Source of the DNA: an uncultured Gammaproteobacteria bacterium
GTDB taxonomy: Bacteria > Patescibacteriota > Microgenomatia > Levybacterales > GWA1-39-11
DNA length: 64,000 nt
Direction of reading: 5' to 3'
Assembly (NCBI GenBank): GCA_964472415.1
Contig: CAYYLC010000002.1
Location: 32,470 to 96,469 of the forward strand
The position numbers and the translations under genes were made by a program. Below are positions 1 through 64,000 of this stretch, one piece after another. The notes under the pieces were generated by a model. That model was not told the origin of the DNA. It saw only the letters and a list, made by a program, of their open reading frames with translations, and ran no database searches. Positions within the stretch are counted from its first letter, which is position 1. Every line of letters begins with the position of its first letter.

Positions 1-360
1 ATCATCCCATTTACCACGGTACCTAATCTTTTCCGATATTCAGTGATTATTGCATCTTTTTCTCGCTCTCGGATATTTTGCAGGAGAACTTGTTTTGCAG
101 TCTGAGTCGCGATTCTTCCAAATCCAGGCGGTGTAATATCTTTCCCGTCTTTTACAATTTTTGTCTCGCCCGTATTCTCATTTAATGAAACGCTAACCCC
201 TTCAAGCTCCTCTTCATTCTCATCTGATATGTGGTCTTTTTTGTATGCAGCAAGAATTGCAGATTTAATGCTCTCCATAATAGTCTCTGCGGATACTCCT
301 CGCTCAGATGCAATTTGATTTAATGCGAGTGCAAACTCGCTTCGTTGTATTACAGCCATA
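1..360 (-). CDS. nusA: Transcription termination/antitermination factor NusA, N-terminal part (gene continues beyond window start)
   Basis: Reverse-strand translation from ATG at 358-360 gives MAVIQRSEFALALNQIASERGVSAETIMESIKSAILAAYKK...RIATQTAKQVLLQNIREREKDAIITEY, which aligns with the E. coli NusA N-terminal domain ([20 protein letters not shown]). Not in the ORF track because it is partial. Confidence 0.8.
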
Positions 361-544
361 TGTTTATAAAAAAAGGTGGGCAAATTATGTCCCACCAGTC
401 ACTTTTTTTCTTTTGGTACGTTCTCAATTGCCTGAAATCGTACTCATATTTTACTAAAATTAGGCTATCAAGTCAAGAATGCTGATCTTCTAGTTATTAA
501 AAACTTTGCATTATTGCGTTATAAAAGTAACTATTTTGTATCAC

Positions 545-575
545 TTGACAAGAGTATTCACTTATAGAATATAAT
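545..575 (+). promoter_or_regulatory. Putative sigma70-like promoter (TTGACA ... TATAAT) upstream of the 729 CDS
   Basis: TTGACA at about 545-550 and TATAAT at about 570-575 with a slightly long spacer. An AAAGGAGGTG Shine-Dalgarno sits 8 nt before the ATG at 729. Confidence 0.3.
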
Positions 576-728
576 AGCGTAATCTCTCGTTGTTATCTTC
601 TTGCCTAGTTTGTATTATTGTAGCCTGCCTATGAATACATTACGCAATATATCTATATAAACAGTCTCTGGGCTGTTTTTTTTGTGGCATGATTTTATAG
701 GAAGGATACGAAAGGAGGTGAAAATTAC

Positions 729-1334
729 ATGAATATAAAGCAAAAAGTTACGAGTGCAGTAATTCTCGGAAGCTTTGCACTTACTGTATTTGCACCAGTA
801 GGGGCATTTGCTGCACAAAGTAACGGAACTATAAAAAACAATGGACCATTCTCTTGGAATTCGATTTTCTCTGTAACCAAGAAGAAAACAAGCGTTTCTC
901 AGAACAACACTACAAAAGCAACCACGAACACCACTATTATCTCAAATACTGGCAAAAATAAGTCCGGGTTCAATGTGGGATGGGGAGGAAATAATACAAT
1001 TACCTCTGGAGATTCTACAACGAATGTTGGTGTTGTCGTGGTCGGAGGATCAAACGCTACAATTGACGAATGCGATTGCGAAGAAAGCTCATCGACAAGC
1101 ACCATTTCAAATAATGGCCCGCTGAGCAAAAATACAATAGTATCAGTCAATAAAAGTAAAAAGTCTGTTTCTCAAAACAACACTACTATTTCAAATACAA
1201 ATACAACAGTTGTTTCAAATACCGGTAAAAACTCAACTGGATTTAATGGAGGGAATTCTTCTTCTATCACAAGCGGGAATTCTGATACATCAGTATTTGT
1301 ACTCGTTGGAGGTTCAGCAAATATTAATAACTAA
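729..1334 (+). CDS. Secreted Asn/Thr-rich repeat protein (signal peptide; two ~75-aa internal repeats); paralog of the three downstream minus-strand repeat proteins
   Basis: N-terminal signal peptide (VILGSFALTVFAPVGAFAAQS) and strong SD (AAAGGAGGTG). Internal duplication: NNGPFSWNSIFSVTKKKTSVSQNNTT...TSGDSTTNVGVVVVGGSNATI versus NNGPLSKNTIVSVNKSKKSVSQNNTT...TSGNSDTSVFVLVGGSANIN. The CDC motif lies between the repeats. Confidence 0.75.
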   Translation: MNIKQKVTSAVILGSFALTVFAPVGAFAAQSNGTIKNNGPFSWNSIFSVTKKKTSVSQNNTTKATTNTTIISNTGKNKSGFNVGWGGNNTITSGDSTTNVGVVVVGGSNATIDECDCEESSSTSTISNNGPLSKNTIVSVNKSKKSVSQNNTTISNTNTTVVSNTGKNSTGFNGGNSSSITSGNSDTSVFVLVGGSANINN

Positions 1335-1358
1335 TTAAGGCCGCTTTTTTAGTTTTTC

Positions 1359-1398
1359 AAACCCTTTCTTAAGTACACAGGAAGGGTTTGTTTTTTTA
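1359..1398 (+). terminator. Rho-independent terminator after the 729-1334 gene
   Basis: Hairpin aaacccttt...aagggttt followed by a T-run (tgttttttt). It lies between the convergent 729 gene and the sortase gene. Confidence 0.5.
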
Positions 1399-1953
1399 AA
1401 TTGGTTTCGCAAATACCAATAGTCGTCTCAACGCAGTCCCCACTGGTGCACACGTTTGTAAAATTAAAATATCTCCCTGCGGTTCTGTAAGATATTGCAC
1501 CTGATCCGGCCATACTTCTTTCTTATCATACACCTTATATTCATACTCACTCCCATCATTTCGGATAATGATTTTTTCACCTATTTTGACCTCACCAAGT
1601 CGGAAGAATGCCGTATTGTACCGGGTTATCCGCCACGGCACGTCTGAGCTATGTGCAAACAAATACACTGTACCACTCTCTCCTGGCAATGAAGAATTTT
1701 TTGCATGTGCGACTCCTTCCTTCAATTTTTCTCTATACTCATCTTGATTAAATGGGTCTACGTCTTTAATAACTTTTGAAAATACTCCGAGAGAGGGGAT
1801 TTCTACAGAAAACTCGACTGCATTTTTTTCTTGTTGAGAATATACGGGAGGAAAAAAGAATTCTTTTGCGAGCGGATAATAAATAAAAACTAATCCTAAA
1901 AAAGAAAACGCCATTAAGGCGTTTCCGATATTCTTCTTGAGCCTGGTATTCAT
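1396..1953 (-). CDS. Sortase-family transpeptidase (small, N-terminal membrane anchor)
   Basis: N-terminal TM (ALMAFSFLGLVFIYYPL). Catalytic His in YLFAHSS, TLxTC-type motif ILILQTCAP with catalytic Cys, and a downstream Arg (ALRRLL). It is the last gene of a minus-strand operon of LPXTG/repeat proteins. Confidence 0.75.
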   Translation of the reverse strand: MNTRLKKNIGNALMAFSFLGLVFIYYPLAKEFFFPPVYSQQEKNAVEFSVEIPSLGVFSKVIKDVDPFNQDEYREKLKEGVAHAKNSSLPGESGTVYLFAHSSDVPWRITRYNTAFFRLGEVKIGEKIIIRNDGSEYEYKVYDKKEVWPDQVQYLTEPQGDILILQTCAPVGTALRRLLVFAKPI

Positions 1954-1983
1954 AAGTATTGTATCTTACCGTACGAGGCTACT

Positions 1984-3108
1984 CTAGGCAAGCGCTGGTG
2001 GCGCATTTCCCGAATGAAAACGCAGATACAGACCAAGCATGAAAAGCATTAAAAACATAATGGTAAAAAGATATGTCAACGGGAGCCCACCAGTCACTGG
2101 GAGCACTGCACCATTTGCAGGGCCCTGATCACCATTACCTCCACCGCCATGGCCACCATTCCCAGACTGAACTGTAGATTTTGGTGTATCAGTTGGCTTT
2201 TCAGGCGCTTCTGGTTCTTCTGGAGTCTCAGGTGTTTTTGGCTCACAACTTACACACGTTGTTATTGCGGTACTGCTGTTGATATTTTCATTTTTAACCG
2301 TAATATCACTCTCTATATCTCCTGTTACAATTGCAACATCTCCCAGATTTCCCTGTGCTTTATTTCCGCCAGTATTGAGCTTATGCTTTATATTATTGGT
2401 GATGTTTGCGAGATTTACGACATTGGTAATTGTAGTGTTTTTTTCGTTTACCGTAACGATGTTTACAGAATTGCTTCCGTTTCCAGATATAACTACTGAA
2501 GATGTGTGGGTGCCTGTCTGAGATAGAGCAAAGCTATTATTAATATTTTTGTTCACCACATCAGTAGTTGCGATAATATTTCCAGTTTTTATCCAAACAT
2601 CACCGCTATTGTAATGTGCGTTGTTGTTACCTGTATTCGAATCTGTCTTTACATTATTTGTAATATTTGCAGTATTATTCTGACTAGTAGTTGAGCTTGA
2701 ATTATTTGAAGAATTTACGACATTATGAGAATGAGAACTATTTCCAGAGACTACTATATTTGCCCCTCCATTACAGCAACTGTTGTTATTTGCCACATTT
2801 GAATTAATATTTGTGTTCGTTACCGTTGTATCAGTAGAAACATTTCCCGTTTCTATATTTACTTCACCACCATTGCTATCAGCGCTGTTATTGCCTGTAT
2901 TCGAATCTGACTCTACATTATTTGTAATATTTGATTCATTATTCTGAGATATAACACTTTTGTTCTCAATCTTTATATTCGTTTCATTATTAGAAGAAGA
3001 TCCATTTCCTTCAACTACAATATTAATTTGCTCAGCCATAACCTGCAAGCTAAGCACTTGGTGAATAATGGGCAGGCAGATAAGTAATAATGCTGCCTTT
3101 TTTATCAT
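1984..3108 (-). CDS. LPXTG-anchored Asn/Thr/Ser-rich repeat surface protein (sortase substrate)
   Basis: Start chosen at MIKKAALLLICLPIIHQVLSLQVMA (signal peptide); its ATG overlaps the TGA stop of the upstream gene (ATGA). The C-terminus is a canonical cell-wall sorting signal: a Pro/Glu/Lys/Thr linker (PKTPETPEEPEAPEKPTDTPK), then LPVTG, then a hydrophobic stretch (LPLTYLFTIMFLMLFMLGLYL), then RFHSG. The body carries tandem ~48-aa repeats (QNNTANITNNVKTDSNTGNNNAHYNSGDV.I.TG) and a CC motif. Confidence 0.8.
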   Translation of the reverse strand: MIKKAALLLICLPIIHQVLSLQVMAEQINIVVEGNGSSSNNETNIKIENKSVISQNNESNITNNVESDSNTGNNSADSNGGEVNIETGNVSTDTTVTNTNINSNVANNNSCCNGGANIVVSGNSSHSHNVVNSSNNSSSTTSQNNTANITNNVKTDSNTGNNNAHYNSGDVWIKTGNIIATTDVVNKNINNSFALSQTGTHTSSVVISGNGSNSVNIVTVNEKNTTITNVVNLANITNNIKHKLNTGGNKAQGNLGDVAIVTGDIESDITVKNENINSSTAITTCVSCEPKTPETPEEPEAPEKPTDTPKSTVQSGNGGHGGGGNGDQGPANGAVLPVTGGLPLTYLFTIMFLMLFMLGLYLRFHSGNAPPALA

Positions 3109-5411
3109 AAGAATAGATTTACTCCTCGCAGAGCAAGTGATTTCATTGGTACAAATATCTTTTTCAAAAAAATGAGTACTCCAAGTACTGGCAATGCGAG
3201 AATTAACCATGCAAGATTGATAGTAATCGATTCATCAGCTACTGTCGCAGAATCGTCTTGCCCAACAATTGATGCAACAGTAGCCTCTGACAAATCTTTT
3301 CCAGAGGTTTTTTCACCCCGGACTGTACCTGCGACAATCTTTTGTTCGTTTTCATCATCAATTCCTGCAACATACGTAACATTTTCATTGCCACTATTTT
3401 CTACAACTACCTCAGTTTTTGAAGATTTTGCGTTAGAAGATACATTTTGAGTAGTATTCTGTTCATTATTAAATTTCTCACTATTTCCACCAATATTTTG
3501 TGCGGTATTTTCCTTTTTATGCCCTGGAGTCACAAAATCTCCTATCCAGCTTCCGAACACATTCACGACAGTAACAAGCATCCTTCCCCCACCACTCACA
3601 TTGTTATTTACAAAGTTCACGATATTCGCAACAATCTGAGCGTCCCCTGTCTGGATATTTGAATCTCCGTCAGTATTATAGTTTGCATCATTTTCACCAG
3701 TATTTGCACTTAGGTTTATATTATTCTCAATGTTTGCAGTGTTAGTTTGACTTGTTGTGTTTGTATTGGTGTTATCTATATCACTATTATTGTAAGATCC
3801 TACACCATTCTCATTGTTCTTTGCAGTAACGCTCCCTGTTGTAGGGTCAACATAAAACTCTGTCCCAGCGGAACCTGCCATATTCGATCCATTCTCTGCT
3901 CCAAATAACTTTCCTACCCAATTCCCAGCTTCATTAACAATTACGAGCCACCAGTCCCCGCCATTGATATTTGAATTTGCGATATTTAAAACATTTGCGT
4001 CAATCGATGCGTCCCCTGTCGTAACATTTGAAACTCCGCCAGTATTATAATTTGTACTATTACCTCCCGTTACCGCATCAAAAACAAGGTTATTATTAAT
4101 AGTTGCATCATTGTATTGGAATGTTTCATCAGTATTTATGTTAGTTACTTCCGAATTGTTGTAAGAACCTGCGCCGTTATTGGTATTTGCCGCACTGTTT
4201 TGTGCATAACATGACCCTCCGCAGATTGATTGCATCATTTCCTCAGTAAGAATTATGTCTCCCACGAGGTCTCCGAATATATTTACCACTCCATAGATGA
4301 TGTCTCCAGCCAGATTATTGTTTGCAAACGTCATAACATTTGCGGAAACATTTGCGTCACCTGTGATAATTGTAGAATCTCCCCCTGTATTGAAATTCGC
4401 TGAGTTATTACCTGAGTTTGCAGAAAGATTTAAATTATTCCCGACATATGCGTCGTTATTTTGATTCGTCTTATTTGTGTTCGTGTTATCTACATCACTA
4501 TTATTATAAGATCCAGCACCATTATTGGTATTCTGCGCGACAGCTTCTTCCGGCATGCATCCTTGGATACAATTTGCCCCAAAGTCTAGAATTATGTCAC
4601 CAGTATGGTCATCGAGAATATTAAATTCAGCAATTGCTACCCCGTCTACGTTCGTATTTACAGATGTTACAACAGTTCCCGTTACATTCGCATCTCCTGT
4701 GGTGATCGTAGAATCTCCTACATTGTAAGATGCAGAATTATCTCCTGTTACGGATGATTGCTCTATGTTGTTTCCTACATTCGCACTATTATTTTGAGTC
4801 GTATTATTCGAATTATTAGTCGTTGCTGATCCGTTATTTGAAGAATGAGCGCCATTTCCGCTATTTACTACTCCAGCACTGCCATTCTGAGAGCCATTAT
4901 TTGTAGCAGTATTCATATTTCCACTTGTAATAACATTTGAAGCATTATGTGCGTCATCGGTTTCTACTGTAGTGCTTCCTACATTTCTATTTGCATTCGT
5001 TCCAGTATTGCCATTTGGAGTTTGTACGCTATTTGAGTTATTAGTATTTCCTGGATTGGAGTTATAATTTGGCTTTGGTTTCCAAGCATTCTCTGAAGGC
5101 TTCTTTGGTACCTCAGGTGCTTTTGGCATATCTGGGCTCTTTGGAGCATCCGGAGTCTTAGGTCCTTCTGGTGTTTTTGGAGCATCCGGAGTCTTAGGTC
5201 CCTCTGGTGCCTTCGAGGATTCTGGACCTTTAGGGCTCTTCGGTGACTCAGGTGCTTTTGGTTCTTCAGGGGTCTTTGGCTCCTCAATTGTAGCTTCTGT
5301 GGTTGTTTCCGCAACTATGTCTTCCGCGATTACGACTGATGGTGCGACTGCACGCCCAAGGAGCACGAGGATCAGTGCTATTGTTAGTATCTTTTGTGTT
5401 ATTGTTTTCAT
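3105..5411 (-). CDS. Large secreted Asn/Thr/Gly-rich repeat surface protein with a PE/PK proline-rich linker and a C-terminal hydrophobic anchor
   Basis: Signal peptide MKTITQKILTIALILVLLGRAVAPSVVIA. It carries PEEPKAPESPKSPKGPE...PKTPDAPK repeats. Three ~110-aa repeats contain the shared core (A.YNTGGDS.I.TGDA.V.ANV). CxxxC motifs (CIQGCMPEE, CGGSCYAQN) lie between repeats. The C-terminal TM segment LAWLILALPVLGVLIFL is followed by KK, but there is no canonical LPxTG. Confidence 0.7.
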   Translation of the reverse strand: MKTITQKILTIALILVLLGRAVAPSVVIAEDIVAETTTEATIEEPKTPEEPKAPESPKSPKGPESSKAPEGPKTPDAPKTPEGPKTPDAPKSPDMPKAPEVPKKPSENAWKPKPNYNSNPGNTNNSNSVQTPNGNTGTNANRNVGSTTVETDDAHNASNVITSGNMNTATNNGSQNGSAGVVNSGNGAHSSNNGSATTNNSNNTTQNNSANVGNNIEQSSVTGDNSASYNVGDSTITTGDANVTGTVVTSVNTNVDGVAIAEFNILDDHTGDIILDFGANCIQGCMPEEAVAQNTNNGAGSYNNSDVDNTNTNKTNQNNDAYVGNNLNLSANSGNNSANFNTGGDSTIITGDANVSANVMTFANNNLAGDIIYGVVNIFGDLVGDIILTEEMMQSICGGSCYAQNSAANTNNGAGSYNNSEVTNINTDETFQYNDATINNNLVFDAVTGGNSTNYNTGGVSNVTTGDASIDANVLNIANSNINGGDWWLVIVNEAGNWVGKLFGAENGSNMAGSAGTEFYVDPTTGSVTAKNNENGVGSYNNSDIDNTNTNTTSQTNTANIENNINLSANTGENDANYNTDGDSNIQTGDAQIVANIVNFVNNNVSGGGRMLVTVVNVFGSWIGDFVTPGHKKENTAQNIGGNSEKFNNEQNTTQNVSSNAKSSKTEVVVENSGNENVTYVAGIDDENEQKIVAGTVRGEKTSGKDLSEATVASIVGQDDSATVADESITINLAWLILALPVLGVLIFLKKIFVPMKSLALRGVNLFL

Positions 5412-5507
5412 TTTTTTAGTTTTATTTTTTAATCTATTTTTAATTTTTGTTTTGGGTTTTGTAGAGGTGCTGCCGAAGTGCTAGCAACCACCTCTACTCC
5501 CGCCCAA

Positions 5508-6788
5508 TTAGTTGGACATTCCAAATGTTGCGAAAAATGCTGCCCAGCTGAATGAGAATTCAAGGTTTGGCATTTCTGGCATATCAAAAGAAAAGTCTCC
5601 TAAGATGTTTTCGTTTCCACTGTTTGAAACAGTCGTATCAGAAACAACGTTTCCGGTAGTAATGCTTGGATCAGAATATTCTCCCTCTCCAACATTGTAA
5701 CCAGCTTCGTTATTTCCAGCGTCTGCATCAGCTTCTACGTTGTTGGTCAAATTAGCAGTGTTTCCCTGTCCAACAGTTTGTGTGTTGTCAAGAGTTAAGC
5801 CGATGTAATTTTCGTCTTTATCCCACCAATTTTTCCACCATTTGTGATCTTTGTCACCTGCATTAGCTCCGTTTCCGGAAATTTCAGCAGTGACATCGTA
5901 TTCACATCCGCAATCAACATCTGCTGCATTGAAGTTAACAGCATTGTCAACTCCAACAGTTACTGTTGAATCACCACCCATACCAGCATTGATGTAAACA
6001 TCACCGCCAGTGTTGTAGTTTGCTTTATTGTCACCAGTCTCAGCATCTGCACCTACATTATTAGTAATGTTTGCTGCATTATTCTGAGAAAGTCTTGTGT
6101 CGTTTGTAAGCGCAGCTGCGATTTCATTATCAGATCCTGATCCGTTTCCGATAATCACAAAGCTTGCTGATGGTGTAGGGGTTGCGCTGTTTCCGCTTCC
6201 AATTCGAGCAATATTAGTGTTTGCTTGAGTAGTTACGTCAACATTTGCGAATGCTTTACCAGTATTTATATGAACTTCGCCGCCGGTGTTTTCACCTGCT
6301 TTGTTGTTCCCAGTCTGAGCATCAACTCCTACATTATTTGTTACATTAGCAGTATTTTTCTGATTAACAGTAGTTTTGTTCTCATTTACGAGTCCAACTT
6401 TGTTGTCAGAATCTGAACCGTTCTTTTTAACGGTAACGTCAGCGCCTCCTGCTGCACAACAATCAACCTCAGCAATATTCTTATTGAGGTCGTTTGAAAC
6501 ATTAGCAGTTACATCTGCTTTACCGGTATTAACGTAAACGTCTCCACCAGTATTGTAGTTAGCTTTATTGTCGCCTGTATCTGCTTTTGTTGTTACGTTG
6601 TTGGTGACATTTGCTGTGTTATTCTGGTTAACGGTAGTTTTATTGTTAGATTCAACAATTACTTTATTATCAGATCCTGATCCGTTTCCAGAGATTTCTA
6701 TAGTACCTGCGAGTGCTGGAGTAGCAACATTAAGAAGCATAGCTCCTGCTGCGAGTACTGAAAAGGTTTGTTTTGTAAAATTTGTCAT
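5508..6788 (-). CDS. Secreted Asn/Thr-rich repeat surface protein (four copies of the ~48-aa module)
   Basis: Start chosen at MTNFTKQTFSVLAAGAMLLNVATPALA (signal peptide), preceded by AAGGAGGTG 9 nt upstream; the track ORF extends to 6860. Repeats follow QNNTANVTNNV...TGDNKANYNTGGDVYVNTG. Interspersed motifs: VDCCAAGG and VDCGCEYD. Confidence 0.75.
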   Translation of the reverse strand: MTNFTKQTFSVLAAGAMLLNVATPALAGTIEISGNGSGSDNKVIVESNNKTTVNQNNTANVTNNVTTKADTGDNKANYNTGGDVYVNTGKADVTANVSNDLNKNIAEVDCCAAGGADVTVKKNGSDSDNKVGLVNENKTTVNQKNTANVTNNVGVDAQTGNNKAGENTGGEVHINTGKAFANVDVTTQANTNIARIGSGNSATPTPSASFVIIGNGSGSDNEIAAALTNDTRLSQNNAANITNNVGADAETGDNKANYNTGGDVYINAGMGGDSTVTVGVDNAVNFNAADVDCGCEYDVTAEISGNGANAGDKDHKWWKNWWDKDENYIGLTLDNTQTVGQGNTANLTNNVEADADAGNNEAGYNVGEGEYSDPSITTGNVVSDTTVSNSGNENILGDFSFDMPEMPNLEFSFSWAAFFATFGMSN

Positions 6789-6879
6789 TATTTGTTTCAC
6801 CTCCTTCTCATAATGATTGTTCGATTTCTCGAACGCACTTCGTAAACTTGCTCCGCACATTTCGCCTTCGGTAGCCCCT

Positions 6880-6937
6880 TAAAAACGAAAAACGGAGACT
6901 TCCGCACACAAGAAATATTGTGTGTAGAAGCCTCCGT
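6880..6937 (-). terminator. Long imperfect hairpin plus U-tract; probable terminator of the 6992-7222 gene
   Basis: acggagacttccgcacacaagaaatattgtgtgtagaagcctccgt (about 6892-6937) forms a stem of about 20 bp with G-U pairs. On the minus strand it is followed by TTTTCGTTTTT. Confidence 0.45.
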
Positions 6938-6991
6938 TTGCGGTCAGCTTTCGTTACTAGATACTACTTATACCCTATGAGCCATGTGGTG

Positions 6992-7222
6992 TCAAGAGTG
7001 TAAGTTTATCCGAATTTTTCCACTTGTCCGAATACCTTTTTCATAAGAAGAATTTTTTGGAGAATGGTCTTCATCGCCAATTCCAACGCTAGTTTTTTTT
7101 ATATTTCTGACGGTAATTTGAGTGACGGTGTTATCCTGAACAAAGATCTCAACACTGCCATATCGCACGCTCTTTAAGGCATTTTTTATTTCTGAAAGTA
7201 AATCGACCTTTAAGTTACTCAT
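6992..7222 (-). CDS. Small YezD/DUF2292-like protein
   Basis: LLSEIKNALKSVRYGSVEIFVQDNTVTQITVRNIKK fits the YGSV...QDG.V.QI pattern of the YezD family; this is a match from memory. Confidence 0.4.
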   Translation of the reverse strand: MSNLKVDLLSEIKNALKSVRYGSVEIFVQDNTVTQITVRNIKKTSVGIGDEDHSPKNSSYEKGIRTSGKIRINLHS

Positions 7223-7245
7223 AAAATGATAAACGAATCTTGAAT

Positions 7246-8067
7246 TTAATTAAAATTAATTTCTATCGTTTTCTTTTCCCCGCTAATCTCTCCAACTTGG
7301 AGAACGATAGGGGACTTCGTGTCTGATTCATTGATCGCAAGACCGAGTCTCGTATATTTAGTAGAAATCGCCTGCACTTCAACTGGATCGTTGTGAATAT
7401 CTGGCGCAAGCTTTTCATCTATATTTCCATTCACTACAATTCGGATATAATCTCGAGTATTGAGCTGAATTGCCTGATCAAGGTTATTCACAATCTTAAG
7501 ATTTAAAATAAGAAATATTCGTCCTTCAATAGAAGTTGCTCGCTTTCCTTGCACAATAATCTGCTTTCTCAGCTCTGCATTCTCTATAGTGTAATCAAAT
7601 GAACCCACCTCTTCCCCTGCTTCATCTGTCAAAGGGAAATTTGATGTGTCGTCCAGCTTTTCTACTGCAATTGCGTCAGGAAGTGCTGCACCGACTTCTG
7701 TTGTGTTATTAACAGCAGATGTAGAGTTCATGCTTCTCACTAAGCTCATTGCCCCAAGGATAAAAATTACAACTACTAAGACTGGAAGTGCCAGCTTTAT
7801 AAAAAACTTTTTATTAAATTTTGGGAATTTAAAATTTTTAAAAGGGTTTTTCAGAGATCCTAGTTTATTTTTTACCTGAATATTTTCTCGGATTGTACGA
7901 TTATAAAAATTTACTGAAGAAAAAAGTACTACTTGTTTAATTTTCTCAATTCCCAATAAGGGATTCGGGATGTTGATAGAAATTGTTGAATTATCCTTAT
8001 CCATATTTTTTGCTATAAAAAAAGCCCCTTTGCTGGGGCAGTTCAGTTCGAGGATAGTATCAAACAA
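7246..8067 (-). CDS. Membrane-anchored hypothetical protein with a DUF4352-like C-terminal beta domain
   Basis: Single TM (FIKLALPVLVVVIFILGAMSL). The C-terminal region resembles the DUF4352 fold; this is weak similarity judged by eye. Confidence 0.3.
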   Translation of the reverse strand: MFDTILELNCPSKGAFFIAKNMDKDNSTISINIPNPLLGIEKIKQVVLFSSVNFYNRTIRENIQVKNKLGSLKNPFKNFKFPKFNKKFFIKLALPVLVVVIFILGAMSLVRSMNSTSAVNNTTEVGAALPDAIAVEKLDDTSNFPLTDEAGEEVGSFDYTIENAELRKQIIVQGKRATSIEGRIFLILNLKIVNNLDQAIQLNTRDYIRIVVNGNIDEKLAPDIHNDPVEVQAISTKYTRLGLAINESDTKSPIVLQVGEISGEKKTIEINFN

Positions 8068-8086
8068 TACTCAACGAGTCAATATG

Positions 8087-8629
8087 TTATAGTATTTTCA
8101 CTGTCATTTTTGTGAAATTATCAGAATCTGAACGTGATACTTCCACTTCTACAGTCATCTCTCCGTTACTGGCAGCAACCTTATTCAGAATGGCTCCATT
8201 TGTATTTGTCGTAACAACACTCGTCGTATTCATGTCATGCCCACTGACCTTCTCTTTATACCAGTCGGTAATCTGAGAAGGAGTATCCACAGACTGCGCC
8301 ACTATGACTCCATTGCTTTGTGAAAGGACCGTGCTCCCAGGATACATAAATACACTTTCGTGACTACTGGTATCTCTCGGAGTTATAGGATTTACCGTAG
8401 GAGATTTTAGAACACCTTTCTTTTCTTGAATTAGTTCTTCTTCTCTTTTTTTAATATCATCTTCTCTTAATACCTCTCTATTGTTATTTTTAATATTTTT
8501 TTGTTCTGATTCTATTTCTTGATTACCATCAGTAATATATACGAATATATTACCCACTAAAAGCACTGCTAGTACGCCTCCTAAAAAGATAATCAACTTA
8601 TTTTTTTGCAAGATATCAGAAAAATTCAT
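8087..8629 (-). CDS. Membrane-anchored hypothetical protein
   Basis: N-terminal TM (LIIFLGGVLAVLLVGNIFVYI), a charged coiled region and a Ser/Thr-rich C-terminus. No recognisable domain. Confidence 0.4.
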   Translation of the reverse strand: MNFSDILQKNKLIIFLGGVLAVLLVGNIFVYITDGNQEIESEQKNIKNNNREVLREDDIKKREEELIQEKKGVLKSPTVNPITPRDTSSHESVFMYPGSTVLSQSNGVIVAQSVDTPSQITDWYKEKVSGHDMNTTSVVTTNTNGAILNKVAASNGEMTVEVEVSRSDSDNFTKMTVKIL

Positions 8630-8701
8630 GTAGTCTGCTCATTATAATCTACCCGTCAAATTTGTTTTGAAAAATCACCTCATCAATGATACTATGGGGA
8701 A

Positions 8702-9946
8702 ATGAAATTCTTCAAAAAAATCCCTGCTATCCCACGAAAATTATTTACGTGGTTTAGAAAGCTTTCTTGGAAAAAAAAGCTCCTCGTTAGCATCGTTCTT
8801 ATCATCTTATTCTTTGTTATTATGGGGCAAATTGCAGCGCTTACTGCACCTCCCAAATATACTCTCGCAAAGGCTGAACGACATGACATTACAGAAACTG
8901 TCACTGAGACAGGAAATATCTCCACCAATGGAAACACGCAAATATTTTCTCCAACAAATGGGGTAGTAACTGAAATATATGTCTCGAATGGCACAAGAGT
9001 TACAAAAGGACAAAACCTATTAACCATCCAAAGCACTGCAACTCAGCAAGAACAACAGGCAGCTTATGCAAATTATCTTTCTGCGGTAGCCTCTCTCAAT
9101 GCAGCACAAGCAAACTTAAATGTATTGAGAGCTGATATGTATACGAACTGGGAACAATTCAGAAATCTCGCAACAAATGACACGTATGAAGATGGGAACA
9201 ATAATCCCGACGAACAAAATAGGGCTGCTGCAGAATTTCAGATTTCTCAAGATATGTGGCTTGCCGCAGAAAAGAAATTTAAAGATCAACAAACTGTTGT
9301 TGGGCAGGCAAGTGCACAAGTCAGTTCGAATTGGCTCTTATATCAAGCAACACAAAATGCAATAGTTCAAGCAACCAGAAATGGAGTGATTACAAATCTT
9401 ATGGTTCAATCTGGTGCAACGGTACAGGCACCTACCGCTATGGGAACAACGCAGCCCATTCTTAATATTACAAATCTCACAACTACTGAAGTAATCATTG
9501 CGCTGAGTGAAAGTGATATCGTAAAAATTAAAGAAGGGCAAGAGGTGACAATCGATGTTAATGCAGTAAACGATAAAACATACCAAGGAGTTGTTAATCG
9601 CATGGATACCGTCGGAACAAACAATCAGGGAGTAATCCGTTACAATGCATACATCGAAATTTCAGATCCTGATGAAAGCCTGCGCCCTGGCATGACTACT
9701 GATGCAGAAATCATCACAAATAAAATTAGCAATGTTTTATCCGTCCCGAACGCTGCAATAAAACCATATCAGGGAGGGCGCGCTGTACGAATCGTTAATC
9801 CAGAAAAAGAAGAAATAAAATACATTCCGGTAAAAATCGGAGTGCGTGGGAAAGATAGAACACAGATCTTGCATGGCATAGAAGAAGGACAAGAAGTAGT
9901 AACAGCGCTATCAAATGAACAAATTAGCCGCCCGGGACTATTCTAA
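8702..9946 (+). CDS. HlyD/MacA-family periplasmic adaptor (membrane fusion protein)
   Basis: N-terminal TM, then a coiled-coil-rich region with Ala/Gln heptads (QQEQQAAYANYLSAVASLNAAQANLNVL), then a beta-barrel C-terminus. It lies immediately upstream of ABC ATPase and FtsX permease genes. Confidence 0.7.
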   Translation: MKFFKKIPAIPRKLFTWFRKLSWKKKLLVSIVLIILFFVIMGQIAALTAPPKYTLAKAERHDITETVTETGNISTNGNTQIFSPTNGVVTEIYVSNGTRVTKGQNLLTIQSTATQQEQQAAYANYLSAVASLNAAQANLNVLRADMYTNWEQFRNLATNDTYEDGNNNPDEQNRAAAEFQISQDMWLAAEKKFKDQQTVVGQASAQVSSNWLLYQATQNAIVQATRNGVITNLMVQSGATVQAPTAMGTTQPILNITNLTTTEVIIALSESDIVKIKEGQEVTIDVNAVNDKTYQGVVNRMDTVGTNNQGVIRYNAYIEISDPDESLRPGMTTDAEIITNKISNVLSVPNAAIKPYQGGRAVRIVNPEKEEIKYIPVKIGVRGKDRTQILHGIEEGQEVVTALSNEQISRPGLF

Positions 9947-9957
9947 TTTCTGATGCA

Positions 9958-10653
9958 ATGCCAAACAAAACTCCACTTATCCAGCTAAAAAGTGTTACAA
10001 AACGCTACCCTTTGGGGGATAATGAATATTACCAAGCACTGAATGGAGTAAGCCTTGAAATCAATGAAGGAGAATTTGTTGCAATTATGGGGCCATCGGG
10101 AAGTGGAAAATCTACCACTATGCATATTATTGGAGCGCTTGATACTCCAACAACTGGAAAATATCTCTTAAAAGGGAAGGATATTAGCGCATACACTGAA
10201 GACCAGCTTGCAGACATTAGGAATAAAGAAATTGGATTTGTATTTCAATCATTTAATCTCCTCCCAAGAACTACCGTGCTTAAGAATGTAGAACGCCCTA
10301 TGCTATACGGAAAAATAGATCTCCAAGAACGAACCAAACGCGCAATGGATGCGCTCACGCTTGTAGGGATACCTGATAAAGCACAAAATTTATCAAACCA
10401 TATTTCGGGAGGACAAATTCAACGTGTTGCAATTGCCCGTGCCCTTGTCATGAATCCTGCAATCCTCCTTGCTGACGAACCAACTGGAAATCTGGACACA
10501 AAAACTTCTCATGAAATCATGAAGTTTATTAAAAATCTCCATGAAAAAGGGCACACAATTGTCCTCATCACGCACGAAGACGACATCGCACAATATGCAA
10601 AGCGTATTATTAGACTCGTTGATGGAAAAGTCATATCTGATAAAAAACAATAA
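9958..10653 (+). CDS. ABC transporter ATP-binding protein (MacB/LolD/FtsE-like)
   Basis: Walker A GPSGSGKST, ABC signature LSGGQIQRVAIARAL, Walker B ILLADEPTGNLD. Confidence 0.85.
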   Translation: MPNKTPLIQLKSVTKRYPLGDNEYYQALNGVSLEINEGEFVAIMGPSGSGKSTTMHIIGALDTPTTGKYLLKGKDISAYTEDQLADIRNKEIGFVFQSFNLLPRTTVLKNVERPMLYGKIDLQERTKRAMDALTLVGIPDKAQNLSNHISGGQIQRVAIARALVMNPAILLADEPTGNLDTKTSHEIMKFIKNLHEKGHTIVLITHEDDIAQYAKRIIRLVDGKVISDKKQ

Positions 10654-10658
10654 AAACT

Positions 10659-11864
10659 ATGGAATACAAAGAGATAATTCAGTCCGCAATCCAAGCATTA
10701 AAAAGCAACCTTCTCAGAACGTCGCTCACAATGCTTGGGATTATTATCGGAATTACGTCTGTAATTCTTATCTATTCAATTGGACAAGGGGCCGTTGCAT
10801 TTGTCACAAATGAATTGTCATCATTTGGAACTGATTATTTCCAAATCACACCAGGATCTGACTCCTTCAGTTCACTTGTAGGCACGAATACACTCACTAT
10901 GGAAGATGTAGAAGTCCTCCAAAATGATGCTTCTCTAACAAATATAAATAAAGTTGCTCCTATTGCTGTCACTTCTCAAATCGTAGTAGGGAATGATGAA
11001 GAAGATCTATTGACTATTATGGGTATTACTCCAGAAGCAGGAGAAATTTTACGTCCAGAAATCCTCTATGGAGAATTTCTCACAGAAGATGCGGAATCAG
11101 AGCGGGTAGCAGTTATCGGATCTGAGGTGGCTGAGACATTTTTTGGAGAAGATACTGATCCCACTGGCGAAACGCTTCGAATTAAAGATTCTACATTTCG
11201 TGTTATCGGAGTTGATCATTCTACGAATGCACTTGCAGGAAGTGTGTTAAATAATAGCATCTATATTCCTATAACTATTGTCTTTAATGAGTTAACGGGA
11301 GAAGATACTATCCAGGAAATAGATGTCAGCGTGCATGACACAAACCAGATCAATCAAACAATCGCAGATGTAGAATCTCTGCTCCGTGAGCAACATGGAC
11401 TCGATGAAGGCGATGAAAGCGATTTTCGGATAGCAAGCGCGCAAGATATTCTTACAACAGTCGAAACAATAACCGGACTCTTAACGGCAATGATTGCGGG
11501 AATTTCAGGAATCTCACTCATTGTAGGAGGAGTTGGAGTTATGAATATTATGCTCGTATCTGTTACTGAACGGACTCGAGAAATAGGGCTCTTGAAAGCA
11601 ATAGGTGCAAAAGAAAAGGATATCCTAACACAGTTTTTAATTGAATCTGTTGTAATGAGTGTAATCGGAGGACTTATCGGGATTACTCTCGGCATATCTG
11701 GTGCATTTATTATTTCACTGTTTGCAAATATTCCATTCGTCATAAGCCCTGTTGCAATCCTAATCGCAGTTGGCGTATCAACACTTGTGGGAATTGTGTT
11801 TGGGATATATCCTGCCAAACGTGCTGCAAAACTTTCACCAATTGATGCGCTCCGATATGAATAA
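10659..11864 (+). CDS. ABC transporter permease, FtsX/MacB family
   Basis: N-terminal TM, a large extracytoplasmic domain and a C-terminal FtsX 4-TM module ([26 protein letters not shown]...[18 protein letters not shown]). It follows the ATPase. Confidence 0.8.
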   Translation: MEYKEIIQSAIQALKSNLLRTSLTMLGIIIGITSVILIYSIGQGAVAFVTNELSSFGTDYFQITPGSDSFSSLVGTNTLTMEDVEVLQNDASLTNINKVAPIAVTSQIVVGNDEEDLLTIMGITPEAGEILRPEILYGEFLTEDAESERVAVIGSEVAETFFGEDTDPTGETLRIKDSTFRVIGVDHSTNALAGSVLNNSIYIPITIVFNELTGEDTIQEIDVSVHDTNQINQTIADVESLLREQHGLDEGDESDFRIASAQDILTTVETITGLLTAMIAGISGISLIVGGVGVMNIMLVSVTERTREIGLLKAIGAKEKDILTQFLIESVVMSVIGGLIGITLGISGAFIISLFANIPFVISPVAILIAVGVSTLVGIVFGIYPAKRAAKLSPIDALRYE

Positions 11865-12660
11865 TTTGCATAGACAATTTCAGGGAAAAATCTTGAATTT
11901 TTACAGCAACAATAAACGCAATTTCTCCTGGCGTGAAACAACTGATCCTTATAAAATCCTTGTCTCAGAGATTATGCTCCAACAAACCCAAACGCAGCGT
12001 GTGATTACAAAATACGAAGAATTTTTGAAAACATTTCCTACTCTTGAAACACTTGCACAGTCTTCTACCCAAATACTCCTGACAGCATGGCAGGGATTGG
12101 GCTACAATCGCCGTGCATTATATCTAAAAAAAATAGCAGAAATTGTTATGCATGAATACAATGGCATACTTCCTAAATCTTCTAACGAACTCCTTAAGCT
12201 TCCTGGTATTGGGAAAAATACTGCAGGATCAATTATGGCATTCGCCTATAATGCACCTTCAGTCTTTATTGAGACAAATATACGTCGCGTTTTTATCCAC
12301 GAGTTTTTTTATGATAAAACTGACATTCATGATACAGAGATATTAACGCTTATCAAGCAAACGCTCCCAAGAGAAAATATTCGTGAATGGTATTACGCGC
12401 TGATGGATTATGGTGCATATATTGCAAAACAGGTTCCTAATCCAAATAGAAAAAGTAGACACTACACAAAGCAGTCTAAATTTGAAGGATCTCTCAGGCA
12501 AATTCGTGGGAAAATCTTGAAAATTCTCATTGAAAAACCACAAAAAACGGTGCATCTTTTCCATCTTCTTAATAGTCCACATACTGAAAATGCAGTAAAA
12601 CAACTTCTCAGTGAGGGATTTATCGAGGAAGAAAATGGCTATCTTTCAATCCCGTATTGA
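11857..12660 (+). CDS. HhH-GPD superfamily DNA glycosylase (MutY/Nth-like, no Fe-S cysteine cluster)
   Basis: DPYKILVSEIMLQQTQ (MutY/EndoIII N-terminal motif) and the helix-hairpin-helix LPGIGKNTAGSIMAFAY. There are no C-terminal Cys-x6-Cys-x2-Cys-x5-Cys residues. Start chosen at MNNLHRQ (ATG 11857, overlapping the ftsX stop by 8 nt); the track ORF starts at 11770 inside ftsX. Confidence 0.65.
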   Translation: MNNLHRQFQGKILNFYSNNKRNFSWRETTDPYKILVSEIMLQQTQTQRVITKYEEFLKTFPTLETLAQSSTQILLTAWQGLGYNRRALYLKKIAEIVMHEYNGILPKSSNELLKLPGIGKNTAGSIMAFAYNAPSVFIETNIRRVFIHEFFYDKTDIHDTEILTLIKQTLPRENIREWYYALMDYGAYIAKQVPNPNRKSRHYTKQSKFEGSLRQIRGKILKILIEKPQKTVHLFHLLNSPHTENAVKQLLSEGFIEEENGYLSIPY

Positions 12661-12765
12661 CAAGAAAATTATAGTCTCCTACACTAAGCCAAGAATGAAA
12701 TCTCACGCATATCTCAATATAATCTTGCCGCCAATCGAATTCTTCATATTTCAATCGCAATAATT

Positions 12766-13330
12766 ATTCTGATAATTTATTGCGCTCTGGATTATAAAAT
12801 CCTTTAATATTGCGTATCCCATTAACATTACTACCCGTCAAGCCTCAGGAGAGCTTGCAGTTGTCGGTGAAGGAATAGTAAACGTAATCCCCGATACTGC
12901 AAATGTGACACTTGGGATAATCGTTAACAATACTCAAACTGTTCAAGAAGCACAGTCTCAGATCAATACTGTCAACAATGCGATTATTTCTGCCATGGAA
13001 AAGCTTGGAATCCAAAAAGAGGATATTTCTACCTCAAATTATTCAATAAGTCCAAACTACAACTATGAAATAGGCGCAAAGGAAAAGGATATATTAACGC
13101 AATTTTTGGTCGAATCCGTTGTCATGAGTCTTATAGGGGGACTTATAGGGATCGCGCTAGGGATATCTGGAGCTTTTCTGATTTCCCTTGTTGCAAATAT
13201 CCCCTTTGTCGTAAGTATCCCCGCAATTATAATTGCTGTGGGGTATCAACTCTTGTCGGAATTGTGTTTGGGACATATCCTGCAAGGCGTGCAGCAAAAC
13301 TATCTCCTATCGATGCTTTGAGGTATGAAT
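12766..13330 (+). pseudogene. Decayed duplicate: SIMPL-gene 5' fragment fused to ftsX 3' fragment (frameshifted)
   Basis: 12766-13075 translates to [95 protein letters not shown], homologous to residues about 30-125 of the 13374 SIMPL protein. 13076-13330 is about 78% identical at the nucleotide level to the last 255 nt of ftsX ([27 protein letters not shown]...), with a 1-nt frameshift near the end. Confidence 0.8.
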
Positions 13331-13373
13331 AATTCTTATTGACAAAGGATTTACTAAAATCTAAACTTTAATT

Positions 13374-14147
13374 GTGAAACTCCAAAGAAATATTGCCGAT
13401 CTTGTCGCAAGCAGAAATTTTCTCTTCACTATCGTTTTACTTGCACTTATTGTATTTACTCTTTGGGTAATAAATGCTCTAGGAATTTCGTATCCTATAG
13501 ACGTTACCACCAAACAAGCCTCCGGAGAACTTGCTGTAATCGGAGAAGGGAAAGTGGATGTTGTCCCTGATACGGCACAAGTAAATGTCGGAATTATCGT
13601 AAGCAACGCAACCACTGTCGAAACAGCACAAAACCAGATCAACCAAACCAATAACTCGATTGTCGCCGCCATGGAAGCCTTAGGGATTTCTGACGAAGAC
13701 GTATCTACATCAAATTACTCGATAAATTCTGACTATAATTATGAATCAGGAACTAACGAAATCACCGGATACAGCGGCAATGCAAGTCTTTCCATAAAAG
13801 TAAGAAATCTTGATATCCTTCCCCAACTCATAGAGCAGTCGACGGCAAATGGTGCAAATCAGATACTAGGAACAAGCTTTGTTATAGATAAGCCCGAAGA
13901 TTACCGCGAGCAAGCTCGAAATGCGGCTATAGAAAATGCACAACAGCAAGCAAAAGAACTTGCAGATAGACTTGGAATAAAACTCGGAAAAGTTACAAAT
14001 ATCGTTGAATCCAGCGGAAATGACTATCCAATGCCGATGTATGACAGAGCCCTCTCAGTAGAGGCCATGGGCGGGGGAAGTGCCAACCTCCAGCCCGGAA
14101 GTCAAACAATCACCTCGACAGTTACTTTATATTTCGATAAAAGGTAA
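13374..14147 (+). CDS. SIMPL-domain (DUF541) protein
   Basis: GTG start. N-terminal TM, then VDVVPDTAQVNVGIIV...NYSI..DYNYE...YSGN, typical of the SIMPL/26-kDa periplasmic immunogenic protein family. Confidence 0.6.
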   Translation: MKLQRNIADLVASRNFLFTIVLLALIVFTLWVINALGISYPIDVTTKQASGELAVIGEGKVDVVPDTAQVNVGIIVSNATTVETAQNQINQTNNSIVAAMEALGISDEDVSTSNYSINSDYNYESGTNEITGYSGNASLSIKVRNLDILPQLIEQSTANGANQILGTSFVIDKPEDYREQARNAAIENAQQQAKELADRLGIKLGKVTNIVESSGNDYPMPMYDRALSVEAMGGGSANLQPGSQTITSTVTLYFDKR

Positions 14148-14180
14148 CTAAATCAAAGCTCTTCTGGTAAAATACTCTCC

Positions 14181-15317
14181 ATGATAGATTTCAAGATCGA
14201 ATTTAAGTCAAAAAAGTCCAACGCGCGTATAGGTGTTCTCAAGACTCCTCATGGAGAATTCGAGACACCTAGCTTTACTGGTGTCGCGACCCAAGCAGTA
14301 GTTAAAACATTAACGTCCGATGAAGTTGAGAAGACAAACACGAATATTCTCATCTCCAACACCTTTCACCTCCATATCAAGCCAGGTGAAAAAATCCTAG
14401 ACAAAGCCGGTGGAATTCATAAATTTATGAACTGGAATCGTCCTCTCATGACAGACTCTGGTGGATTCCAAGTCTTTTCTCTCGGGTTTGGGATTGATCA
14501 TGGCGTAGGGAAAATCCTGAAGGAAAAGTCAGACCTGTCCATTAAGGAAGGTCAACAACCGCAAAACATAAAGATAACAGATAACGGAGTATTTTTCCGC
14601 AGCCCAGTTGACGGCAAGAAATTATTTATTGGACCTAAAGAGTCTATAAAAATTCAAGAAAAAATTGGCGCGGATATAATATTTGCATTTGATGAATGCA
14701 CAAGTCCAGTTGCCAACTACGAGTACACAAAAAAGTCCCTAATTAAAACCCACAAGTGGGCCAAAATTTGCCTCGATGTAAAGACGTCTGATCAAGCACT
14801 TTATGGAATAGTACAAGGTGGAAAATTTGAAGACCTTCGATCCGAAAGCGCTAAATTTATAGGCGCACTCCCTTTCGATGGTTTTGGTATTGGAGGAGAG
14901 TTTGGAGATGATAAGAAAACCATGCAGAAAATGCTCCGTCTTACAAATTCCTTTCTCCCTGAAAAAAAACCACGTCACCTTCTCGGAATCGGGCATCCAA
15001 GTGATTTTTTACCCATTATGTCAGAAGGTATCGAAACTTTTGACTGTATTACTCCTACGCACTATGCCCGACATGGAGTCGCATTTACTCCACATGGAAG
15101 ACTCACTATGAAAAAACAGTCCTTTCTTTCTGAAAATAAACCCCTTGACCCCACATGCGAATGTGTTGCTTGCGAGAAATACTCACGAGCGTATATCTGT
15201 CATTTATTAAGGAGTCACGAGATTACCGGATTAAAGCTCTTAACAATCCACAATCTTACATACTTCAACAAGCTTATCAATAATTTGAGGGAAGAAATTA
15301 AAAATGGAACAATTTAA
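14181..15317 (+). CDS. tgt: Queuine tRNA-ribosyltransferase
   Basis: LKTPHGEFETPSFTGVATQAVVK, MTDSGGFQVFSL, and the zinc site CECVACEKYSRAYICHL. Confidence 0.85.
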   Translation: MIDFKIEFKSKKSNARIGVLKTPHGEFETPSFTGVATQAVVKTLTSDEVEKTNTNILISNTFHLHIKPGEKILDKAGGIHKFMNWNRPLMTDSGGFQVFSLGFGIDHGVGKILKEKSDLSIKEGQQPQNIKITDNGVFFRSPVDGKKLFIGPKESIKIQEKIGADIIFAFDECTSPVANYEYTKKSLIKTHKWAKICLDVKTSDQALYGIVQGGKFEDLRSESAKFIGALPFDGFGIGGEFGDDKKTMQKMLRLTNSFLPEKKPRHLLGIGHPSDFLPIMSEGIETFDCITPTHYARHGVAFTPHGRLTMKKQSFLSENKPLDPTCECVACEKYSRAYICHLLRSHEITGLKLLTIHNLTYFNKLINNLREEIKNGTI

Positions 15318-15319
15318 GC

Positions 15320-16015
15320 TTGACATCAACCTCAGATACTGATTACTATAGAATAATGAGTGTAAATACCCAAAACGTTGTTGGTGTGTTTTTGTTTTTA
15401 TTTATTGCAGCATCCCTCATTGCTATACAAATTCAAGCACAAGAGGTTACAAATAATCCATCAGAAATTGCACCACTGCAAATAGCACAGCAAAACCCTA
15501 CCACTATCAATACTTCACAACAACAATTTCTCAACCAATTAAACCAGATCGAAAACATAGCTAAGCGAAATACTGTAGAACAAATCTATACTGATCTTCA
15601 TGCCATAAATGAAGATAAGACTACTCATTGGATAAATACTCTTGACACCCTAACCAATATTCTTACCCGTGTCCAAACAAAAATAGATACTCTTGCAACA
15701 GAAGAAGTTGACACCTCGACAATTCTCCAACTTATCACTACTGCAGAGTCTGATATCGCTTCGGCAACTCTTTCTATTGGTGAGCAAGCATTAAACACCT
15801 ATACGATCAGGCTTGATAATGAACAAGCATTAAAACAGTCTGCTCAGCTTACCGTTACTCAGGCGAAATCTGATCTAGAAGCTACACTCCAAACAGTCCT
15901 TACAGCCCGAGACTCTACTCGAGAAGCCGCACGAGAACTTGGAATGCTTACGACGGGAGAGAATACGCCTTCTGAAAATACACTACCAGAACAAATTATA
16001 AATCCTGTACAATAA
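15320..16015 (+). CDS. Secreted or membrane-anchored hypothetical coiled-coil protein
   Basis: Hydrophobic N-terminus (VVGVFLFLFIAASLIAIQIQAQ), Gln/Thr-rich. The start is uncertain; MSVNTQ at about 15356 is possible. Confidence 0.4.
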   Translation: MTSTSDTDYYRIMSVNTQNVVGVFLFLFIAASLIAIQIQAQEVTNNPSEIAPLQIAQQNPTTINTSQQQFLNQLNQIENIAKRNTVEQIYTDLHAINEDKTTHWINTLDTLTNILTRVQTKIDTLATEEVDTSTILQLITTAESDIASATLSIGEQALNTYTIRLDNEQALKQSAQLTVTQAKSDLEATLQTVLTARDSTREAARELGMLTTGENTPSENTLPEQIINPVQ

Positions 16016-16019
16016 TCTT

Positions 16020-16520
16020 ATGGACCCAAATAGACCCAATAATTCACAACCTAACAATCCTGGAAATGGAAATCCGCAGTCAGTAAATCATGATTCAGCA
16101 ACACAAAACCCTCCAGCTTCTCAAACTCCCCCAATACCGCCAGGGCAAACGCCTCCAACACACCCTTCAGAGCCACCTCCGCCTCATACGCCGGTATCAG
16201 AGGCAAGTCCTGCAAACCCTATTCCGAATCCTCCCCTACAACCATCTTCTAGCGGAAATCGCGGTGGGGTACTCATTGTAGGAGGAGTACTTTTTGTATT
16301 TATAGCAATAGTCGTAGCGCTCTACTTTCTTATTATTCAGCAATCTGCAACTCCTGAGTCACAAGTAGTACCTCAGGTACCAATCCCTACCTACTCTCCA
16401 ACACCGGAGGCTACCTCAAGCGCCCTCACTGAGGAAGAGCAGGAAGTACTCGATCTCCCTATAGAGGAAAATATAGAAAACGATTTTATAGAACTAGAGC
16501 AAGCCATAAATCAACTGTAA
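16020..16520 (+). CDS. Proline-rich membrane protein (hypothetical)
   Basis: Pro/Asn-rich N-terminus, a central TM (VLIVGGVLFVFIAIVVALYFLII) and an acidic C-terminus. Confidence 0.4.
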   Translation: MDPNRPNNSQPNNPGNGNPQSVNHDSATQNPPASQTPPIPPGQTPPTHPSEPPPPHTPVSEASPANPIPNPPLQPSSSGNRGGVLIVGGVLFVFIAIVVALYFLIIQQSATPESQVVPQVPIPTYSPTPEATSSALTEEEQEVLDLPIEENIENDFIELEQAINQL

Positions 16521-16526
16521 AATCCA

Positions 16527-16859
16527 CTAGCTAAAATTCTCCAAGGAGCTTCCAACCACAGAAACGATAATACTAAATAAGAGTGCCCACCAAAATCCAT
16601 CGACAACAAATCCTGGAATAAATAGCTCTACAAGAAGTACTAATAACGCATTAATCACCAACAAGAATAATCCGAACGTTAGAATAGTTATCGGTAATGT
16701 AAGGATGAGAAGAATGGGCTTAATAAATGCATTTACAATTCCTAATACAATTGCGACAACGAGTGCTACAAAAAATGAGTCTATACTTACACCAGGCAAA
16801 ATCCACGCTGCAAGAAGTACTGCTACTACTTGAATAAAAATCCTTACAAAAAGATTCAT
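16527..16859 (-). CDS. DUF360/YvlD-like small membrane protein (putative holin superfamily IV)
   Basis: Three to four TM segments with a WILPG.S motif and FIKPILLILTLPITILTFGLFLLVINALL, typical of DUF360. Confidence 0.5.
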   Translation of the reverse strand: MNLFVRIFIQVVAVLLAAWILPGVSIDSFFVALVVAIVLGIVNAFIKPILLILTLPITILTFGLFLLVINALLVLLVELFIPGFVVDGFWWALLFSIIVSVVGSSLENFS

Positions 16860-16901
16860 AGAATCAGAATACCAAAGAATAAATTCATTCTCAACTTATC
16901 A

Positions 16902-17960
16902 CTAAAATGTTCGCTTCGTATTATAATCTAGAAGTGTTTTATACACATCTTTATATTCAGGCGAAATTTCTAATTGCCCAATAATACCTTGCGACTCATT
17001 ATAAAGGTTTTCTATGAGAGACTGTATTTCTGATCTTACCCCTAATTCTTCTGTCATCTCCCGAATCCTTAGAACATCTTGGTTCTTCAAGGAAGGATTT
17101 CCAAATATCTCTTCGAGGTATTTTCTTTCTTCTGGTGACGCTTTTTTTATAAGAAGACTTCGCATGAAAGTTTTTTTATTCTCTCGGATATCAGATCCTA
17201 TCGGTTTTCCTATCTTGCTCTCACTTCCAAATATCCCGATGTCATCATCTATAAGCTGAAAAATAAGCCCTATTTTTTCTCCCAATTTTTCCATCATCTG
17301 TATTTGGCTATCAGGCATCTCCGCTGCAATCGCACCAAGACAGAGAGGTAATGTAAAAGAATATCTCGCACTTTTATCAATATACATCCTCTGAATTTCT
17401 GCTCCATCAAATTCTTTCGAGAGAGCACCGTATTGAAAATCCAGCAACTGTCCAATTCCAACAATTCTCAATTCTCTCGTGTAAAACTGTAATAACTTCT
17501 GCAAATTTTTTTGGTCCGCATATGCGGCTAGCTCCTCCGCTATAAAAAGCGCTATATCTCCTACTACAATTCCCATAGAAATTCCGAAATGATCTGCATT
17601 TTGTATTTTTAAATTCCTTGCTTGATCTTTATACTTTGCAAATACTGTTTTCTCGCCACGGCGGAGTGTGTCATTATCCATAATATCATCATGGATGAGA
17701 AGCGCTGAGTGCATCAGCTCAAGAGAGGCAGCAATATTTAATAATTCTTTACTTGTCTCTTTTTTATAACTATTTACAGAAAGCAAAAAAAGAGATCCCC
17801 GAAGCAATTTGCCTTTTGTAGAAAAACTTCGAAGCGTTTCAAAAACATCAACTTCGGAATGCATCCGTTCGTCAAATTCTGTTTGTTTTTCTGAAAGAAC
17901 TTCCTGTATCCTTTCAGAAATTATCGTACGATAATATGCAAATAATTGTTTAAAATCCAT
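16902..17960 (-). CDS. Polyprenyl diphosphate synthase (trans-isoprenyl diphosphate synthase family)
   Basis: First DDxxD motif LIHDDIMDND and second motif FQLIDDDIGIF. Confidence 0.8.
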   Translation of the reverse strand: MDFKQLFAYYRTIISERIQEVLSEKQTEFDERMHSEVDVFETLRSFSTKGKLLRGSLFLLSVNSYKKETSKELLNIAASLELMHSALLIHDDIMDNDTLRRGEKTVFAKYKDQARNLKIQNADHFGISMGIVVGDIALFIAEELAAYADQKNLQKLLQFYTRELRIVGIGQLLDFQYGALSKEFDGAEIQRMYIDKSARYSFTLPLCLGAIAAEMPDSQIQMMEKLGEKIGLIFQLIDDDIGIFGSESKIGKPIGSDIRENKKTFMRSLLIKKASPEERKYLEEIFGNPSLKNQDVLRIREMTEELGVRSEIQSLIENLYNESQGIIGQLEISPEYKDVYKTLLDYNTKRTF

Positions 17961-17981
17961 GTAAAATCTTATTTTGCACTA

Positions 17982-18977
17982 TTATACCGTATTGATAGGG
18001 TTCCCCGTGAAGAAAGACGCTATATTGTCATGTGTTGTCTCAAGTATTTTTATAAGCGCCTCATAACTATTAAACGCATTATGTGGGGTTATCAGAACAC
18101 GCGGATGAGTACAGAGCATATGACCCTCTAGAACTGACTGCAATTTCTCTTTATCAAAGTTATGCGACAATAATTGCTTTTCTTCGTGCAAGACCGGCTC
18201 CTCTTCCAAAACATCGAGGCCAGCAGCGTATACTTTCCCTGAATCCAATGCCTCGAGAAGCGCTCCGCTATGAATAAGTCCGCCACGTGCAGTATTGATA
18301 ATAACACAATTATTTTTCATTTGAGAAAACTTTTCTTGAGAAAGAAAATGGTGTGTTTCTTTCGTATAAGGAATATGCAGAGAAACGACATCAGAATTTC
18401 CTAGAAGTACTGATAAATCGACATGACGGAACCCTAACCTTCTCTCTAGAGTCAGATCAGGATGCCGCGCATACGCAAGTACATTCATCCCAAACCCATT
18501 TGCAATTTCTATGACATGCTTCCCGATGGTCCCAATCCCAATCACACCTAATGTCTTTCCCCTTAATTCAAATCCAGTTAATCCTTCTGGGCTAAAATGA
18601 TTCTTCCGTGTTCGCTCAAATGACTCCTCAAGACGACGAGAAATCGCAAGCAGAAGTGCAAATGCATGCTCTGCTACTACGGTCTCTGCATACACTGGAA
18701 CATTTGAAACTATAATTCCACGCTCGCTTGCAGCCTTGATATCAATATGATCAAACCCTGTAGACATCGTAGTGATAAATTTTAAATTTGGGAGGGACTG
18801 TATCATCTCACGAGTTACCCGTGAGTATACAAATACTACGAGAACCTCAGTATTTTGAACTTCCGAGATAAGATCTGTAGATAATTCTTCATCAAAACAT
18901 GTCACACTATGTCCTTTAAATACATTCTGGAAATACTCTTGTTCTTGCTTGTCTGCTTCAAAAATAGTAATTTGCAT
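17982..18977 (-). CDS. D-isomer-specific 2-hydroxyacid dehydrogenase (LdhA/PGDH family)
   Basis: NAD-binding GKTLGVIGIGTIGKHV and catalytic region ...INTARGGLI...GLDVLEEEP... Confidence 0.75.
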   Translation of the reverse strand: MQITIFEADKQEQEYFQNVFKGHSVTCFDEELSTDLISEVQNTEVLVVFVYSRVTREMIQSLPNLKFITTMSTGFDHIDIKAASERGIIVSNVPVYAETVVAEHAFALLLAISRRLEESFERTRKNHFSPEGLTGFELRGKTLGVIGIGTIGKHVIEIANGFGMNVLAYARHPDLTLERRLGFRHVDLSVLLGNSDVVSLHIPYTKETHHFLSQEKFSQMKNNCVIINTARGGLIHSGALLEALDSGKVYAAGLDVLEEEPVLHEEKQLLSHNFDKEKLQSVLEGHMLCTHPRVLITPHNAFNSYEALIKILETTHDNIASFFTGNPINTV

Positions 18978-21413
18978 CTATTTTTCTAATATATAATTAT
19001 TATCATGATCAAGTGTCACAAAGATCTTTTCTCCCTTTCTAATTGTCTCTTCTAGAATCCCTCGGGAAATAAGATTCTCGATATGCTCCTCTATGTATCT
19101 TCTCACATTTCGGGCACCAAAGTCAGCATCAAATGCCTCACGAGAAATTTTAGCTATTGAACTTTCTGAAAAACTGATATCAATACTTTGTTGTAATAAT
19201 TTTTCTTTGAGATCCATAAGCATTAGGTCTGCAATTTTTATTACATGCTCTTTTGCCAAGGGATGAAACACAACAACATCGCTAAATCTATTGATGAGCT
19301 CTGGCCGGAATATTTCCTTTGTAAGGACGAACTCTATTAACTCTGTTTTTATATTCTCTTCTCCTGTTGCAATCTTCTGACGGATAAACTCACTTCCGGC
19401 ATTTGATGTTGCGATAATTATCGCATTAGAAAAAGAAACCTTTTTCCCTTTATTATTTGTCACAAATCCTTCATCAAGAATTTGTAGGAATACATCTAAA
19501 AGTCGCGTATTCGCTTTCTCAAATTCGTCAAGGAGCACCACTGAGAATGGATTTTTTACAATCTTATCTATTAAACTTTCTGAAAAACTCTGCTCTCCAG
19601 GCATTTCTCCCAATAGTTTTTTCATCGATTCCTCCGTCTGATATTCTGACATGTCAACTCGAATCATTTTCTTTTCATCGCCAAAATATTCCTTTGAGAG
19701 GAGTTTTGCCATCGTCGTCTTCCCCACACCACTGGGTCCTAAAAATAAAAATGACGCGATTGGTCCTTGGCTTTTTTTTAATCCGCTCCTTAATCGCCTT
19801 ACTGCATTCGATACTGCTGAAACTGCTTCATTTTGACCCACTAGTCGCTTATGAAGCGTGTCTTCTAGATTGAGTAATTTCTTCTTCTCCTCAACAGTAG
19901 GCGCAGACAAATTTACGCCAGTCTTCTCCACTATAAGCTCTTGCACGTCCGCTGCAGTAATTGTATTTCTTCCTGCATGAAATACTCGGACTATTGTGTC
20001 TTCCAGAAGTCGTATTGCAGAACCAGGAAGCAACAGATTTGACGAATATAAATTTGCAGAATTGATAATTTCCCGAACTGCTCCATACGTCACAATTACA
20101 TTCGAGCTTTTTTCCCTAATCTCAATATCATGAATTGCCATAAATAATGTAGTTTTTTCGTCTGGCTCATCAAGCGAGATCGCGTGAAAATGAATCTGAA
20201 CTGAAGATTTTGGTGCAATAAAATCTTTATATGCTTGTGGTGTCGTCGTTCCGATAATCTGCACACGGCTACTTTCTAAATATGGCTCAAGTGCCCCTGA
20301 AATATCAAAATTAAATCCACCCCCACCAAAAATATTCTCTATGCTCTCCAAAAATACAATAACATTTCCCGCATGAGAAACTTCAGTAAAAATATTATTC
20401 AATCTCCTCTCTATCTCTCCCCTATCCTTTGCACCGGAAATCAACCTATCAATAAACAAAAAATATATCCTTTTTCTCTTGAGATTTTTCGTGATCTCTC
20501 CTTTATGCGCATCATACGCAACGTCCATCACTAACGTCGTCTTCCCAACGCCCGGATTCCCAATCAAAAGAACATTACTTGAAGATCCTCGCGAAAGGCT
20601 TTCTATCATTTGCCGATATTCTTTTTCTCTCCCCACTGCTTTTGGTTCATATCCAAGGCGTATTACTTCACTCGTAAAATCAGATGTATATTTTTTTGTA
20701 GCAGGAGTCCAACCATGTATCAATTGGTCGAAAATACCACTTCCATTAAAAGTACCCTGCAACACTTCCGTCGGGTCTTCAATACGAAATCTTTTCCTCA
20801 CCCAAAACAAAATAACCAACATATCTTGAGCCATTAACCCCTCTTGTTCTAAGATTTTTACACTTGGCTCTTGAAGTAAAATATAAGCAACTAATACATC
20901 TACTGCATGGATATATTTTCCTTGAATCATCTGCACCAATTCCCCAGCCTTTTTTAAAAGTTCATCTTTGGAAAGATTTATATCGACAAGCTGAAGTGAA
21001 GAATTTATTTTTTGAATAGCAAATCTTCCTTCTTTTGTACGGGCAATCTGTACAACAAGCTCATGGCTTGTCTGTGGTGACAGCATGTCTGCTCGAACAT
21101 TAAACAACGTAGCTTCATAGAGATTTTCAGCATTAGTTACTGTCCTTGCCGGATTTAGGGTACGGAGTTTTTTAATAAATAATTCTTGGAGGATTAACAC
21201 AAAAAGGAACGGTGAGAGAATCAAGAGTATCCGAACATTATCAAAAAAAAGTATCCCAATTACAAAAACCAGCATGAATAATACTCCTCGCACAAACAAT
21301 GCTTCTTTTGTATTCAAAATTTTATAGAGTTTAAAATGATTAGAGCCCAACATAGAAAAGATATAATAATAACCCTGGAAGTATAAAAAAGAGTGCAATG
21401 ATAAAAAGTTCAA
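18978..21413 (-). CDS. ClpA/ClpC-like double-AAA+ ATPase with N-terminal transmembrane segments; no M-domain; no obvious ClpP-docking tripeptide
   Basis: Two Walker A motifs (LIGNPGVGKTT and LFLGPSGVGKTT) and a Clp_N-like region. Hydrophobic segments lie at the N-terminus (VLFMLVFVIGILFF, LLILSPFLFVLIL). A short linker separates AAA1 from AAA2. No [IVL]GF loop seen between ATSNAGS and FRPELINRF. Confidence 0.7.
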   Translation of the reverse strand: MNFLSLHSFLYFQGYYYIFSMLGSNHFKLYKILNTKEALFVRGVLFMLVFVIGILFFDNVRILLILSPFLFVLILQELFIKKLRTLNPARTVTNAENLYEATLFNVRADMLSPQTSHELVVQIARTKEGRFAIQKINSSLQLVDINLSKDELLKKAGELVQMIQGKYIHAVDVLVAYILLQEPSVKILEQEGLMAQDMLVILFWVRKRFRIEDPTEVLQGTFNGSGIFDQLIHGWTPATKKYTSDFTSEVIRLGYEPKAVGREKEYRQMIESLSRGSSSNVLLIGNPGVGKTTLVMDVAYDAHKGEITKNLKRKRIYFLFIDRLISGAKDRGEIERRLNNIFTEVSHAGNVIVFLESIENIFGGGGFNFDISGALEPYLESSRVQIIGTTTPQAYKDFIAPKSSVQIHFHAISLDEPDEKTTLFMAIHDIEIREKSSNVIVTYGAVREIINSANLYSSNLLLPGSAIRLLEDTIVRVFHAGRNTITAADVQELIVEKTGVNLSAPTVEEKKKLLNLEDTLHKRLVGQNEAVSAVSNAVRRLRSGLKKSQGPIASFLFLGPSGVGKTTMAKLLSKEYFGDEKKMIRVDMSEYQTEESMKKLLGEMPGEQSFSESLIDKIVKNPFSVVLLDEFEKANTRLLDVFLQILDEGFVTNNKGKKVSFSNAIIIATSNAGSEFIRQKIATGEENIKTELIEFVLTKEIFRPELINRFSDVVVFHPLAKEHVIKIADLMLMDLKEKLLQQSIDISFSESSIAKISREAFDADFGARNVRRYIEEHIENLISRGILEETIRKGEKIFVTLDHDNNYILEK

Positions 21414-21675
21414 TTATGATAAGGATAAGGAAAAAAAATCCAACCAAACTCAAAAGGAAAGTCTTAATGAAAATCCCAAATACGATAGAAAATAATACTA
21501 ATCCTTTCCGATACTCATTCTTCAAAGGTTTAAAGAATGTTTGCAAAAGAAGACCTACGGAAAATAATTTTGCAAGATATGAGTTAAGTTTTACGAAAAA
21601 ATCTATTACCCCAAACCCTACATCATGATACCAAAAAACAAGAAGATCCAATGGATACATGAGGGCAGTTTTCAT
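21340..21675 (-). CDS. Small polytopic membrane protein ORF overlapping the start of the Clp-like gene (separate gene or frameshifted N-terminus)
   Basis: 111 aa, very hydrophobic (FFLILIIIELFIIALFFILPGLLLYLF). It overlaps the downstream Clp ORF by 74 nt in a different frame. Confidence 0.25.
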   Translation of the reverse strand: MKTALMYPLDLLVFWYHDVGFGVIDFFVKLNSYLAKLFSVGLLLQTFFKPLKNEYRKGLVLFSIVFGIFIKTFLLSLVGFFFLILIIIELFIIALFFILPGLLLYLFYVGL

Positions 21676-21724
21676 CCTACTATCAGTTTAGAGGGTGTAC
21701 GAATTCAAATCAAGCGAACATATA

Positions 21725-22591
21725 CTAAAACCATCCTTTTTTCGAACTCTCTTTCTCAAACTCCTCAATAAGTTTTTTCTGCTTCGAATTCAGCTTTTTA
21801 GGGATTTGAATTTTTATTTGCACAAAATGACTCCCCTTTTGACTACTATTAATCCGCTTTATCCCCTTATCCTTTATGCGAATAAGTGCACCCGGCTGAG
21901 TTCCCTGAGGAATCTTCAGTTTAATCGTTCCATCAAGTGCTCGAATTTCAGTAATTCCACCAAGTAAAGCGAGTGTAAAAGAAATCTCTTCTTCAGAAAA
22001 AATATCAGATCCCCGTCGTTCAAAAAAATCATGGGGTGCAACATCAATCACCACATCAAACTCCTCAAATCGAATCCGTTGCCCACTACTGATTCCAGCA
22101 GGGATTTTTATACTCCGCTCTTTCCCTTCAACTGCCACCTTCTTTGTTACCCCTTTTACCGCCTCCATAAATTCAATCCTGAGTGAATACACCGGCTTTC
22201 TCTGCCCAAAAGGACTTCCACCACCAAAGAATTGCTCAAAAATATCAAATGGATCATTAAACCCAAAATCTTGATTATTTGCATTCTGTCCAGATGAGTA
22301 ATAATACCGGAATGGTCCTCCTCCGCCACCGCCAAATGGCCCTCCCCCATACGACCCACCAGCATCACCTCTTGGCCCTTCACTTGATCCATACTGATCA
22401 TAATTTTGCCGCTTTTGAGGATTTGAAAGCACTTCATATGCCTCATTGATTTCCTTAAATTTTCCTTCCGCATCCTTTGATTTGTTCTTATCCGGATGAT
22501 ATTCTACAGCTAGCTTTCTATATGCTTTTTTCAATTCATCAGCAGTAGCATTTTTTGATACTCCTAAAACTTGATAATAATCTTTCGCCAT
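21725..22591 (-). CDS. DnaJ-family co-chaperone lacking the zinc-finger domain (type II / CbpA-like)
   Basis: J-domain [33 protein letters not shown], a G/F-rich region, then C-terminal beta domains with no CxxCxGxG repeats. Confidence 0.8.
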
Positions 22592-22629
22592 AATGGATAT
22601 TTTAGCATTCGAGATGCTCTATTGCTAGT

Positions 22630-24459
22630 TTACTGACTCGTACAGATTAGAGGGCATAACTGTATACTACCTTCACCTTGATTACACGATGGATCAAAAT
22701 CACACCGATAATATTTTATGGGCGTAGGAGTAGCAGTAGGCTTTTTTGCCGCTTCTGTAGGAGGCTGTATAGGATCATTAGTCGGTAATGGCCCAGAAGT
22801 AGGCTGGATTACTACCGTAACAGTAGGCTGTGCGATATCTCTCGTAACCCGAATGGGAACCTGAATAGAGGGGCTATTCTGATCAAGAATAAGGTCTTCT
22901 GTACTTATCCCTTGGTAGCCTATGCGAAATGTCCCCGGAAAAAGGCTATCGAAAATAAAGGTTCCATCAGTAAGCGTCGCAGTCGTATCAGAATATGCTC
23001 CTGAAAGCTCAACTATCTGATTCTCCATAGGTGAATCTCCAGCATCAAAGGAGCCACTATTATTAGTATCTTCATATATAATACCTTGAATATAATATTG
23101 CGCAACACCAGGGGTCAGTGTTACTTGAGGGTCAGGGGTCAATGTAGGTATTGTAATACTCCCACTCCGTCCACAATTTGCTATCGCATTTGCGATATTC
23201 AGGCGTGGACCAATAGAAGACGATGAGGAAGTGCCATCCGCATTACTCACTAAGCAACTTTCCACTTCAGCTGATGTAAGTCCTGAATTCACAGAGAGCA
23301 AGAGTGCTGCAGCACCTGCTACATGAGGCGCTGCCATTGACGTTCCTTGCATCACTTTATAACTAGCACCAGGAATAGTAGATAATATATTTACACCAGG
23401 AGCCGAAATATCAACAGTATCTCCATAATTACTAAATGATGCTTTTCCATCATTTTGTGTCGACGCACCTACCGAAATTACTCCTTGGCATGAAGCGGGA
23501 GTAAACCCTACTGCATCCGTATTACTATTCCCTGCTGCGACAACTACAACGACCCCTTTAGAAATGCCTTCATTAATTGCATTTTGATACGACGACTGCG
23601 GAGCGCACGACCCTCCTCCACCAAGACTCATATTAATCACTCTCGCTCCATTAGTTATTGCATATTCTATCCCTGAAACAATACTCTGAGTAGTACCCCC
23701 GCATCGACCGTATGCTGGACCCATGGTCTTTACGGGCATAATACGAACATCCCAATTCACGCCCACAACCCCCACATCATTATCACCCACTGCACCAACT
23801 GTTCCTGCGACATGGGTTCCGTGACCACATTCATCAGATGGATCGGAGTCATTGGAATAAAAATCGTATCCTGAAGTCAACCTACCAGATAAGTCTGGAT
23901 GCGAGAGATCAATTCCACTATCAATCACCGCGACAGTGATCGCACTCGATCCGATCGTAGTATCCCATGCGACCGGCGCTTGTATTTTTTCTAGTCCCCA
24001 CAAACTAGAATACTGAGGATCATTTGGAATACGAAATGGTTCCATAATAAAGTTCGGTTCAGAAGCAAGTATTTCATTAATATGAGAAAGCTCTTCTTGA
24101 AGCACTCCAATATCTTTTCCTTCTTCAAGCTTCAATAAATAATACCTACTCAATAATCCCTCCATGGATTCATACGCCTTCTCCTGACTCTCTACTCCGA
24201 ACGCTTTCAGCCTTATCTCTAGATCTTGTCTCTGAGAATCACTTAACTCATGAGGCGCTTTATCTTCTCTATAGTTAACAAGTAATTCATAAGGAACATA
24301 TGGCGCTACCGGAGGAATCGCAACATACGGATCACGACTCAAAAAGTATCCTACTACAAAGCTTCCTATCCCCAAAAAAAGAACTCCGGAAAGAGCGACT
24401 ACTAGTTTCTTATTCTTGAAATATTTAGAACGTTTCAAATTGCGTATTTGGCTCGGCAT
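22630..24459 (-). CDS. Subtilisin-like serine protease (S8) with N-terminal TM, I9-like propeptide, CarboxypepD_reg-like domain and Cys-rich C-terminal tail
   Basis: Catalytic Asp (VAVIDSGID), His (HGTHVAGT) and Ser (GTSMAAPHVAGAAALL). The C-terminus reads YYRCDFDPSCNQGEGSIQLCPLICTSQ. Confidence 0.85.
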   Translation of the reverse strand: MPSQIRNLKRSKYFKNKKLVVALSGVLFLGIGSFVVGYFLSRDPYVAIPPVAPYVPYELLVNYREDKAPHELSDSQRQDLEIRLKAFGVESQEKAYESMEGLLSRYYLLKLEEGKDIGVLQEELSHINEILASEPNFIMEPFRIPNDPQYSSLWGLEKIQAPVAWDTTIGSSAITVAVIDSGIDLSHPDLSGRLTSGYDFYSNDSDPSDECGHGTHVAGTVGAVGDNDVGVVGVNWDVRIMPVKTMGPAYGRCGGTTQSIVSGIEYAITNGARVINMSLGGGGSCAPQSSYQNAINEGISKGVVVVVAAGNSNTDAVGFTPASCQGVISVGASTQNDGKASFSNYGDTVDISAPGVNILSTIPGASYKVMQGTSMAAPHVAGAAALLLSVNSGLTSAEVESCLVSNADGTSSSSSIGPRLNIANAIANCGRSGSITIPTLTPDPQVTLTPGVAQYYIQGIIYEDTNNSGSFDAGDSPMENQIVELSGAYSDTTATLTDGTFIFDSLFPGTFRIGYQGISTEDLILDQNSPSIQVPIRVTRDIAQPTVTVVIQPTSGPLPTNDPIQPPTEAAKKPTATPTPIKYYRCDFDPSCNQGEGSIQLCPLICTSQ

Positions 24460-24874
24460 TTACTACTTCTGGCAACAGATAGATTTGCTGTGCTACTTCT
24501 TCTATATTAGTACCTTGCTGAAACTTTAACAAGTAATATCTGCTCAAAGCTCCTTCTTCTGCTTCATACGCCCTCTCTTGAGAAATAACCCCAAAGCTCT
24601 CAAAGAGACTCAAAATCTCTTGCTGCCGTTCCGGCACTAAATTATCAAACTCCTGACCCTCAGAATATTGAATAATAAGCTCCTCTTCTACACGGGGTGC
24701 ATCAGGAAATGTAGGAAGCGGTGCTTTTTGCGTCGGCGTAGGAATCAATAGGACATGATCTTCAGACTCTTCCACGCTACTCGCCAGAAAAAATAACACC
24801 ACTGGGATTAATACTGCAACACCGAGAAGGATGACTACTATTTTTCTATTTTTTACAGAAAGTTTTTGTATCAT
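24425..24874 (-). CDS. Membrane-anchored stand-alone subtilisin-propeptide (inhibitor I9)-like protein, paralogous to the N-terminus of the downstream S8 protease
   Basis: TM (IVVILLGVAVLIPVVLFFLA), then ELIIQYSEGQEFDNLVPERQQEILSLFESFGVISQERAYEAEEGALSRYYLLKF... This aligns with the S8 gene segment ELLVNYREDKAPHELSDSQRQDLEIRLKAFGVESQEKAYESMEGLLSRYYLLKL. It overlaps the S8 gene by 35 nt. Confidence 0.6.
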   Translation of the reverse strand: MIQKLSVKNRKIVVILLGVAVLIPVVLFFLASSVEESEDHVLLIPTPTQKAPLPTFPDAPRVEEELIIQYSEGQEFDNLVPERQQEILSLFESFGVISQERAYEAEEGALSRYYLLKFQQGTNIEEVAQQIYLLPEVVNAEPNTQFETF

Positions 24875-27855
24875 TGTGTTGTTTGAGAATCTCCATTTAC
24901 TGCCATAGTTAATGCCTCACCAGTCGCAGGGTCAACAGGAGGAGGGGCTGGAGTTGGATCTTGAGTAATTGGTGCTGCCGGATCAACAATTATTCCACTA
25001 TTTTGCGGAGGTAGCGGTTGACCAGGAGGATACATTCCTTGATTCATTTGAGGATTTCCACCCTGCTGAAGATTGTATACCCCATTTTGCGGCACTACCT
25101 GCCCTCCCTGTTGCACACCATCTTGCCTAAGAGACGGATCCAATTGCGTAGGGTTTTGTTGGGCAGTTGGATTATTAGGGTCTACTGGAATTGTACCTTG
25201 TTGAGGAGGAGCTCCCATCTCCTGCTGCTGATTCTGTGAATTCAATGATTTTTTAAAAGTAAATTGTTTCGTTTGCTCATCATAATCTACGATAATTATA
25301 TCTCCTTGAACAAATTTCTTCCCAATAATATCCATGCTTATCGGGTTTTCTATAACTGACTGGATGAGTCGCCTCAACGGACGGGCACCATACACAGGAT
25401 CAAATCCATCCTTTGCTAAAATCTCAACTGCTTTCTCCGTTATCTCGAGCCCGAATCCTTGCTCTTTCAAAAGTTTCTGCGTATTCTTAATCCCCAACTT
25501 CGAGATCGCATTCATATATTTTTGAGTCAATGGTTTAAAAATGGCAACACCATCAAACCTATTTATAAGTTCTGGTCTAAAGAATTTGATAAGCTCATCC
25601 ATAAGATTCTTGGAGAGCTCCTGGAATACTTTCTCATCAATTTTCTCCTCATCTGTCATTCCTGCTTCCACACTTGAGCTCGGTGGCTGTTCATTTTGAG
25701 AATTTTGATTTTCAGCACTAGGCACAGCTTGAGCCTGTTCAGCACTTACCTCTGCCCCTTTTTCCTTATTATCTGCTACAGAAAGCTCCTTTACTTCTTT
25801 TTGTGTAATTAATGTTTCTTGAATCAATCTGCTCCCAATGTTTGATGTTGCAATAACAATCGTGTTTTTAAATGAAATCGTATTTCCTTTATTATCAGTT
25901 AGCCTTCCATCCTCAAGGAGCTGAAGAAGGATATTAAATACATCCGGGTGTGCTTTCTCTACCTCATCAAGCAACACTATAGAATATGGCTTATGCCTGA
26001 CCGCCTCAGTTAACTGTCCGCCCTCTTCATACCCTACATATCCAGGAGGTGCACCAATGAGCTTTGCAACCTCATGTTTTTCCATATATTCAGACATATC
26101 GAGCCTGACCATCGCATCATCTCTTCCAAATAAAATTTCTGCGAGTGTTTTTGCAAGCTCTGTTTTTCCGACTCCTGTAGGACCCAAAAACATAAATGAT
26201 GCTATTGGCCTATTTGCCGAAGCGAGACCAATCCTCCCACGACGCACTGCTTCTGAGACTGCCTTTACTGCCTCTTCTTGATCAATTAGCCTTTGATGAA
26301 TCAAATCCTCAAGCTGCAAAAGCTTTTTACTTTCATCCTCAGTAAGTTTTGTAACAGGAATTCCTGTCCATGCACTTACAACCTTTTCTATATCAGCCCT
26401 AACAACTTGTGTATCTTTTCGCTTCCCCTCAGCAGCCATAAGCTTTACCTCCGCTGCTGCCTCATCTATTAAATCAATTGATTTATCAGGAAGGTGCCGC
26501 TCACCGATATATTTTTTCGAGAGTTTTACTGAATATTCTATTGCCTCAGGAGTGATAGTTACATTATGAAACTTTTCATATTTTACCTGTAAAACCTTCA
26601 TCATTTCTATTGCCGTCTCGACGCTTGGCTCTTCTACAATTATCGCCTGGAAACGTCTCTGAAATGCCTTGTCTTTTTCAAAGAACTTTCTATATTCTGC
26701 AGTAGTCGTAGTCCCAATAATCTGCAATTGCCCTCGTGCAAGATATGGCTTAATGATGTTTGATGCATCCATCGCACCATCTGTTGAACCAGCGCCAATA
26801 AGCGTATGAATCTCGTCAATAAATAATAGATATTTCCCTTCAGAAAGCATCACTTCTTTAATGACATTCTTCAATCGCTCTTCAAATTCTCCCCTATGCG
26901 AAGCCCCAGCAATAAGAGAAGTTAAATCAAGTTGAATTATTTTCTTATCTTGAAGTTCTTTTGGGAGTTTTTTCTGGACCATTAACTGTGCAAGTGCTTC
27001 AACAATTGCTGTTTTTCCAACTCCTGCCTCCCCAATTAAAATTGGATTATTTTTACTCCGCCTGAGCAATATATGCACAGTGCGCTCTATTTCTTTTTCA
27101 CGGCCGACAACTGGATCAAGCTTTCCGTTTTGCGCCTCAAGCGTTAAATCGATTCCGAACTCCTCAATAACACTTTTTTTACCGGTCTTGAACTTTGTAT
27201 CTTTTTGGATTGCCTCCTCAAAAGCCTTTTTTTCTATTCCTTTCGCCGAAAGAAGTTGTGCAGCTGACTCAGAAGAAAACAGCGCAAGCAATAAATCTTC
27301 TGGTGAAACAAAGCTTGTTCCTCGTTTCTGAGAATTCTGATACGCTTCATCAAAGATCCTCTGTGTTGCTTCTGATAAAATTGGAGGAGTTGTTGCAGTT
27401 CCCGTTTGCTGATGTGTTTCAATTTCCTGTGCGAGCAGCGCCACATCTACTTGATGCTTCTGGAGAATTTTATATATCTCTCGATCATGCGTTAACGCAA
27501 GAAGAAGCATATCAGGCTCAATTGTAGGATGCTGAAAACGTCTGGCGTCATTCTGAGCCTGCTGAAGAATTTGATTGGATCTAGAATCCAAATGGGAAAG
27601 AGCATTAACGTTTTGTCGTTTTGACGGATCCATAGTTGTTCCCGCAATACCTTGATTTGGGGCCATTCCATTTTGCATTTGAACTTGAGGGGGATATCCT
27701 TGCAAAGGCATCTGTGGTGCTCCCTGAACCATCTGATTTTGCTGAGGATCACCTTGCCCTACTACTTGATTATTTGGCGCAAATAGACCCTGCGGGTTCT
27801 GTGGTGCAGGCTTCGCCTCATCAAATTGTTTTTTCTTAAATAAGTCTCCAAACAT
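24871..27855 (-). CDS. ClpA/ClpC-like double-AAA+ ATPase with Gln/Asn/Pro-rich low-complexity N- and C-terminal extensions
   Basis: Clp_N domain, then AAA1 Walker A IGEAGVGKTA and AAA2 Walker A FLGPTGVGKTE, with no M-domain. The first ~75 aa (PQNPQGLFAPNNQVVGQGDPQQNQMVQGAPQMPLQGYPPQVQMQNG) and the last ~120 aa are Q/N/P-rich. Confidence 0.8.
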   Translation of the reverse strand: MFGDLFKKKQFDEAKPAPQNPQGLFAPNNQVVGQGDPQQNQMVQGAPQMPLQGYPPQVQMQNGMAPNQGIAGTTMDPSKRQNVNALSHLDSRSNQILQQAQNDARRFQHPTIEPDMLLLALTHDREIYKILQKHQVDVALLAQEIETHQQTGTATTPPILSEATQRIFDEAYQNSQKRGTSFVSPEDLLLALFSSESAAQLLSAKGIEKKAFEEAIQKDTKFKTGKKSVIEEFGIDLTLEAQNGKLDPVVGREKEIERTVHILLRRSKNNPILIGEAGVGKTAIVEALAQLMVQKKLPKELQDKKIIQLDLTSLIAGASHRGEFEERLKNVIKEVMLSEGKYLLFIDEIHTLIGAGSTDGAMDASNIIKPYLARGQLQIIGTTTTAEYRKFFEKDKAFQRRFQAIIVEEPSVETAIEMMKVLQVKYEKFHNVTITPEAIEYSVKLSKKYIGERHLPDKSIDLIDEAAAEVKLMAAEGKRKDTQVVRADIEKVVSAWTGIPVTKLTEDESKKLLQLEDLIHQRLIDQEEAVKAVSEAVRRGRIGLASANRPIASFMFLGPTGVGKTELAKTLAEILFGRDDAMVRLDMSEYMEKHEVAKLIGAPPGYVGYEEGGQLTEAVRHKPYSIVLLDEVEKAHPDVFNILLQLLEDGRLTDNKGNTISFKNTIVIATSNIGSRLIQETLITQKEVKELSVADNKEKGAEVSAEQAQAVPSAENQNSQNEQPPSSSVEAGMTDEEKIDEKVFQELSKNLMDELIKFFRPELINRFDGVAIFKPLTQKYMNAISKLGIKNTQKLLKEQGFGLEITEKAVEILAKDGFDPVYGARPLRRLIQSVIENPISMDIIGKKFVQGDIIIVDYDEQTKQFTFKKSLNSQNQQQEMGAPPQQGTIPVDPNNPTAQQNPTQLDPSLRQDGVQQGGQVVPQNGVYNLQQGGNPQMNQGMYPPGQPLPPQNSGIIVDPAAPITQDPTPAPPPVDPATGEALTMAVNGDSQTTQ

Positions 27856-27904
27856 ATTTCTATTATAGACAAATTACAAACTATTGACCAAATTATAAGT
27901 CCCT

Positions 27905-30292
27905 TTATGCATCTTGCTCTCCTGAATTATTATCTTTATTTTGCTCAATTGGCAATTCTCGTCGCATAACCATCTCAGCAGAAGCTGATTCTTGCCGTGG
28001 CTTATTTTTAAGAAGCATATCATCTTCCTCACGCTTTTGGGTTAATGCTTCTAGCACCTCACGACCAGCAGCTTGCTTTGCCTTGAGATATGCAATAACC
28101 TCTGCTTTTGAAAATCCTCCAATTAACAAGAATGGCAACACATCCGAAACTGTTTCCATGCCTTTTTGTATTTGTGTTTGATCTGGAGAGCTTAAGAGAT
28201 TTATTGCTTCTTCTATCTTTTGACCATCCTGAGTAACCCACTCTTCCTTTGAAAGCCTCTTTCCATCAAGCGGTGCTGGTGGTTCCATATTGGCGTAATT
28301 TTCCTTCCATATATTCTTTACTTCTTCATACTCATCCAAGCTTACTTGTTGAACACGATTGACTACCGGCAGTGATGCTTGTGCAATAGCACTTACCCCT
28401 TCTTGCGGAAGTACTTTTTCTGCAAGCTGGCTTCCTTTCTCTTTTTCTGCAAATAATTTCTCCTTTACTTTATCGAGAAGTGATTGTCGCTCTTCCTCAT
28501 TAATTGTCTCACTTGCAACCTTATTACTCATGTCCAAAACATAGGTTGCGAGCGGATTCCCTTGACTCTGCGCAGAGAGTAACTCTTCACGAATAGATTG
28601 TGCCTTTTGTCGCTCTTGGGGAGAAAGTGCTCTTGTAGGAGACGCGATATGCTGAAGCGTAAGATTCAAACGATTCTTTACCATCTCGCCTGCCATTCGT
28701 CCTCGCATACCAACTTGTGATCCAAGACGTGACGCACTCAAAATAGAAGATGCAAGAGGGTCTCCCTTCTGCTGCATTTGAACCAATTTTTCTTTAATAG
28801 TTGTAAACTTCTCACGTTCAATAACAGGAGCTGTCGCAGGAGATGAGATTTGACTCAGCTTATTTGTTACCTCAGTGCGCTGCTGCTGAATAGTCTGATT
28901 TTTTGTCAATGAGGCTGATTCCATACGCGCAATATCACGCATTTTTGGAATTGAGAGATTTGCAAGTCGCATTACCTCTGTCGTTTCATTTGTAACTGCA
29001 GAAGTCCTTTGTTGAGAAGATACCCCTTTATTTACATCAGCACTCGTTATTTTCTTAACAGGTATCTGCATTTGCCGCTTATTTGAAAATGGCAAACTCA
29101 TAGCACGCCCAGCTCCTGCCGGACTAATTGGCGGTGGGGGAGGAGGAGATCCAGGAGGAGATCCAGCAGGTTGATTGATAAATGGAATGTTTGTCCTTGC
29201 TATTCGCCGATACAACGCAGTCTCGGTAAATGATGCATTATTTATGTAATCCAAAAATATCTGCAACAACAGCCAGGGAAGGAGGATCACTACCCAGAGC
29301 ATTAAGAGCGCTACGACATACTGTGCAAATGTGTCACTCAAATTTACAGAATTTGTAATTCCGATTCGCTGCGCTGGACCTCCAAGTAAAATACTAATTG
29401 CTGTCGGATATACTACCTGACCTTGTTCTACTCCAGAAAAATCAAATCCTAATGGAATTCTATCTCGCCACATTCCAACTAAACCATGGAGGAAAATCGC
29501 AAAAAGAGGAGCGTATAAAAGCCATCGGAAAAATTCTCCCACCCATACTTTGGCAGTATTTCTCAGTGGAGAAAAAAAGATTAAAAGCGGAAAAACAGGC
29601 GAGATGATAAGAAAAAACCATAATATAATTTTCCTGATTAGGAGAATACCTGACATCACATAATATGTCACCGCAGTAATCCGAACAAGTAAAAGCGAAA
29701 TATAGGCAGACTCATCATATTGGATACCTGCCTTTCGATAACCCATAAATTGATAATCAAATCCTATATAGAGAAGGTCTGTTGGATCAATCAATCGTTC
29801 ATTCTGAGACTCTGGATCTGTCGTTGCAAGAAAGAAACCTTGAATAACATCAAAAAACTGATAAAGAAATCTCACAATCGCAAAGGACAAAACAATAAAA
29901 AGGAGAATTATGATGAATCGAGGAATAAACCGCACAATGGTAAGATTCTGCCCTCTTGTAATAATCATAATAAACGCAGCAACAAGAATAAAAAGTACGA
30001 TTAACGCAAGAACTATTCGAAGAATCTCGCTCCAAAATACTGCTAGAGGATTCGTTGCAGCATCTTCTCCAAGATCAATCCACTCATAATTCTGCAATGT
30101 CCATTCTAAAAACGCATTTGCACGAGCTGCCGTTTTCCCAATAAACGTTACCTCTTGATCTTCTCTCCAATCGGCTAACACATCGGGCACAGGGGTAGTG
30201 CCCACAACTTGTGCTGAAGCAGTGCCGGGAAAGGAAAAGACACCTGATAAAAATAGGACTGTGGTAAACAATATGGGCAGTAATCGTTTCAT
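27905..30292 (-). CDS. Large polytopic membrane protein, VirB6/TrbL-like (putative type IV secretion-like channel component) with a long coiled C-terminal cytoplasmic domain
   Basis: Signal peptide, about 6-7 TM helices over residues 90-350, a poly-Pro linker (SPPGSPPPPPPISPAG), then a ~400-aa Gln/Glu/Lys-rich domain. It lies immediately downstream of a VirB2-like pilin gene. The family assignment is by architecture. Confidence 0.35.
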   Translation of the reverse strand: MKRLLPILFTTVLFLSGVFSFPGTASAQVVGTTPVPDVLADWREDQEVTFIGKTAARANAFLEWTLQNYEWIDLGEDAATNPLAVFWSEILRIVLALIVLFILVAAFIMIITRGQNLTIVRFIPRFIIILLFIVLSFAIVRFLYQFFDVIQGFFLATTDPESQNERLIDPTDLLYIGFDYQFMGYRKAGIQYDESAYISLLLVRITAVTYYVMSGILLIRKIILWFFLIISPVFPLLIFFSPLRNTAKVWVGEFFRWLLYAPLFAIFLHGLVGMWRDRIPLGFDFSGVEQGQVVYPTAISILLGGPAQRIGITNSVNLSDTFAQYVVALLMLWVVILLPWLLLQIFLDYINNASFTETALYRRIARTNIPFINQPAGSPPGSPPPPPPISPAGAGRAMSLPFSNKRQMQIPVKKITSADVNKGVSSQQRTSAVTNETTEVMRLANLSIPKMRDIARMESASLTKNQTIQQQRTEVTNKLSQISSPATAPVIEREKFTTIKEKLVQMQQKGDPLASSILSASRLGSQVGMRGRMAGEMVKNRLNLTLQHIASPTRALSPQERQKAQSIREELLSAQSQGNPLATYVLDMSNKVASETINEEERQSLLDKVKEKLFAEKEKGSQLAEKVLPQEGVSAIAQASLPVVNRVQQVSLDEYEEVKNIWKENYANMEPPAPLDGKRLSKEEWVTQDGQKIEEAINLLSSPDQTQIQKGMETVSDVLPFLLIGGFSKAEVIAYLKAKQAAGREVLEALTQKREEDDMLLKNKPRQESASAEMVMRRELPIEQNKDNNSGEQDA

Positions 30293-30295
30293 AGC

Positions 30296-30592
30296 TTAGC
30301 TGAATCCGGGAATTTGTAAAATATCTCCACTAATAATTTGCATAAACACAAACCCGAAAACAGCAAGCAAGACGCCAATAATAGAATACGTTATGTATGA
30401 TTTTCCTATTTGAAGCTTACTTGGATCGCCCTGAGAAGTCATAATATAATACCCACCCACAATAATAAAAATAAGCGCAACCATTCCAATAAACCCAAGC
30501 CCTATTCCATAAAATTTCTCAACAAATCCGACAGGGTCATTCGGGATACACCCAAAATCTGTCATTATTTCACTAGGAGCACACACAGCCAT
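30296..30592 (-). CDS. VirB2/TrbC-like T4SS-type pilin (two-TM hairpin)
   Basis: Two conserved N-terminal Cys (C4, C15), TM1 FYGIGLGFIGMVALIFIIVGGYYIM, the loop motif TSQGDPSKLQIGKSYI, and TM2 YSIIGVLLAVFGFVFMQII. Confidence 0.4.
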   Translation of the reverse strand: MAVCAPSEIMTDFGCIPNDPVGFVEKFYGIGLGFIGMVALIFIIVGGYYIMTSQGDPSKLQIGKSYITYSIIGVLLAVFGFVFMQIISGDILQIPGFS

Positions 30593-30645
30593 AGTATCAT
30601 CGTATCATGCAGAAGAACGCAAGACAAGAATTGGAGAAGAGGAAA

Positions 30646-32553
30646 TTAGTTTTTTACGTCAGGCTCGTCTACGACTTCACCTTCCATAGATTCTTTTGTA
30701 TCTTTTTCAGGAGCTTCTTTCGTATCATCTGAAGAAGTCTTATCTGAAGAATCTGTTTGCTCAGCTTGAGAATACATTTTTTCACCAATCTTTGAGAGTG
30801 CCTCAGAAAGTTCCTTTGTTTTGCTTTCTATCTCATCCCTACTTTCTCCTTCAAGCGTCTTTCTCAAATCAGAGATAAGAGTCTCAAGGCCTTTCTTATC
30901 ATCTTCATTCATATCTTTCATATCATTGATTGTCTTCTCAGTAGTAATAATAAGCGCCTCTGCACTATTTTTTGCATCAATAATCTCTTTTTTCTTTTTA
31001 TCTTCTTCAGCATACATCTCCGCTTCTTTTGTCATTTTTTGTATTTCTTCATCAGAAAGACCGGTAGATCCAGTAATCGTAATGCTTTGCTCTTTTCCAG
31101 TTGCTTTGTCTTTTGCAGTAACAGACAACATTCCTGAAGCATCAATATCAAATGTCACTTCAACCTGAGGCACGCCTCGTGGTGCTGGTGGAATTCCATC
31201 AAGAATAAAACGTCCAAGCGACTTATTATCAGCGGCCATTGGGCGCTCTCCTTGAAGAATATGAATCTCTACTTGAGTTTGATTATCAGCTGCGGTTGAA
31301 AATATTTGTGATTTCTTCGTAGGAATTGTCGCATTTTTCTCAATTAATGGCGTTGCGACTCCGCCCAGCGTTTCAATAGAAAGTGTTAATGGTGTGACAT
31401 CAAGAAGTAGAACATCTTTCACATCTCCCCCTAAAACTCCAGCCTGTACTGCAGCACCAACTGCTACAACCTCATCAGGGTTTACAGACTTATTTGGCTC
31501 CTTCCCAAAAAACTTTGTTACTTCTTCCACAATCTTTGGCATTCGCGTCATTCCTCCCACCAGGATAACTTCATCAATTTTCCCTGATTCTACTTTTGCA
31601 TCTTTGAGCGCCTTTTTTACCGGATCAAAAGTTCTCGTAATCAAATCTGAAACAAGAGATTCCAGCTTTGAGCGAGAGAGCTTTGTCGTGAGATGAAGTG
31701 GGCCACTATCAGACATGGTGATAAATGGCTGATTGATCTCTACCTCCTTTGAAGAAGAGAGTTCTATTTTCGCTTTCTCAGCCGCCTCTTTCAGACGCTG
31801 CAAAGCCTGCTTATCCGCTCGCAAATCCACACTGTGTTCTTTCTTAAATTCATCTGCGAGATAGTCGATCAACGCTTGATCGAAATCATCTCCTCCAAGG
31901 TGCGTGTCTCCATTTGTGGCCTTTACTTCGTATACACCCTCACCAAGTTCCAGAATAGAAATATCAAACGTTCCACCACCCAAATCATATACTGCAATTG
32001 TGTGTGCATGCTTTTTATCCATTCCATAAGAAAGTGCAGCTGCAGTCGGCTCGTTTACAATTCTGAGCACTTCAAGCCCAGCAATTTCACCTGCTTGTTT
32101 CGTCGCCTGACGCTGAGCATCATCAAAATATGCAGGGACAGTAATTACTGCTTGCGTTACTTTATCACCAAGATAATCTTCTGCATCCTTTTTGAGTTTT
32201 TGGAGAACCTTCGCTGAAATTTCCTGTGGAGTATATGTCTTTCCGTCTACTTCAACTGCCACCATCCCATTTTTTCCTTCGACGATCTTATACGGAAGGA
32301 ATTTTATAGCCTCCTGTACCTCTTTATCCTTGAAGCGTCTTCCCATAAGCCTCTTTACAGAGTAAATAATTTTTTCCGGTTTTAGAACCATCTGACGCTT
32401 CGCAACTTCTCCTACCACTCCTTCAACAGGATCAACTACTGACGGGGTCGTGTTTTTACCTTCCGAATTAAAAATTACCTTCGGACTTCCACCCTCCATG
32501 ACAGCCATGCAAGAATTCGTTGTACCTAAATCTATTCCTATTATTTTTCCCAT
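30646..32553 (-). CDS. dnaK: Molecular chaperone DnaK (Hsp70)
   Basis: [26 protein letters not shown], and a full Hsp70 architecture with an acidic C-terminus. Start chosen at MGKIIG by homology; the track ORF extends to 32607. Confidence 0.95.
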
Positions 32554-32628
32554 AATTACATTTATTGTTTTATTTTTATCAAATATTTCGCTTATATCAA
32601 GTATCAATTCCTTAATACTTTATATAAA

Positions 32629-33093
32629 TTAAATATTCTCTTCGCCACCCCCTACTCTTACCTGTGCGGGCCGAATTACTTTATCAAATAGCATAAACCC
32701 TGGCATCAATTCTGCAACTACAATATCTTTTTTTCCCTCTACCACATCAACGCACTCCATTTGATTCGGATCAAACTCCCTCCCCAATACTTCGATTCTT
32801 ACAACTCCTACCTCCTGCAGACTCTCCGTCAACTTCTTAATAGTTAGCTTAATTCCTTCATCTTCAATATATCTTTCTGCTAAGTATAAATTATCGAAAG
32901 CCGGCAAAAGCCTTTTTAAGAGCTCTTCGTTTGCATATCTGATAGAACCTGCTCGCTCCTCAAGGACGCGTCTTTCAAGATTCTGATAATCAGCAAGTGC
33001 CCTCTTCAAGTTCTCTTCAAGATTTGCTATTTGATTTTCAAAGTCCTTTACATCAGTCTTTTTCTTATTACCTGTTTTCTTCTCCTCTTTCAT
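32629..33093 (-). CDS. grpE: Nucleotide exchange factor GrpE
   Basis: Coiled N-terminus, then KRLLPAFDNL...VGVVRIEVLGREFDPNQMECV, typical of GrpE. It sits between hrcA and dnaK. Confidence 0.85.
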   Translation of the reverse strand: MKEEKKTGNKKKTDVKDFENQIANLEENLKRALADYQNLERRVLEERAGSIRYANEELLKRLLPAFDNLYLAERYIEDEGIKLTIKKLTESLQEVGVVRIEVLGREFDPNQMECVDVVEGKKDIVVAELMPGFMLFDKVIRPAQVRVGGGEENI

Positions 33094-33107
33094 AGTATGT
33101 TTTCATT

Positions 33108-33830
33108 TTACCAATCTGCAACCTCATCTACCAGTGACCCATAGTATCGAACAACTGGCAAGATGTATTCGTATCGCATCCGGAACGGTCCGATAACACC
33201 AATCGTTCCTGTATAACTTCGCCTTGTATTAAATTTTGCAAAAACAAAACTATACGGTCTCAAAACTTCTTGCTCAAACTCGTCTCCCAAAATTACCGTA
33301 CATTTCTCAGTAATCCTTCCATAAATTGCATCAAAATACTCTTCATTATCTAAAATTGCTAATAAGTTCTTCATGACATCAATGTCATAAAATTCTGGCA
33401 TTGAGAGAATGTTTGAATATCCTGCAAAAAATAAATCGCCTACGCTCGTACTCGCAACAGCAAGTGACTTTGTCTTCTCTGCCAATTTCTTTGTTGCTGC
33501 ACGTAAAAACTGTGCTTCTTTTGAACGCAAGTCCCAAATATTTTCTTTTGCCTCAACCTCTTCTGCAACAGAAAGCTCTTTTTCTTTCATAAGCTCGTTG
33601 ATGTAGAGCTTTATTGCTCTTGAAGTTGGAACATTTCCTGATGAGGAATGGGCTTTTGCAAGATATCCTTTTTTTACCATGCTTGCCGTTTCATTCCTAA
33701 TCGTAGCTGGACTTACTCCCAAGTCATATTTTTTCTCAAGAGTCTCAGACCCAACTGGACTTGCTGTATCTGTATATTCTTTGACAATGTGCTTCAAGAT
33801 CTCGATTTGTCGCTGCGTTAAATCGTACAT
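33108..33830 (-). CDS. hrcA: Heat-inducible transcription repressor HrcA
   Basis: MYDLTQRQIEILKHIVKEYTDTASPVGSETLEKKY (winged-helix N-terminus). Start chosen at MYDL so that the CIRCE operator lies upstream; the track ORF starts at 33908. Confidence 0.8.
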   Translation of the reverse strand: MYDLTQRQIEILKHIVKEYTDTASPVGSETLEKKYDLGVSPATIRNETASMVKKGYLAKAHSSSGNVPTSRAIKLYINELMKEKELSVAEEVEAKENIWDLRSKEAQFLRAATKKLAEKTKSLAVASTSVGDLFFAGYSNILSMPEFYDIDVMKNLLAILDNEEYFDAIYGRITEKCTVILGDEFEQEVLRPYSFVFAKFNTRRSYTGTIGVIGPFRMRYEYILPVVRYYGSLVDEVADW

Positions 33831-33853
33831 ACCTGCTAAACGTTTATTGAGTA

Positions 33854-33880
33854 TTAGCACTAATATAGCATGACTGCTAA
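33854..33880. promoter_or_regulatory. CIRCE operator (HrcA binding site) upstream of hrcA-grpE-dnaK
   Basis: TTAGCACTA-ATATAGCAT-GACTGCTAA versus consensus TTAGCACTC-N9-GAGTGCTAA, one mismatch per half-site. Confidence 0.8.
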
Positions 33881-33912
33881 GTCTTGTCAAGAGCCTCCAT
33901 GATGTCAAATCA

Positions 33913-34269
33913 TTGTTTTTTTGCTACGCTATATCTATGCATCAAAGAAAATCGTTTATCCCCGCATTATTATCTTCATTTATTTTATTTCTCTGCCTTG
34001 TCCTGTTTATCATTTTTATATCTCCAAACAAACAAACGTTCTTTTCACTTCCAATCTCGCCATTTATCTTTTTTTTTCTTTTAGTTTTTATATCAACAGC
34101 CCTTCTCGGAAGCTTTATTTTTGCTAATTATATTCGAGGAATCTTTCTGGGAAGCTACATATTCACTATACTCTTATTGCGGTTTTTCGGATTCACCAAT
34201 ATATTGTATCCAATCCTCCTCGTGTTTCTCATAATTCTCATCGATCAATTTATATCACAGCGTGCTTGA
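33913..34269 (+). CDS. Small hydrophobic membrane protein ORF (hypothetical)
   Basis: 118 aa with 3-4 predicted TM segments and no recognisable motif. It may be spurious, as it lies in the hrcA/metG intergenic region. Confidence 0.25.
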   Translation: MFFCYAISMHQRKSFIPALLSSFILFLCLVLFIIFISPNKQTFFSLPISPFIFFFLLVFISTALLGSFIFANYIRGIFLGSYIFTILLLRFFGFTNILYPILLVFLIILIDQFISQRA

Positions 34270-34305
34270 GTTAGAAATTGTCAGCTGATACAATTCCCCT
34301 ACATT

Positions 34306-35715
34306 ATGAAGTTTTATATAACAACGGCAATTCCGTATGTAAATGCCAAGCCACACGTCGGTCATGCGCTAGAATTTGTGCAAGCAGATGTTATCGCCCG
34401 ATACCATAGACTCTTAGGTGATGATACAACACTTCTTTCCGGTGGAGATGAGAATGCACTCAAAAATGTCCAGGCAGCAGAACATGCGAATGAAAGCGTA
34501 AAAGCATTCGTAGACAAAAACAGTAAACTATTTGAAAATCTTGCAAAAAATCTCAATGTCCAATTCGATGTATTTCAGAAAGGAAGCGCTCCCTCGCACC
34601 ACAAATCCTCTCAAGAATTCTGGAATCGATGCCTTGAGAATAACGATATCTACAAAAAAACATACACTGGGTTGTACTGTGTCGGATGTGAGGCATTCTA
34701 TGAAAAAAATGAGTTAAATGAAAATGGGGAATGCTTCGAACATCCCGGAAAAAAACTAGAAGAGGTGAGCGAAGAAAACTATTTTTTTAAATTATCTAAC
34801 TATGAAAGAAAACTTATTGAAATTATCGAATCAGGAGAAATCCAAATTATCCCAAACTCGAGAAAAAATGAAGTATTATCATTTCTTAAACAAGGCCTCC
34901 AGGATATCAGCATTAGCAGGAGCAATGAGCGTGCAAAAAACTGGGGAGTACCTGTCCCAAACGATGACTCACAACGAATGTATGTATGGTTTGACGCATT
35001 AAATATTTATAGAAGTGGAGTAGAGGATAGGAGTATTTGGCCAGCAGATGTACATGTAATTGGAAAAGGGATTTTAAGATTTCATGCTATATATTGGCCA
35101 GCATTTTTACTCTCTGCAAAACTCGAGTTACCAAAGACATTATTTGTCCATGGATATTTCACCGTAAATGGGCAAAAAATGTCTAAAACGCTCGGGAATG
35201 TTATTGATCCATTGGAGCTTATTAAAACCTACGGCGTAGATGCACTCCGTTATTATCTCCTCAGCCAGATCCCTTCTACTGAGGATGGTGACTTTTCTGA
35301 AGAAAAACTTAAAACTGTATATAATGCTGATCTTGCAAATGGCCTGGGAAATTTATGTGCACGCATTGCAAAACTATGCGAAACAGCATCTACTTCCCTA
35401 TCTTATGAACAGAAAACTTCCCACAGGCAGGACCTCGAATATAATATAGCACTAGAGAGCTTTGAATTCTCGAAAGCACTTACCAGAGTGAATTCTTACA
35501 TTAAACAGCTTGATGTTGCCATAAATCAGGATGAACCATGGAAAATTACCAATACCGATAAACTGACTCGACGCCTTACCTATTACGTCCTCGAGGTCAT
35601 ACAGATAGCCAAGCTTCTCAGGCCCTTTCTTCCAGAAACATCTGAAAAAATTCTCACTCATTTTACAAAAGAAAAAATCGTTGCAATCGAACCGTTATTT
35701 CCCCGAATTAAATAA
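34306..35715 (+). CDS. metG: Methionyl-tRNA synthetase (short form, no C-terminal tRNA-binding extension)
   Basis: HVGHALEF (HIGH) and KMSKTLGNVIDP (KMSKS). 469 aa. Confidence 0.85.
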   Translation: MKFYITTAIPYVNAKPHVGHALEFVQADVIARYHRLLGDDTTLLSGGDENALKNVQAAEHANESVKAFVDKNSKLFENLAKNLNVQFDVFQKGSAPSHHKSSQEFWNRCLENNDIYKKTYTGLYCVGCEAFYEKNELNENGECFEHPGKKLEEVSEENYFFKLSNYERKLIEIIESGEIQIIPNSRKNEVLSFLKQGLQDISISRSNERAKNWGVPVPNDDSQRMYVWFDALNIYRSGVEDRSIWPADVHVIGKGILRFHAIYWPAFLLSAKLELPKTLFVHGYFTVNGQKMSKTLGNVIDPLELIKTYGVDALRYYLLSQIPSTEDGDFSEEKLKTVYNADLANGLGNLCARIAKLCETASTSLSYEQKTSHRQDLEYNIALESFEFSKALTRVNSYIKQLDVAINQDEPWKITNTDKLTRRLTYYVLEVIQIAKLLRPFLPETSEKILTHFTKEKIVAIEPLFPRIK

Positions 35716-35746
35716 AAAGCCCCCGATACTTCGAGGGCTTTTTTTC
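35714..35746. terminator. Bidirectional rho-independent terminator between metG and hsp20
   Basis: aaaaagcccc-gatacttc-gagggcttttttt: a GC stem flanked by an A-run and a T-run between convergent genes. Confidence 0.6.
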
Positions 35747-35759
35747 AGAAAAGGACGTG

Positions 35760-36194
35760 CTATTTTGTAGCCTTTACCTTTTTCGAAACTTTAATTTTTT
35801 TCGGTTCCTGTTTTTGAACCTTTTTAAAGGTGAGCTTCAAAATGCCATCCTCAAGCTCTGCCTTTGGCTCCTCATCTCGAACAATTCCCTCCGGAACTCG
35901 GAAAGAATAACTAAATGACGTTGCCATAGATGACATAAAATAGCGCCTCTTATCCTTCTCCTCCTGCCTATCTTCAGCGCTTCCAGTTACCCGGACTACC
36001 CCATCCTCAAACGTTATATCTATTCTATCTTCAAGGAGTCCAGGGACTGCTGCTTCTGCAACTACCGTGTCCGCAGTTTCATAAATATTTAAACCTTGGC
36101 CCATCAAGCGAGAGACACCGGGGATTGTAGGGAGATCCCAATCATCTTCAAAAAATCGTTCAATATTCCAAGGATTCCATCGTATGATTGCCAT
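35760..36194 (-). CDS. Hsp20/alpha-crystallin family small heat-shock protein
   Basis: Alpha-crystallin domain (...DGVVRVTGSAE...ILKLTFKK). Start chosen at MAIIRW, preceded by GGAGGTG. Confidence 0.85.
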   Translation of the reverse strand: MAIIRWNPWNIERFFEDDWDLPTIPGVSRLMGQGLNIYETADTVVAEAAVPGLLEDRIDITFEDGVVRVTGSAEDRQEEKDKRRYFMSSMATSFSYSFRVPEGIVRDEEPKAELEDGILKLTFKKVQKQEPKKIKVSKKVKATK

Positions 36195-36288
36195 ATTTTT
36201 CACCTCCTTCCGTTTGTATGTACATTAGCAATGTATCATAATAACTGCTAATTTGTCAACACTTTTATCGTCTGATATCATTATCTTC

Positions 36289-37179
36289 ATGAGAAGAAAG
36301 TTATTGTTTTTACTTGCCGTAATTTTAATTTGCGCTGGTCTATTCCTCTTTGTAAAAATTATTGATTCATTCAAAACTCCTGGAAAAGGAGCGCTTCAAA
36401 TAAAGACAAATATTGCAGGCACTGTATTCCTTAATGGCACGGAAATTGGCACAGCACCTCTTTGTAAATGCAACGAAAGCGATACTATCCCCGCTGGCAT
36501 ATACGACCTACGAATTGAACCTGAAGATAAAACTCTTTCTGCATTTAGCACAAAAATCTCTATTAATGGCGGAGTACTTACTGCAGTAGAACGGACATTC
36601 CTTCCTGGTGCATTCGCAAGCGCATCCATCCTCACTTTGGAAAAAATCAACTCAGAAAATCCAGAGCTTGTTATCACTTCTCTCCCTGATAATGCAATTA
36701 TTACTATCGATAGTGTTTCTCGAGGCGCAACACCCTATAAGGCAACGGACCTCTCAGAATCCGAACATGAGTTAAAAATTAATAAAGAAGGATTCCAAGA
36801 AAAAACAATACAAATTAAGATGATAAAAAATCACAGACTCATAATAGAAGCGTACCTTGGCACCCAAGGAGCTAATGAAAAATTAGAACAAATATCAAAT
36901 CAAGAAGCCACTAGCTCTGCAAGACTCAACGAAGAAAAAGACGACGAAGAAGAACCTACAGAGGACGAAGCAGCAAAAATTCAAATCACTACTATTCTTA
37001 CAACTCCAAACGGATTCCTACGAGTAAGAAGTGGTCCAGGAACGAGCTTTTCCGAAGTAACACGAGTAGATACTGGGGACGAATTTGAATTTATTTCAGA
37101 AAGAAATGCTTGGTATCAAATAAGAATAGATGAAAATACAACAGGCTGGATAAGTAGCCAATTTGCAGAAATTAATTAA
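36289..37179 (+). CDS. Membrane-anchored PEGA-domain protein with C-terminal bacterial SH3 (SH3b) domain
   Basis: TM (LLFLLAVILICAGLFLFV), two PEGA-like beta domains (...GTVFLNGTEIGTAPL...; ...AIITIDSVSRGATPYKATDL...), an acidic linker and an SH3b-like GFLRVRSGPGTSFSEVTRVDTGDEFEFISERNAWYQIRI. Confidence 0.55.
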   Translation: MRRKLLFLLAVILICAGLFLFVKIIDSFKTPGKGALQIKTNIAGTVFLNGTEIGTAPLCKCNESDTIPAGIYDLRIEPEDKTLSAFSTKISINGGVLTAVERTFLPGAFASASILTLEKINSENPELVITSLPDNAIITIDSVSRGATPYKATDLSESEHELKINKEGFQEKTIQIKMIKNHRLIIEAYLGTQGANEKLEQISNQEATSSARLNEEKDDEEEPTEDEAAKIQITTILTTPNGFLRVRSGPGTSFSEVTRVDTGDEFEFISERNAWYQIRIDENTTGWISSQFAEIN

Positions 37180-38129
37180 CCTCCCAGGACATAAATTATA
37201 AATATTACTAACAGTGCCCATGAAATAACTGCCCCCAACAAAGATTTATCCGAAAGAAGCACTCTGTCAGGACTCTCTCCTTCTTTCTTTTCATAAATAT
37301 CTTGAAGATACCGCATAATTCCGTAAATAACCGGAATTATTGTTATCATAAGCCATTTTCGTTTTAATAATTCAAATGGTAAAAATTCTGGCAGTAATAC
37401 ATCGATTTGAATTTCTAAACCTGATGGATTTGCAAGGAAGGTAAACATTGCATAAAACACAAACGTCGAAGTAGCAAAGATTGCTGAAAATGAGCCCAAA
37501 AGCGGTTCTGAATAATGAGATAGGCTCTTGCGAATCTCGTCTACTCGAATATTTTTCGCTCCTTGAAGAAGTGTTAACTCAGACCTCCGCTTCCCTGTTG
37601 CAAGGAAAAGTGATAGTGAGATTGTAGTTAGAAGAAGCCACACAGAAATGTGGAAATTTGAAATTGATGCACCGGCAAGAATTCTTAAGATGTATCCGGA
37701 TGCAATAAATAAAATATCAAATATTGCAATCGACTTAAAAATCAATGAATACAAGAGTTGCAAGAGAAGATACAACAACGCTAACACAAAAAACACAAAC
37801 CCGAGGGAGAAGGAAATAAATAGAGCGGTACTGAGTGTTATCGCAAGAATAATAATCGCTTCAAAAACAGAGACTTTTTTGCTCGCAATAGGGCGATTTT
37901 TTTTAAATGGATGAAGCCTATCTTTATGTACATCGAGTAAATCGTTCACAATGTATGTAGATGAGGAGAGTAAGCAAAATGCGATAAATGCAGTAATTAC
38001 CTGCCAAAAAGATGTCGAATCAAACAGCTGACCAGAAAATGTAATTGCTGCAAAAAGCGCAAGATTCTTTATCCACTGACGCGGTCTCAACAATTTAAAA
38101 ACTGCATACAAATGACTATTCATATTCAT
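37176..38129 (-). CDS. UbiA-family prenyl-phosphate phosphoribosyl/pentosyl transferase, similar to decaprenyl-phosphate phosphoribosyltransferase (DPPR synthase, Rv3806c-like)
   Basis: RPRQWIKN, YIVNDLLDVHKDRLHPFKKNRPIASKKVS and GKRRSEL match the DPPR-synthase signature as recalled from Rv3806c (RPRQWVKN, NDVRDVEADRQHPTKRFRPIAAG, GKRYAEL). About 8 TM helices. Confidence 0.6.
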   Translation of the reverse strand: MNMNSHLYAVFKLLRPRQWIKNLALFAAITFSGQLFDSTSFWQVITAFIAFCLLSSSTYIVNDLLDVHKDRLHPFKKNRPIASKKVSVFEAIIILAITLSTALFISFSLGFVFFVLALLYLLLQLLYSLIFKSIAIFDILFIASGYILRILAGASISNFHISVWLLLTTISLSLFLATGKRRSELTLLQGAKNIRVDEIRKSLSHYSEPLLGSFSAIFATSTFVFYAMFTFLANPSGLEIQIDVLLPEFLPFELLKRKWLMITIIPVIYGIMRYLQDIYEKKEGESPDRVLLSDKSLLGAVISWALLVIFIIYVLGG

Positions 38130-39177
38130 TTTCCTCTTTTGTTATAAACCTCAACATGAAAAAAAGACCACTAAATAAAACGATTAAAAGAATTATAGCA
38201 AATACCTTTCCGCGACTTGATGCACTCAACGCTATGAGTCCCAATACTAAGGACATAAGCCAATAAAATGCTGCAATACTCCGATGCCCCATCCCATATT
38301 CCAAGAGCATATGATGAAGATGCCCTCTATCATGCCAGAATGGAGAACGCTTAGAAAGAATTCTTCGTACTATTGTAAACAAAGCATCAATCGTAGGAAT
38401 TCCCATAACAAGCACTGCTGTCGCAAGTTTTACCCCCGAAGTTATTGATAATACTCCAAGCAAAAAACCTAGTATCGTAGCGCTGTACCCGGGAAAAATT
38501 TTTGCAGGATAAAAATTAAATACTAAAAATCCCAACGCTGCTCCCGCTACAATAAATGAAAATTGGGCGATTTCCATGTTAATAGATTCGATTGGAAAAA
38601 ATCGCAATGACGCTATTCCGATAATGACCGCAGAAATAGCTGCAATCCCCGGCATTTGCCCATCCACTCCCTTACTCCAATTCAACATATTCATCACCCA
38701 AACTATCCATAAAATCGCTAAAATAGATCCTACATGAATAGTAACAGTTCCCAAAGAAAACAGATACATCGTATCAAAATGCAAAATCCCGCCAAACGGA
38801 TTTGTGATAAACGGGATTGAAACACCGGAAAATACAACCAAGGACGCGCAGATAATATTAATAAAAAATCTCAGATACGGAGACGAATCATACTTATCAT
38901 CAAGAAGCCCTGTAATAACAGTTATAAATGAAGCACCGAGAATCGCAAGCGTAAGAGAATTTATCGGAATAAAAACAAAAACGGCAAGAGCAACTGCAAG
39001 AAATATCGGCAGTCCTCCAGCTCGAGGAATTGGTTTTTTATGCAGGATCGCAGGATGTTTATGCCTTTTTGGATCATCGATAAAATCAAATTTTTTTGCA
39101 AAATGGATTGTCGGAGGAACTAACATTATCGTTACCAAGAATGCAACAATGAGCGGTAATAATAATGTAAAATCCAT
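38116..39177 (-). CDS. Polyprenyl-phosphate N-acetylhexosamine-1-phosphate transferase (GT4 family, WecA/MraY-like)
   Basis: MNMLNWSKGVDGQ motif, 10-11 TM helices. It overlaps the UbiA-like gene by 14 nt. Confidence 0.7.
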   Translation of the reverse strand: MDFTLLLPLIVAFLVTIMLVPPTIHFAKKFDFIDDPKRHKHPAILHKKPIPRAGGLPIFLAVALAVFVFIPINSLTLAILGASFITVITGLLDDKYDSSPYLRFFINIICASLVVFSGVSIPFITNPFGGILHFDTMYLFSLGTVTIHVGSILAILWIVWVMNMLNWSKGVDGQMPGIAAISAVIIGIASLRFFPIESINMEIAQFSFIVAGAALGFLVFNFYPAKIFPGYSATILGFLLGVLSITSGVKLATAVLVMGIPTIDALFTIVRRILSKRSPFWHDRGHLHHMLLEYGMGHRSIAAFYWLMSLVLGLIALSASSRGKVFAIILLIVLFSGLFFMLRFITKEENEYE

Positions 39178-39543
39178 CTAATAAATTAAAAATAAAATTT
39201 GTAAATATGCGAATGTCCCCAGTAAGCAAAACAGGAAAGAATTAAATGAAATTATACGAGCGAGAAGGGTAAATTTTTTATAGATTGTTATTACTAATAC
39301 CATATTTATCAGAACAACTGCGAGTACAAAAATCGGGAGTATTATAACCATTTGACCAGAATACAGCCTCATCATTCCCCATGGCATACTGTTAAATAAC
39401 GGGACTAATGGAGGAAGATGTGGGTAAGAAAATACAACCAAACTACTTACTGCAAGTAAAAAAACTGCCGTAAGAGTTGATGAGTAACGTAAAAATTTAT
39501 CCTTATACAGTATGTTAATTTTGCCTTTCATAAATACTTGCAT
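39178..39543 (-). CDS. Small membrane protein (hypothetical)
   Basis: 121 aa with 3-4 TM helices, lying between the GT-C gene and the WecA-like gene. Confidence 0.35.
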   Translation of the reverse strand: MQVFMKGKINILYKDKFLRYSSTLTAVFLLAVSSLVVFSYPHLPPLVPLFNSMPWGMMRLYSGQMVIILPIFVLAVVLINMVLVITIYKKFTLLARIISFNSFLFCLLGTFAYLQILFLIY

Positions 39544-40996
39544 CCGAAATCCTATACTTCAAAGAATAGGACGGAATAATCATATTAAGCTCTTTTGAAT
39601 CCTTAGTTTTTATAATATATCGTGGGTTTTGCTCTAGAACTTTTTCCCTCATAGTATCTATAGCATTATTATAATAGGTTATATGATATGCAACAATATA
39701 CTTCCCTGGAGGGAGAGTTTCAGAGAGCGCATAAATCTGCGCACTATCTGTCCAGACAAAGACCGTTTCACCCTCTTCTTTCAATTCTCTAATAAATCGC
39801 GCAAGCTCATAATCTCGTGGGGTATTACTGTCAAAAAATGCTTGATATTTCCCAATGGGTTTATCATTTGTAATAAAGGCAAAGTAATTCCCATAATACG
39901 AAATTGTTTTTTTATAAATTCCAAAATTAAAATATAGTATCCCAAGAACTCCAAACAACACTATAATTTTCCCTATCCTATTCATGGGGGAATCGATAAT
40001 GTTTCCTATCAACAAGCAAACAGGAATTAGAGACATCAGCACATAATGAAGATAGGCTCGTTGAGAGAAAAATGTACTAAATAATCCAAATGCGAGCCAA
40101 AGAAAAATAAATAATTCTGCCTTTGTCAATTTTTTTCTCCATATATAAATTCCACAAACAACTCCGACTAATATTGCTATCTTGATAAATAAAATACCCA
40201 TAGGAAATACTAAATTATTCCCGGCACCCACATAATCAATATTTTCCGAAAAAACTCCTGACAGAAAATCAGGAAATGCATGTAAAAGGAAAAAGTAAAA
40301 GCCAAATACTCCTAACAGTGAAATAAAACCTACAAAAAACAACAGCTCTGCCTGCATTTTTTTGAAATTCAAAAACTGATGAATTTTTGCAATTTTAAAT
40401 GAAGGATTTTTAAACAAAAAGAGAAATATTATAAACGCGCTAAATTCAAATATCGCAACGATTTTTATAGCAAAAGCAAATGATAAAATTACCCCTGAAA
40501 GCACTATATATATCTCTCTCCTCTTCTCAAGATAAAAAAAGAGGAGGAGTGCAGAGACAAGAATTGGCAAATGCATAATGTTTTCTGCATTTGCAATATT
40601 CCCCTCAATAATTGGAAGACCAAAAAAGAGCGCATATACCGTTGTTGAAACAATGACACTTATTTTTTTCTGAAATATTTTTTTTCCTAAAAAATAAAAC
40701 GCGATTACACTAAGTCCTCCTAGAATAAATGAGAATAGGCGAACAAAAAATTGTTCACCATTAAAAAGAGCGTAAATATAATACAAAAGAGGAGGTTTAT
40801 TATCCCAAATATCTTGATACAAAACCCTACCATCCTGTATCGCTTTTCCAATAACTTGATAAATGCCCTCATCACCATACCAATAGGGCTCGGAAAGTGA
40901 TGGCAGGCGCAATAATCCAAAAATAAGAACACATCCTATCACAAACCACGCATCTTTGTGAGGCTTTACTTCGGCATTAAAAAATCGCTTTAGCAT
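39515..40996 (-). CDS. GT-C superfamily membrane glycosyltransferase (ArnT/PMT-like, GT39/GT83-like)
   Basis: SEPYWYGDEGIYQVIGKAIQDGRVLYQDIWDNKPPLLYY (the DE motif of ArnT/PMT enzymes), about 11 TM helices and a C-terminal soluble domain. Confidence 0.65.
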   Translation of the reverse strand: MLKRFFNAEVKPHKDAWFVIGCVLIFGLLRLPSLSEPYWYGDEGIYQVIGKAIQDGRVLYQDIWDNKPPLLYYIYALFNGEQFFVRLFSFILGGLSVIAFYFLGKKIFQKKISVIVSTTVYALFFGLPIIEGNIANAENIMHLPILVSALLLFFYLEKRREIYIVLSGVILSFAFAIKIVAIFEFSAFIIFLFLFKNPSFKIAKIHQFLNFKKMQAELLFFVGFISLLGVFGFYFFLLHAFPDFLSGVFSENIDYVGAGNNLVFPMGILFIKIAILVGVVCGIYIWRKKLTKAELFIFLWLAFGLFSTFFSQRAYLHYVLMSLIPVCLLIGNIIDSPMNRIGKIIVLFGVLGILYFNFGIYKKTISYYGNYFAFITNDKPIGKYQAFFDSNTPRDYELARFIRELKEEGETVFVWTDSAQIYALSETLPPGKYIVAYHITYYNNAIDTMREKVLEQNPRYIIKTKDSKELNMIIPSYSLKYRISDASIYERQN

Positions 40997-42495
40997 CAGA
41001 CTTTATCAGTAACCTTATACTCCATTCGCTTTCCCAAAATGAGCTGAATATGTGTAAGCAGTGCAGGAAGCGCAGAAAGGAGAAATCCCCCAATAGGCAT
41101 AAATAAAAATTCGAGAGGGAAGAGAAATTGTCGTATCCTTGACTGTTTCGCAAAGCTACTTCTTGACCGCATTGTATAGTCAACATAAATCATCCCCACT
41201 AAAGAAAACAGGCAGAGTGTGAGTATAAACCCAGAGAGTTGGGGGAGCGTATAACCCAAACTTGTCCGAGAAAACACTGGATTCAAAATTACAACTGCAT
41301 TTGCAGAGATTGTAATAATAAACCAATTTACTGGCCATAATATATGATCAATCAATACATTCAATACAAGTAGCGTCTTTCTAAAAAATGGCACTCCTTT
41401 CACCGTCAGATACCATTTCACATAAAGCGCATCGTCAGAAATCCCCCAAGACCAACGCCTCTCCTGATAAAACTTGTTCATAAGACTTTTTACGTATGAA
41501 TGTGACTCAGCTGCATCCATAGACGTTTTCAGAAAAATTGGTTCAACAACCACCCGTCCTTTTGTCCGAAAATATGCCTTGAAAAAAATTCTATAGTCCT
41601 CTGGAATCACATCTGTATCCCAATAATCTAAATCATGAAGCAGCTTAAAAGACAATGAATAGACAGAGTTTGGGATAAGGCGCACCCGCTGTACAAGAAT
41701 TGATGTCCTCCATAAGCTTCCAAAAAATGAGATGATACGAGTAAATGACGGAACTTTCCAGAAATTATTATAATTTACATTTGCTGATTGCCAGAATGTA
41801 TAATGCGGATCTTCTGACTTCAAAAATGCATGCCCAAGATAGGCATAAAACTGCCTATCAAATAATACGTCAGCGTCTACCGAAGAAACAGACATATAAT
41901 CAATATCAATTTCCCTCTTCTGAATAAGCTCCTTGTATGCATCACGCGCGGCATAAGCCTGGTTTGATGATTTTCCTTTTACTTCATGGGGCAAATCAGG
42001 ATGAAGCGTATAATAAAATCCGCCAAATACACTTTTATATTTTCTCTGAAGTTTTTTCGCTTTCTCCTCAACATTATCCTCGCGCTTCTCTAATGCAAGA
42101 TATAGAAACATTCGATCACCAGGAAATGTTTGTTTTTTAATACTTTCTAAAGTAAGAGAAATTTTTTCAATACTCTCTTTATAACTTGGGATTACGATTA
42201 GATGAGTCACCTTCTCAAAATTTGGCAGCTTTTCTGCCTCCTTAAGCCAGTCAATCTTCTCTGCTTTATGGATTTTCCGTGCGGCAATCCATGAAGTAAT
42301 CACTAAATTAACTGATTTATATAGCCAGTACACATCAAAGAAAATAATGAAATATGCAAGCCAAACTGGAAAGAAAAATGATCCCCAAAAAGGAGCTGTT
42401 ACAAAAAAGAGTGCTATGAGCGGAGGAATTATTTCCAAAAGTCGTATTGACTTATTGGGATAACGTTCGAAAAATCGTTCGAAAAAATCATGCAT
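40996..42495 (-). CDS. Processive membrane glycosyltransferase family 2 (QxxRW type, cellulose/chitin-synthase-like)
   Basis: N-terminal TM, GT2 core (LIVIPSYKES; DxD SVDAD; QERRWSWG) and C-terminal TM helices. Confidence 0.7.
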   Translation of the reverse strand: MHDFFERFFERYPNKSIRLLEIIPPLIALFFVTAPFWGSFFFPVWLAYFIIFFDVYWLYKSVNLVITSWIAARKIHKAEKIDWLKEAEKLPNFEKVTHLIVIPSYKESIEKISLTLESIKKQTFPGDRMFLYLALEKREDNVEEKAKKLQRKYKSVFGGFYYTLHPDLPHEVKGKSSNQAYAARDAYKELIQKREIDIDYMSVSSVDADVLFDRQFYAYLGHAFLKSEDPHYTFWQSANVNYNNFWKVPSFTRIISFFGSLWRTSILVQRVRLIPNSVYSLSFKLLHDLDYWDTDVIPEDYRIFFKAYFRTKGRVVVEPIFLKTSMDAAESHSYVKSLMNKFYQERRWSWGISDDALYVKWYLTVKGVPFFRKTLLVLNVLIDHILWPVNWFIITISANAVVILNPVFSRTSLGYTLPQLSGFILTLCLFSLVGMIYVDYTMRSRSSFAKQSRIRQFLFPLEFLFMPIGGFLLSALPALLTHIQLILGKRMEYKVTDKV

Positions 42496-43315
42496 GTTTA
42501 AATGAAAAAAGCTTCTTGCAATTCTCTTCTATTTGTAGGCTCAGCTTATTATAGGTAATCCCCTTTTCCTTTGCAATAAACTCTATGATCAACGGGATAC
42601 TTGCCGGTGTATTCCGTCTCCCCCGAAATGGAACCGGGGATAAAAACGGACTATCGGTTTCTGTAATAATTCGATCCACAGGAACAAAGTGTACAAGGTC
42701 AACTAGCGCCGTGTTTTCTTTTGGCGGAATACCACCATACGTAATATTTCCATCAAATCCCACATAAAATCCTGCATCTAATACTTTTTTCGTAAACTCA
42801 ATATTTCCTGAAAAACAGTGAAACATCCCTGGCGGATTTTGAAAATCTTTTTTGTAATCCAGCAAGATCCGTAGTGTATCATCCCACGCAAGGCGATTAT
42901 GAATCTGGAGTGGTAATTTCAGCTTGAGAGAAAGCTCAATTTGTTTTCGAAATGCTTCTTCCTGTAATTTTTTTTCAACAATTCCATTAGATTTGTAAGA
43001 AAAATAATCCATACCGATTTCTCCAATTCCCACCACCTTTGGATGTTTTGCAAGCTTTTCAAGCTCAGAAAGCCAATTCGTATGAAGCTCTCCTTCGAAT
43101 TCAACATCAGTCTTATCAGCATGATGCGGATGAATTCCAACGATTGCATATAGATTCTCGTACTGCTCAGAAAGCTCTACCGCACGACGAGATGAAGGTA
43201 TTGATGTTCCAGTATTAATAATTGTAGTTACGCCTGCATTAAGCGCGTCTTTTATTACCGCATCATAATCATCGTCAAATTTATGCAGGTTTAAATGGCA
43301 ATGCGCGTCAATCAT
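42488..43315 (-). CDS. tatD: TatD-family metal-dependent hydrolase/DNase
   Basis: MIDAHCHLN...AIVGIHPHHA...GEIGMDY... Confidence 0.8.
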   Translation of the reverse strand: MIDAHCHLNLHKFDDDYDAVIKDALNAGVTTIINTGTSIPSSRRAVELSEQYENLYAIVGIHPHHADKTDVEFEGELHTNWLSELEKLAKHPKVVGIGEIGMDYFSYKSNGIVEKKLQEEAFRKQIELSLKLKLPLQIHNRLAWDDTLRILLDYKKDFQNPPGMFHCFSGNIEFTKKVLDAGFYVGFDGNITYGGIPPKENTALVDLVHFVPVDRIITETDSPFLSPVPFRGRRNTPASIPLIIEFIAKEKGITYNKLSLQIEENCKKLFSFKHA

Positions 43316-43354
43316 GGTATTTATACTATATTTGTAATAAGCTTATGAGAATCG

Positions 43355-44005
43355 ATGGATTTTTTTTCACTCATTTTTGTCATAGTGCCCATTTTCATAG
43401 GCTTGACAATTATAGTAAAAATATACCAACTATCAAGCAAACGCTCTCAAACAAATATTCAGGAACATCAAGAAGATAAACAAGAATTTTATACTGACCG
43501 TCCGCGACCAGTTCGCAAACTAGAACACGAAGAAATTGAATTCCTTCAGAGACACCAAGGAAAACATATAATGCCGGAATGGATACGATATAGTCTTATT
43601 ATTGTCCTCATGATATGCTTTCTCTATCTCATCCCTGCTTCATTATTTTTTGTTCTTTTCGCTTCACAGATTTATCAAGCGTTGGGTATAGCTCCATTTT
43701 TTATACTCCCTGTCACTTTTGCTTGCTTAATATTTTTTATATACATAATTTTCTTTCGTCATGATAAATATCGATTTGATCTATATGCTCCTGTTTTTGG
43801 CACAACAGGAAAATCCAATCACTTCATTGATAAAAATAAAAAGCCATATCTCATAACCGTTCGAGAAGTTCCAATTAGCAAATATTATGAAAAAAAGCTC
43901 TTTCGCGACCTCATATCATATCCAGAGGGAACAGATATTTACGTAGAATACAGCCCCCATTCAAAAAAGGTTTGGAGTGCTAAAGTAGTAAACAGGAGAG
44001 AGTAA
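43355..44005 (+). CDS. Hypothetical membrane protein
   Basis: Three TM helices and no recognisable motif. Confidence 0.35.
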   Translation: MDFFSLIFVIVPIFIGLTIIVKIYQLSSKRSQTNIQEHQEDKQEFYTDRPRPVRKLEHEEIEFLQRHQGKHIMPEWIRYSLIIVLMICFLYLIPASLFFVLFASQIYQALGIAPFFILPVTFACLIFFIYIIFFRHDKYRFDLYAPVFGTTGKSNHFIDKNKKPYLITVREVPISKYYEKKLFRDLISYPEGTDIYVEYSPHSKKVWSAKVVNRRE

Positions 44006-44020
44006 CCAACATATGGGGAT

Positions 44021-45700
<1,680 letters not shown>

Positions 45701-45723
45701 TTAATAAATATCAAACACCACCG

Positions 45724-46035
45724 TTATTGAACGATGGCAAGTATATCTTTTTGTTCGACGATTGTCCATTCTTCGTTGCCAACCTTTATCTCATTCCCGC
45801 CCCACTTTTTATACATCACCTTATCTCCTGCTTTAACGAGCATAGAATCTTTCATGATCTTCCCTTCATTAAGCTCTCCGTCTCCCACAGCCATAACAAG
45901 CCCCGTCTGTGGTTTTTCTTTTGCAGTATCAGGAAGAATTATTCCTCCAGCAGTTTTTGCTTCTGCCTCAAGAGGTTTAATAAGTACATTTGAAAAGAGT
46001 GGTTTTATTGTTGATGTCGCACTGTTTTTTGCCAT
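45724..46035 (-). CDS. groS: Co-chaperonin GroES (Hsp10)
   Basis: IKPLEAEAKTAGGIILPDTAKEKPQTGLVMAVGDG. It lies immediately upstream of groEL. Confidence 0.9.
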   Translation of the reverse strand: MAKNSATSTIKPLFSNVLIKPLEAEAKTAGGIILPDTAKEKPQTGLVMAVGDGELNEGKIMKDSMLVKAGDKVMYKKWGGNEIKVGNEEWTIVEQKDILAIVQ

Positions 46036-46166
46036 AGTATCAATGTAAATCTATTATTGAATTCGAAAAAAGTTTACAACAGCACTGTCAGTTTGTCAAG
46101 TCTTCTGCTAAGATAATTTCATATTATTTATTGACATTGATCTTTATATTGACTACGCTGAAATAG

Positions 46167-47303
46167 ATGAAAATTCTCAAGAATAAATTTTTTATACTGG
46201 GCAATATTGCGCTCTTATTAGTCGCAATTCCACTTACACTTCTTTTTATTAGTCGCCAACAAGACTTACGCTCTTCTGCCGCTCCTACAACGCGGATCAC
46301 CTTCTCTCCACAAACAATCTCTTTCGATGACTCTCAATGTTCTGAACAAACAGTAACACTCAGACTAGACCCCGGAGAAAATATTGTTTCCACTGTCGAA
46401 CTTTTCTTAACGTATGATGCAACAAAATTTGATATCACTATCCAACCAAACGAAGATGTTTTTCCTCAAATTCTTCGTGGCCCAACAGTCTCAAATGGCC
46501 AAGCAAGCGTAGAGCTCAATATCGGATCAAGTGTCACAAAAGCTATCCAAGCTCCTGTAGATTTTGCTACTATTACCATTATTCCAGTTGCGGAAACTGG
46601 CAATACTCCCGCAAAAATTCAGATTGATAGTAGCAAAACTCGGGTATTCTCTCTCAGTGCGAATGATCAAACATCAGAAAATGTATTTTTAAGTGGAGGA
46701 CAGGTGGCAATTAGCGTTGCTGCCGCATGCCAAAACACAGTAGATACATCCCCAACTCCTTCTGCAATCGTCACCCCATCTGCTACACCTAGTGCAACAC
46801 CTCCTATTACGACACTCACACCAACCCCACCTTCACAGGTCGGCAATCAATCGCCAATCTGCACCACAATCACCGCTTCTCCTGGCACCTCAGGCATAGC
46901 ACCTTTTGTCATGACCCTTACAGCACAAGGATCAGACACTAATGGCACTATTCAAAAAGCAACCTTTAATTTTGGCGATGGAACTTCTCAAGATGTAACA
47001 GACGGAATGGGAAACACGGGAGTTACTACAGAACTCTCACACACATACCAAACACCTGGCAGCTACACTGCCTCAGTAGTATTCACCGATAACAATGGAG
47101 CAGTAAGCACATCCTGCACTCAACCTATCACTGTCACATCAAATACTCAGATAACTCCTACTACTGGCGGTGGAATTCCCGCAACTGCCACACTCACGCC
47201 AACCCCACCGATTGAAAATCCTGGCGGGGTCGGAACTACTATTGCGATAGTAGGGGGATTATTACTGGTAATAATAGGGGGGGTAGTATTGGTTGCACTC
47301 TAA
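46167..47303 (+). CDS. Surface protein with PKD-like domain, Thr/Pro linker and C-terminal PIENPG + TM tail
   Basis: N-terminal signal anchor. PKD-like FNFGDGTSQDVTDG...SHTYQTPGSYTASVVFTDNNGAVS, then TPSATPSATPP linkers. The C-terminus is TPTPPIENPGGVGTTIAIVGGLLLVIIGGVVLVAL-stop. Confidence 0.6.
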   Translation: MKILKNKFFILGNIALLLVAIPLTLLFISRQQDLRSSAAPTTRITFSPQTISFDDSQCSEQTVTLRLDPGENIVSTVELFLTYDATKFDITIQPNEDVFPQILRGPTVSNGQASVELNIGSSVTKAIQAPVDFATITIIPVAETGNTPAKIQIDSSKTRVFSLSANDQTSENVFLSGGQVAISVAAACQNTVDTSPTPSAIVTPSATPSATPPITTLTPTPPSQVGNQSPICTTITASPGTSGIAPFVMTLTAQGSDTNGTIQKATFNFGDGTSQDVTDGMGNTGVTTELSHTYQTPGSYTASVVFTDNNGAVSTSCTQPITVTSNTQITPTTGGGIPATATLTPTPPIENPGGVGTTIAIVGGLLLVIIGGVVLVAL

Positions 47304-49061
47304 TTAAATCTTTAATACAGACATAAACGCCTCCTTAGGGACATTTACGCGCCCGATACTTTTCATCTTCTTTTTTCCTTCTTTTTGTTTATCCCGTAGC
47401 TTATTCTTACGCGTTACATCTCCTCCATACAGCTTTTCAGTAACTGCCTTCATATACGCACCGATCTTTTCTGATGCAATAATCTTTCCACCGATTTGTG
47501 CACGAACCACAACTTGAAAATTATGCTTTGGAATATGCTCTGAAAGTGTTTTTACGATTTTTCTCGCAAAACTTTCAACTTGAGTCTTGTGAATAATAAA
47601 CGAAAGTTCAGGAACGATCTTATCATTTACCGAAATATCAACTCGTTCTAAATCCGAATTCCGATAGTCTAAGAAATCATAATCAAACGAGGCATACCCC
47701 GCAGAGGCTGATTTCAACTTATCATAAAAATCATAAACAATTGATGCCATGGGCATTTCAAATGTTATTTTTGCCTGATTTCCAAAGTATGCAATATCGC
47801 CTTCTTTTCCTCGCATTGAATACACGATCTCAAATATTCCGCCTAAATACTCAAGTGGTGTATATATTTCTCCTAAAATATAAGGTTCTTTGATATCATT
47901 TTTTGCAATATCAAAATCTTTCGGACTACTTATCATTTCGCCATCCACTTCATACACAATGCTCGGTGGGGCAGTAAATGCATCCACATTGTATTCTCTC
48001 TCCAATCGTTCTACAACAATCTGTGCGTGCAGCAATCCCAAAAAACCACATCGGAATCCAGAACCGAAAATAGTGGAATAGTCAGGCAAAATTTCGAGTG
48101 CCGCATCAGTAAGCTTTAGAGAGTAAAGTGCTTTCCTGAGATTCTGAAAATCAGCCGCGGTACTTGGGTAAATAGATAAAAACACAAAGGGTTTTTGCTC
48201 TTTATATCCGGGAAGCGCATTTCCTGGGTGCTTTGCGATAGTCATCGTATCTCCCACTTTTGCCTGAGTAATATCTTTTATGTTCGTAATCACATATCCT
48301 ACTTCACCATTTCTAATTTCACCTTGAGATGAATATGAGGGACTCATATAGCCTACGTCCATAACAAGTGCTTTTGATTTATCGGACAAAAACATCACCT
48401 CATCGCCTTTTTTAATTTCCCCACTTTTTACCCGTGCAAAAATTACGATCCCTCGATGCTCATCATATTTCGAATCAAAAATCAGTGCTTGCGCGCTATC
48501 AGACAAAGCATCGCTTGGTGGGGGGACTTTTTCAATAATTGCCTCTAATAAATTCTCAACACCAATTCCAGATTTTGCAGAAATTTTTAAAATTTCACTC
48601 TTTTCAAATCCAAATGATTGAACTATCTCTTGCTCTGTCTTTTCAACATCAGCACTATCCAGATCAATTTTATTGATAACCGGAATTATCGTAAGGCCCA
48701 AATCCTTTGCCACAGTAAAATGAGAAACGGTTTGTGCTTGGATACCTTTTGTGGCATCAACCACTAACACAGCGCCTTCGCAAGCATATAAAGTTCTTAC
48801 AACTTCATAAGAAAAATCGACATGTCCTGGTGTATCGATAAGATTTAGCACATAATTCTTCCCGCTTAGAGAATACTCCATATGAACCGGCGCAAGCTTG
48901 ATAGTAATCCCTCGCTCTCGTGAGATCGGATTACTATCTAAAAACTGCTCCTGCTCTAAGTCCTTACCAGAGAGTGTTCCTGTTAAAGCCATGAGCCTAT
49001 CAGCAAGTGTAGATTTCCCATGATCAACATGCGCAATAATCGCAAAATTTCGGATATTCAT
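47304..49061 (-). CDS. lepA: Elongation factor 4 (LepA)
   Basis: IRNFAIIAHVDHGKSTLADRL and the characteristic LepA C-terminal domain. Confidence 0.9.
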   Translation of the reverse strand: MNIRNFAIIAHVDHGKSTLADRLMALTGTLSGKDLEQEQFLDSNPISRERGITIKLAPVHMEYSLSGKNYVLNLIDTPGHVDFSYEVVRTLYACEGAVLVVDATKGIQAQTVSHFTVAKDLGLTIIPVINKIDLDSADVEKTEQEIVQSFGFEKSEILKISAKSGIGVENLLEAIIEKVPPPSDALSDSAQALIFDSKYDEHRGIVIFARVKSGEIKKGDEVMFLSDKSKALVMDVGYMSPSYSSQGEIRNGEVGYVITNIKDITQAKVGDTMTIAKHPGNALPGYKEQKPFVFLSIYPSTAADFQNLRKALYSLKLTDAALEILPDYSTIFGSGFRCGFLGLLHAQIVVERLEREYNVDAFTAPPSIVYEVDGEMISSPKDFDIAKNDIKEPYILGEIYTPLEYLGGIFEIVYSMRGKEGDIAYFGNQAKITFEMPMASIVYDFYDKLKSASAGYASFDYDFLDYRNSDLERVDISVNDKIVPELSFIIHKTQVESFARKIVKTLSEHIPKHNFQVVVRAQIGGKIIASEKIGAYMKAVTEKLYGGDVTRKNKLRDKQKEGKKKMKSIGRVNVPKEAFMSVLKI

Positions 49062-49090
49062 GAAGACTCATTATATCAACAAATAGAAAA

Positions 49091-50740
49091 TTATGGGTTG
49101 AGTTTTGTAGTGTCAAAAATTATCTCTTTTATTTGTTTGGATATTTTGTTGTCAAAGGTAAATCGTCTTGCTGCTGCAATAAGATAATGAAACTCTCCTA
49201 TATCCAAAAGCCATGTGAAAAAAAGATACGCTCCAAATCCTACAACTGATGCTATTCCTGTCAAGAAGAAAAGATTTATCGTTCGCGTTGTATCAAATAC
49301 AAGTTGGTCTAAAAGTTTTACTGGAATATAAAGCGCCACTCCTGTTACAAATGCTGCAATTACAATTTTTGCAGCACTCAAAAAAATAGACAACTTCGGA
49401 AGCGAAATCCTCCTATCAAGAGCAATTATCATAAATAAAAACCCGATAATATTTCCGATGGAAAACGATAGTGCGAGATAGTACACGGGAAGTTTCTGGA
49501 AAATAATAAAGTACATAGAAAATATGATATTTATCAATACCGCAATAAGCGTTATAAAAAATGGCATTTTCGTATCATGCAACGCATAGAATGCACGCGA
49601 CAAGAGAAGTGTTGCTGCTTGAACACTAATTGAAATACTCAAAAATGCAAGCGTATATCCAGTTACAAGCGTCGCTTCCCAATCAAATCGCCCAGACCCA
49701 TAAAAAAGCCGGACTAACGGAACACGAAGTACGATAAATAGCGCACTAATTGGGAGTGTAAGATACAAGATCTGATTAAAAGAATTCTTAAATACCGTCT
49801 TAAATTCTTCTAAATTTGAGGTTGATTTAGAAAGTGTAGGAAAACTTGCCTGTGCGATAGATTGCCCAAATAATAAAACAGGTGCTGCCATGAGCGTCAT
49901 GGCAAGATCAAATACAACAATACTCCTCGCGGAGATTATCGATGCAAAGAATACATTTGCAGTTATTGCGATTTGCGCAACGGCAATAGTCATTGAGCGA
50001 GGGAGCATCATGCGAAGCACTCTATCTACACCGCTATGTAAGCTTAATGTAAGCTTCGGAATGTACCCACTTGCAAGTATCAAAGGAAGCTGTGCAAGAA
50101 GAAATAGCAATGCACCCAGAACCACTCCCCATGCCGCACCATAAATTCCAAAATGTGGAACGAGAAAATACACGCCAATAATTATCCCAATGTTGTATAG
50201 CGCATTTGCGATTCCGGGAACGAGAAAAAAGTGGAATGATTGCAGCATGGCGGTAAAAACTGTACCAAATAAGAAAAAAATCTGTGATATTTGAATAATC
50301 CGCATAAGATTTGCAAGCAGTTGAATTTGGTCATCAGTAAATTCAGGCGCAATAACTCGAGCAAGCGGCTCAGCAAAGGCTATAACTATTAAAGAAATTA
50401 TGCTAAAAATAATAAGCCCCAATGTGGTAATTGCTGATGCGAAATGAAAGGCATCTTTTTTTTCCTTCTTTACTAAATTCTCAGTAAAAATAGGGATGAA
50501 TGAAGAAGAAAGCGCCCCTATAATGATAATTTGAAATAGTAAATCCGGGATCCTGAATGCCGCCAAAAAAACTCCTAAGTCACTCGTTGCACCAAAATAC
50601 GAAGCAAAAAGACGATATTTAAAAATTCCTAAAACCTGAGATAATGCGGTCGTTATGATAATTAAAAATGCTGCAGTAAAAATATTTGATTGCTTTGTAG
50701 CAACAGCAGATAATCCTCTTCGGACAAGATTTTTTACCAT
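49091..50740 (-). CDS. murJ: Lipid II flippase MurJ (MviN)
   Basis: 549 aa with 14 TM helices and a MurJ/MOP-superfamily N-terminal pattern (TALSQVLGIFKYRLFASYFGATSDLGVFLAAFRIPDLL). Confidence 0.75.
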   Translation of the reverse strand: MVKNLVRRGLSAVATKQSNIFTAAFLIIITTALSQVLGIFKYRLFASYFGATSDLGVFLAAFRIPDLLFQIIIIGALSSSFIPIFTENLVKKEKKDAFHFASAITTLGLIIFSIISLIVIAFAEPLARVIAPEFTDDQIQLLANLMRIIQISQIFFLFGTVFTAMLQSFHFFLVPGIANALYNIGIIIGVYFLVPHFGIYGAAWGVVLGALLFLLAQLPLILASGYIPKLTLSLHSGVDRVLRMMLPRSMTIAVAQIAITANVFFASIISARSIVVFDLAMTLMAAPVLLFGQSIAQASFPTLSKSTSNLEEFKTVFKNSFNQILYLTLPISALFIVLRVPLVRLFYGSGRFDWEATLVTGYTLAFLSISISVQAATLLLSRAFYALHDTKMPFFITLIAVLINIIFSMYFIIFQKLPVYYLALSFSIGNIIGFLFMIIALDRRISLPKLSIFLSAAKIVIAAFVTGVALYIPVKLLDQLVFDTTRTINLFFLTGIASVVGFGAYLFFTWLLDIGEFHYLIAAARRFTFDNKISKQIKEIIFDTTKLNP

Positions 50741-50790
50741 ATGGGTGAATTTTTATTGTGTTTTCTAGTATAGCATGGTAAAATGCGCCT

Positions 50791-51090
50791 ATGCCAGTAA
50801 CAAAACAAGCAATAAAAAAGCTTCGACAAGACAAGCGGAAAACAACGATTAATAGCAAAATAAAAGCGGCGTTTTTATCTGCAGTAAAAGGTATTAGAAA
50901 ATCAAACGGGACTACTCTCACTGACGCATATTCTAAAATAGACACAGCTGCAAAAAATGGGATTATTCATAAAAATAAGGCATCTCGCCTTAAATCTCAG
51001 CTTGCAAAAATTGCTCCTGCTCCTGCAAAATCAACGAAGAAGCCTGTAGCAAGAAAGGCTTCTCCTAAAAAAGCTCGACCTTCAAAATAA
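50791..51090 (+). CDS. rpsT: 30S ribosomal protein bS20
   Basis: MPVTKQAIKKLRQDKRKT...GIIHKNKASRLKSQLAKIA versus E. coli GLIHKNKAARHKANL. Confidence 0.8.
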   Translation: MPVTKQAIKKLRQDKRKTTINSKIKAAFLSAVKGIRKSNGTTLTDAYSKIDTAAKNGIIHKNKASRLKSQLAKIAPAPAKSTKKPVARKASPKKARPSK

Positions 51091-51149
51091 TAGCTCAACT
51101 CCGCCTCATTTCATTTTGACAAAATTCCTAAAACTCAGTAAGCTGAGAT

Positions 51150-51701
51150 GTGGAGAAAAAGAGCAAAATTTCAGTAAACTTATCCTCTAGAAAACAAATA
51201 ACGGTTGGTAATATATTCCTGAAATGGGCGTTTGAAGCTGGGCGTGCAATTGTAATCCTTATTGAGCTTATAGCACTCAGTGCACTAGGATACCGACTAC
51301 TCGTAGATGGACAAATAGTAGATTTACACGAAAAAATAGATAATGAAGCAGCCCTCGTAGGATTTCAGGCGAACGATGAAAAGGCTTTTCGCGGCATTCA
51401 CGAACGCCTTGAAAATATTAGGATTATTAATGAAGAAACAAAAGGAAAAGTACAGGTCATGGATGACATTCTTTCTGCAATAAACGTAAGCGAATTTACT
51501 GAGACCAGTCTTACCGTAAATCAAAGCTCAGTAGCACTTTCAGGAAATGCCCTCTCAGTTTTTACCGTTGAAAATTTTGTAAATAAAATTCAAGAATACC
51601 CTCAAATAAACTCTATTACGATTGACGAAATTAATACCTCCAGTAGTGGAATTAAATTTTCCTTGAGAATAGCACTGAAAGAATCACAACTTGATCTATG
51701 A
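51150..51701 (+). CDS. PilN-like type IV pilus/competence inner-membrane assembly protein
   Basis: Short cytoplasmic N-terminus, one TM (AIVILIELIALSALGY), then a C-terminus LSGNALSVFTVENFVNKIQEYPQINSITIDEINTSSSGIKFSLRIALK resembling the PilN C-terminus (LSGYA.SNERVSEFLRNL...F.LRV). Confidence 0.45.
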   Translation: MEKKSKISVNLSSRKQITVGNIFLKWAFEAGRAIVILIELIALSALGYRLLVDGQIVDLHEKIDNEAALVGFQANDEKAFRGIHERLENIRIINEETKGKVQVMDDILSAINVSEFTETSLTVNQSSVALSGNALSVFTVENFVNKIQEYPQINSITIDEINTSSSGIKFSLRIALKESQLDL

Positions 51702-52309
51702 AAGAACGACTAACACGAGAACTTAAAAGACTAAGGCATGAATTTCAAAATGCGGTAAATGCCTATGGAAAAGATAAAATTATTATATATCTGTACTTGA
51801 TCTTTAGCCTTATCGCAATAACAGTCTTTGGATTATTCGCAATTCGACCGACTTTGGCAACAATCTCAGAGCTTCATAAAGAAAAGGCAGATAGCAAAGA
51901 AACTCTTGATAAAATGACTGAAAAAAATCAAAATCTGCAGATCCTTGCAGCGCACTATCAGCAAATCCAAAGTAAACTGGAAACAGTCTATCGGGCAATT
52001 CCAACTTCACCAAAAATTCCTGAGCTTACTCGGAAAATTGAAGTACTTGCAAACCGCAATAATCTTGCTATTCAAAGTCTCAGTACTGGTGCAATAGAGC
52101 TCTATCCTGCAGTCCGCGCAAATTCGTCGTTATTTTCCTATACAGTAACTATTAATGTTTTAGGTGACGAATCTGACATTAATACATTTACTCAAGAATT
52201 TATCAGCTTTGACCGACTCATTAGTATTGACCGAATTACCTCGGGGAGTGCAGAACGTGGACTTTTTTCAGCAACCATTACTGGACGTGCATTTTTTATA
52301 AAAGAATAA
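51698..52309 (+). CDS. PilO-like type IV pilus/competence assembly protein
   Basis: TM (IIIYLYLIFSLIAITVFGLFAI), a coiled-coil (KEKADSKETLDKMTEKNQNLQILAAHYQQIQSKLE) and a C-terminal ferredoxin-like region. Overlaps the PilN-like gene by 4 nt. Confidence 0.45.
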   Translation: MKERLTRELKRLRHEFQNAVNAYGKDKIIIYLYLIFSLIAITVFGLFAIRPTLATISELHKEKADSKETLDKMTEKNQNLQILAAHYQQIQSKLETVYRAIPTSPKIPELTRKIEVLANRNNLAIQSLSTGAIELYPAVRANSSLFSYTVTINVLGDESDINTFTQEFISFDRLISIDRITSGSAERGLFSATITGRAFFIKE

Positions 52310-52621
52310 ATGAAAAACTTAATATTTTTATTTGGATTTAGCGCATTTGTAACCATGGCGTGGATTGGACTCACTGTCTACCATAATACGACAGAATCTC
52401 AAATTACTCCTGCAAATCGGATTAAAATCGAACCTATTGAACCGCAATTTGACATGGAAACGATTAACCAACTCGATTCTCGACAGGAAATACGCGCAAA
52501 CCTCAACGAACAAGCAGAAATCATTGGGGAAGATAGTGAGCTCATTAGTGCTTCAGAAAGCAGCACGATAGAACAAGAACAGATAATAGAAACAGGATCT
52601 GAATCAGCTACTTTGCAATAA
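52310..52621 (+). CDS. Small membrane-anchored acidic protein (hypothetical)
   Basis: N-terminal TM and an acidic Glu/Ser-rich C-terminus. Contiguous with the PilN/PilO-like genes. Confidence 0.35.
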   Translation: MKNLIFLFGFSAFVTMAWIGLTVYHNTTESQITPANRIKIEPIEPQFDMETINQLDSRQEIRANLNEQAEIIGEDSELISASESSTIEQEQIIETGSESATLQ

Positions 52622-52622
52622 T

Positions 52623-54032
52623 ATGGATCTACACTCATTCAAGAAAAACCTGCCCCTTCTTGTCGCAATTCTCCTCATTTTCGGGATAGCGATCACTATT
52701 GGGCTTATTCAGCAAGGAGTTTTCTTTGTAACAAAAGCTCGTCCTACTTCTGTCCCTGAAAATGTTCAGATAACGAATGTATCAGATAGCTCATTTACCG
52801 TAGTGTTCACTACTGGTCTTTCGTCTCCTGCTGCAATTCGGCTTTCAGAGGGAACAACCGGAAACACGATAATTCTTGATGATAGAGACAAATCGACTGG
52901 AACACAAAACGACTATTTTTCTCATCACATTACAATCCCAAATCTTGAACCACAAAAAACGTACGCGTTTATCATTATTTCTGATGGAAAGGAATATCGG
53001 AAAGAAGGAGAGTATCTTGTATCTACTGGATTAACTATAGAAAATCCGCCACCATCCCAAAACCCACTTTATGGAAAAGTTCTACTTCCTCATGGAGAAG
53101 GTGCCCCAGATACAATCGTTACCGCGCACACTGAAAACAGCCAAATAATCTCTTCTGTTACCAATGAAGATGGGACATATATTATTCCGACAAATTCACT
53201 CAAGCTAGAGAATTTCTCTAACTATGTATTGCTCGATCAAGATTCACCAGTATTTTTAAATTTTATACGAGAAGAACTCGAGGCAGCAATCACAACAAAT
53301 TATCAAATTGGGCAAAACCTTCCTGCAATTACACTCAATCAACAATATGCATTCTCCACTACTAATGAAGCACTCATGAGACCAAATACCTCTCCTAATG
53401 GCGATGGGCTTGGAGAATTGAATGAAATTGCAACACCATCACAAGCAGGGAGTGTAACTACTCCGCGAAACACACAGTCGTACATAGACCAACGACCAGA
53501 ATTTTCTGGTACGGGCGGTCCAGGAAGAATTGTCACTATCTCTATTCCTCAACTTAATCTCACCACTACAACTCAAATCTCAGAACAAGGACAATGGTCC
53601 TACCGTCCACAGGAAAATCTTCCCCAAGGAGACTACGCTATAAGTTTTGAAGTACCTGACGAAAATGGTATCCAGCTCCGAATTTCACGAGACATTTCTA
53701 TACTTGCATCTGGGTCACAAATCACAGAAGATGCAACCCCCTCTGCTACACCTACATTCACCCCAAGTCCAATTCTCACTCCGTCTGTTAGCATCACTCT
53801 TTCTCCTACCCAAAGCCCAACTCTCACCACGTCTCCTTCACCGACAGGAATGCTTCCCACCGCAACTCCTACTACAGCTCAAACGCTTACTCCAAACCCA
53901 ACCATATTTATCCCTACCACAACCCCCCTTCCTCCAATCGAAAAGCCCGGAACTGTTTCGCAAACCGTAATTCTTGGAATAGCTTCTATTATCTTAATTA
54001 TTGCAGGAGCAGCAATATTTTTTGCGCTATAA
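52623..54032 (+). CDS. Large surface protein with FN3-like, CarboxypepD_reg-like and Ig-like domains; Thr/Pro/Ser linker; C-terminal PIEKPG + TM tail
   Basis: Signal anchor, FN3-like region (PENVQITNVSDSSFTVVFTT) and LYGKVLLPHGEGAPDTIVTAHTENSQIISSVTNEDGTYIIP. The C-terminus is ...TPLPPIEKPGTVSQTVILGIASIILIIAGAAIFFAL-stop. Confidence 0.55.
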   Translation: MDLHSFKKNLPLLVAILLIFGIAITIGLIQQGVFFVTKARPTSVPENVQITNVSDSSFTVVFTTGLSSPAAIRLSEGTTGNTIILDDRDKSTGTQNDYFSHHITIPNLEPQKTYAFIIISDGKEYRKEGEYLVSTGLTIENPPPSQNPLYGKVLLPHGEGAPDTIVTAHTENSQIISSVTNEDGTYIIPTNSLKLENFSNYVLLDQDSPVFLNFIREELEAAITTNYQIGQNLPAITLNQQYAFSTTNEALMRPNTSPNGDGLGELNEIATPSQAGSVTTPRNTQSYIDQRPEFSGTGGPGRIVTISIPQLNLTTTTQISEQGQWSYRPQENLPQGDYAISFEVPDENGIQLRISRDISILASGSQITEDATPSATPTFTPSPILTPSVSITLSPTQSPTLTTSPSPTGMLPTATPTTAQTLTPNPTIFIPTTTPLPPIEKPGTVSQTVILGIASIILIIAGAAIFFAL

Positions 54033-54047
54033 TAAAAAGCTATTGTT

Positions 54048-55334
54048 ATGAATATTGCAATTATTGGTGCTGGATTTACCGGTCTTGCAGCAGCATATTA
54101 TTTATCAAAAAAAGGGTATAGGGTAACTATTTTTGAGAAAGACTCAAAACCTGGTGGTCTTGCAATAGGGTATCAAGAAAAGAACTGGAAATGGAGCCTA
54201 GAGGCGCACTATCACCACTGGTTTACCAACGACAAGAGTGTATTGAGTCTTGCGTCGGAAATACATCATCCCGTTATTGTAAAACGGCCTAAAACATCAT
54301 CCTATGTTGATGAAGGAATCTACCAGTTGGACTCCCCAATCTCACTTCTCAAATTCCCGAAGCTTCCTCCTGTTGATAAAATTAGAATGGGAATCTCTCT
54401 TGCATTTCTGCGCTACAATCCATGGTGGAGGCCATTAGAAAATTTTCTTGCTGTGCCATATTTAAAAAAAACCATGGGAAAAATAGGGTACCAAAAAATT
54501 TGGGAGCCACTTATGCTAAATAAGCTTGGCGAGTATGCTCATGCAGTTTCTCTTGCCTGGTTTTGGGCACGAATTTTTAAACGTACAGAATCTTTGGCAT
54601 ATCCGGAAGGAGGATTTTTACAATTTGCAAAACATTTAGAAGAAAAAATTAAAGAAAATGGAGGGAAATTTCTCTACGATACGGATGTTATAACTGTCAA
54701 TTCCAAAAAAACGCCATCAGTAACTTACAAGACACATACAGCTCGTAAAACAGAACAGTTTGATAAAATACTTGTCACACTTCCACTCGCATTATTTTCC
54801 CAAATTGCACCACAACTCCCTAAAAACTATGTATCTTCAGCAAGAAAACTTATCAACATCGGCGCAATGAATATGGTACTTAGACTCAAAAGGAGATTTT
54901 TCTCAGATACTACGTATTGGCTGAATATGTGTGATAAAAATTCCCCAATTCTTGCGCTCGTTGAACACACAAATTTTATGGATAAAAAATTCTATAATAA
55001 TGAATATCTTCTCTATATCGGAAACTACATGCAAACAACTGACCAACGCTTTGGGATGCAAAAAGAAGAACTCCTAGCACTCTACGATCCATGGCTCAAG
55101 AAAATAAACCCGAAATATAAATCGACAATAATTAACTACGAATTATTTAAGGCACCATTCGCGCAACCGATTATCACTCCCAAGTATTCAAAAAAAATTC
55201 CAGAGTTCAAAACACCATTAAAAAACATTTTTCTTGCAAATATCCAACAAGTATATCCTTGGGATAGGGGAACAAATTACGCGGTAGAACTTGGAAAAAA
55301 AGCTGCAAATAATTTAACGACATATGAAACATAG
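54048..55334 (+). CDS. FAD/NAD(P)-binding oxidoreductase (amine-oxidase/UDP-galactopyranose-mutase-like superfamily)
   Basis: MNIAIIGAGFTGLAAAYYLSKKGYRVTIFEKDSKPGGLA (Rossmann GxGxxG...E...GG). The segment EAHYHHWFTNDK resembles the UGM motif GAHIFHTNDK; this is a weak resemblance. Confidence 0.5.
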   Translation: MNIAIIGAGFTGLAAAYYLSKKGYRVTIFEKDSKPGGLAIGYQEKNWKWSLEAHYHHWFTNDKSVLSLASEIHHPVIVKRPKTSSYVDEGIYQLDSPISLLKFPKLPPVDKIRMGISLAFLRYNPWWRPLENFLAVPYLKKTMGKIGYQKIWEPLMLNKLGEYAHAVSLAWFWARIFKRTESLAYPEGGFLQFAKHLEEKIKENGGKFLYDTDVITVNSKKTPSVTYKTHTARKTEQFDKILVTLPLALFSQIAPQLPKNYVSSARKLINIGAMNMVLRLKRRFFSDTTYWLNMCDKNSPILALVEHTNFMDKKFYNNEYLLYIGNYMQTTDQRFGMQKEELLALYDPWLKKINPKYKSTIINYELFKAPFAQPIITPKYSKKIPEFKTPLKNIFLANIQQVYPWDRGTNYAVELGKKAANNLTTYET

Positions 55335-56985
55335 TAAGTATTTTAAATTCGTAAAAAAACATTATTGTGGTCTTTCGGTTTTACTATTCTCTGCACTCTT
55401 CAGCACCTGGCTCATGTTCTCCACATTCTCATATGAGAACAACATGCTTCTTATCGCATCAAAAGCATGGAGTGATTTTGGAAGTCATATCCCGCTCATC
55501 CGCTCGTTTTCCCTCGGATCAAATTTTCCACCAGAATATCCGCTCTTTCCTGGAGAAGTTATCCGATACCACTTCTTATTTTATCTTTTTGTTGGAATAT
55601 TAGAAAAAATTGGATTTCGGATTGATATTGCATTAAATGTTTTATCTACAATTGGCTTTACTGTACTCCTCGGAATGATATACCTATTTGCAAAAAAAAT
55701 ATTTAAATCAAAATCTATTGCTGCCCTTTCTCTATTATTTTTCCTATTCAACGGCTCACTAAGTTTTCTCTATTTCCTCAAAACTCACACAGATCTAATA
55801 TCTCTTCCCAAAGAAATTATTACGAATTCAACATTTCCATCATTTGGTCCTTATGATGGAAATATTATCAGCGCATTCTGGAATCTCAATATTTATACAA
55901 ATCAGCGTCACCTCGCACTCGCACTCGCACTTTCTCTTAGCGCAATCTATCTATTTATCCGTCCCATTTTTTCCAAAAAACACTCTCAACAAATACTACC
56001 CTCGATTATTCTTGGGGTACTGCTTGGACTCTCATTTTTTTTTCACCTCGCAATTCTTCTCGCCACCCTCCTTATCATCTTTCTACTTGCAATCCTTTTT
56101 GAAAAAATTCGACTAAATGGTGTTATTGCAATTATCATTGCCGGAATTATTTGCCTCCCTCAATATCTATACATGCAAACCGATGCATTGAGCGGATATG
56201 GAATTCAGATTTCCTTAGGATATCTTTCCCAAATAACAACAAGCTTTCCTCTGTTAAATTTTATTTCGTATTGGATTGCAAATTTAGGGTTTCACATAAT
56301 ACTCATCCCACTTGCTCTTTTCCTTGTTGAGAAACGGGCAAAGAAAATATTTCTCGCCTTTTTAAGTTTATTTATTCTTGCAAACACCCTACAATTTTCT
56401 CCTGAAATTGCTGCAAATCACAAATTCGTAAATTACTTTATGATCGTAGGAGTTATGTATTCTGCATTTGTAGTTATTTTTTTCTGGAAGAAAAATGTAG
56501 TTGGAAAGATACTTGCAATAATTTTAGTGTTTTTGTGCACATTTTCTGGAATCATTGACCTCTTCCCAATCATAAACGACACAAAAATCTCAATCCCAGA
56601 TCACATTGCAAATACAGACTCTCAATGGATCCTTGAAAACACGATGTCTGATTCCATAATTCTCAATACCACGTATCTCAATAATGCAGCATCTATTGCT
56701 GGACGAAAAATATTTCTTGGATGGCCTTATTTTGCATGGTCCGCAGGACATGACACTAACACTCGGCAGGAAGAAATGCAGGCTATTTTTAAGAGCAACG
56801 ATATCCATATGATCTGCAAAAAACTCGATGCAAATTCGATTGATTATGTATTTCTGGAGCAATCCTCACCAGACTTCCAGTTTGATAATAAATTCTGGAA
56901 GGAAAATTTTACCCCCGAATACCAGAATCCAATTTCAGGAAATGCAATCTATGAAACTAAGCATATATGTGCAGACCTAATCTAG
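55324..56985 (+). CDS. Polytopic membrane protein, GT-C-like (putative polyprenyl-phosphate-sugar-dependent glycosyltransferase)
   Basis: 553 aa with about 12 TM helices and no soluble domains. The N-terminal region PPEYPLFPGEVIRYHFLFY is GT-C-like. Confidence 0.3.
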   Translation: MKHSKYFKFVKKHYCGLSVLLFSALFSTWLMFSTFSYENNMLLIASKAWSDFGSHIPLIRSFSLGSNFPPEYPLFPGEVIRYHFLFYLFVGILEKIGFRIDIALNVLSTIGFTVLLGMIYLFAKKIFKSKSIAALSLLFFLFNGSLSFLYFLKTHTDLISLPKEIITNSTFPSFGPYDGNIISAFWNLNIYTNQRHLALALALSLSAIYLFIRPIFSKKHSQQILPSIILGVLLGLSFFFHLAILLATLLIIFLLAILFEKIRLNGVIAIIIAGIICLPQYLYMQTDALSGYGIQISLGYLSQITTSFPLLNFISYWIANLGFHIILIPLALFLVEKRAKKIFLAFLSLFILANTLQFSPEIAANHKFVNYFMIVGVMYSAFVVIFFWKKNVVGKILAIILVFLCTFSGIIDLFPIINDTKISIPDHIANTDSQWILENTMSDSIILNTTYLNNAASIAGRKIFLGWPYFAWSAGHDTNTRQEEMQAIFKSNDIHMICKKLDANSIDYVFLEQSSPDFQFDNKFWKENFTPEYQNPISGNAIYETKHICADLI

Positions 56986-57041
56986 ACTATAAATTACTCT
57001 CTGAAAAGATTAGAATATAGCTTGTTAAGCTCATAAAAAAT

Positions 57042-59174
57042 ATGTACTTTTTTGATTTAGGACTTGTAATAAAATTTTGGCTTGTGCTTTTTATAATTGG
57101 CATATTATTTCTCCCCATCACAACAAAAATATTTAGAGGATTTTTTGACAAAGGATATATCTTTTCAAAAATACTAGGAGTAATTATTCTGTCATATACA
57201 TTATTCCTCTTCAGCACTACATATATTCTCCCGTTTAATACACTCTCAATTTTACTAATATTTATCATCTATCTAGTAGCGCTCTTATTCTCTTATGGAT
57301 TAAAGATCCCCAAACTTCCTGAGAAAAAATTGAGGAGAATTTGGGTGTTTGAAGAATCAGTTTTTCTCGTATGTATCCTTTTTTGGTGCTACGTAAAAGG
57401 ATTCCAGCCGGATATCAATGGTCTTGAAAAATTCATGGATTTCGGATTCATAAATTCTGCTATTCGTACAGAATACTTTCCGGCAATTGATATGTGGTTT
57501 GCAAAAGAGCCAATTAACTACTACTACTTCGGGCACCTTATAACTGCATTCCTCACAAAGCTCACTGGGATTGAATCGTTTATCACCTATAATATCATGC
57601 TATCTGCTATTTTTGCCTTTTGCTTCGCCGGAAGTTTTTCGCTAGTTTTTTCTGTCGCATATGATATATTCAAAAAAATCCGCCCAAGCATTCTCGCAGG
57701 CCTCCTCTCCGCCTTTCTTGTAACATTCAGCGGAAATCTCCATACCATTTATACATTTTTTGAAGGATATCAAGGAGAAAATCCAGTTCCTTTCTGGGAA
57801 TTAAAAATGCTCCCCTTGGAAAACTATGGCACAACCTATTGGTATCCGAATGCAACTCGCTTTATCCACAACACAATCCATGAATTTCCGTCATATTCAT
57901 TTGTTGTTTCAGACCTACACGGACACGTTCTGGATATTCCTATTGTGCTTTTAACGCTCGCAGCAACATACGTCCTCGTTCGGAAAAAAGGTCTTACCAT
58001 ACTCAATGTATTTCTGTTTTCATTTTTAACAGCGATTATGTACATGACGAACGCATGGGATGGAATTTTATATTCGGGGCTCATAGGAATAATAATTATT
58101 CTGAAAAGTAGTAAACTGCCTCGCGCTGTTTCAAAAAATAATTATTCTTTTCAAAGATTTTATCCATTTTTTCAAAGTACCTTTGTAAAATTTCTCATAC
58201 TTGGGCTGGGATTTTTCCTTTTTACGCTTCCGTTCAATGTATACTTCAAACCCTTCGCATCAGGAATCGGATTTTTGTGTGCTCCAGAATCTCTACAGGG
58301 AACCTCTTTTGGACCATTTCTTTTTGAAGGAGATCACTGCCAACGATCTCCTTTTTACCAGCTCGCAATTCTTTGGGGATTTTTCTATATAACAATGCTT
58401 ACCTTTGTACTTTTTTTGGTTACGAAAGGAAAAAAGTTACTTGACACAAAGCCTGTTCTTTTTATGCTTATTTTATTCTTTTTTGCATCTCTGCTTATTC
58501 TTATCCCAGAATTTGTATATGCAAAAGATATCTACCCTGATCATTATCGCGCAAATACTATGTTTAAGCTCGGATATCAGGCATTTATCATGCTTTCATT
58601 AACAAGCGGACTCGCAATCACTATTCTTATCCGTTCATGGAAGAAAATATTTCTGATCCCGCTGTTTGTAGTTCTCATTGTGCTCGTCATGATTTATCCA
58701 TATTTTGCGATTCAATCATATTTCGGTGATATAACACCCGATCGCTATCAAGGTTTAAATGGAATTTCTTATTTAAAATTTAAATACCCAGAAGACTATG
58801 AAGCAATTATGTGGCTTCGAGAAAATGTTTCTGGTCAACCAGTAATTGCAGAAGCGCAGGGTGATTCATATACTGACTATGCACGAGTCTCTGCAAATAC
58901 TGGGCTTCCAACAATTCTCGGATGGACAGTACACGAATGGCTCTGGCGCGGAGATTATTCTATACCACAACCAAGGATTGAAGATGTCAAAACACTCTAC
59001 GAAGGAAATGTCTCTGAGGGAAGAGAGATAATTGAAAGATATCATGTATCATATATTTTTATAGGAAATCTTGAGCGAAAAAAATACCAAAATATCAATG
59101 TAGCTAAATTCAGGGAACTGGCAACGCCTGTCTTCACAAATGGCACCACTACTATCTATCAAGTAAACTTGTAG
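57042..59174 (+). CDS. DUF2298/Chlor_Arch_YYY-family polytopic membrane protein (GT-C-like) with C-terminal extracytoplasmic domain
   Basis: 710 aa, more than 12 TM helices, then a C-terminal soluble region with GISYLKFKYPEDYEAIMWLRENVSGQPVIAEAQGDSYTDYARVSANTGLPTILGWTVHEWLWRG. The family assignment is from memory. Confidence 0.4.
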   Translation: MYFFDLGLVIKFWLVLFIIGILFLPITTKIFRGFFDKGYIFSKILGVIILSYTLFLFSTTYILPFNTLSILLIFIIYLVALLFSYGLKIPKLPEKKLRRIWVFEESVFLVCILFWCYVKGFQPDINGLEKFMDFGFINSAIRTEYFPAIDMWFAKEPINYYYFGHLITAFLTKLTGIESFITYNIMLSAIFAFCFAGSFSLVFSVAYDIFKKIRPSILAGLLSAFLVTFSGNLHTIYTFFEGYQGENPVPFWELKMLPLENYGTTYWYPNATRFIHNTIHEFPSYSFVVSDLHGHVLDIPIVLLTLAATYVLVRKKGLTILNVFLFSFLTAIMYMTNAWDGILYSGLIGIIIILKSSKLPRAVSKNNYSFQRFYPFFQSTFVKFLILGLGFFLFTLPFNVYFKPFASGIGFLCAPESLQGTSFGPFLFEGDHCQRSPFYQLAILWGFFYITMLTFVLFLVTKGKKLLDTKPVLFMLILFFFASLLILIPEFVYAKDIYPDHYRANTMFKLGYQAFIMLSLTSGLAITILIRSWKKIFLIPLFVVLIVLVMIYPYFAIQSYFGDITPDRYQGLNGISYLKFKYPEDYEAIMWLRENVSGQPVIAEAQGDSYTDYARVSANTGLPTILGWTVHEWLWRGDYSIPQPRIEDVKTLYEGNVSEGREIIERYHVSYIFIGNLERKKYQNINVAKFRELATPVFTNGTTTIYQVNL

Positions 59175-60333
59175 GAGTAGGGGAGGGGGTAACTATCCCT
59201 TCTTCTGAAATCAAACAAATGTGTCCGGCTGCTATACAGTCTACATATTCATGAATCTGCGAAAACTCACTGTTACCAAGACTTGGAATAAGAACATATT
59301 GATATTTATATTCTTCAGATGAAATTGGTGCCATCACTAATCCATATTTGTCCTCCAATTCATTCCCTTCATCAATCACAAAGCTTCTAATCGTTCCGTT
59401 CTGCATTTCTTGGGCGAGCTTCACGAAATCATCAAGCTTTTCTGTATCTATGTCAGTTACAATATTGTCCTTTATGATATTAAATGCACCTACAACTTTC
59501 ACCGGGTTTAATAAAACATGTAATGACAACATCCTACTTTTAAGCGCTTCAATTACTTTTTGTTGACGTTTACTCCGTGCAAAATCACTCCCTTCGCCAT
59601 TCGTTCCATGCCGAGATCGAACATACCGCAGGGCAGTCTCTCCGTCCATTGTCTGCTCCCCTTCTGTGAAACTTAATGTTGTATATCTGCATGGAAATGA
59701 ATCATACTGTGTTGCTGTACCAGTTGCAATTTGCACTGTTAAGTTGACAATCTCCTCATCACTATATCCACAAGAGTTATTCTCTTTTCCAGAAATTGGA
59801 TATTCATAATCGTCAAATGCACGCTCGACATCTACCTCTATCCCTCCCAGATGGTCAATCAGCTTTACGAATCCCGCAAAATCGATAATCAGTACATATT
59901 GAATATCTTCTCCGACTACCTCTGAAACAGCATTCCGGATATCCTCCACTCCGGTACCATTACTTTTACCAAACGCATAAATCGCATTTATTTTTGCCTG
60001 CGCACTATCTATCCACAAATCTCGTGGGATTGATACCATGTCTACTCGTTTTTCTTCAACTGATACGTGTGAATAAATAAGAGTGTCGGTTAAATTTGGG
60101 CCATCGTGTGTCCCGCCTCCGATTCCTAGAACAAGAATACTAAAATCTTTCTTCTCAGGCGTAACTCCCAAATCAATTGCCTTATCGACTGTCACGCCAA
60201 AAAGAAATGTTCCAATTTGTCTCAGCTGATTCTGAAAAATCCCAATAAAAATCAACACTACGACACCTCCCAATAATACATATTTATACCGTTCCCAGTT
60301 AAATTTTTTCTCTAAGGGTCGTAGTTTTACCAT
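59152..60333 (-). CDS. LytR-CpsA-Psr (LCP) family phosphotransferase (cell-wall glycopolymer ligase)
   Basis: N-terminal TM, then ILVLGIGGGTHDGPNLTDTLIYSHV...VDMVSIPRDLWIDS...AKINAIYAFG (LCP core). Confidence 0.75.
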   Translation of the reverse strand: MVKLRPLEKKFNWERYKYVLLGGVVVLIFIGIFQNQLRQIGTFLFGVTVDKAIDLGVTPEKKDFSILVLGIGGGTHDGPNLTDTLIYSHVSVEEKRVDMVSIPRDLWIDSAQAKINAIYAFGKSNGTGVEDIRNAVSEVVGEDIQYVLIIDFAGFVKLIDHLGGIEVDVERAFDDYEYPISGKENNSCGYSDEEIVNLTVQIATGTATQYDSFPCRYTTLSFTEGEQTMDGETALRYVRSRHGTNGEGSDFARSKRQQKVIEALKSRMLSLHVLLNPVKVVGAFNIIKDNIVTDIDTEKLDDFVKLAQEMQNGTIRSFVIDEGNELEDKYGLVMAPISSEEYKYQYVLIPSLGNSEFSQIHEYVDCIAAGHICLISEEGIVTPSPTPTSLLDR

Positions 60334-60989
60334 TGTAAAAGCAGATCACCCAATGTATTGGCATCAAGACTCGCGCCACCTATAAGAAGTCCATTGCATG
60401 AGGCAATATGGATATAATCTCGAACGTTTTCTGGTTTCACACTCCCCCCATATAAAATTTTCCCGCTAAACTTTTTCTGAATATCCCCAAAAACAGCTTC
60501 CACATGATCCGGCTCTGCAGGAGTCCCTGAACCTATTGCAGTCGGTGGCTCATACGCCACGCATTGTACGCCTTCTGGAATAATTTGTGCTTCATTCTGA
60601 ACACAGTAAACAACCTCTAGATTGTTACTGCGCGCTTCTTGAGCTTTTTTTTGCAAAGTTTCGTTATGCTCTGAAAGCAGATCTCGCCGCTCAGAATGGC
60701 CAATTATCGTCATATCGCAAAATTCCCTCACTTGAAAAGCACTTATTTCCCCAGTAAATGGCCCGACACCAAAGGCAGAGATATTTTGCGCAGAGAGTTT
60801 AATCGGTAATGCATGAAGCTGAATAAGCTCCTTACAAAGACTCAAAAGTTGAAAAGAAGGGGCGATAACTAGCTCTTTATTCTCTAGATTAAGCTCTAAT
60901 ATCCGCTCAGAAAAGACGGTAAAAAACTCGTGAACTTCAACAGTATTTTTATTTGACTTCCAATTGGCTATAATAAGCTTCTTCTCCAT
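60327..60989 (-). CDS. tpiA: Triosephosphate isomerase (short form)
   Basis: IIANWKSN, IIGHSERR, YEPPTAIGSG and ILYGGSV. Confidence 0.85.
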   Translation of the reverse strand: MEKKLIIANWKSNKNTVEVHEFFTVFSERILELNLENKELVIAPSFQLLSLCKELIQLHALPIKLSAQNISAFGVGPFTGEISAFQVREFCDMTIIGHSERRDLLSEHNETLQKKAQEARSNNLEVVYCVQNEAQIIPEGVQCVAYEPPTAIGSGTPAEPDHVEAVFGDIQKKFSGKILYGGSVKPENVRDYIHIASCNGLLIGGASLDANTLGDLLLQW

Positions 60990-61030
60990 AAAAGGAATAA
61001 TTCTACGTTATAATAGTATAACAACTAACT

Positions 61031-62866
61031 ATGGATATTCTCAATAAACTAAATACTGAACAACAAAAAGCAGTTTCTTATAACGAAGGTCCTATGATTG
61101 TTCTCGCGGGTGCAGGAAGCGGAAAAACACGAGTACTTATCCATAAAGTACTCTATCTAATCCAAGAAAAAGGATTCGATCCAACAGAAATTCTTATGGT
61201 AACATTCTCAAATAAAGCTGCTGGTGAAATGCGCGAACGAATGGAACTTGCACTCCACACTCCATCCCTTCCGATCGTAAGCACCTTTCACTCACTATGT
61301 GCACGAATACTCAGGCGCCATGGGGTCCATATCGGCATTCCTCATAACTTTGTGATTTATGACACACAAGATCAGCTTGCAACTATAAAAGAGTGCATAA
61401 GCCTTCTGTATATCGACCCAAAACAGGCCAGGCCAAAAGCGGTCCTTGAAACAATTTCATCTGCAAAAAATCAGATGATAGATGTAAAAATGTATAGTGA
61501 ATTCGCAAAAGGGTATTTTCAAGAATTTGTTGCAAATATTTATCCTGTGTATGAGGGAATGCTTACAGAAAACAATGCACTTGATTTTGATGATTTAATT
61601 CTAAAAACTCTCAGGCTCCTCCGTGAACACGAAGAAATCCGAGACTTCTATCAAGAGTCGTTTAAATATATTCTTATTGATGAATATCAGGATACAAATG
61701 TAGCCCAATATCAACTCACAAAGCTTTTGGGTGGGAAATATAAAAACATTTGCATTGTAGGAGATTTTTCTCAAAGTATTTATAGCTTCAGAGGGGCAGA
61801 TTATAGGAATCTTGAAAAATTTAAGCGAGATTTTCCTCAATCTAAAACATTCCAACTATCGCAAAATTATCGTTCTACCCAATCAATCCTCAACGCAGCG
61901 TATTCTATTATTGCAAATAATTCTCTGCACCCGATCCTCAAACTTTGGACAGAAAACGCTGCTGGCTCAGATTTAGTTATTCATCAAGCAAATGATGGAC
62001 ATCGCGAAGCAGAGTATATTATTGAAAAAATTCATGAACTACAACGGCATAATTCCGACTTGAAACTTTCTGATGTTGCTGTTTTATACCGCATGAACGC
62101 GCAATCCCGAACCATTGAGGAGGTCTTTCTTCATCTTGGGGTTCCGTATAAACTTGTTGGTGGCGTGAGGTTCTATGATAGGCGCGAAGTAAAAGATGTA
62201 CTCTCGTATCTAAGCCTTCTTTCAAATCCAAATGATAAAATCGCAAAAAAACGGCTTGAAAAACTCGGAAAGCGACGCTTTAGCGCATTCGCAGAATACC
62301 AAAAAGAATTTACTGAGAACAATTTTATAGAAACAGAGAAAACAATTGATATCCTTGATCGTGTGCTTCAGAAAACAAAATACCTGGAAAAATATGATGA
62401 AGATGATGGTGAAGATTTGGCACGGCTCGAAAACATTAAAGAGCTCCGATCTGTTGCGATAGAATTCCCAAATCTCATTCAATTTCTTGAAAATGTTTCA
62501 CTCGTTGAAGCAGAATATCTCCCAGATCAAAAAACTTCTGATCCAAATAATGCAATAACGCTTATGACACTGCACGCTGCAAAAGGATTAGAATTTAAGG
62601 TCGTATTTTTAGTAGGAATGGAAGAGGGAATTTTTCCGCATAGTCAATCAATGTTTAGCGTTTCAGATGTAGAAGAAGAACGCCGTCTGTGCTATGTTGG
62701 AGTAACCCGCGCAAAGGAACACCTATACATGACCTATGTTCAAGAACGAACCATTTTTGGACAACGAGCAAATTCTACGCCGTCTCGTTTTATTTTTGAA
62801 CTCCCAGAAGAAGTGCGCGAAATGAATAACATTTCATTTGATGCGGGTGCCCCAGACTTCTTATGA
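61031..62866 (+). CDS. UvrD/PcrA/Rep-family ATP-dependent DNA helicase
   Basis: Walker A AGAGSGKT and helicase motifs ...FSNKAAGEMRER..., LIDEYQDTN, ...YRS... and VGVTRAKEHLYMTY. Confidence 0.85.
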   Translation: MDILNKLNTEQQKAVSYNEGPMIVLAGAGSGKTRVLIHKVLYLIQEKGFDPTEILMVTFSNKAAGEMRERMELALHTPSLPIVSTFHSLCARILRRHGVHIGIPHNFVIYDTQDQLATIKECISLLYIDPKQARPKAVLETISSAKNQMIDVKMYSEFAKGYFQEFVANIYPVYEGMLTENNALDFDDLILKTLRLLREHEEIRDFYQESFKYILIDEYQDTNVAQYQLTKLLGGKYKNICIVGDFSQSIYSFRGADYRNLEKFKRDFPQSKTFQLSQNYRSTQSILNAAYSIIANNSLHPILKLWTENAAGSDLVIHQANDGHREAEYIIEKIHELQRHNSDLKLSDVAVLYRMNAQSRTIEEVFLHLGVPYKLVGGVRFYDRREVKDVLSYLSLLSNPNDKIAKKRLEKLGKRRFSAFAEYQKEFTENNFIETEKTIDILDRVLQKTKYLEKYDEDDGEDLARLENIKELRSVAIEFPNLIQFLENVSLVEAEYLPDQKTSDPNNAITLMTLHAAKGLEFKVVFLVGMEEGIFPHSQSMFSVSDVEEERRLCYVGVTRAKEHLYMTYVQERTIFGQRANSTPSRFIFELPEEVREMNNISFDAGAPDFL

Positions 62867-63882
62867 CCTTTACAGAAATTACAGAAAAAAATAAAGTTAA
62901 CTACAACAAAGTTGTTACCCATCCGCTACAGAGTTATGAATGGGGAGAATTCCGCAAAAAAACCAATACAACAGTTATTCGTTACGGCGTTGAAAAAAAC
63001 GGAAAATTAATTGACGGATTCACATTGACGCTTCATACAATTCCAAAAACAAACTATACAATTGGATATCTCCCAAAAGGAAATAATCCTACAAGAGAAA
63101 TACTGGAAAAGCTTAGAGAAATTGGGAAAAAACACAACTGCATCTTTATTCAACTTGAACCGAATATAAAAAAGGGGAATTCAAAAATAATATCTCACAA
63201 AAATCTTGTAAAGTCACACCGTCCATTATTTACAAAGTACACATTTGAAATAGATTTAACAAAAGATGAAGAAATATTATTGAAAAAATTTAGCTCAAAA
63301 ACGCGATACAATATCAGGCTCGCTAAACGAAAGGGTGTAATAGTACATGAAGATAATTCTGAAACAGCATTTAAGAAATATCTTGAACTAACTCAAGAAA
63401 CAACAAAACGTCAAAACTTTTATGCGCACACTCCAACGTATCACAAAAAAATGTGGGAAACACTCTCACGTTCCACTCGAGCAAATACACTCTCTACACA
63501 CCTTCTCACAGCAGAATTTGAAGAGGAAATCCTTACCACTTGGATGTTATTCGTTTTTAACGATGCGCTGTATTATCCCTATGGCGCATCAACAACAAAA
63601 TACAAGAATCTCATGGCATCAAATTTGGTTATGTGGGAGGCAATTCGATTTGGAAAAAAACTTGGACTGAAAACATTTGATCTATGGGGAGCCCTCAGTC
63701 CTGATGCAGATTCTCGTGATCCATGGTTTGGATTTCATAAATTTAAACTCGGATATAACCCTGAGCATATAGAGTTTGTGGGAAGTTATAACTTAATCAT
63801 TAATCCTACAATTTACAAAATCTATAAAATTGCAGATAGATTCCGATGGATTTATCTCAAACTAAAAGCTAAATTTTCGTAA
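62863..63882 (+). CDS. FemAB-family peptidoglycan interpeptide-bridge aminoacyltransferase
   Basis: Tandem GNAT-like fold typical of FemX/MurM, including ...LFVFNDALYYPYGASTTKYKNLMASNLVMWEAIRFGKKLGLKTFDLWG. Overlaps the helicase gene by 4 nt. Confidence 0.65.
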   Translation: MTFTEITEKNKVNYNKVVTHPLQSYEWGEFRKKTNTTVIRYGVEKNGKLIDGFTLTLHTIPKTNYTIGYLPKGNNPTREILEKLREIGKKHNCIFIQLEPNIKKGNSKIISHKNLVKSHRPLFTKYTFEIDLTKDEEILLKKFSSKTRYNIRLAKRKGVIVHEDNSETAFKKYLELTQETTKRQNFYAHTPTYHKKMWETLSRSTRANTLSTHLLTAEFEEEILTTWMLFVFNDALYYPYGASTTKYKNLMASNLVMWEAIRFGKKLGLKTFDLWGALSPDADSRDPWFGFHKFKLGYNPEHIEFVGSYNLIINPTIYKIYKIADRFRWIYLKLKAKFS

Positions 63883-64000
63883 TTACTTTTCCTAAAATAT
63901 CAGATTTCCGAATACCTTCAATCGTTAAACTGTCTGTTTTATTTTCTCCTGAAACTACAAACGTATTATTTGTAATTTCCGTAATTTTTTTAATCATAAT
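63869..64000 (-). CDS. C-terminal fragment of a gene extending beyond the window end (unknown function)
   Basis: The minus-strand frame is open to the window edge (...MIKKITEITNNTFVVSGENKTDSLTIEGIRKSDILGKVITKI-stop). Too short to classify. Confidence 0.2.
   Translation of the reverse strand: MMIKKITEITNNTFVVSGENKTDSLTIEGIRKSDILGKVITKI

Follow-up and report, generated by a model that had tools for sequence, protein, structure and literature searches.

The chaplins of Streptomyces (long ChpA-C and short ChpD-H, with a class E sortase) are paralogues that share one beta-rich domain with conserved Cys residues. Some of them carry a sortase signal at the C-terminus, by which they are fixed to peptidoglycan; others are secreted in free form. 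The short ones co-assemble with the sortase-anchored long ones into a surface layer, which provides a precedent for a system of anchored plus free paralogues (PMC5618241). For CPR bacteria, the mechanism of formation and the structure of the envelope "remain unclear" (PMC5220378). Sortase is near-ubiquitous in the Microgenomates (PMC6744442), and in the literature on CPR and Microgenomates sortases, S-layers and proteomics we found no description of the four proteins, A-D, that are discussed here.

The stretch of DNA that was analysed (the window, 64 kb) encodes four Sec-type secreted, acidic paralogues and a small sortase. Their ORFs are all present at the positions and lengths given in an earlier note on this DNA (201, 375, 768 and 427 aa for the secreted proteins). 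The conserved unit also includes three genes upstream of D, and therefore spans 729-8629. It is best explained as an envelope cassette that occurs throughout the Microgenomates, here in a Levybacteria-related CPR bacterium. With a probability of roughly 0.5, A-D would make up a wall-tethered, self-associating surface coat or fibre in which D is the major subunit and B and C are the tethers, in a chaplin-like manner. The features of the cassette are as follows.

729-1334, plus strand: A, 201-aa secreted paralogue (ORF, two module matches, perfect SD AAGGAGGTGA)
1363-1386, no strand assigned: terminator-like hairpin between the convergent A and sortase genes (consensus scan and sequence)
1396-1953, minus strand: small membrane-anchored sortase, 185 aa (Pfam PF04203)
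1984-3111, minus strand: B, 375-aa sortase substrate, start MIKK
3105-5411, minus strand: C, 768-aa membrane-anchored paralogue
5452-5507, minus strand: conserved RNA hairpin directly 3' of D (sequence, folding versus shuffles, covariance model)
5508-6791, minus strand: D, 427-aa secreted paralogue, proposed major subunit, start MTNF
6835-6842, minus strand: 5'UTR motif CGAAGUGC, 51 nt upstream of the D start codon
6885-6940, minus strand: long hairpin plus T-run between the DUF2292 gene and D (sequence and consensus scan)
6992-7222, minus strand: DUF2292 (YezD-like) small protein (Pfam PF10055, E=3e-9)
7246-8067, minus strand: up273, membrane-anchored protein of unassigned family, conserved upstream of DUF2292-D
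8087-8629, minus strand: up180, small membrane-anchored protein of unassigned family, a conserved upstream gene

The cassette order is kept in about 80 species-level genomes across the Microgenomates, which are ultra-small, uncultured bacteria. The recurring arrangement, up273 - DUF2292 - D - C - B - sortase - A (convergent), was found in Levy-, Roizman-, Gottesman-, Ames-, Woese-, Davies- and Chisholmbacteria, and hundreds of metagenomic proteins are full-length orthologues of D or C, with 40-75% identity. Considering the 75 loci with enough flank, up273 lies upstream of DUF2292-D in every one, the DUF2292 gene lies directly upstream of D in 68, and up180 is found upstream in at least 34, the last figure being a lower bound from single-sequence phmmer searches. 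Neither up273 nor up180 matches anything in Pfam or the PDB, even at E=10. In at least 32 related loci, the other side of the cassette has a two-module protein of about 200 aa, encoded after the sortase gene on the opposite strand. The earlier note had considered the locus lineage-specific, a view that is contradicted by the identity of the D and C orthologues and by the recurrence of the gene order in seven Microgenomates groups. Its description as the largest accessory element of the window does not stand either: the cassette is widely conserved, adjoins nusA-infB-rpsO-pnp in one relative, and no compositional anomaly was seen across the window.

All four proteins are built from one all-beta module of about 85 aa that is rich in Asn, Gly and Thr. 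Thirteen copies (two in A, three in B, four in C and four in D) could be aligned over about 85 columns, and they recur with a period of 88-115 aa. The repeat peptides cited previously are indeed found in A-D. The repeat itself is real; the proposed unit of about 48 aa, however, represents only the best-conserved core of the module. That the module belongs to no named family was borne out, as neither A-D nor the module profile matched Pfam, NCBIfam or PDB sequences, and a Foldseek search of the PDB returned nothing at E<=1e-3. A PF22251 (PFF1_TM) tag on one C homologue was discarded as a spurious, sub-threshold match. Within the 64-kb window no ORF other than A-D carries the module, and a scan of viral contigs with the D profile found no relatives there. 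The module alignment was too variable for use in the locus scan. N-x-S/T sequons are not enriched beyond what composition predicts, and therefore give no hint of N-glycosylation.

The signal peptides and anchors of A-D are typical of surface proteins, and the mode of attachment differs per paralogue and is conserved. In B, the signal peptide is followed by three modules and a wall spacer rich in Pro and Gly; the C-terminus (...AVLPVTGGLPLTYLFTIMFLMLFMLGLYLRFHS...) then has LPVTG ahead of a hydrophobic segment and a basic residue (R), so that the canonical LPVTG sorting signal reported earlier is indeed present. B is the only sortase substrate in the window. No NCBIfam family was returned for B at E<=1, and therefore no anchor model matched. 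C starts with a signal peptide and a Pro-rich N-terminal region, followed by a half-module (at about residues 140-165), four modules, all of which contain CxxxC pairs and an additional beta-hairpin insert, and a disordered spacer of about 90 aa. It ends with a conserved INLAW motif, a TM helix and a basic tail. In its predicted structure the module cores have pLDDT values above 90 and a helix spans residues 733-753. D combines a signal peptide and four modules with two conserved Cys motifs (CC and CxC), and ends in a short, hydrophobic, conserved tail (MPEMP..FSFNxAALWAFFGMS). It has a pI of about 4, lacks a sorting signal (LPxTG occurs in 0 of 120 D homologues), and its AlphaFold model is all-beta (pLDDT 74, pTM 0.70). 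A has two divergent modules that are split by a CxC, and no anchor; its orthologues retain the CxC and differ in pI, half of them being basic. As was claimed before, A is convergently oriented, its partner being the sortase gene, and is preceded by a perfect SD of its own. The conserved Cys pairs at module boundaries are likely to be joined in disulfides, which would lock or cross-link the assembly. The disulfide-forming MdbA/VKOR pair is enriched in CPR genomes (PMC6744442).

The assignment of the gene at 1396-1953 as a small sortase proved correct. The protein matches Pfam PF04203 at E=8e-24 (84.2 bits, cut-off 26.6; profile positions 1-124 of 125) and TIGR01076 at 51.9 bits, above the cut-off of 39.35. 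It carries LFAHS (H101), ILQTC (C168) and a downstream Arg in LRR, and its N-terminus is a hydrophobic segment that forms a membrane anchor. The His/Cys/Arg motifs and the features of B (signal peptide, Pro/Gly-rich spacer, LPVTG, hydrophobic stretch, basic tail) resemble those of the Gram-positive housekeeping sortases and their LPXTG proteins. Unlike in those systems, the cassette sortase fits no defined class: no NCBIfam class model reaches its cut-off, and the models for classes D, E and F score far under theirs. In addition, B belongs to a co-conserved set of paralogues, and the sorting motif is GLSxTSG-like in several Microgenomates lineages. In related genomes, too, the position immediately upstream of the sortase gene is taken by a sortase substrate. 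LPxTG is present in 42 of the 53 three-module B proteins; among the seven listed without the motif, six have a GLSxTSG-like signal (mostly from Woesebacteria) and one (L060) has only a C-terminal TM helix. In Gottesman- and Amesbacteria one-module replacements of B are found, with either a GLSxTSG-like signal or only a C-terminal TM helix. The motif varies by lineage, being LPxTG for the most part and GLSxTSG-like in Woese-, Gottesman- and Amesbacteria.

A-D have no match to the chaplin family PF03777 and share with the chaplins only the anchored-plus-free arrangement. Their module is hydrophilic, acidic and about 85 aa long, whereas the chaplin domain is hydrophobic and about 40 aa long; moreover, A-D include a membrane-anchored member, C, and the organisms are unrelated. 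The proposed assembly of D on B and C would match, by analogy, the way in which CsgA assembles on CsgB in curli. Nevertheless, the module profile aligned to E. coli CsgA with an hhalign probability of 0.05%, and no match to Curlin_rpt PF07012 was obtained at E<=1. In contrast to the curli (CsgA/CsgB) and Fap amyloids, the system is monoderm and sortase-based, has no CsgG-type channel, and its repeat is four-fold longer. The SufB/SufD beta-helix and the RTX beta-roll are fold neighbours only, at 4-11% identity and with no HemolysinCabind or Suf match in Pfam. A-D lack the GGxGxDxUx nonapeptides (PF00353) of RTX proteins, and the Asp of the RTX calcium-binding turn is not conserved in the module.

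Several other explanations of the locus have been considered. As Asn makes up 15-18% of each of the four proteins, the similarity of the repeats could in principle be a matter of Asn/Thr/Gly bias, with the ORFs not forming a true family, and one A-B module pair does fall within the range of shuffles (z 1.0). However, when Smith-Waterman scores were compared with those of 100 composition-preserving shuffles, the module pairs among B, C and D gave mean z values of 8-21, and the A modules versus those of the other paralogues 4-8. The real score was matched by a shuffle in 4 of the 78 module pairs, all four involving A. Moreover, the invariant columns stay in register over the 13 modules and 80-90 orthologues, and a search with the module profile retrieved 2024 protein clusters at E<=1e-10. 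The repeat is therefore more than compositional bias, and the chance that it is an artefact, a reading that was rejected on the shuffle control, is close to nil. The clustering of a sortase gene with several secreted paralogues is also reminiscent of a sortase-polymerised pilus of the Gram-positive type with major and minor pilins, the more so as, among the sub-threshold NCBIfam matches, class C scores best for the sortase (56.9 bits). That score is far under the class C cut-off of 160, only B has a sorting signal and D, C and A have none, there is no Cna/Ig-like pilin domain according to Pfam, and the predicted models are not Ig-like. The pilus was rejected on these grounds and is considered highly improbable.

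The two remaining explanations accept A-D as surface proteins and question their joint assembly. In one, the CPR cell is an episymbiont and the paralogues are its independent adhesins or host-contact proteins, each of which binds a host or substrate ligand, with B displayed on the wall, C on the membrane, and D and A released. This is unlikely, albeit a reading to be taken seriously. Adhesins tend to diverge rapidly in sequence and in the number of repeats, yet here the module counts (4, 4, 3 and 2 in D, C, B and A), the lengths and the 40-75% identity are held superphylum-wide; such constancy of module number and length is more in keeping with a structural part of the envelope than with a fast-evolving adhesin. 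In addition, an anchorless secreted protein such as D, which has the strongest expression signals, is poorly explained as a stand-alone adhesin. In the other, D alone would be a classical, self-assembling S-layer protein that forms a two-dimensional lattice, and B, C and A would be unrelated minor wall proteins that share a domain. We consider this quite improbable, as A-D contain no SLH, CWB2, SLAP or other known anchoring domain (Pfam, NCBIfam) and conserved Cys pairs are atypical of S-layer proteins. Moreover, B, C and the sortase are strictly co-conserved with D, which argues for a joint function.

Pairing between the 5'UTR and the 3'UTR of the same mRNA is known in bacteria from hbs of B. 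subtilis and icaR of S. aureus, and the surroundings of D suggest a similar arrangement. The hairpin directly 3' of D has an outer stem TTGGG/CCCAA, a main stem GTAGAGGTG/CACCTCTAC (5497-5489 and 5469-5461) and an apical loop UAGCACUUCG (GCACTTCG at 5481-5474), and is not followed by a U-tract. The spacer between D and C folds more stably than its shuffled versions in 69 of the 70 loci, with a median z of -6, and the loop CACTTC is at least 90% conserved (79 sequences). The inner stem shows compensatory changes at 6 of 6 pairs, with 80-83% of cells paired. For the outer helix 55% of cells are paired; with the MAFFT alignment as input, RNAalifold retrieved no more than the inner helix, and the manual register was off by one in many rows, so that support for the outer stem rests on single-sequence folds. 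Over 1.4 Mb, a covariance model gave a single strong match on the plus strand of each locus, in every case right after D. In the window, no Rfam family reaches its gathering score at the hairpin, the best sub-threshold match being the pan motif (17.6 versus 36.2 bits).

The 5'UTR motif GAAGUGC is the exact reverse complement of the loop sequence GCACUUC. A GAAGUGC-like motif is found at -25 to -110 of D in 77 of 78 loci, and it could pair with the loop at all 7 positions in 60 of the 77 (90-97% pairing per position). Perfect 5'-3' complementarity of at least 7 nt occurs in 55 of 79 loci versus about 4 with shuffled UTRs, and compensatory motif/loop variants are seen in L008, L023, L029, L032, L050, L076 and L080. 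The complementary 7-mers could also be two inverted copies of one DNA-binding site. Like in hbs and icaR, a 3' element would pair with the 5' leader of its own mRNA, which in those cases controls stability or translation. The D cistron differs from these in its putative 7-8-nt kissing site in an apical loop, in a leader motif well upstream of the SD, in a pairing that is kept with compensatory changes superphylum-wide, and in its absence from Rfam. The hairpin at 6885-6940 could either terminate the upstream unit or serve as a structured leader for D; similar CCTCCGTTTT elements lie upstream of D in many related loci.

For the proposed coat or fibre the following may be envisaged. The sortase would join B covalently to peptidoglycan and C would be held in the membrane. 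D would be made in large excess and, together with A, would be kept at the surface via homotypic association of their modules with those of B and C, the outcome being a wall-tethered proteinaceous coat or fibre. The translation signals may set the stoichiometry: D has a perfect SD (AAGGAGGTGA; its start at 6791 is backed by this SD and by orthologues), no SD was seen upstream of C, the ATG of B overlaps the stop codon of C as ATGA, which would couple B to C, and the SD of the sortase gene is weak. The D mRNA would be a discrete species, the 5'UTR of which would pair with the loop of the conserved 3' hairpin, and this pairing is taken to stabilise the message. As the hairpin lacks a U-tract, an effect on the ratio of D to C is a matter of conjecture. 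A more elaborate proposal, which is put forward tentatively and as possible rather than probable, is that A-D are building blocks of the Microgenomates envelope that form a new sortase-tethered, disulfide-locked beta-repeat coat of an undescribed domain family, the stoichiometry of which is controlled by 5'UTR-3'-loop kissing that closes the mRNA of the major subunit.

Conserved repeat proteins of which one is probably fastened to the wall by a sortase are good candidates for proteins of an outer coat. The module of the cassette represents a domain family that is not annotated so far and comprises about 3,000 protein clusters, and the end-to-end pairing of the D mRNA would add a phylogenetically supported case of such pairing, in bacteria that are not yet culturable. 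The cassette also gives concrete, superphylum-conserved candidates for the envelope: the major secreted subunit, tethers to the wall and to the membrane, and an enzyme.

The four secreted repeat proteins A, B, C and D, each with a distinct conserved anchor, and the sortase encoded beside its substrate B form part of a cassette that spans 729-8629 in the window and is a core feature of the superphylum. All five genes reported in the earlier note are present in the ORF listing, from which the lengths below are taken.

Features of the A-D locus (window coordinates)
729-1334, plus strand: A, 201 aa
1396-1953, minus strand: sortase, 185 aa
1984-3111, minus strand: B, 375 aa
3105-5411, minus strand: C, 768 aa
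5452-5507, minus strand: 3' hairpin after D (from sequence, conservation and covariance model)
5508-6791, minus strand: D, 427 aa
6835-6842, minus strand: GAAGUGC-containing 5'UTR motif (reverse complement of the 3' hairpin loop)

Full-length orthologues of D and C, at 40-75% identity, come from genomes named as Levy-, Ames-, Davies- and Gottesmanbacteria, and scanning a single genome for each GTDB species yielded 80 loci, Roizman-, Woese- and Chisholmbacteria included too. An ORF and HMM map revealed the recurring order up180 - up273 - DUF2292 - D - C - B - sortase - A (the last on the opposite strand), in which up180 and up273 are putative membrane-anchored proteins. Counted as lower bounds among the loci with enough flank, C immediately follows D in at least 61 of 63 and the sortase lies downstream of D in at least 51 of 63, with up273 (75/75) and DUF2292 (at least 68/75) upstream. 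Typical sizes are four modules and ~420 aa for D, four and ~740 aa for C, three and ~380 aa for B, and two and ~200 aa for A. These orthologues, the 80 loci and their shared gene order refute the earlier description of a "lineage-specific" accessory element. The superphylum-wide orthologues and recurring order, together with the unremarkable GC content of the window and the setting in a 74%-identical relative, where the cassette is flanked by a MacAB-type efflux operon and nusA-infB-rpsO-pnp, thus identify the cassette as a core feature.

The three genes co-conserved with it at 6992-8629 (minus strand) encode one small protein of the DUF2292/YezD type and two proteins with a membrane anchor, the latter two without a match in Pfam or the PDB; one possibility is that all three are assembly factors. 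A divergent operon at 8702-11864 (plus strand) consists of a gene for a HlyD-family membrane-fusion protein (Pfam) and two ORFs whose sizes match those of the two proteins annotated at the equivalent position of the related locus L001, an ABC ATPase and an FtsX/MacB permease; in L001, too, the HlyD-family operon adjoins the cassette. Many of the loci (L005-L010, L013, L015-L017 and many others) come from clearly Microgenomates MAGs titled "uncultured Gammaproteobacteria bacterium", evidently a placeholder or labelling artefact.

The repeat family itself is real. Thirteen modules (four in D, four in C, three in B and two in A) can be aligned over ~85 residues with the consensus GNGxGSxN ... Q-N-N-x-A-N-V-x-N-N ... 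TGxNxAxYNTGGDVxIxTGxA ... N-x-N, and a Cys pair (CC, CxC or CxxxC) comes after most of them. The 48-aa unit proposed earlier corresponds to the best-conserved core; the full unit is the longer one. A composition-preserving shuffle control, as suggested in the earlier note, gave mutual mean z scores of 8-21 for B, C and D and of 4-8 for the more divergent A, and shuffles reached the true score in just 4 of the 78 module pairs, which rules out a compositional artefact. None of the other ORFs scanned in the window contains the module.

The view that the module lacks a named family was borne out by empty Pfam-A, NCBIfam and PDB sequence searches with A-D and the module profile. Precomputed Pfam domains were absent from the 120 best D homologues, and one, judged spurious, was annotated among the 120 best C homologues; the named entries in both sets are "hypothetical protein". 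Against 1.84 billion cluster representatives, the profile retrieved 3042 clusters, defined at 50% identity, at E<=1e-3; with the cut-off tightened to E<=1e-10 the number was 2024. Proteins looked up for their atypical architecture (5-10 modules) are likewise annotated as hypothetical; they come from Gottesman-, Woese- and Microgenomates bacteria and, in one case, from a Parcubacteria-group bacterium. The AlphaFold2 model of D (81-sequence alignment; pLDDT 74, pTM 0.70) is all-beta, with a strand pattern repeated identically in every module, and that of C (90 sequences) combines module cores of pLDDT >90 and a C-terminal helix with disordered Pro-rich and Ser/Thr-rich regions. Foldseek against the PDB returned nothing at E<=1e-3, its top two being the functional amyloids FapC and CsgA, and an hhalign comparison of the module with E. 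coli CsgA was negative. In view of these results the solenoid or Asn-ladder fold put forward earlier is compatible with the data, though not proven.

The N-termini of A-D, as read from the sequences, have a typical Sec signal of basic residues, a hydrophobic stretch and AxA. The mechanical ORFs of B and D extend further upstream than the chosen starts; the shorter D start was fixed because of the orthologue N-termini and a perfect Shine-Dalgarno (SD) sequence, AAGGAGGTGA, which precedes the ATG at 6791 by 8 nt. A also has a perfect SD sequence and the sortase gene a weak one, none was found upstream of C, and the B start codon overlaps the C stop codon as ATGA. Strong acidity is family-wide in D, C and B; A is the only paralogue with variable charge (pI ~4 to 9.4; basic in half of 38 orthologues, from loci L005-L084).

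The sortase gives a full-domain match to Pfam PF04203 (E=8e-24) and contains the His, Cys and Arg motifs; it reached none of the NCBIfam class cut-offs. Its sole LPVTG-type substrate in the 64-kb window is B, which ends in LPVTG, a hydrophobic stretch and Arg. In the related loci the protein encoded directly before the sortase likewise bears a C-terminal sorting signal, LPxTG in most. Woese-, Gottesman- and Amesbacteria have in its place a motif resembling GLSxTSG or GLAATAG, with a TM helix and basic tail behind it, both in B orthologues (L037, L051, L056, L063, L064, L071) and in the one-module protein of ~195 aa that sometimes takes the place of B (L022, L028, L030, L033, L035, L036, L041, L043, L049). 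This switch suggests that substrate motif and sortase co-evolved. A sorting signal was found in 0 of the best 120 D homologues; D ends in a short conserved hydrophobic tail, MPEMP..FSFNxAALWAFFGMS. At the end of C, an INLAW motif that hardly varies precedes a TM helix and a cluster of basic residues. The tails of D (~5508-5600) and C (~3105-3220) share the start hydrophobic-N-x-A-(A/W)-L, which could be a sortase-independent recognition or processing motif.

The D mRNA carries a further conserved feature. The 96-nt D-C spacer forms a strong hairpin without a U-tract, and in 69 of 70 related loci its folding is much stronger than that of shuffled sequences (median z -6). Conservation of the apical loop, CACUUC, reaches at least 90% among 79 aligned sequences, and compensatory changes occur at all six of six inner-stem pairs. 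In 1.4 Mb the covariance model gave one strong plus-strand match per locus, each immediately 3' of D, and also matched three loci left out of model building; Rfam has no family for this hairpin. The exact reverse complement of the loop, CGAAGUGC, is located in the D leader, 51 nt before the start codon, and a GAAGUGC-like motif is found at -25 to -110 of D in 77 of 78 loci, 60 of these 77 allowing full 7-position pairing with the loop. Perfect complementarity extends over at least 7 nt in 55 of 79 loci; with shuffled leaders the number is ~4. Across L005-L084 the conserved GAAGUGC sits about 50-90 nt ahead of D and its partner loop reads GCACUUC, compensatory variants in several lineages apart. 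Variant loops are accompanied by variant leaders: ACACUUC with GAAGUGU (L023, L029, L032, L080), UGCACCU with AGGUGCA (L008), UGCACUCU with AGAGUGCA (L050) and GACACUU with AAGUGUC (L076). A long-range kissing interaction thus likely closes the D mRNA on itself. Alternatively, GAAGUGC/GCACUUC might be one DNA-binding site in two inverted copies; the RNA interaction is favoured because a covarying hairpin holds the 3' copy in its loop.

The DUF2292-D leader contains a long hairpin with a T-run, a CCTCCGTTTTCGTTT-type element (6885-6940, minus strand), as do the regions upstream of D in L012, L024, L030, L044, L071, L083 and others. Several loci have, further downstream, a AAAACGAAAACGG segment that could pair with the T-run instead, an arrangement that could be a terminator/antiterminator.

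With regard to function, we infer that B would be attached to peptidoglycan and C held in the membrane, and that D, whose translation signal is the strongest and whose mRNA may be stabilised, would be the abundant subunit, held at the surface through module-module association, so that A-D may assemble into a wall-tethered coat or fibre. Among working analogies the nearest is the chaplin system, which also combines anchored and free paralogues: sortase-anchored long forms tether a layer of free short forms (PMC5618241). Curli CsgB/CsgA offers a second analogy. Membership of the chaplin or curli families was rejected because the Pfam and profile tests failed, and a sortase-polymerised pilus because sorting signals are confined to one protein, the enzyme falls outside class C and Ig-like pilin domains are absent. 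The Cys pairs, closely spaced at module boundaries and invariant or nearly so within each family (D residues 111-112 and 294/296; C 281/285 and 397/401; CC and CxxC in B; CxC in A), might serve as local disulfides, as cross-links between subunits or as metal sites. The enrichment of sortase and the disulfide-forming MdbA/VKOR pair in CPR genomes (PMC6744442) fits their conservation.

Our literature search found no paper describing the A-D proteins, and reviews still treat the CPR envelope as unresolved (PMC5220378; PMC13293708). Sortase-linked surface systems are known as a kind; new in this putative one are the undescribed domain family it is built from, the conserved four-paralogue design and the conserved mRNA feature.

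What the first reader, a model, noticed from the sequence alone, without database searches (positions are those of the whole stretch)
18978..21675. Membrane-anchored ClpA/C-like double-AAA+ unfoldase lacking M-domain and ClpP-docking loop
The 811-aa protein has both AAA+ modules and a Clp_N-like region, but its N-terminus carries 2-3 hydrophobic TM-like segments. A separate, very hydrophobic 111-aa ORF (21340-21675) overlaps its 5' end in another frame. The linker between AAA1 and AAA2 is short (no ClpB-type coiled-coil M-domain). The loop between ATSNAGS and FRPELINRF has no IGF/LGF/VGF tripeptide, so it is unlikely to dock on ClpP. A membrane-tethered stand-alone unfoldase next to the DnaJ-like gene and an S8 protease suggests a dedicated envelope protein-quality-control or extraction machine.
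Basis: partly seen in the sequence, partly recalled or inferred. Interest (0 to 1): 0.55.

Follow-up and report, generated by a model that had tools for sequence, protein, structure and literature searches.

The report
Membrane-anchored pore-loop-less Clp ATPase pair
The gene encodes a membrane-anchored relative of the Clp/Hsp100 protein-unfolding ATPases that has lost the residues such machines use to pull on proteins. It always sits next to a tiny, highly conserved membrane protein, forming an undescribed two-gene module of candidate-phyla-radiation bacteria, often at the end of the heat-shock operon.

Summary
The gene (minus strand) most likely starts at the ATG at 21353, giving 791 aa rather than 811. 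It encodes two N-terminal transmembrane helices, a remote Clp_N-like helical domain, and two AAA+ modules joined by a short ClpA-type junction. It has no M-domain and no IGF loop.

The 111-aa overlapping ORF is not a frameshift remnant. It is a separate, strongly conserved gene with the invariant loop TFFKPLKNEYRKGLV. It lies directly upstream of the ATPase in 69 of 69 informative genomes and is never fused to it.

The "unfoldase" reading is weakened. Across about 68 family members (38-63% identity, Patescibacteria):
- D1 has lost Walker B (DE to ES/EN/PN/QN), both arginine fingers and the pore-loop tyrosine.
- D2 keeps all catalytic motifs but lacks GYVG, and its pore loop is the least conserved part of D2.

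The pair often follows hrcA-grpE-dnaK-dnaJ, preceded by a CIRCE-like element here and in two other loci, and/or a canonical-like Clp ATPase and an S8 protease.

Best reading: a D2-driven, probably non-threading membrane remodelling ATPase with an obligate small membrane cofactor, working in stress proteostasis. It is a new variant of a known kind. No description was found in the literature searched.

The parts
18978..21353 (-). Gene for the 791-aa membrane-anchored Clp/Hsp100 paralogue (stop codon included). The start is the ATG at 21353, not the TTG at 21413.
   Evidence: ORF list. The database protein P0001 is 100% identical at 791 aa, and homologue N-termini align to this Met.
21340..21675 (-). 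Gene for the 111-aa small membrane partner. Its invariant loop is T46-F-F-K-P-L-K-N-E-Y-R56. Its stop overlaps the ATPase start codon by 14 nt.
   Evidence: It lies directly upstream of the ATPase in 69/69 informative genome loci. AF2 pLDDT is 92.6, with helices 4-37, 40-45 and 57-109.
21159..21308 (-). N-terminal transmembrane helical hairpin (residues 16-65). Includes the family-invariant R22 and E57 and the LQELFI motif.
   Evidence: Hydropathy, AF2 helices 16-35 and 40-65, and invariant columns.
20790..21122 (-). Helical N-domain (residues 78-188), a remote derivative of the Clp_N domain.
   Evidence: AF2 pLDDT above 95. Foldseek top hits are Clp/Hsp100 N-domains but weak. hhalign gives 15% probability. 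No Pfam Clp_N hit.
19974..20648 (-). D1 AAA+ module, predicted catalytically dead. Walker A GNPGVGKTT (20535-20561) is kept. The pore loop reads AKDRG instead of KYRG (20403-20441). Walker B reads LES instead of IDE (20328-20363). The Arg fingers read IH instead of RR (20178-20210).
   Evidence: Alignment to ClpC, family alignment, counts and coordinates checked.
18981..19886 (-). D2 AAA+ module plus the D2-small domain, with catalytic motifs intact. These are Walker A GPSGVGKTT (19713-19739), Walker B LLDEFEKA (19512-19541), sensor-1 ATSN (19392-19418), Arg finger NRF (19284-19310) and sensor-2 GAR (19092-19121).
   Evidence: Pfam AAA_2 and ClpB_D2-small.
19560..19616 (-). D2 pore-loop position. 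It reads LLGEMPGEQSFSESLIDKI where canonical Clps have GAPPGYVGYEEGG. The gripping Tyr is absent and the loop varies across the family.
19311..19394 (-). Loop between sensor-1 and the Arg finger (SEFIRQKIATGEENIKTELIEFVLTKEI). It has ClpB-like length and no IGF/LGF/VGF tripeptide.
33854..33880 (.). CIRCE-like inverted repeat (TTAGCACTA-N9-GACTGCTAA). It overlaps the best sigma-70-like promoter of the region, just upstream of hrcA, at the head of the co-directional gene string that ends with this module.
   Evidence: (0.02 expected by chance). Equivalent elements lie upstream of hrcA in L039 and L061.

Best explanation
The gene is one half of a conserved two-gene membrane module of Patescibacteria (Levybacteria/Microgenomates and relatives).

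**The two halves**
- A ~110-aa membrane protein with an invariant, basic, predicted cytoplasmic juxtamembrane loop (TFFKPLKNEYRKGLV).
- A 791-aa Hsp100 paralogue of ClpA-type architecture (N-domain, D1, short junction, D2, D2-small). Its start codon overlaps the small gene's stop codon, suggesting translational coupling. It is held at the membrane by an N-terminal two-helix hairpin.

**Shown by sequence**
- D2 keeps every catalytic motif.
- D1 keeps at most a P-loop and has lost Walker B, the Arg fingers and the pore-loop Tyr.
- The D2 pore loop has lost GYVG and is poorly conserved.
- There is no M-domain and no ClpP-docking loop.

**Inferred**
- The hairpin is N-in/C-in, so the D1 face of a presumed hexamer faces the membrane.
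- D1 is a structural or assembly ring and D2 is the only motor.
- The ATPase does not processively thread polypeptides. It does not feed ClpP, and it does not cooperate with DnaK in the ClpB manner.
- It uses D2 ATP hydrolysis for non-threading (or short-stroke) remodelling at the cytoplasmic face of the membrane. It acts on or through its obligate small membrane partner.
- It is part of the stress-proteostasis gene set: the HrcA/CIRCE dnaK operon, a canonical-like Clp ATPase and a membrane-anchored S8 protease.
- In working principle it is closest to Torsin plus its membrane cofactors, or to Pex1/Pex6 plus its membrane anchor, rather than to ClpA, ClpB or ClpC.
For: **Family and start site**
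- 68 clusters of ~790 aa at 38-63% identity all begin with the same hairpin.

**Motif states across the family**
- The D1 Tyr column has 0/68 aromatic residues (N 47, S 7, D 6, T 5, H/A/G 1 each).
- D1 Walker B 'DE' is replaced by EN, PN, QN or ES.
- D1 'RR' is lost in all members.
- The D1 Walker A Thr/Ser is replaced in 14/68.
- D2 Walker A, Walker B, sensor-1, Arg finger and sensor-2 are nearly invariant.
- D2 pore-loop conservation is 0.38, against 0.74-0.76 in its flanks and 0.89 in canonical Clps. Twenty-five of 68 members have no aromatic residue in the loop, and some have the loop deleted.

**Architecture**
- ClpA-like contiguous alignment, no M-domain, no IGF.
- All NCBIfam Clp equivalog scores are far below cutoff, for example ClpB 441 vs 1232 and ClpA 391 vs 993.
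- The N-terminal module occurs only in this architecture. A profile search of 1.84 billion representatives gave 143 hits. Full-length hits are 778-909 aa and most of the rest are shorter than 450 aa (taken to be fragments).

**The partner gene**
- It has 17 invariant positions across 37 diverse sequences.
- It is always a stand-alone protein of about 105-120 aa.
- It lies directly upstream in 7/7 contexts found through the ATPase.
- It has the ATPase directly downstream in 69/69 informative loci found through the small protein.

**Context**
- In the window, hrcA(CIRCE)-grpE-dnaK-unk795-Clp994-prodomain-S8-dnaJ-small-ATPase are co-directional.
- Tight hrcA-grpE-dnaK-dnaJ-small-ATPase strings occur in L039, L061 and L071, with CIRCE-like sites in L039 and L061.
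- In Wolfebacteria, grpE-dnaK-x-dnaJ lies upstream, with one opposite-strand gene between dnaJ and the pair.
- Forty of 70 loci have proteostasis genes upstream.

**Precedent**
- Torsins are Hsp100-related and membrane-associated, lack aromatic pore loops and depend on membrane cofactors (PMC5425593).
Against: - No experiment exists, and the mechanism is inferred from motif loss.
- 43 of 68 members (including this one, with 'SF') still have some aromatic residue in the D2 loop. A non-canonical grip cannot be excluded.
- The geometry (pore entrance facing the membrane, as in FtsH or Msp1) is exactly what an extraction machine would need.
- Hexamer formation, a physical interaction with the small protein and co-transcription with the heat-shock genes have not been shown.
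- No CIRCE lies directly upstream of the pair where it is detached from the dnaK operon. In 30 of 70 loci no proteostasis gene was seen upstream.
- Topology rests on hydropathy, the positive-inside rule and AF2, not on a dedicated predictor.
- AF2 draws the partner's residues 57-109 as one 53-residue helix, so its number of membrane spans is unclear.
Confidence: 0.5

Rival explanations
1. It proposes a membrane-tethered stand-alone unfoldase or extractase. The ATPase would thread membrane or envelope proteins through its pore using non-canonical loops, then hand them to DnaK/DnaJ or to proteases.
For: - The N-terminal anchor puts the D1 pore entrance at the membrane, as in FtsH or Msp1.
- The D2 motor is intact.
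- An aromatic residue persists somewhere in the D2 loop in 43/68 members.
- The neighbourhood is a proteostasis one.
Against: - Both Ar-Phi pore-loop motifs are absent family-wide.
- The D2 loop is the least conserved segment of D2 and is deleted in some members.
- D1 lacks Walker B, the Arg fingers and the pore Tyr.
- In characterised Clp/Hsp100 unfoldases these tyrosines are conserved and needed for processive unfolding (PMC5425593; otherwise from established knowledge).
Confidence: 0.2
2. A dedicated single-client machine. The ATPase's only target would be the small membrane protein. ATP hydrolysis in D2 would assemble, disassemble or gate an oligomer of the small protein, for example a stress-responsive membrane pore or scaffold. 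The ATPase would bind the protein's invariant basic loop.
For: - The genes are strictly adjacent in 69/69 loci, and start/stop overlap or 0-13 nt gaps suggest translational coupling.
- The loop TFFKPLKNEYRKGLV is extremely conserved, as are charged residues within the hydrophobic helices (K71, E89).
- The ATPase hairpin and N-domain carry invariant charged residues: R22, E57, D152 and R186.
Against: - There is no evidence that the small protein oligomerises or forms a pore.
- It has no homology to any known channel or holin family.
- This model overlaps with the best explanation rather than excluding it.
Confidence: 0.15
3. A degenerate membrane-anchoring or regulatory subunit. It would form mixed rings with, or dock, the neighbouring canonical-like Clp ATPase (994 aa). 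This would recruit that soluble unfoldase to the membrane, as inactive paralogues do in Pex1/Pex6 or Torsin/LAP1 pairs.
For: - The two proteins share 34% identity and the same ClpA-type architecture.
- A Clp994-like gene lies upstream on the same strand in 26/70 loci.
- D1 is degenerate, as in scaffold-type paralogues.
Against: - D2 keeps all catalytic residues, including its own Arg finger, so it is not a dead scaffold.
- The Clp994-like gene is absent from the 9-kb upstream flank in most loci.
- No interaction data exist.
Confidence: 0.1
4. An artefact or decay product. The gene would be a frameshifted single gene (small ORF plus ATPase), or a decaying Clp pseudogene.
For: - The two ORFs overlap in different frames.
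- T-runs occur nearby.
- Many catalytic motifs are lost.
Against: - The small gene is separate in every homologous locus, with varying overlaps and gaps, and is never fused in 152 clusters.
- The family is conserved down to 38% identity, with its own strongly conserved motifs such as NIENIFGGGGF and LLDEFEKA.
- The identical protein is present in independent assemblies.
Confidence: 0.02
5. An anti-phage defence ATPase related to the ClpB-like DolB of the Dodola system.
For: PADLOC DolB matches at 5e-38.
Against: - The match covers only the generic D2 module (residues 488-768).
- The small partner and the neighbouring genes have no PADLOC or PHROG hits.
- The context is housekeeping and heat-shock genes, conserved across lineages.
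Confidence: 0.02

Closest known systems
ClpA (class I Clp/Hsp100, E. coli type)
   Same: - Same domain order: N-domain, D1, short junction, D2, D2-small.
- The sequence aligns end-to-end with ClpA without a net indel (query 130-787 to ClpA 85-741).
- The D2 catalytic motifs are the same.
   Different: - No IGL/IGF ClpP-docking loop.
- An N-terminal TM hairpin is present.
- The N-domain is only remotely Clp_N-like.
- D1 Walker B, Arg fingers and pore Tyr are lost, and the D2 GYVG is lost.
- The NCBIfam ClpA score is 391 against a cutoff of 993.
ClpB/Hsp104 and ClpC
   Same: - These give the best sequence scores: ClpC 1.5e-111 and ClpB 2e-108 in the PDB search, and TIGR03346 at 1e-131.
- The loop after sensor-1 has ClpB-like length and no IGF.
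   Different: - No coiled-coil M-domain (ClpB) and no M-domain/UVR (ClpC).
- No pore-loop tyrosines.
- D1 is predicted dead.
- It is membrane-anchored.
- Scores are far below the family cutoffs (441 vs 1232).
Torsin ATPases with LAP1/LULL1 (eukaryotic ER and nuclear envelope)
   Same: - Both are Hsp100-related AAA+ proteins held at a membrane by an N-terminal hydrophobic segment.
- Both lack aromatic pore loops.
- Torsins depend on a membrane-embedded cofactor (PMC5425593), and here a small membrane protein is always encoded alongside. This is a resemblance in working principle only.
   Different: - Torsins have a single AAA+ module, lack their own Arg finger and get it from an AAA-like cofactor. 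They are luminal and eukaryotic.
- Here there are two modules and D2 has its own Arg finger.
- The partner here is a 110-aa helical membrane protein, and the ATPase must be cytoplasmic.
Pex1/Pex6 with the Pex15/Pex26 anchor; also membrane-anchored AAA proteins FtsH, Msp1 and Bcs1 (from general knowledge)
   Same: - Pex1/Pex6 is a type II AAA ATPase with an inactive D1 ring and an active D2 ring, working at a membrane with a small membrane protein.
- The pore entrance faces the bilayer.
   Different: - Pex1/Pex6, FtsH and Msp1 keep aromatic pore loops and thread substrates.
- They belong to the classical AAA clade, not to Clp/Hsp100.
- In Pex1/Pex6 the anchor is on a separate protein only, whereas here the ATPase itself is anchored.

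Membership tests
Clp/Hsp100 class I (double AAA+ ring) superfamily | Two tandem AAA+ modules, the second of AAA_2 type followed by the ClpB_D2-small domain. | tested here: met
   Pfam AAA_2 at 1.2e-46 and ClpB_D2-small at 5.2e-20. D1 aligns to ClpC, ClpB and ClpA D1.
Clp/Hsp100 class I (functional unfoldase) | Conserved aromatic pore-loop residues: KYRG in D1 and GYVG in D2. | tested here: not met
   D1 reads AKDRG and D2 reads GEMPGEQSF. The D1 Tyr column has 0/68 aromatic residues, and the D2 loop is variable or deleted.
Clp/Hsp100 class I (functional unfoldase) | A catalytically competent D1, with Walker B 'DE' and Arg fingers 'RR'. | tested here: not met
   The positions read LES and IH here, and EN, PN or QN with no RR in all relatives.
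ClpB/Hsp104 | A coiled-coil M-domain inserted in D1-small (the DnaK-coupling element). | tested here: not met
   The ClpB alignment splits into two stretches, with D2 resuming at ClpB residue 526. The query junction is about 40 residues and ClpA-like.
ClpB/Hsp104 | A score above the NCBIfam equivalog cutoff (TIGR03346). | tested here: not met
   440.9 bits against a cutoff of 1232.1.
ClpA/ClpC/ClpE (ClpP-coupled) | An IGF/IGL/VGF ClpP-docking tripeptide in the loop after D2 sensor-1. | tested here: not met
   The loop reads SEFIRQKIATGEENIKTELIEFVLTKEI. Canonical ClpCs in the same alignment show LGF at this place, and none of the 68 relatives does.
ClpA/ClpC/ClpE (ClpP-coupled) | A double-repeat Clp_N N-terminal domain (PF02861). 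| tested here: inconclusive
   No Pfam hit. hhalign gives 15% probability over one repeat. Foldseek's top hits are Clp N-domains, but with E >= 0.055 and TM 0.2-0.3.
ClpA/ClpC/ClpE (ClpP-coupled) | A ClpP partner encoded in the genome. | not testable with these tools
   tblastn found no ClpP in the 64-kb window or in L001-L010, the ten loci held at that point. The query was the E. coli ClpP sequence recalled from memory. The rest of the genome is not available.
ClpC | A short M-domain or UVR-like coiled coil between D1 and D2. | tested here: not met
   About 50-60 ClpC residues (416-469) have no counterpart in the query.
Torsin | A single AAA+ module that lacks its own Arg finger and is activated by an AAA-like membrane cofactor. 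| tested here: not met
   The query has two modules. The D2 Arg finger (FRPELINRF) is conserved. The partner is a 111-aa helical protein. The resemblance is functional only.
Dodola defence system (DolB) | A ClpB-like DolB encoded together with DolA in a defence context. | tested here: not met
   The DolB hit covers only generic D2. The partner has no PADLOC hit. The context is housekeeping.

The most novel reading that the evidence does not exclude
This would be a bacterial counterpart of the Torsin principle. An Hsp100-derived ATPase would have given up substrate threading altogether. Together with an obligate ~110-aa membrane cofactor, it would use ATP to remodel or gate a membrane assembly. 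For example, it could pull on the cofactor's invariant basic loop to open, close or disassemble a small-protein oligomer during heat or envelope stress. That would be a previously unrecognised class of prokaryotic membrane AAA+ machine, specific to ultra-small CPR bacteria.
Probability: 0.25. Interest if true: 0.75.

Novelty: new variant of a known kind. Interest (0 to 1): 0.57.

Why it matters
- Clp/Hsp100 proteins are textbook threading machines. All well-studied bacterial members are soluble and keep pore-loop tyrosines.
- This lineage is conserved and under purifying selection. It is membrane-anchored, has a dead D1 ring and a live D2 ring without the canonical gripping loop, and is always paired with a tiny invariant membrane protein. 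That would show Hsp100 motors have been repurposed in bacteria for non-threading work, as Torsins have in eukaryotes.
- It would also identify a lineage-specific component of stress proteostasis in Patescibacteria. These organisms have minimal genomes and a poorly understood envelope biology.
- Practically, these genes are currently annotated as 'ATP-dependent Clp protease ATP-binding subunit ClpC', 'AAA family ATPase' or 'hypothetical protein'. The first of these labels is probably misleading.

Tried and rejected
- **Frameshift fusion of the 111-aa ORF to the ATPase.** Rejected. The small gene is separate in all loci and is never fused.
- **TTG start at 21413 (811 aa).** Rejected in favour of the ATG at 21353.
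- **Pfam, NCBIfam, PHROGs and PADLOC for the small protein.** No hits.
- **Defence-system reading (DolB).** Rejected as generic D2 homology.
- **Independent CIRCE element directly upstream of the pair in 80 loci.** None was found. CIRCE-like sites occur only upstream of hrcA.
- **Promoter and terminator scan of 16-34 kb.** Uninformative apart from the hrcA promoter. Counts were at or below shuffled expectation.
- **ClpP search by tblastn in the window and in L001-L010 (the ten loci held at that point).** Nothing was found, but this says nothing about the rest of the genome.
- **A TM7x transcriptome paper.** It looked useful for ClpP in CPR, but the ClpP genes it cites carry APY09 locus tags, which I take to be the host's, so it is not used.
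- **Rfam scan of the window.** No hits.
- **Literature searches** for a membrane-anchored or TM-containing Hsp100 in CPR/Patescibacteria. No description was found.


Full report
**1. What is in the sequence**

The mechanical ORF 18978-21413 on the minus strand (811 aa, TTG start) exists. The real start is almost certainly the ATG at 21353.
- The database holds the identical protein as a 791-aa gene product on a 233-kb contig (P0001).
- About 68 homologues begin at the aligned methionine.

This ATG overlaps the TAA of the upstream 111-aa ORF (21340-21675) by 14 nt, in the sequence ATGTTGGGCTCTAA.

**2. Anatomy of the ATPase**

- *Membrane hairpin.* Hydropathy shows one long hydrophobic block near the N-terminus. 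An AlphaFold2 model of residues 1-240, built on a 51-sequence alignment, has mean pLDDT 87 and above 94 up to residue 190. It resolves the block into two helices, 16-35 and 40-65, joined by a 4-residue turn. A compact helical domain follows at 78-188.
- *Topology.* The AAA+ modules need cytoplasmic ATP, and two spans return the chain to the starting side. I therefore infer an N-in/C-in hairpin with almost nothing exposed outside. A dedicated topology predictor was not available.
- *N-domain.* It gives no Pfam Clp_N hit. hhalign against canonical N-domains gives only 15% probability over one repeat. In Foldseek nearly all of the top 50 PDB hits are Clp/Hsp100 N-domains, but they are weak (best E 0.055, TM 0.2-0.3). 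I read this as a strongly diverged derivative of Clp_N, not a bona fide one.
- *Junction.* Downstream, the protein aligns to ClpA end-to-end without a net indel. The alignments to ClpB and ClpC break where their M-domains sit. It is 34% identical, contiguously, to the neighbouring 994-aa Clp gene, which has the same ClpA-type junction.
- *ClpP-docking loop.* The loop between ATSNAGS and FRPELINRF has no IGF-type tripeptide, here or in any relative. Canonical ClpCs in the same alignment show LGF at that place.

**3. The motif states change the interpretation**

I aligned 68 family members (38-63% identity to the query) with canonical Clps.

D1:
- It keeps a P-loop (GNPGVGKTT here). The Thr/Ser is replaced in 14 of 68 members.
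- Walker B 'DE' is ES here and EN, PN or QN elsewhere.
- The double Arg finger 'RR' is gone in all members.
- The pore-loop Tyr of KYRG is never aromatic (N 47, S 7, D 6, T 5, H/A/G 1 each).
- D1 has its own strongly conserved motif (NIENIFGGGGF), so it is under selection, but not for hydrolysis.

D2:
- It keeps Walker A, Walker B (LLDEFEKA), sensor-1 (ATSN), the Arg finger (NRF) and sensor-2 (GAR) almost invariantly.
- The GYVG pore loop is replaced by a short variable segment (GEMPGEQSF here).
- That segment is the least conserved part of D2: 0.38 mean top-residue frequency, against 0.74-0.76 in its flanks and 0.89 in canonical Clps.
- It lacks any aromatic residue in 25 of 68 members and is deleted in a few.

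Every NCBIfam Clp equivalog scores far below its cutoff, for example ClpB 441 vs 1232 and ClpA 391 vs 993. So the protein has one live ring, one dead ring, and no canonical substrate-gripping loops.

**4. The small ORF is the real partner**

- *Adjacency, starting from the ATPase.* In seven independent contexts found through the ATPase, a 104-118-aa gene lies directly upstream. These include distant members (P0065, P0069, and a Wolfebacteria protein P0073). The spacing runs from a 32-nt overlap to a 13-nt gap. In L009 the gene was simply not called.
- *Conservation.* Its homologues form 152 clusters, with listed lengths of 89-141 aa (mostly 105-120). None is fused to an ATPase. Thirty-seven diverse sequences share 17 invariant positions, concentrated in T46-FFKPLKNEYR-56.
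- *Structure.* AF2 (pLDDT 92.6) gives helices 4-37 and 40-45, an extended loop exactly at the invariant motif, and a long hydrophobic helix 57-109. The basic loop is predicted to be cytoplasmic and juxtamembrane. This is an inference from the positive-inside rule.
- *Adjacency, starting from the small protein.* I used the small protein as a probe on one genome per GTDB species and found 70 loci. Informative titles name Levybacteria/Levyibacteriota, Patescibacteria group and Woykebacteria. Levyibacteriota belongs to the Microgenomates group. In 68 loci the family-specific N-terminal region of the ATPase follows directly. One more (L027) has it on reading the ORFs. In the last, the contig ends. 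That makes 69 of 69 informative loci.
- *Exclusivity of the N-terminal module.* A profile of the ATPase's N-terminal 240 residues, searched against 1.84 billion representative proteins, found only 143 hits. The full-length ones are 778-909 aa and most of the rest are shorter than 450 aa (taken to be fragments). The hairpin-plus-N-domain module therefore exists only in this architecture.

The frameshift idea is refuted. The two genes form an obligate pair.

**5. Context**

In the window the pair closes a 17-kb co-directional string:

hrcA - grpE - dnaK - a 795-aa unknown - a 994-aa canonical-like Clp - a 149-aa prodomain paralogue - an S8 protease - dnaJ - small gene - ATPase - 2-hydroxyacid dehydrogenase - polyprenyl synthase - PF04020 protein.

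- A CIRCE-like inverted repeat lies just upstream of hrcA. It has 2 mismatches, with 0.02 expected by chance. It overlaps the best promoter-like site of the region, TTGACA-17-TATATT.
- Across the 70 genome loci, dnaJ is upstream on the same strand in 25, and directly adjacent in 9.
- A Clp994-like gene is upstream in 26 loci and an S8 protease in 14.
- At least one of these appears in 40 loci, although only 47 loci have 8 kb or more of upstream sequence.
- Compact hrcA-grpE-dnaK-dnaJ-small-ATPase strings occur in L039, L061 and L071. CIRCE-like sites lie upstream of hrcA in L039 and L061.
- In a Wolfebacteria contig, grpE-dnaK-x-dnaJ lies upstream of the pair, with one opposite-strand gene between dnaJ and the pair.
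- No CIRCE lies directly upstream of the pair where it is detached from the operon.
- The downstream dehydrogenase/polyprenyl synthase/PF04020 block is conserved in 20 of 70 loci. It is absent in more distant lineages, so I treat it as lineage synteny.

**6. Mechanism**

Shown: the motif states, the anchor, the obligate gene pairing, and the recurrent heat-shock and protease neighbourhood.

Inferred:
- A ring whose D1 face looks at the membrane.
- D1 as an assembly ring and D2 as the only motor.
- No ClpP docking and no ClpB-type DnaK coupling.
- No processive threading, because both Ar-Phi loops are missing and the D2 loop is unconstrained.

The most likely function is ATP-driven, non-threading remodelling at the inner face of the membrane, on or through the small partner, as part of stress proteostasis (confidence about 0.5).

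The closest working analogues are:
- Torsins. These are Hsp100-related and membrane-associated, lack aromatic pore loops and depend on membrane cofactors (PMC5425593).
- Pex1/Pex6 with its membrane anchor, which has an inactive D1 and an active D2 (general knowledge).

Rivals:
- A single-client machine that gates or assembles the small protein (0.15).
- A membrane tether or mixed-ring partner for the neighbouring Clp (0.1).
- A pseudogene or frameshift (0.02).
- A defence ATPase (0.02). The PADLOC DolB hit covers only generic D2.

**7. Novelty**

- Sources name these proteins 'ATP-dependent Clp protease ATP-binding subunit (ClpC)', 'AAA family ATPase' or 'hypothetical protein'.
- Five literature searches found no description of a TM-anchored Hsp100 in CPR bacteria.
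- It clearly belongs to the Clp/Hsp100 superfamily. It fails the defining features of ClpA, ClpB and ClpC and of a functional unfoldase.
- I rate it a new variant of a known kind.

**Limits**

- There are no experiments.
- The genome outside the window could not be checked for clpP.
- No dedicated topology predictor and no multimer modelling were available.
- Co-transcription with the heat-shock genes is not shown.

Noticed in passing
window 24871-27855 (-): The neighbouring 994-aa Clp ATPase is itself unusual.
- It has Clp_N and intact D1 and D2 motifs, with GYVGY in D2.
- Its junction is ClpA-type with no M-domain, and it has no IGF tripeptide.
- A ~60-residue low-complexity insertion sits at the IGF-loop position.
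- Its D1 pore loop reads SHRG (His for Tyr).
- It has Q/P-rich N- and C-terminal extensions.
- It scores below all NCBIfam Clp cutoffs (ClpB 888 vs 1232).

   Followed up: partly
window 27905-30292 (-): A 795-aa ORF lies between dnaK and the 994-aa Clp gene. It has no Pfam, PHROG or PADLOC hit. A homologue is found upstream on the same strand in 23 of 70 related loci, usually next to the Clp994-like gene. It may be a lineage-specific partner of that ATPase.
   Followed up: partly
window 24425-24874 (-) and 22630-24459 (-): The 149-aa ORF upstream of the S8 protease is a stand-alone paralogue of the protease's own N-terminal membrane anchor plus prodomain. It is 37% identical over 145 aa (E 2e-22), with a weak Fervidolysin_NPro-like hit. 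It might act as a separate membrane-anchored propeptide or inhibitor. It overlaps the Clp gene by 4 nt and the protease gene by 35 nt.
   Followed up: partly
window 33854-33890: A CIRCE-like operator (TTAGCACTA-N9-GACTGCTAA) overlaps a near-consensus promoter (TTGACA-17-TATATT, with TG). It lies immediately upstream of hrcA, whose likely start is the ATG at 33830 rather than the mechanical TTG at 33908.
   Followed up: yes
window 16527-18977 (-); loci L011-L024 and others: A block of D-2-hydroxyacid dehydrogenase, polyprenyl synthase and a PF04020 ('Phage_holin_4_2') membrane protein follows the ATPase. The dehydrogenase start directly abuts the ATPase stop (18977/18978). The dehydrogenase is conserved downstream in 20 of 70 loci. 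Whether the linkage is functional is unknown.
   Followed up: partly
window 21725-22591 (-): The DnaJ next to the pair has a J-domain and the DnaJ C-terminal domain, but no CXXCXGXG zinc-finger hit and a G-rich linker. That makes it class-B-like. The Wolfebacteria DnaJ in L010 has the zinc finger.
   Followed up: no
loci L011-L078 (record titles): Many contigs carry this Patescibacteria-type module but are titled 'uncultured Gammaproteobacteria bacterium' (binchicken TPA assemblies). A few carry other unrelated names (Sulfotelmatobacter, Lysobacterales, Methylomirabilota, Limnocylindrales, Acidiferrales). These are probably placeholder or mis-binned labels rather than a true wide distribution.
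   Followed up: no
loci L008 and L010: In the most distant family members the small partner is still present directly upstream. These are P0069 (827 aa) and the Wolfebacteria protein P0073 (836 aa). Its otherwise invariant loop has diverged, to LFQPWKNERRKGY and HFGEPLYQDRTIIGY. This could be used to look for co-variation with the ATPase hairpin or N-domain.
   Followed up: no

Follow-up and report, generated by a model that had tools for sequence, protein, structure and literature searches.

We describe here a 64-kb window (the whole stretch of 64,000 nucleotides that was analysed) in which a small gene on the minus strand lies between the genes for a Clp-type ATPase and an S8 protease. The features required for what follows are listed with positions counted from the first letter of the window.

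21725-22591, minus strand: DnaJ, the next gene downstream of the S8 gene (Pfam DnaJ and DnaJ_C)
22630-24459, minus strand: S8 (thermitase-like) protease, 609 aa (Pfam PF00082, 9.6e-59; SdrD_B)
24034-24300, minus strand: residues 54-142 of the S8 protease, its cis prodomain and the paralogue of the small ORF (alignments and AlphaFold)
24425-24459, minus strand: overlap of 35 nt between the 3' end of the small ORF and the S8 gene at its first ATG (sequence)
24425-24874, minus strand: gene for a free-standing prodomain with a predicted TM anchor (ATG start, 149 aa and stop; ORF list)
24428-24442, minus strand: C-terminal tail T-Q-F-E-T-F of the small protein, residues 144-149 (alignments)
24443-24694, minus strand: predicted prodomain fold beta1-alpha1-beta2-beta3-alpha2-beta4 of the small protein, residues 61-144 (AlphaFold, pLDDT >90)
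24695-24775, minus strand: Pro/Thr-rich linker of the small protein, residues 34-60, modelled at low confidence and holding the PLPTFPDAPRVE motif
24776-24847, minus strand: predicted N-in/C-out TM helix of the small protein, residues 10-33 (AlphaFold)
24871-27855, minus strand: ClpB/ClpC-type double-AAA+ ATPase, 994 aa (Pfam and NCBIfam)
33854-33890, minus strand: CIRCE-like inverted repeat (33854-33880) with an overlapping sigma-70-like promoter

The 149-aa ORF was found where the original prediction had placed it, beside and 5' of the S8 gene, and the 35-nt overlap claimed for the two genes holds with the first S8 ATG (24459); an in-frame TTG at 24438, if used as the start, would shorten the overlap to 14 nt. 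A candidate in-frame S8 start 14-56 nt within the small ORF is present in each relative examined, and overlapping starts were called in relatives L010, L011, L012, L094, L095 and L097. At its other end the ORF shares 4 nt with the stop of the Clp ATPase gene (ATGA, 24871-24874). It has its own start and stop codons in the window and in all relatives, and as such it encodes a gene product in its own right; the 64-kb window holds only two copies of the prodomain (the small ORF and the S8 cis copy) and one S8 gene. The description of the product as free-standing and TM-anchored agrees with the helix that AlphaFold predicts over residues 10-33, where the sequence runs from four basic residues (K4, K8, R10 and K11) through about 20 hydrophobic ones to an acidic stretch, and (V/L/F)-A-S is conserved directly after the helix. 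The linker region is poorly modelled (pLDDT about 52 for residues 31-50), and its PLPTFPDAPRVE motif is conserved among, and specific to, the free-standing copies.

The adjacent protease does carry its own propeptide, as had been claimed: a TM helix (residues 17-40) precedes a prodomain (54-142) and a catalytic domain (143 to about 430), followed by an SdrD_B-like domain and a Pro/Thr-rich, Cys-rich C-terminus. The catalytic set is intact: the triad Asp180, His213 and Ser374 and the oxyanion residue Asn311 are invariant in 65 homologues. The source names attached to S8 homologues, on which the lineage assignment is based, are “Patescibacteria group bacterium” and “Candidatus Levybacteria”. The AlphaFold model of the enzyme (pLDDT 92.9) matches thermitase with a TM-score of 0.95 in Foldseek, where catalytic domains alone were matched and the match to pro-subtilisin E had an rmsd of 24 Å. 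We set the prodomain/mature junction by comparison with thermitase (1thm) and AK.1 protease (1dbi) in their mature forms; because residue 3 of both aligns with Pro145, residue 1 of the mature enzyme would be Arg143, and Phe142 is the predicted P1 residue of the prodomain.

That the small protein is a paralogue of its neighbour's prodomain is borne out by BLASTP, which aligns it with S8 residues 15-142 over 145 aa, of which 37% are identical and 55% positive (E 2e-22). The core recognised earlier (QERAYE..EG.LSRYYLLK) is found in both proteins, as SQERAYEAEEGALSRYYLLK in the small ORF and as SQEKAYESMEGLLSRYYLLK in S8, and the similarity extends well past this short motif, taking in TM helix, linker and the complete prodomain on its way from the basic N-terminus to the last residue, Phe149, which aligns with S8 Phe142. 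In the AlphaFold model of the small protein, strands at residues 61-70, 96-101, 113-118 and 137-144 alternate with helices at 81-93 and 124-132, an order of elements identical to that in the model of the S8 cis prodomain, and the fold closes with an E141-P-N143 motif from which six residues lead to the C-terminus. The top Foldseek match in the PDB is a subtilase prodomain chain (8c4z_A), and further matches include 8c4x_B, 8gko_A and the prodomains of PCSK9 and site-1 protease, with E-values that are weak (3e-3 or worse) and with generic ferredoxin-like folds interleaved among them. The models indicate that the small protein has the subtilase propeptide (I9-type) fold.

The I9 label first given to this domain stands at the level of the fold and fails by sequence. 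PF05922 (Inhibitor_I9) was unmatched by the window protein at E up to 1, and by any of the 49 family members at E up to 0.01, whereas 45 of these 49 free-standing members, which were joined to the window protein through the profile search, matched PF22148 (Fervidolysin_NPro-like, the fervidolysin N-prodomain; best E 1.2e-14). For the window protein the PF22148 score is 18.4 bits (E 0.0028; gathering score 21), with only the C-terminal half of the profile covered. The fervidolysin-type prodomain belongs to the same sequence family, and matches to it also came from many fused S8 homologues; PF22148 was defined, however, on a prodomain inside a protease precursor, while here the domain is a separate and, as predicted, membrane-anchored protein. 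We note that the free-standing family is currently without a name or annotation, and that most members, the window protein included, carry no Pfam annotation; a cluster look-up returned neither names nor accessions.

All 18 close homologues of the small protein have an intact ORF, of 119-172 aa, and the profile search returned about 67 free-standing and about 64 protease-fused copies of the prodomain. When the domain alignments were run as profiles against PDB sequences, nothing significant came up, and a GTDB genome pattern scan based on the domain alignment found zero relatives; the same kind of scan with the Clp ATPase returned solely relatives at 38-47% identity, from many phyla. The dN/dS of the small gene is 0.08-0.29 (0.147 for the sole pair with unsaturated dS), from which the gene is judged to be under purifying selection and maintained. 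It is conserved across a group of ultra-small Patescibacteria. A neighbour-joining tree places the window's free-standing copy within a clade made up almost wholly of free-standing copies and far from its own cis prodomain, which argues that the duplication is old. The free-standing proteins end characteristically: 44 of the 67 stop at the column of Phe149 and P1 (35 of them with Phe), and a further 13 stop one residue past it. In this column Phe predominates among the free-standing proteins and Gln (29/64) among the cis prodomains of the wider family, so the two kinds of tail are not simple mirror images.

With regard to the pairing of the genes, which had been noticed in the window alone, at 12/12 loci inspected the small gene has an S8 gene or a Clp ATPase gene as its neighbour, or one of each, including those of members 32-36% identical to the window protein. 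In the relatives' loci the Clp ATPase gene is directly 5' of the small gene, and the conserved block comprises a pilin-like protein, a large membrane protein (795 aa, polytopic), Clp, the small gene, S8, a small TM protein and a membrane ClpB-like protein. The CIRCE-like repeat has 2 mismatches (0.02 expected by chance), and the promoter over it (TTGACA-17-TATATT with TG) is the best sigma-70-like promoter of the region; together they head a gene string, hrcA-grpE-dnaK ... clpB/C ... dnaJ, inside which the pair of small gene and S8 gene is found. No tRNA or Rfam elements were found within the 64-kb window.

The divergence between the two prodomain copies is unevenly distributed. Identity is 0.90 in beta2, 0.68 in beta3, 0.44 in beta1 and 0.41 in beta4, as compared to 0.10 and 0.06 in the helices, both of which have diverged. 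In solved subtilisin-propeptide complexes the propeptide sheet faces the enzyme, and since the strands are the parts that have been kept, both copies plausibly bind one surface. Helix alpha2, at 0.06 to the cis copy, reaches a conservation of 0.74 inside the free-standing group, and this pattern hints at a paralogue-specific partner or property of that group. The subtilisin BPN' propeptide is 77 residues long. Its helix-capping residues are Glu69 and Asp71 (PMC6993865), and their spacing to its end is that of E141-P-N143 in the small protein.

This leads us to propose, with a probability of roughly 0.5, that the small protein is tethered to the membrane, mimics a “pre-cleaved” propeptide and acts on the co-expressed S8 protease, by binding it, as an inhibitor or a tether. 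The proposal draws on a paralogy that covers TM helix, linker and prodomain, on the end of the small protein exactly at the column of the prodomain/mature junction, on the spacing shared with Glu69/Asp71 of BPN', on strands kept while helices diverged, on purifying selection (dN/dS 0.08-0.29), on the S8 or Clp neighbour retained at 12/12 loci together with the single S8 gene of the window, and on the precedents of the stand-alone inhibitors and the potempins discussed below. The product of the small gene would then be a copy of the prodomain of the neighbouring subtilase, genetically “pre-cleaved” and anchored in the membrane as a type-II protein, presumably made together with S8 because the gene ends overlap. 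The S8 zymogen would be anchored by its N-terminal TM helix, upstream of its own prodomain, and since the anchor lies before the prodomain, autocleavage between Phe142 and Arg143 would detach the mature enzyme and release it from the membrane. The free-standing copy, on a flexible linker in the same membrane, might bind the catalytic domain as a cleaved propeptide does, with its beta-sheet on the enzyme surface, its ...F-E-T-F tail in the S4-S1 subsites and a free carboxylate at P1, and an enzyme near the producer's surface could be kept latent or tethered. The role of the small protein would be that of a cognate inhibitor or “immunity” factor, perhaps with a contribution to folding as well.

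Several considerations count against such a role. The cis prodomain of S8 should itself inhibit transiently, and the need for a second copy is not obvious; the P1 column differs between the two groups, as does the conservation of alpha2; and the TM segment of the small protein may prove to be a signal peptide that is cleaved off, which would make the protein soluble.

Alternatively, and this is the main rival reading, unlikely but to be taken seriously, the anchored extra prodomain might be a trans-acting foldase that helps the S8 catalytic domain to fold at the exit of the Sec channel, catalysing or stabilising folding and not acting as a lasting inhibitor. The fold, the conservation of the sheet and the tail would support this function as they do inhibition, and the gene sits within a chaperone operon under a CIRCE-like operator. 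Precedents would be the subtilisin propeptides, which act in trans as folding catalysts, and Lif, an N-terminally anchored foldase that shares an operon with its lipase. S8 retains a complete and itself conserved cis prodomain, however, which makes a second foldase look redundant, and the stand-alone propeptide-like proteins characterised to date are all inhibitors (PMC6993865). The two roles do not exclude each other and could coexist; we favour that of inhibitor or tether over that of chaperone.

It is decidedly unlikely, in our estimation, that the propeptide fold serves a different partner, be it a protease elsewhere in the genome or a surface or secretion component of the conserved block, for which the pilin-like protein, the 795-aa polytopic membrane protein and the membrane-anchored ClpB-like ATPase would be candidates. 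Such a partner would account for an alpha2 and a PLPTFPDAPRVE motif that are conserved in the free-standing group, unlike in the cis copy, and the pair is indeed always embedded in that block. However, the parts best conserved with the cis prodomain are those that in known complexes touch the enzyme (beta2, beta3, E-P-N and the P1-terminated tail), the adjacent S8 is the sole subtilase in 64 kb, and the overlapping gene ends argue for production matched with S8.

It is very improbable that the genes form an IetAS-type module (toxin-antitoxin or anti-phage) to which the small protein is an accessory, and this reading was rejected. An AAA+ ATPase gene does lie directly before the pair at every locus, beside an S8 gene as in IetA/IetS, and in Mycoplasma and Agrobacterium AAA-ATPase/S8 pairs have been validated as toxin-antitoxin modules (PMC8562856), yet both proteins miss the family-specific models: S8 reaches 25.5 bits against NCBIfam IteS (cut-off 900) and 36 against PADLOC IetS, each time through the generic catalytic core only, and the ATPase is a full, canonical ClpB/ClpC (888 bits to ClpB, about 23 bits for IetA). 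Moreover, S8 is a secretory zymogen whose TM anchor and prodomain imply action outside the cell and not as a cytoplasmic toxin, and the genes belong to a housekeeping heat-shock operon. That the small ORF is what a partial tandem duplication of the S8 5' end left behind, without a function, the original prediction had also allowed; this is barely credible and was likewise rejected, being refuted by the criteria which that prediction had itself set. The ORF matches S8 up to residue 142 from directly upstream on the same strand, but it is intact in the 18 close homologues (119-172 aa) and has about 67 representatives, with dN/dS of 0.08-0.29, a conserved stop codon position, an arrangement kept in 12 loci and an old duplication according to the tree.

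Returning to the inhibitor-or-tether role, it could form part of a two-part latency system of Patescibacteria, in which S8 cuts itself off its anchor and is recaptured by the anchored prodomain under HrcA/CIRCE control, although we regard this fuller scheme as quite unlikely. The anchored prodomain might resist degradation, leaving the protease surface-tethered and reversibly inhibited, and heat shock would bring co-expression with DnaK, DnaJ, ClpB and the membrane-bound ClpB-like ATPase. If true, this would give ultra-small episymbionts an extracytoplasmic arm of proteostasis, or a controlled weapon to use on the host cell. If the small protein binds S8 at all, the pair would offer a sequence-traceable case of a cis intramolecular chaperone and inhibitor turned trans-acting regulator, a system that is simple and open to test with two small recombinant proteins, and a first functional handle on a gene block of the poorly understood, Levybacteria-like Patescibacteria.

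Among known systems, Lif and PrtM (the latter a PrsA-like lipoprotein and maturation factor for the lactococcal S8 proteinase PrtP) are also genetically linked to an enzyme and act in trans on a secreted hydrolase from the outer face of the cytoplasmic membrane. Neither is propeptide-like, Lif being all-helical, and the small protein had no Pfam match to either family.

In the literature searched, which comprised papers available without a subscription, no prior description of stand-alone prodomains from bacteria or Patescibacteria was found. Stand-alone propeptide mimics that regulate subtilases have been characterised solely in eukaryotes, and their origin is debated, with convergence possible (PMC6993865). 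The set considered here (MEROPS I9 type) consists of Pleurotus POIA1, yeast PBI2, Arabidopsis SPI-1, Toxoplasma TgMIC5 and Plasmodium SUB1-ProM, all potent subtilase inhibitors (PMC6993865), and we infer that the small protein is their bacterial counterpart. It resembles them in an E-x-N/D capping motif near a C-terminal tail that could fit into the active-site cleft, and SUB1-ProM, which is syntenic with subtilase genes (PMC6993865), in adjoining a subtilase gene. These eukaryotic proteins are soluble and have little or no sequence similarity to the propeptide of their target, in contrast to a patescibacterial protein that has a predicted N-terminal TM anchor, is 37% identical to the N-terminal region of the neighbouring enzyme and ends at its P1 column. 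The origin is visible here as a duplication of the enzyme's own anchor and prodomain, truncated at the cleavage site and long kept across a clade.

The closest functional analogue for the proposed role is provided by the potempins of Tannerella forsythia, which are membrane-anchored, encoded immediately upstream of their target proteases and co-transcribed with them, and which specifically inhibit the partner protease (the subtilase mirolase among the targets) and shield the surface of the bacterium that makes them (PMC9890683). The likeness is one of function alone. Potempins belong to the outer-membrane lipoproteins and adopt an OB-fold or an eight-stranded beta-barrel, unrelated to a protease propeptide, whereas the small protein lacks a lipobox, given that there are zero Cys in its 149 residues, and is predicted to combine a TM helix with an alpha/beta sandwich.

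The small 149-aa ORF is a paralogue of the N-terminal region of the S8 protease encoded beside it, and the BLASTP similarity between the two (37% identity over 145 residues, E 2e-22) extends well past the short motif on which paralogy had originally been proposed. The alignment begins at the basic N-terminus (KNRKIVV versus KNKKLVV) and spans the hydrophobic helix, the linker and the entire prodomain, up to the final residue of the small protein. The 64-kb window holds a single S8 gene and just these two prodomain copies; the small ORF is, as had been described, free-standing, predicted to be membrane-anchored (helix 10-33) and upstream of an S8 protease with its own propeptide. Within an hrcA-grpE-dnaK-dnaJ operon, the pair lies after dnaK and before dnaJ, in a tight gene string:

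HrcA, GrpE and DnaK genes, minus strand, head of the string
27905-30592, minus strand, 98-aa pilin-like protein and 795-aa polytopic membrane protein
24871-27855, minus strand, ClpB/ClpC-type ATPase, 994 aa
24425-24874, minus strand, small ORF, 149 aa
22630-24459, minus strand, S8 protease, 609 aa
DnaJ, 111-aa TM protein and apparently membrane-anchored ClpB-like ATPase genes, minus strand, end of the string

The ATG of the small ORF overlaps the Clp stop codon (ATGA), and the first ATG of the S8 ORF sits within the final 35 nt of the small ORF, so the 35-nt overlap reported earlier is true of that start; an in-frame TTG would reduce it to 14 nt. In relatives an in-frame S8 start can be placed within the small gene (by 14-56 nt), and at six loci the gene callers do so. 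Close coupling of the two genes is thus a conserved possibility, the S8 start itself being a prediction.

The AlphaFold model of the small ORF (mean pLDDT 81.7, above 90 in the domain) has the helix at 10-33, a low-confidence linker (34-60), the elements beta1 61-70, alpha1 81-93, beta2 96-101, beta3 113-118, alpha2 124-132 and beta4 137-144, and a five-residue tail of lower confidence. An identical element order is found within residues 54-137 of the S8 model (residues 1-440, pLDDT 92.9), and this order is the subtilase-propeptide topology as described (PMC6993865). In a Foldseek search of the PDB the top-ranked match was a subtilase prodomain chain (8c4z_A), with 8c4x_B and the prodomains of Aspergillus alkaline protease, PCSK9 and site-1 protease also listed, at weak E-values and with RRM, S6 and ACT folds interspersed. 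The structural interpretation in the original prediction is right, and its "I9" label holds as a fold class and fails as a Pfam family: none of 49 free-standing members matches Inhibitor_I9 (PF05922), 7 match Peptidase_S8_N and 45 match PF22148, the fervidolysin N-terminal prodomain (best E 1.2e-14; the window protein scores 18.4 bits against a cut-off of 21). The family was previously unannotated.

A word-indexed search returned 18 homologues of the small ORF, every one free-standing (119-172 aa) and 60-74% identical to it across the domain. When 1.84 billion cluster representatives were searched exhaustively with a profile, 118 proteins were obtained at E <= 1e-3; pooled with those from earlier searches, they comprise about 67 short proteins with the domain at the extreme C-terminus and about 64 long ones with it near residues 50-160, all inspected examples of the latter being S8 enzymes. 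In one representative, P0091 (897 aa), the prodomain-like domain lies not N-terminally but at the C-terminal end (residues 788-875). At all 12 independent loci inspected (the window, L001, L005, L010, L011, L012, L093, L094, L095, the contig of P0020, L096 and L097) the small gene immediately follows the Clp ATPase gene, immediately precedes a prodomain-bearing S8 gene, or does both, missing neighbours having been lost at contig ends. The check proposed with the original prediction thus finds the pairing retained with an intact ORF, even where a member shares just 32-36% identity with the window protein. The S8 homologues carry source names that assign the group to Patescibacteria, near Candidatus Levybacteria.

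Six orthologues compared pairwise (Nei-Gojobori) give dN/dS values of 0.08-0.29, with 0.147 for the only pair with unsaturated dS (0.66). In a neighbour-joining tree of 108 domains, which carries no support values, the window's free-standing copy falls within a large, almost purely free-standing clade, far from its own cis prodomain; this position indicates that the duplication is older than the divergence of these genomes. By these comparisons the small ORF is a maintained gene under purifying selection and not debris.

When S8 is aligned with the mature chains in the crystal structures 1thm (thermitase) and 1dbi (AK.1 protease), the match begins with their residue 3 opposite S8 Pro145, which makes Arg143 mature residue 1 and Phe142|Arg143 the predicted autoprocessing site. 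Phe149, the final residue of the small ORF, aligns gap-free with Phe142. Of 67 free-standing proteins, 44 stop exactly at this column, 13 one residue later and 10 further on; 35 have Phe there. In fused proteins the mature enzyme begins just after this column, with x-(T/I)-P-N-D-P. The subtilisin BPN' propeptide has 77 residues. The spacing from its capping residues Glu69 and Asp71 (PMC6993865) to its end equals that of a conserved E-P-N motif six residues ahead of the small ORF C-terminus. The small gene thus encodes what cleavage at the predicted site would leave of the prodomain, a protein whose P1 carboxylate is free.

Between six free-standing copies and the six cis prodomains of the same loci, identity is 0.44, 0.90, 0.68 and 0.41 in beta1 to beta4, and 0.10 and 0.06 in alpha1 and alpha2. 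Solved subtilisin-propeptide complexes have the sheet packed on the enzyme and the helices towards solvent, and kept strands with diverged helices are the pattern expected of two paralogues that share a binding surface on the protease. Within the free-standing group alpha2 is conserved (0.74), which suggests paralogue-specific constraint.

The S8 protein is a thermitase-like enzyme (TM-score 0.95 to thermitase) with an intact catalytic set (Asp180, His213, Ser374 and Asn311, invariant in 65 homologues). Its C-terminus (22630-22760) has a Pro/Thr-rich spacer and a short four-Cys module (YRCDFDPSCNQGEGSIQLCPLICTSQ) kept in orthologues (consensus Y-x-C-x-x-D-P-x-C ... I-Q-x-C-x-L-x-C). In the lineage of loci L005/L006/L007 the orthologue is a 950-aa two-protease fusion (e.g., L005 6453-9305) with an additional C-terminal Peptidase_M28 (aminopeptidase) domain, the upstream free-standing prodomain gene being unaltered.

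The classic operon (21725-33908, minus strand) is interrupted after dnaK by an insertion of five genes (pilin-like, 795-aa membrane protein, ClpB/C, TM-prodomain and S8) that separates it from dnaJ, and the same is seen in relatives (L001-L007). A CIRCE-like inverted repeat, TTAGCACTA-N9-GACTGCTAA (33854-33890 region, minus strand; 2 mismatches, 0.02 expected by chance), coincides in part with the region's best sigma-70-like promoter, a near-consensus TTGACA-17-TATATT with TG. Both fall within the 5' end of the hrcA ORF, whose listed start (TTG 33908) is therefore probably too far upstream. No convincing terminator was found interrupting the string, and together these features make it plausible that the secreted protease and its putative inhibitor are under heat-shock control.

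Among the neighbours, the 98-aa protein scores 34.5 bits (cut-off 40) against NF045849, the NCBIfam "Mbov_0395 family pilin-like conjugal transfer protein" of Mycoplasma ICE, and its relatives weakly match Pfam T4SS_pilin. The C-terminal half of the 795-aa protein, which is without a family match, is long, Pro-rich and coiled; both genes are kept upstream of the Clp gene in relatives. The ClpB/C-type ATPase has Gln/Pro-rich low-complexity extensions (about 90 residues N-terminal, about 130 C-terminal) and scores 888 bits against the ClpB equivalog, under the 1232-bit cut-off. The 811-aa ClpB-like double-AAA+ ATPase (18978-21413, minus strand) has, instead of a Clp_N domain, hydrophobic N-terminal segments that apparently span the membrane, an unusual arrangement for a disaggregase-like ATPase; a 111-aa multi-TM ORF without a family match (21340-21675, minus strand) precedes and overlaps it, and the two are kept downstream of S8 in L001, L005, L096 and L097.

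On the favoured reading, to which we give a probability of about 0.5, the small protein would be a membrane-anchored propeptide mimic that binds S8 as an inhibitor or tether. Both proteins are predicted to be anchored N-in/C-out, since in each a long hydrophobic helix follows basic N-terminal residues. Because the S8 anchor lies upstream of the prodomain, autoprocessing would free the mature enzyme from the membrane, while the free-standing copy would remain there on its flexible linker of about 27 residues and might bind the freed enzyme as a cleaved propeptide does, like a reaction product, inhibiting or tethering it at the producer's own surface. The overlapping gene ends would match the output of the small protein to that of the protease.

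Alternatively, the small protein might be a trans-acting foldase. This main rival would be in keeping with the chaperone-rich operon, but seems redundant given the intact cis prodomain, and we consider it unlikely, although the two roles can coexist. Action on a different partner is more improbable still. A remnant of a partial gene duplication, as the original prediction had allowed, is effectively excluded by the purifying selection, the deep free-standing clade and the conserved end column, and an IetAS-type toxin-antitoxin reading is effectively excluded as well.

In open-access papers and bioRxiv, no earlier account of free-standing, anchored prodomain paralogues in bacteria was found. 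Precedents for the inhibitor or tether role exist in the eukaryotic stand-alone propeptide-like inhibitors (PMC6993865) and, by function, in the Tannerella potempins, membrane-anchored proteins whose genes directly precede those of their target proteases and which shield the producer's outer membrane (PMC9890683). The small ORF is not a new principle; it is best seen as a new variant among the stand-alone propeptide-like regulators of subtilases, one that is bacterial, predicted to be membrane-anchored and clearly paralogous, and as a clean, testable case.
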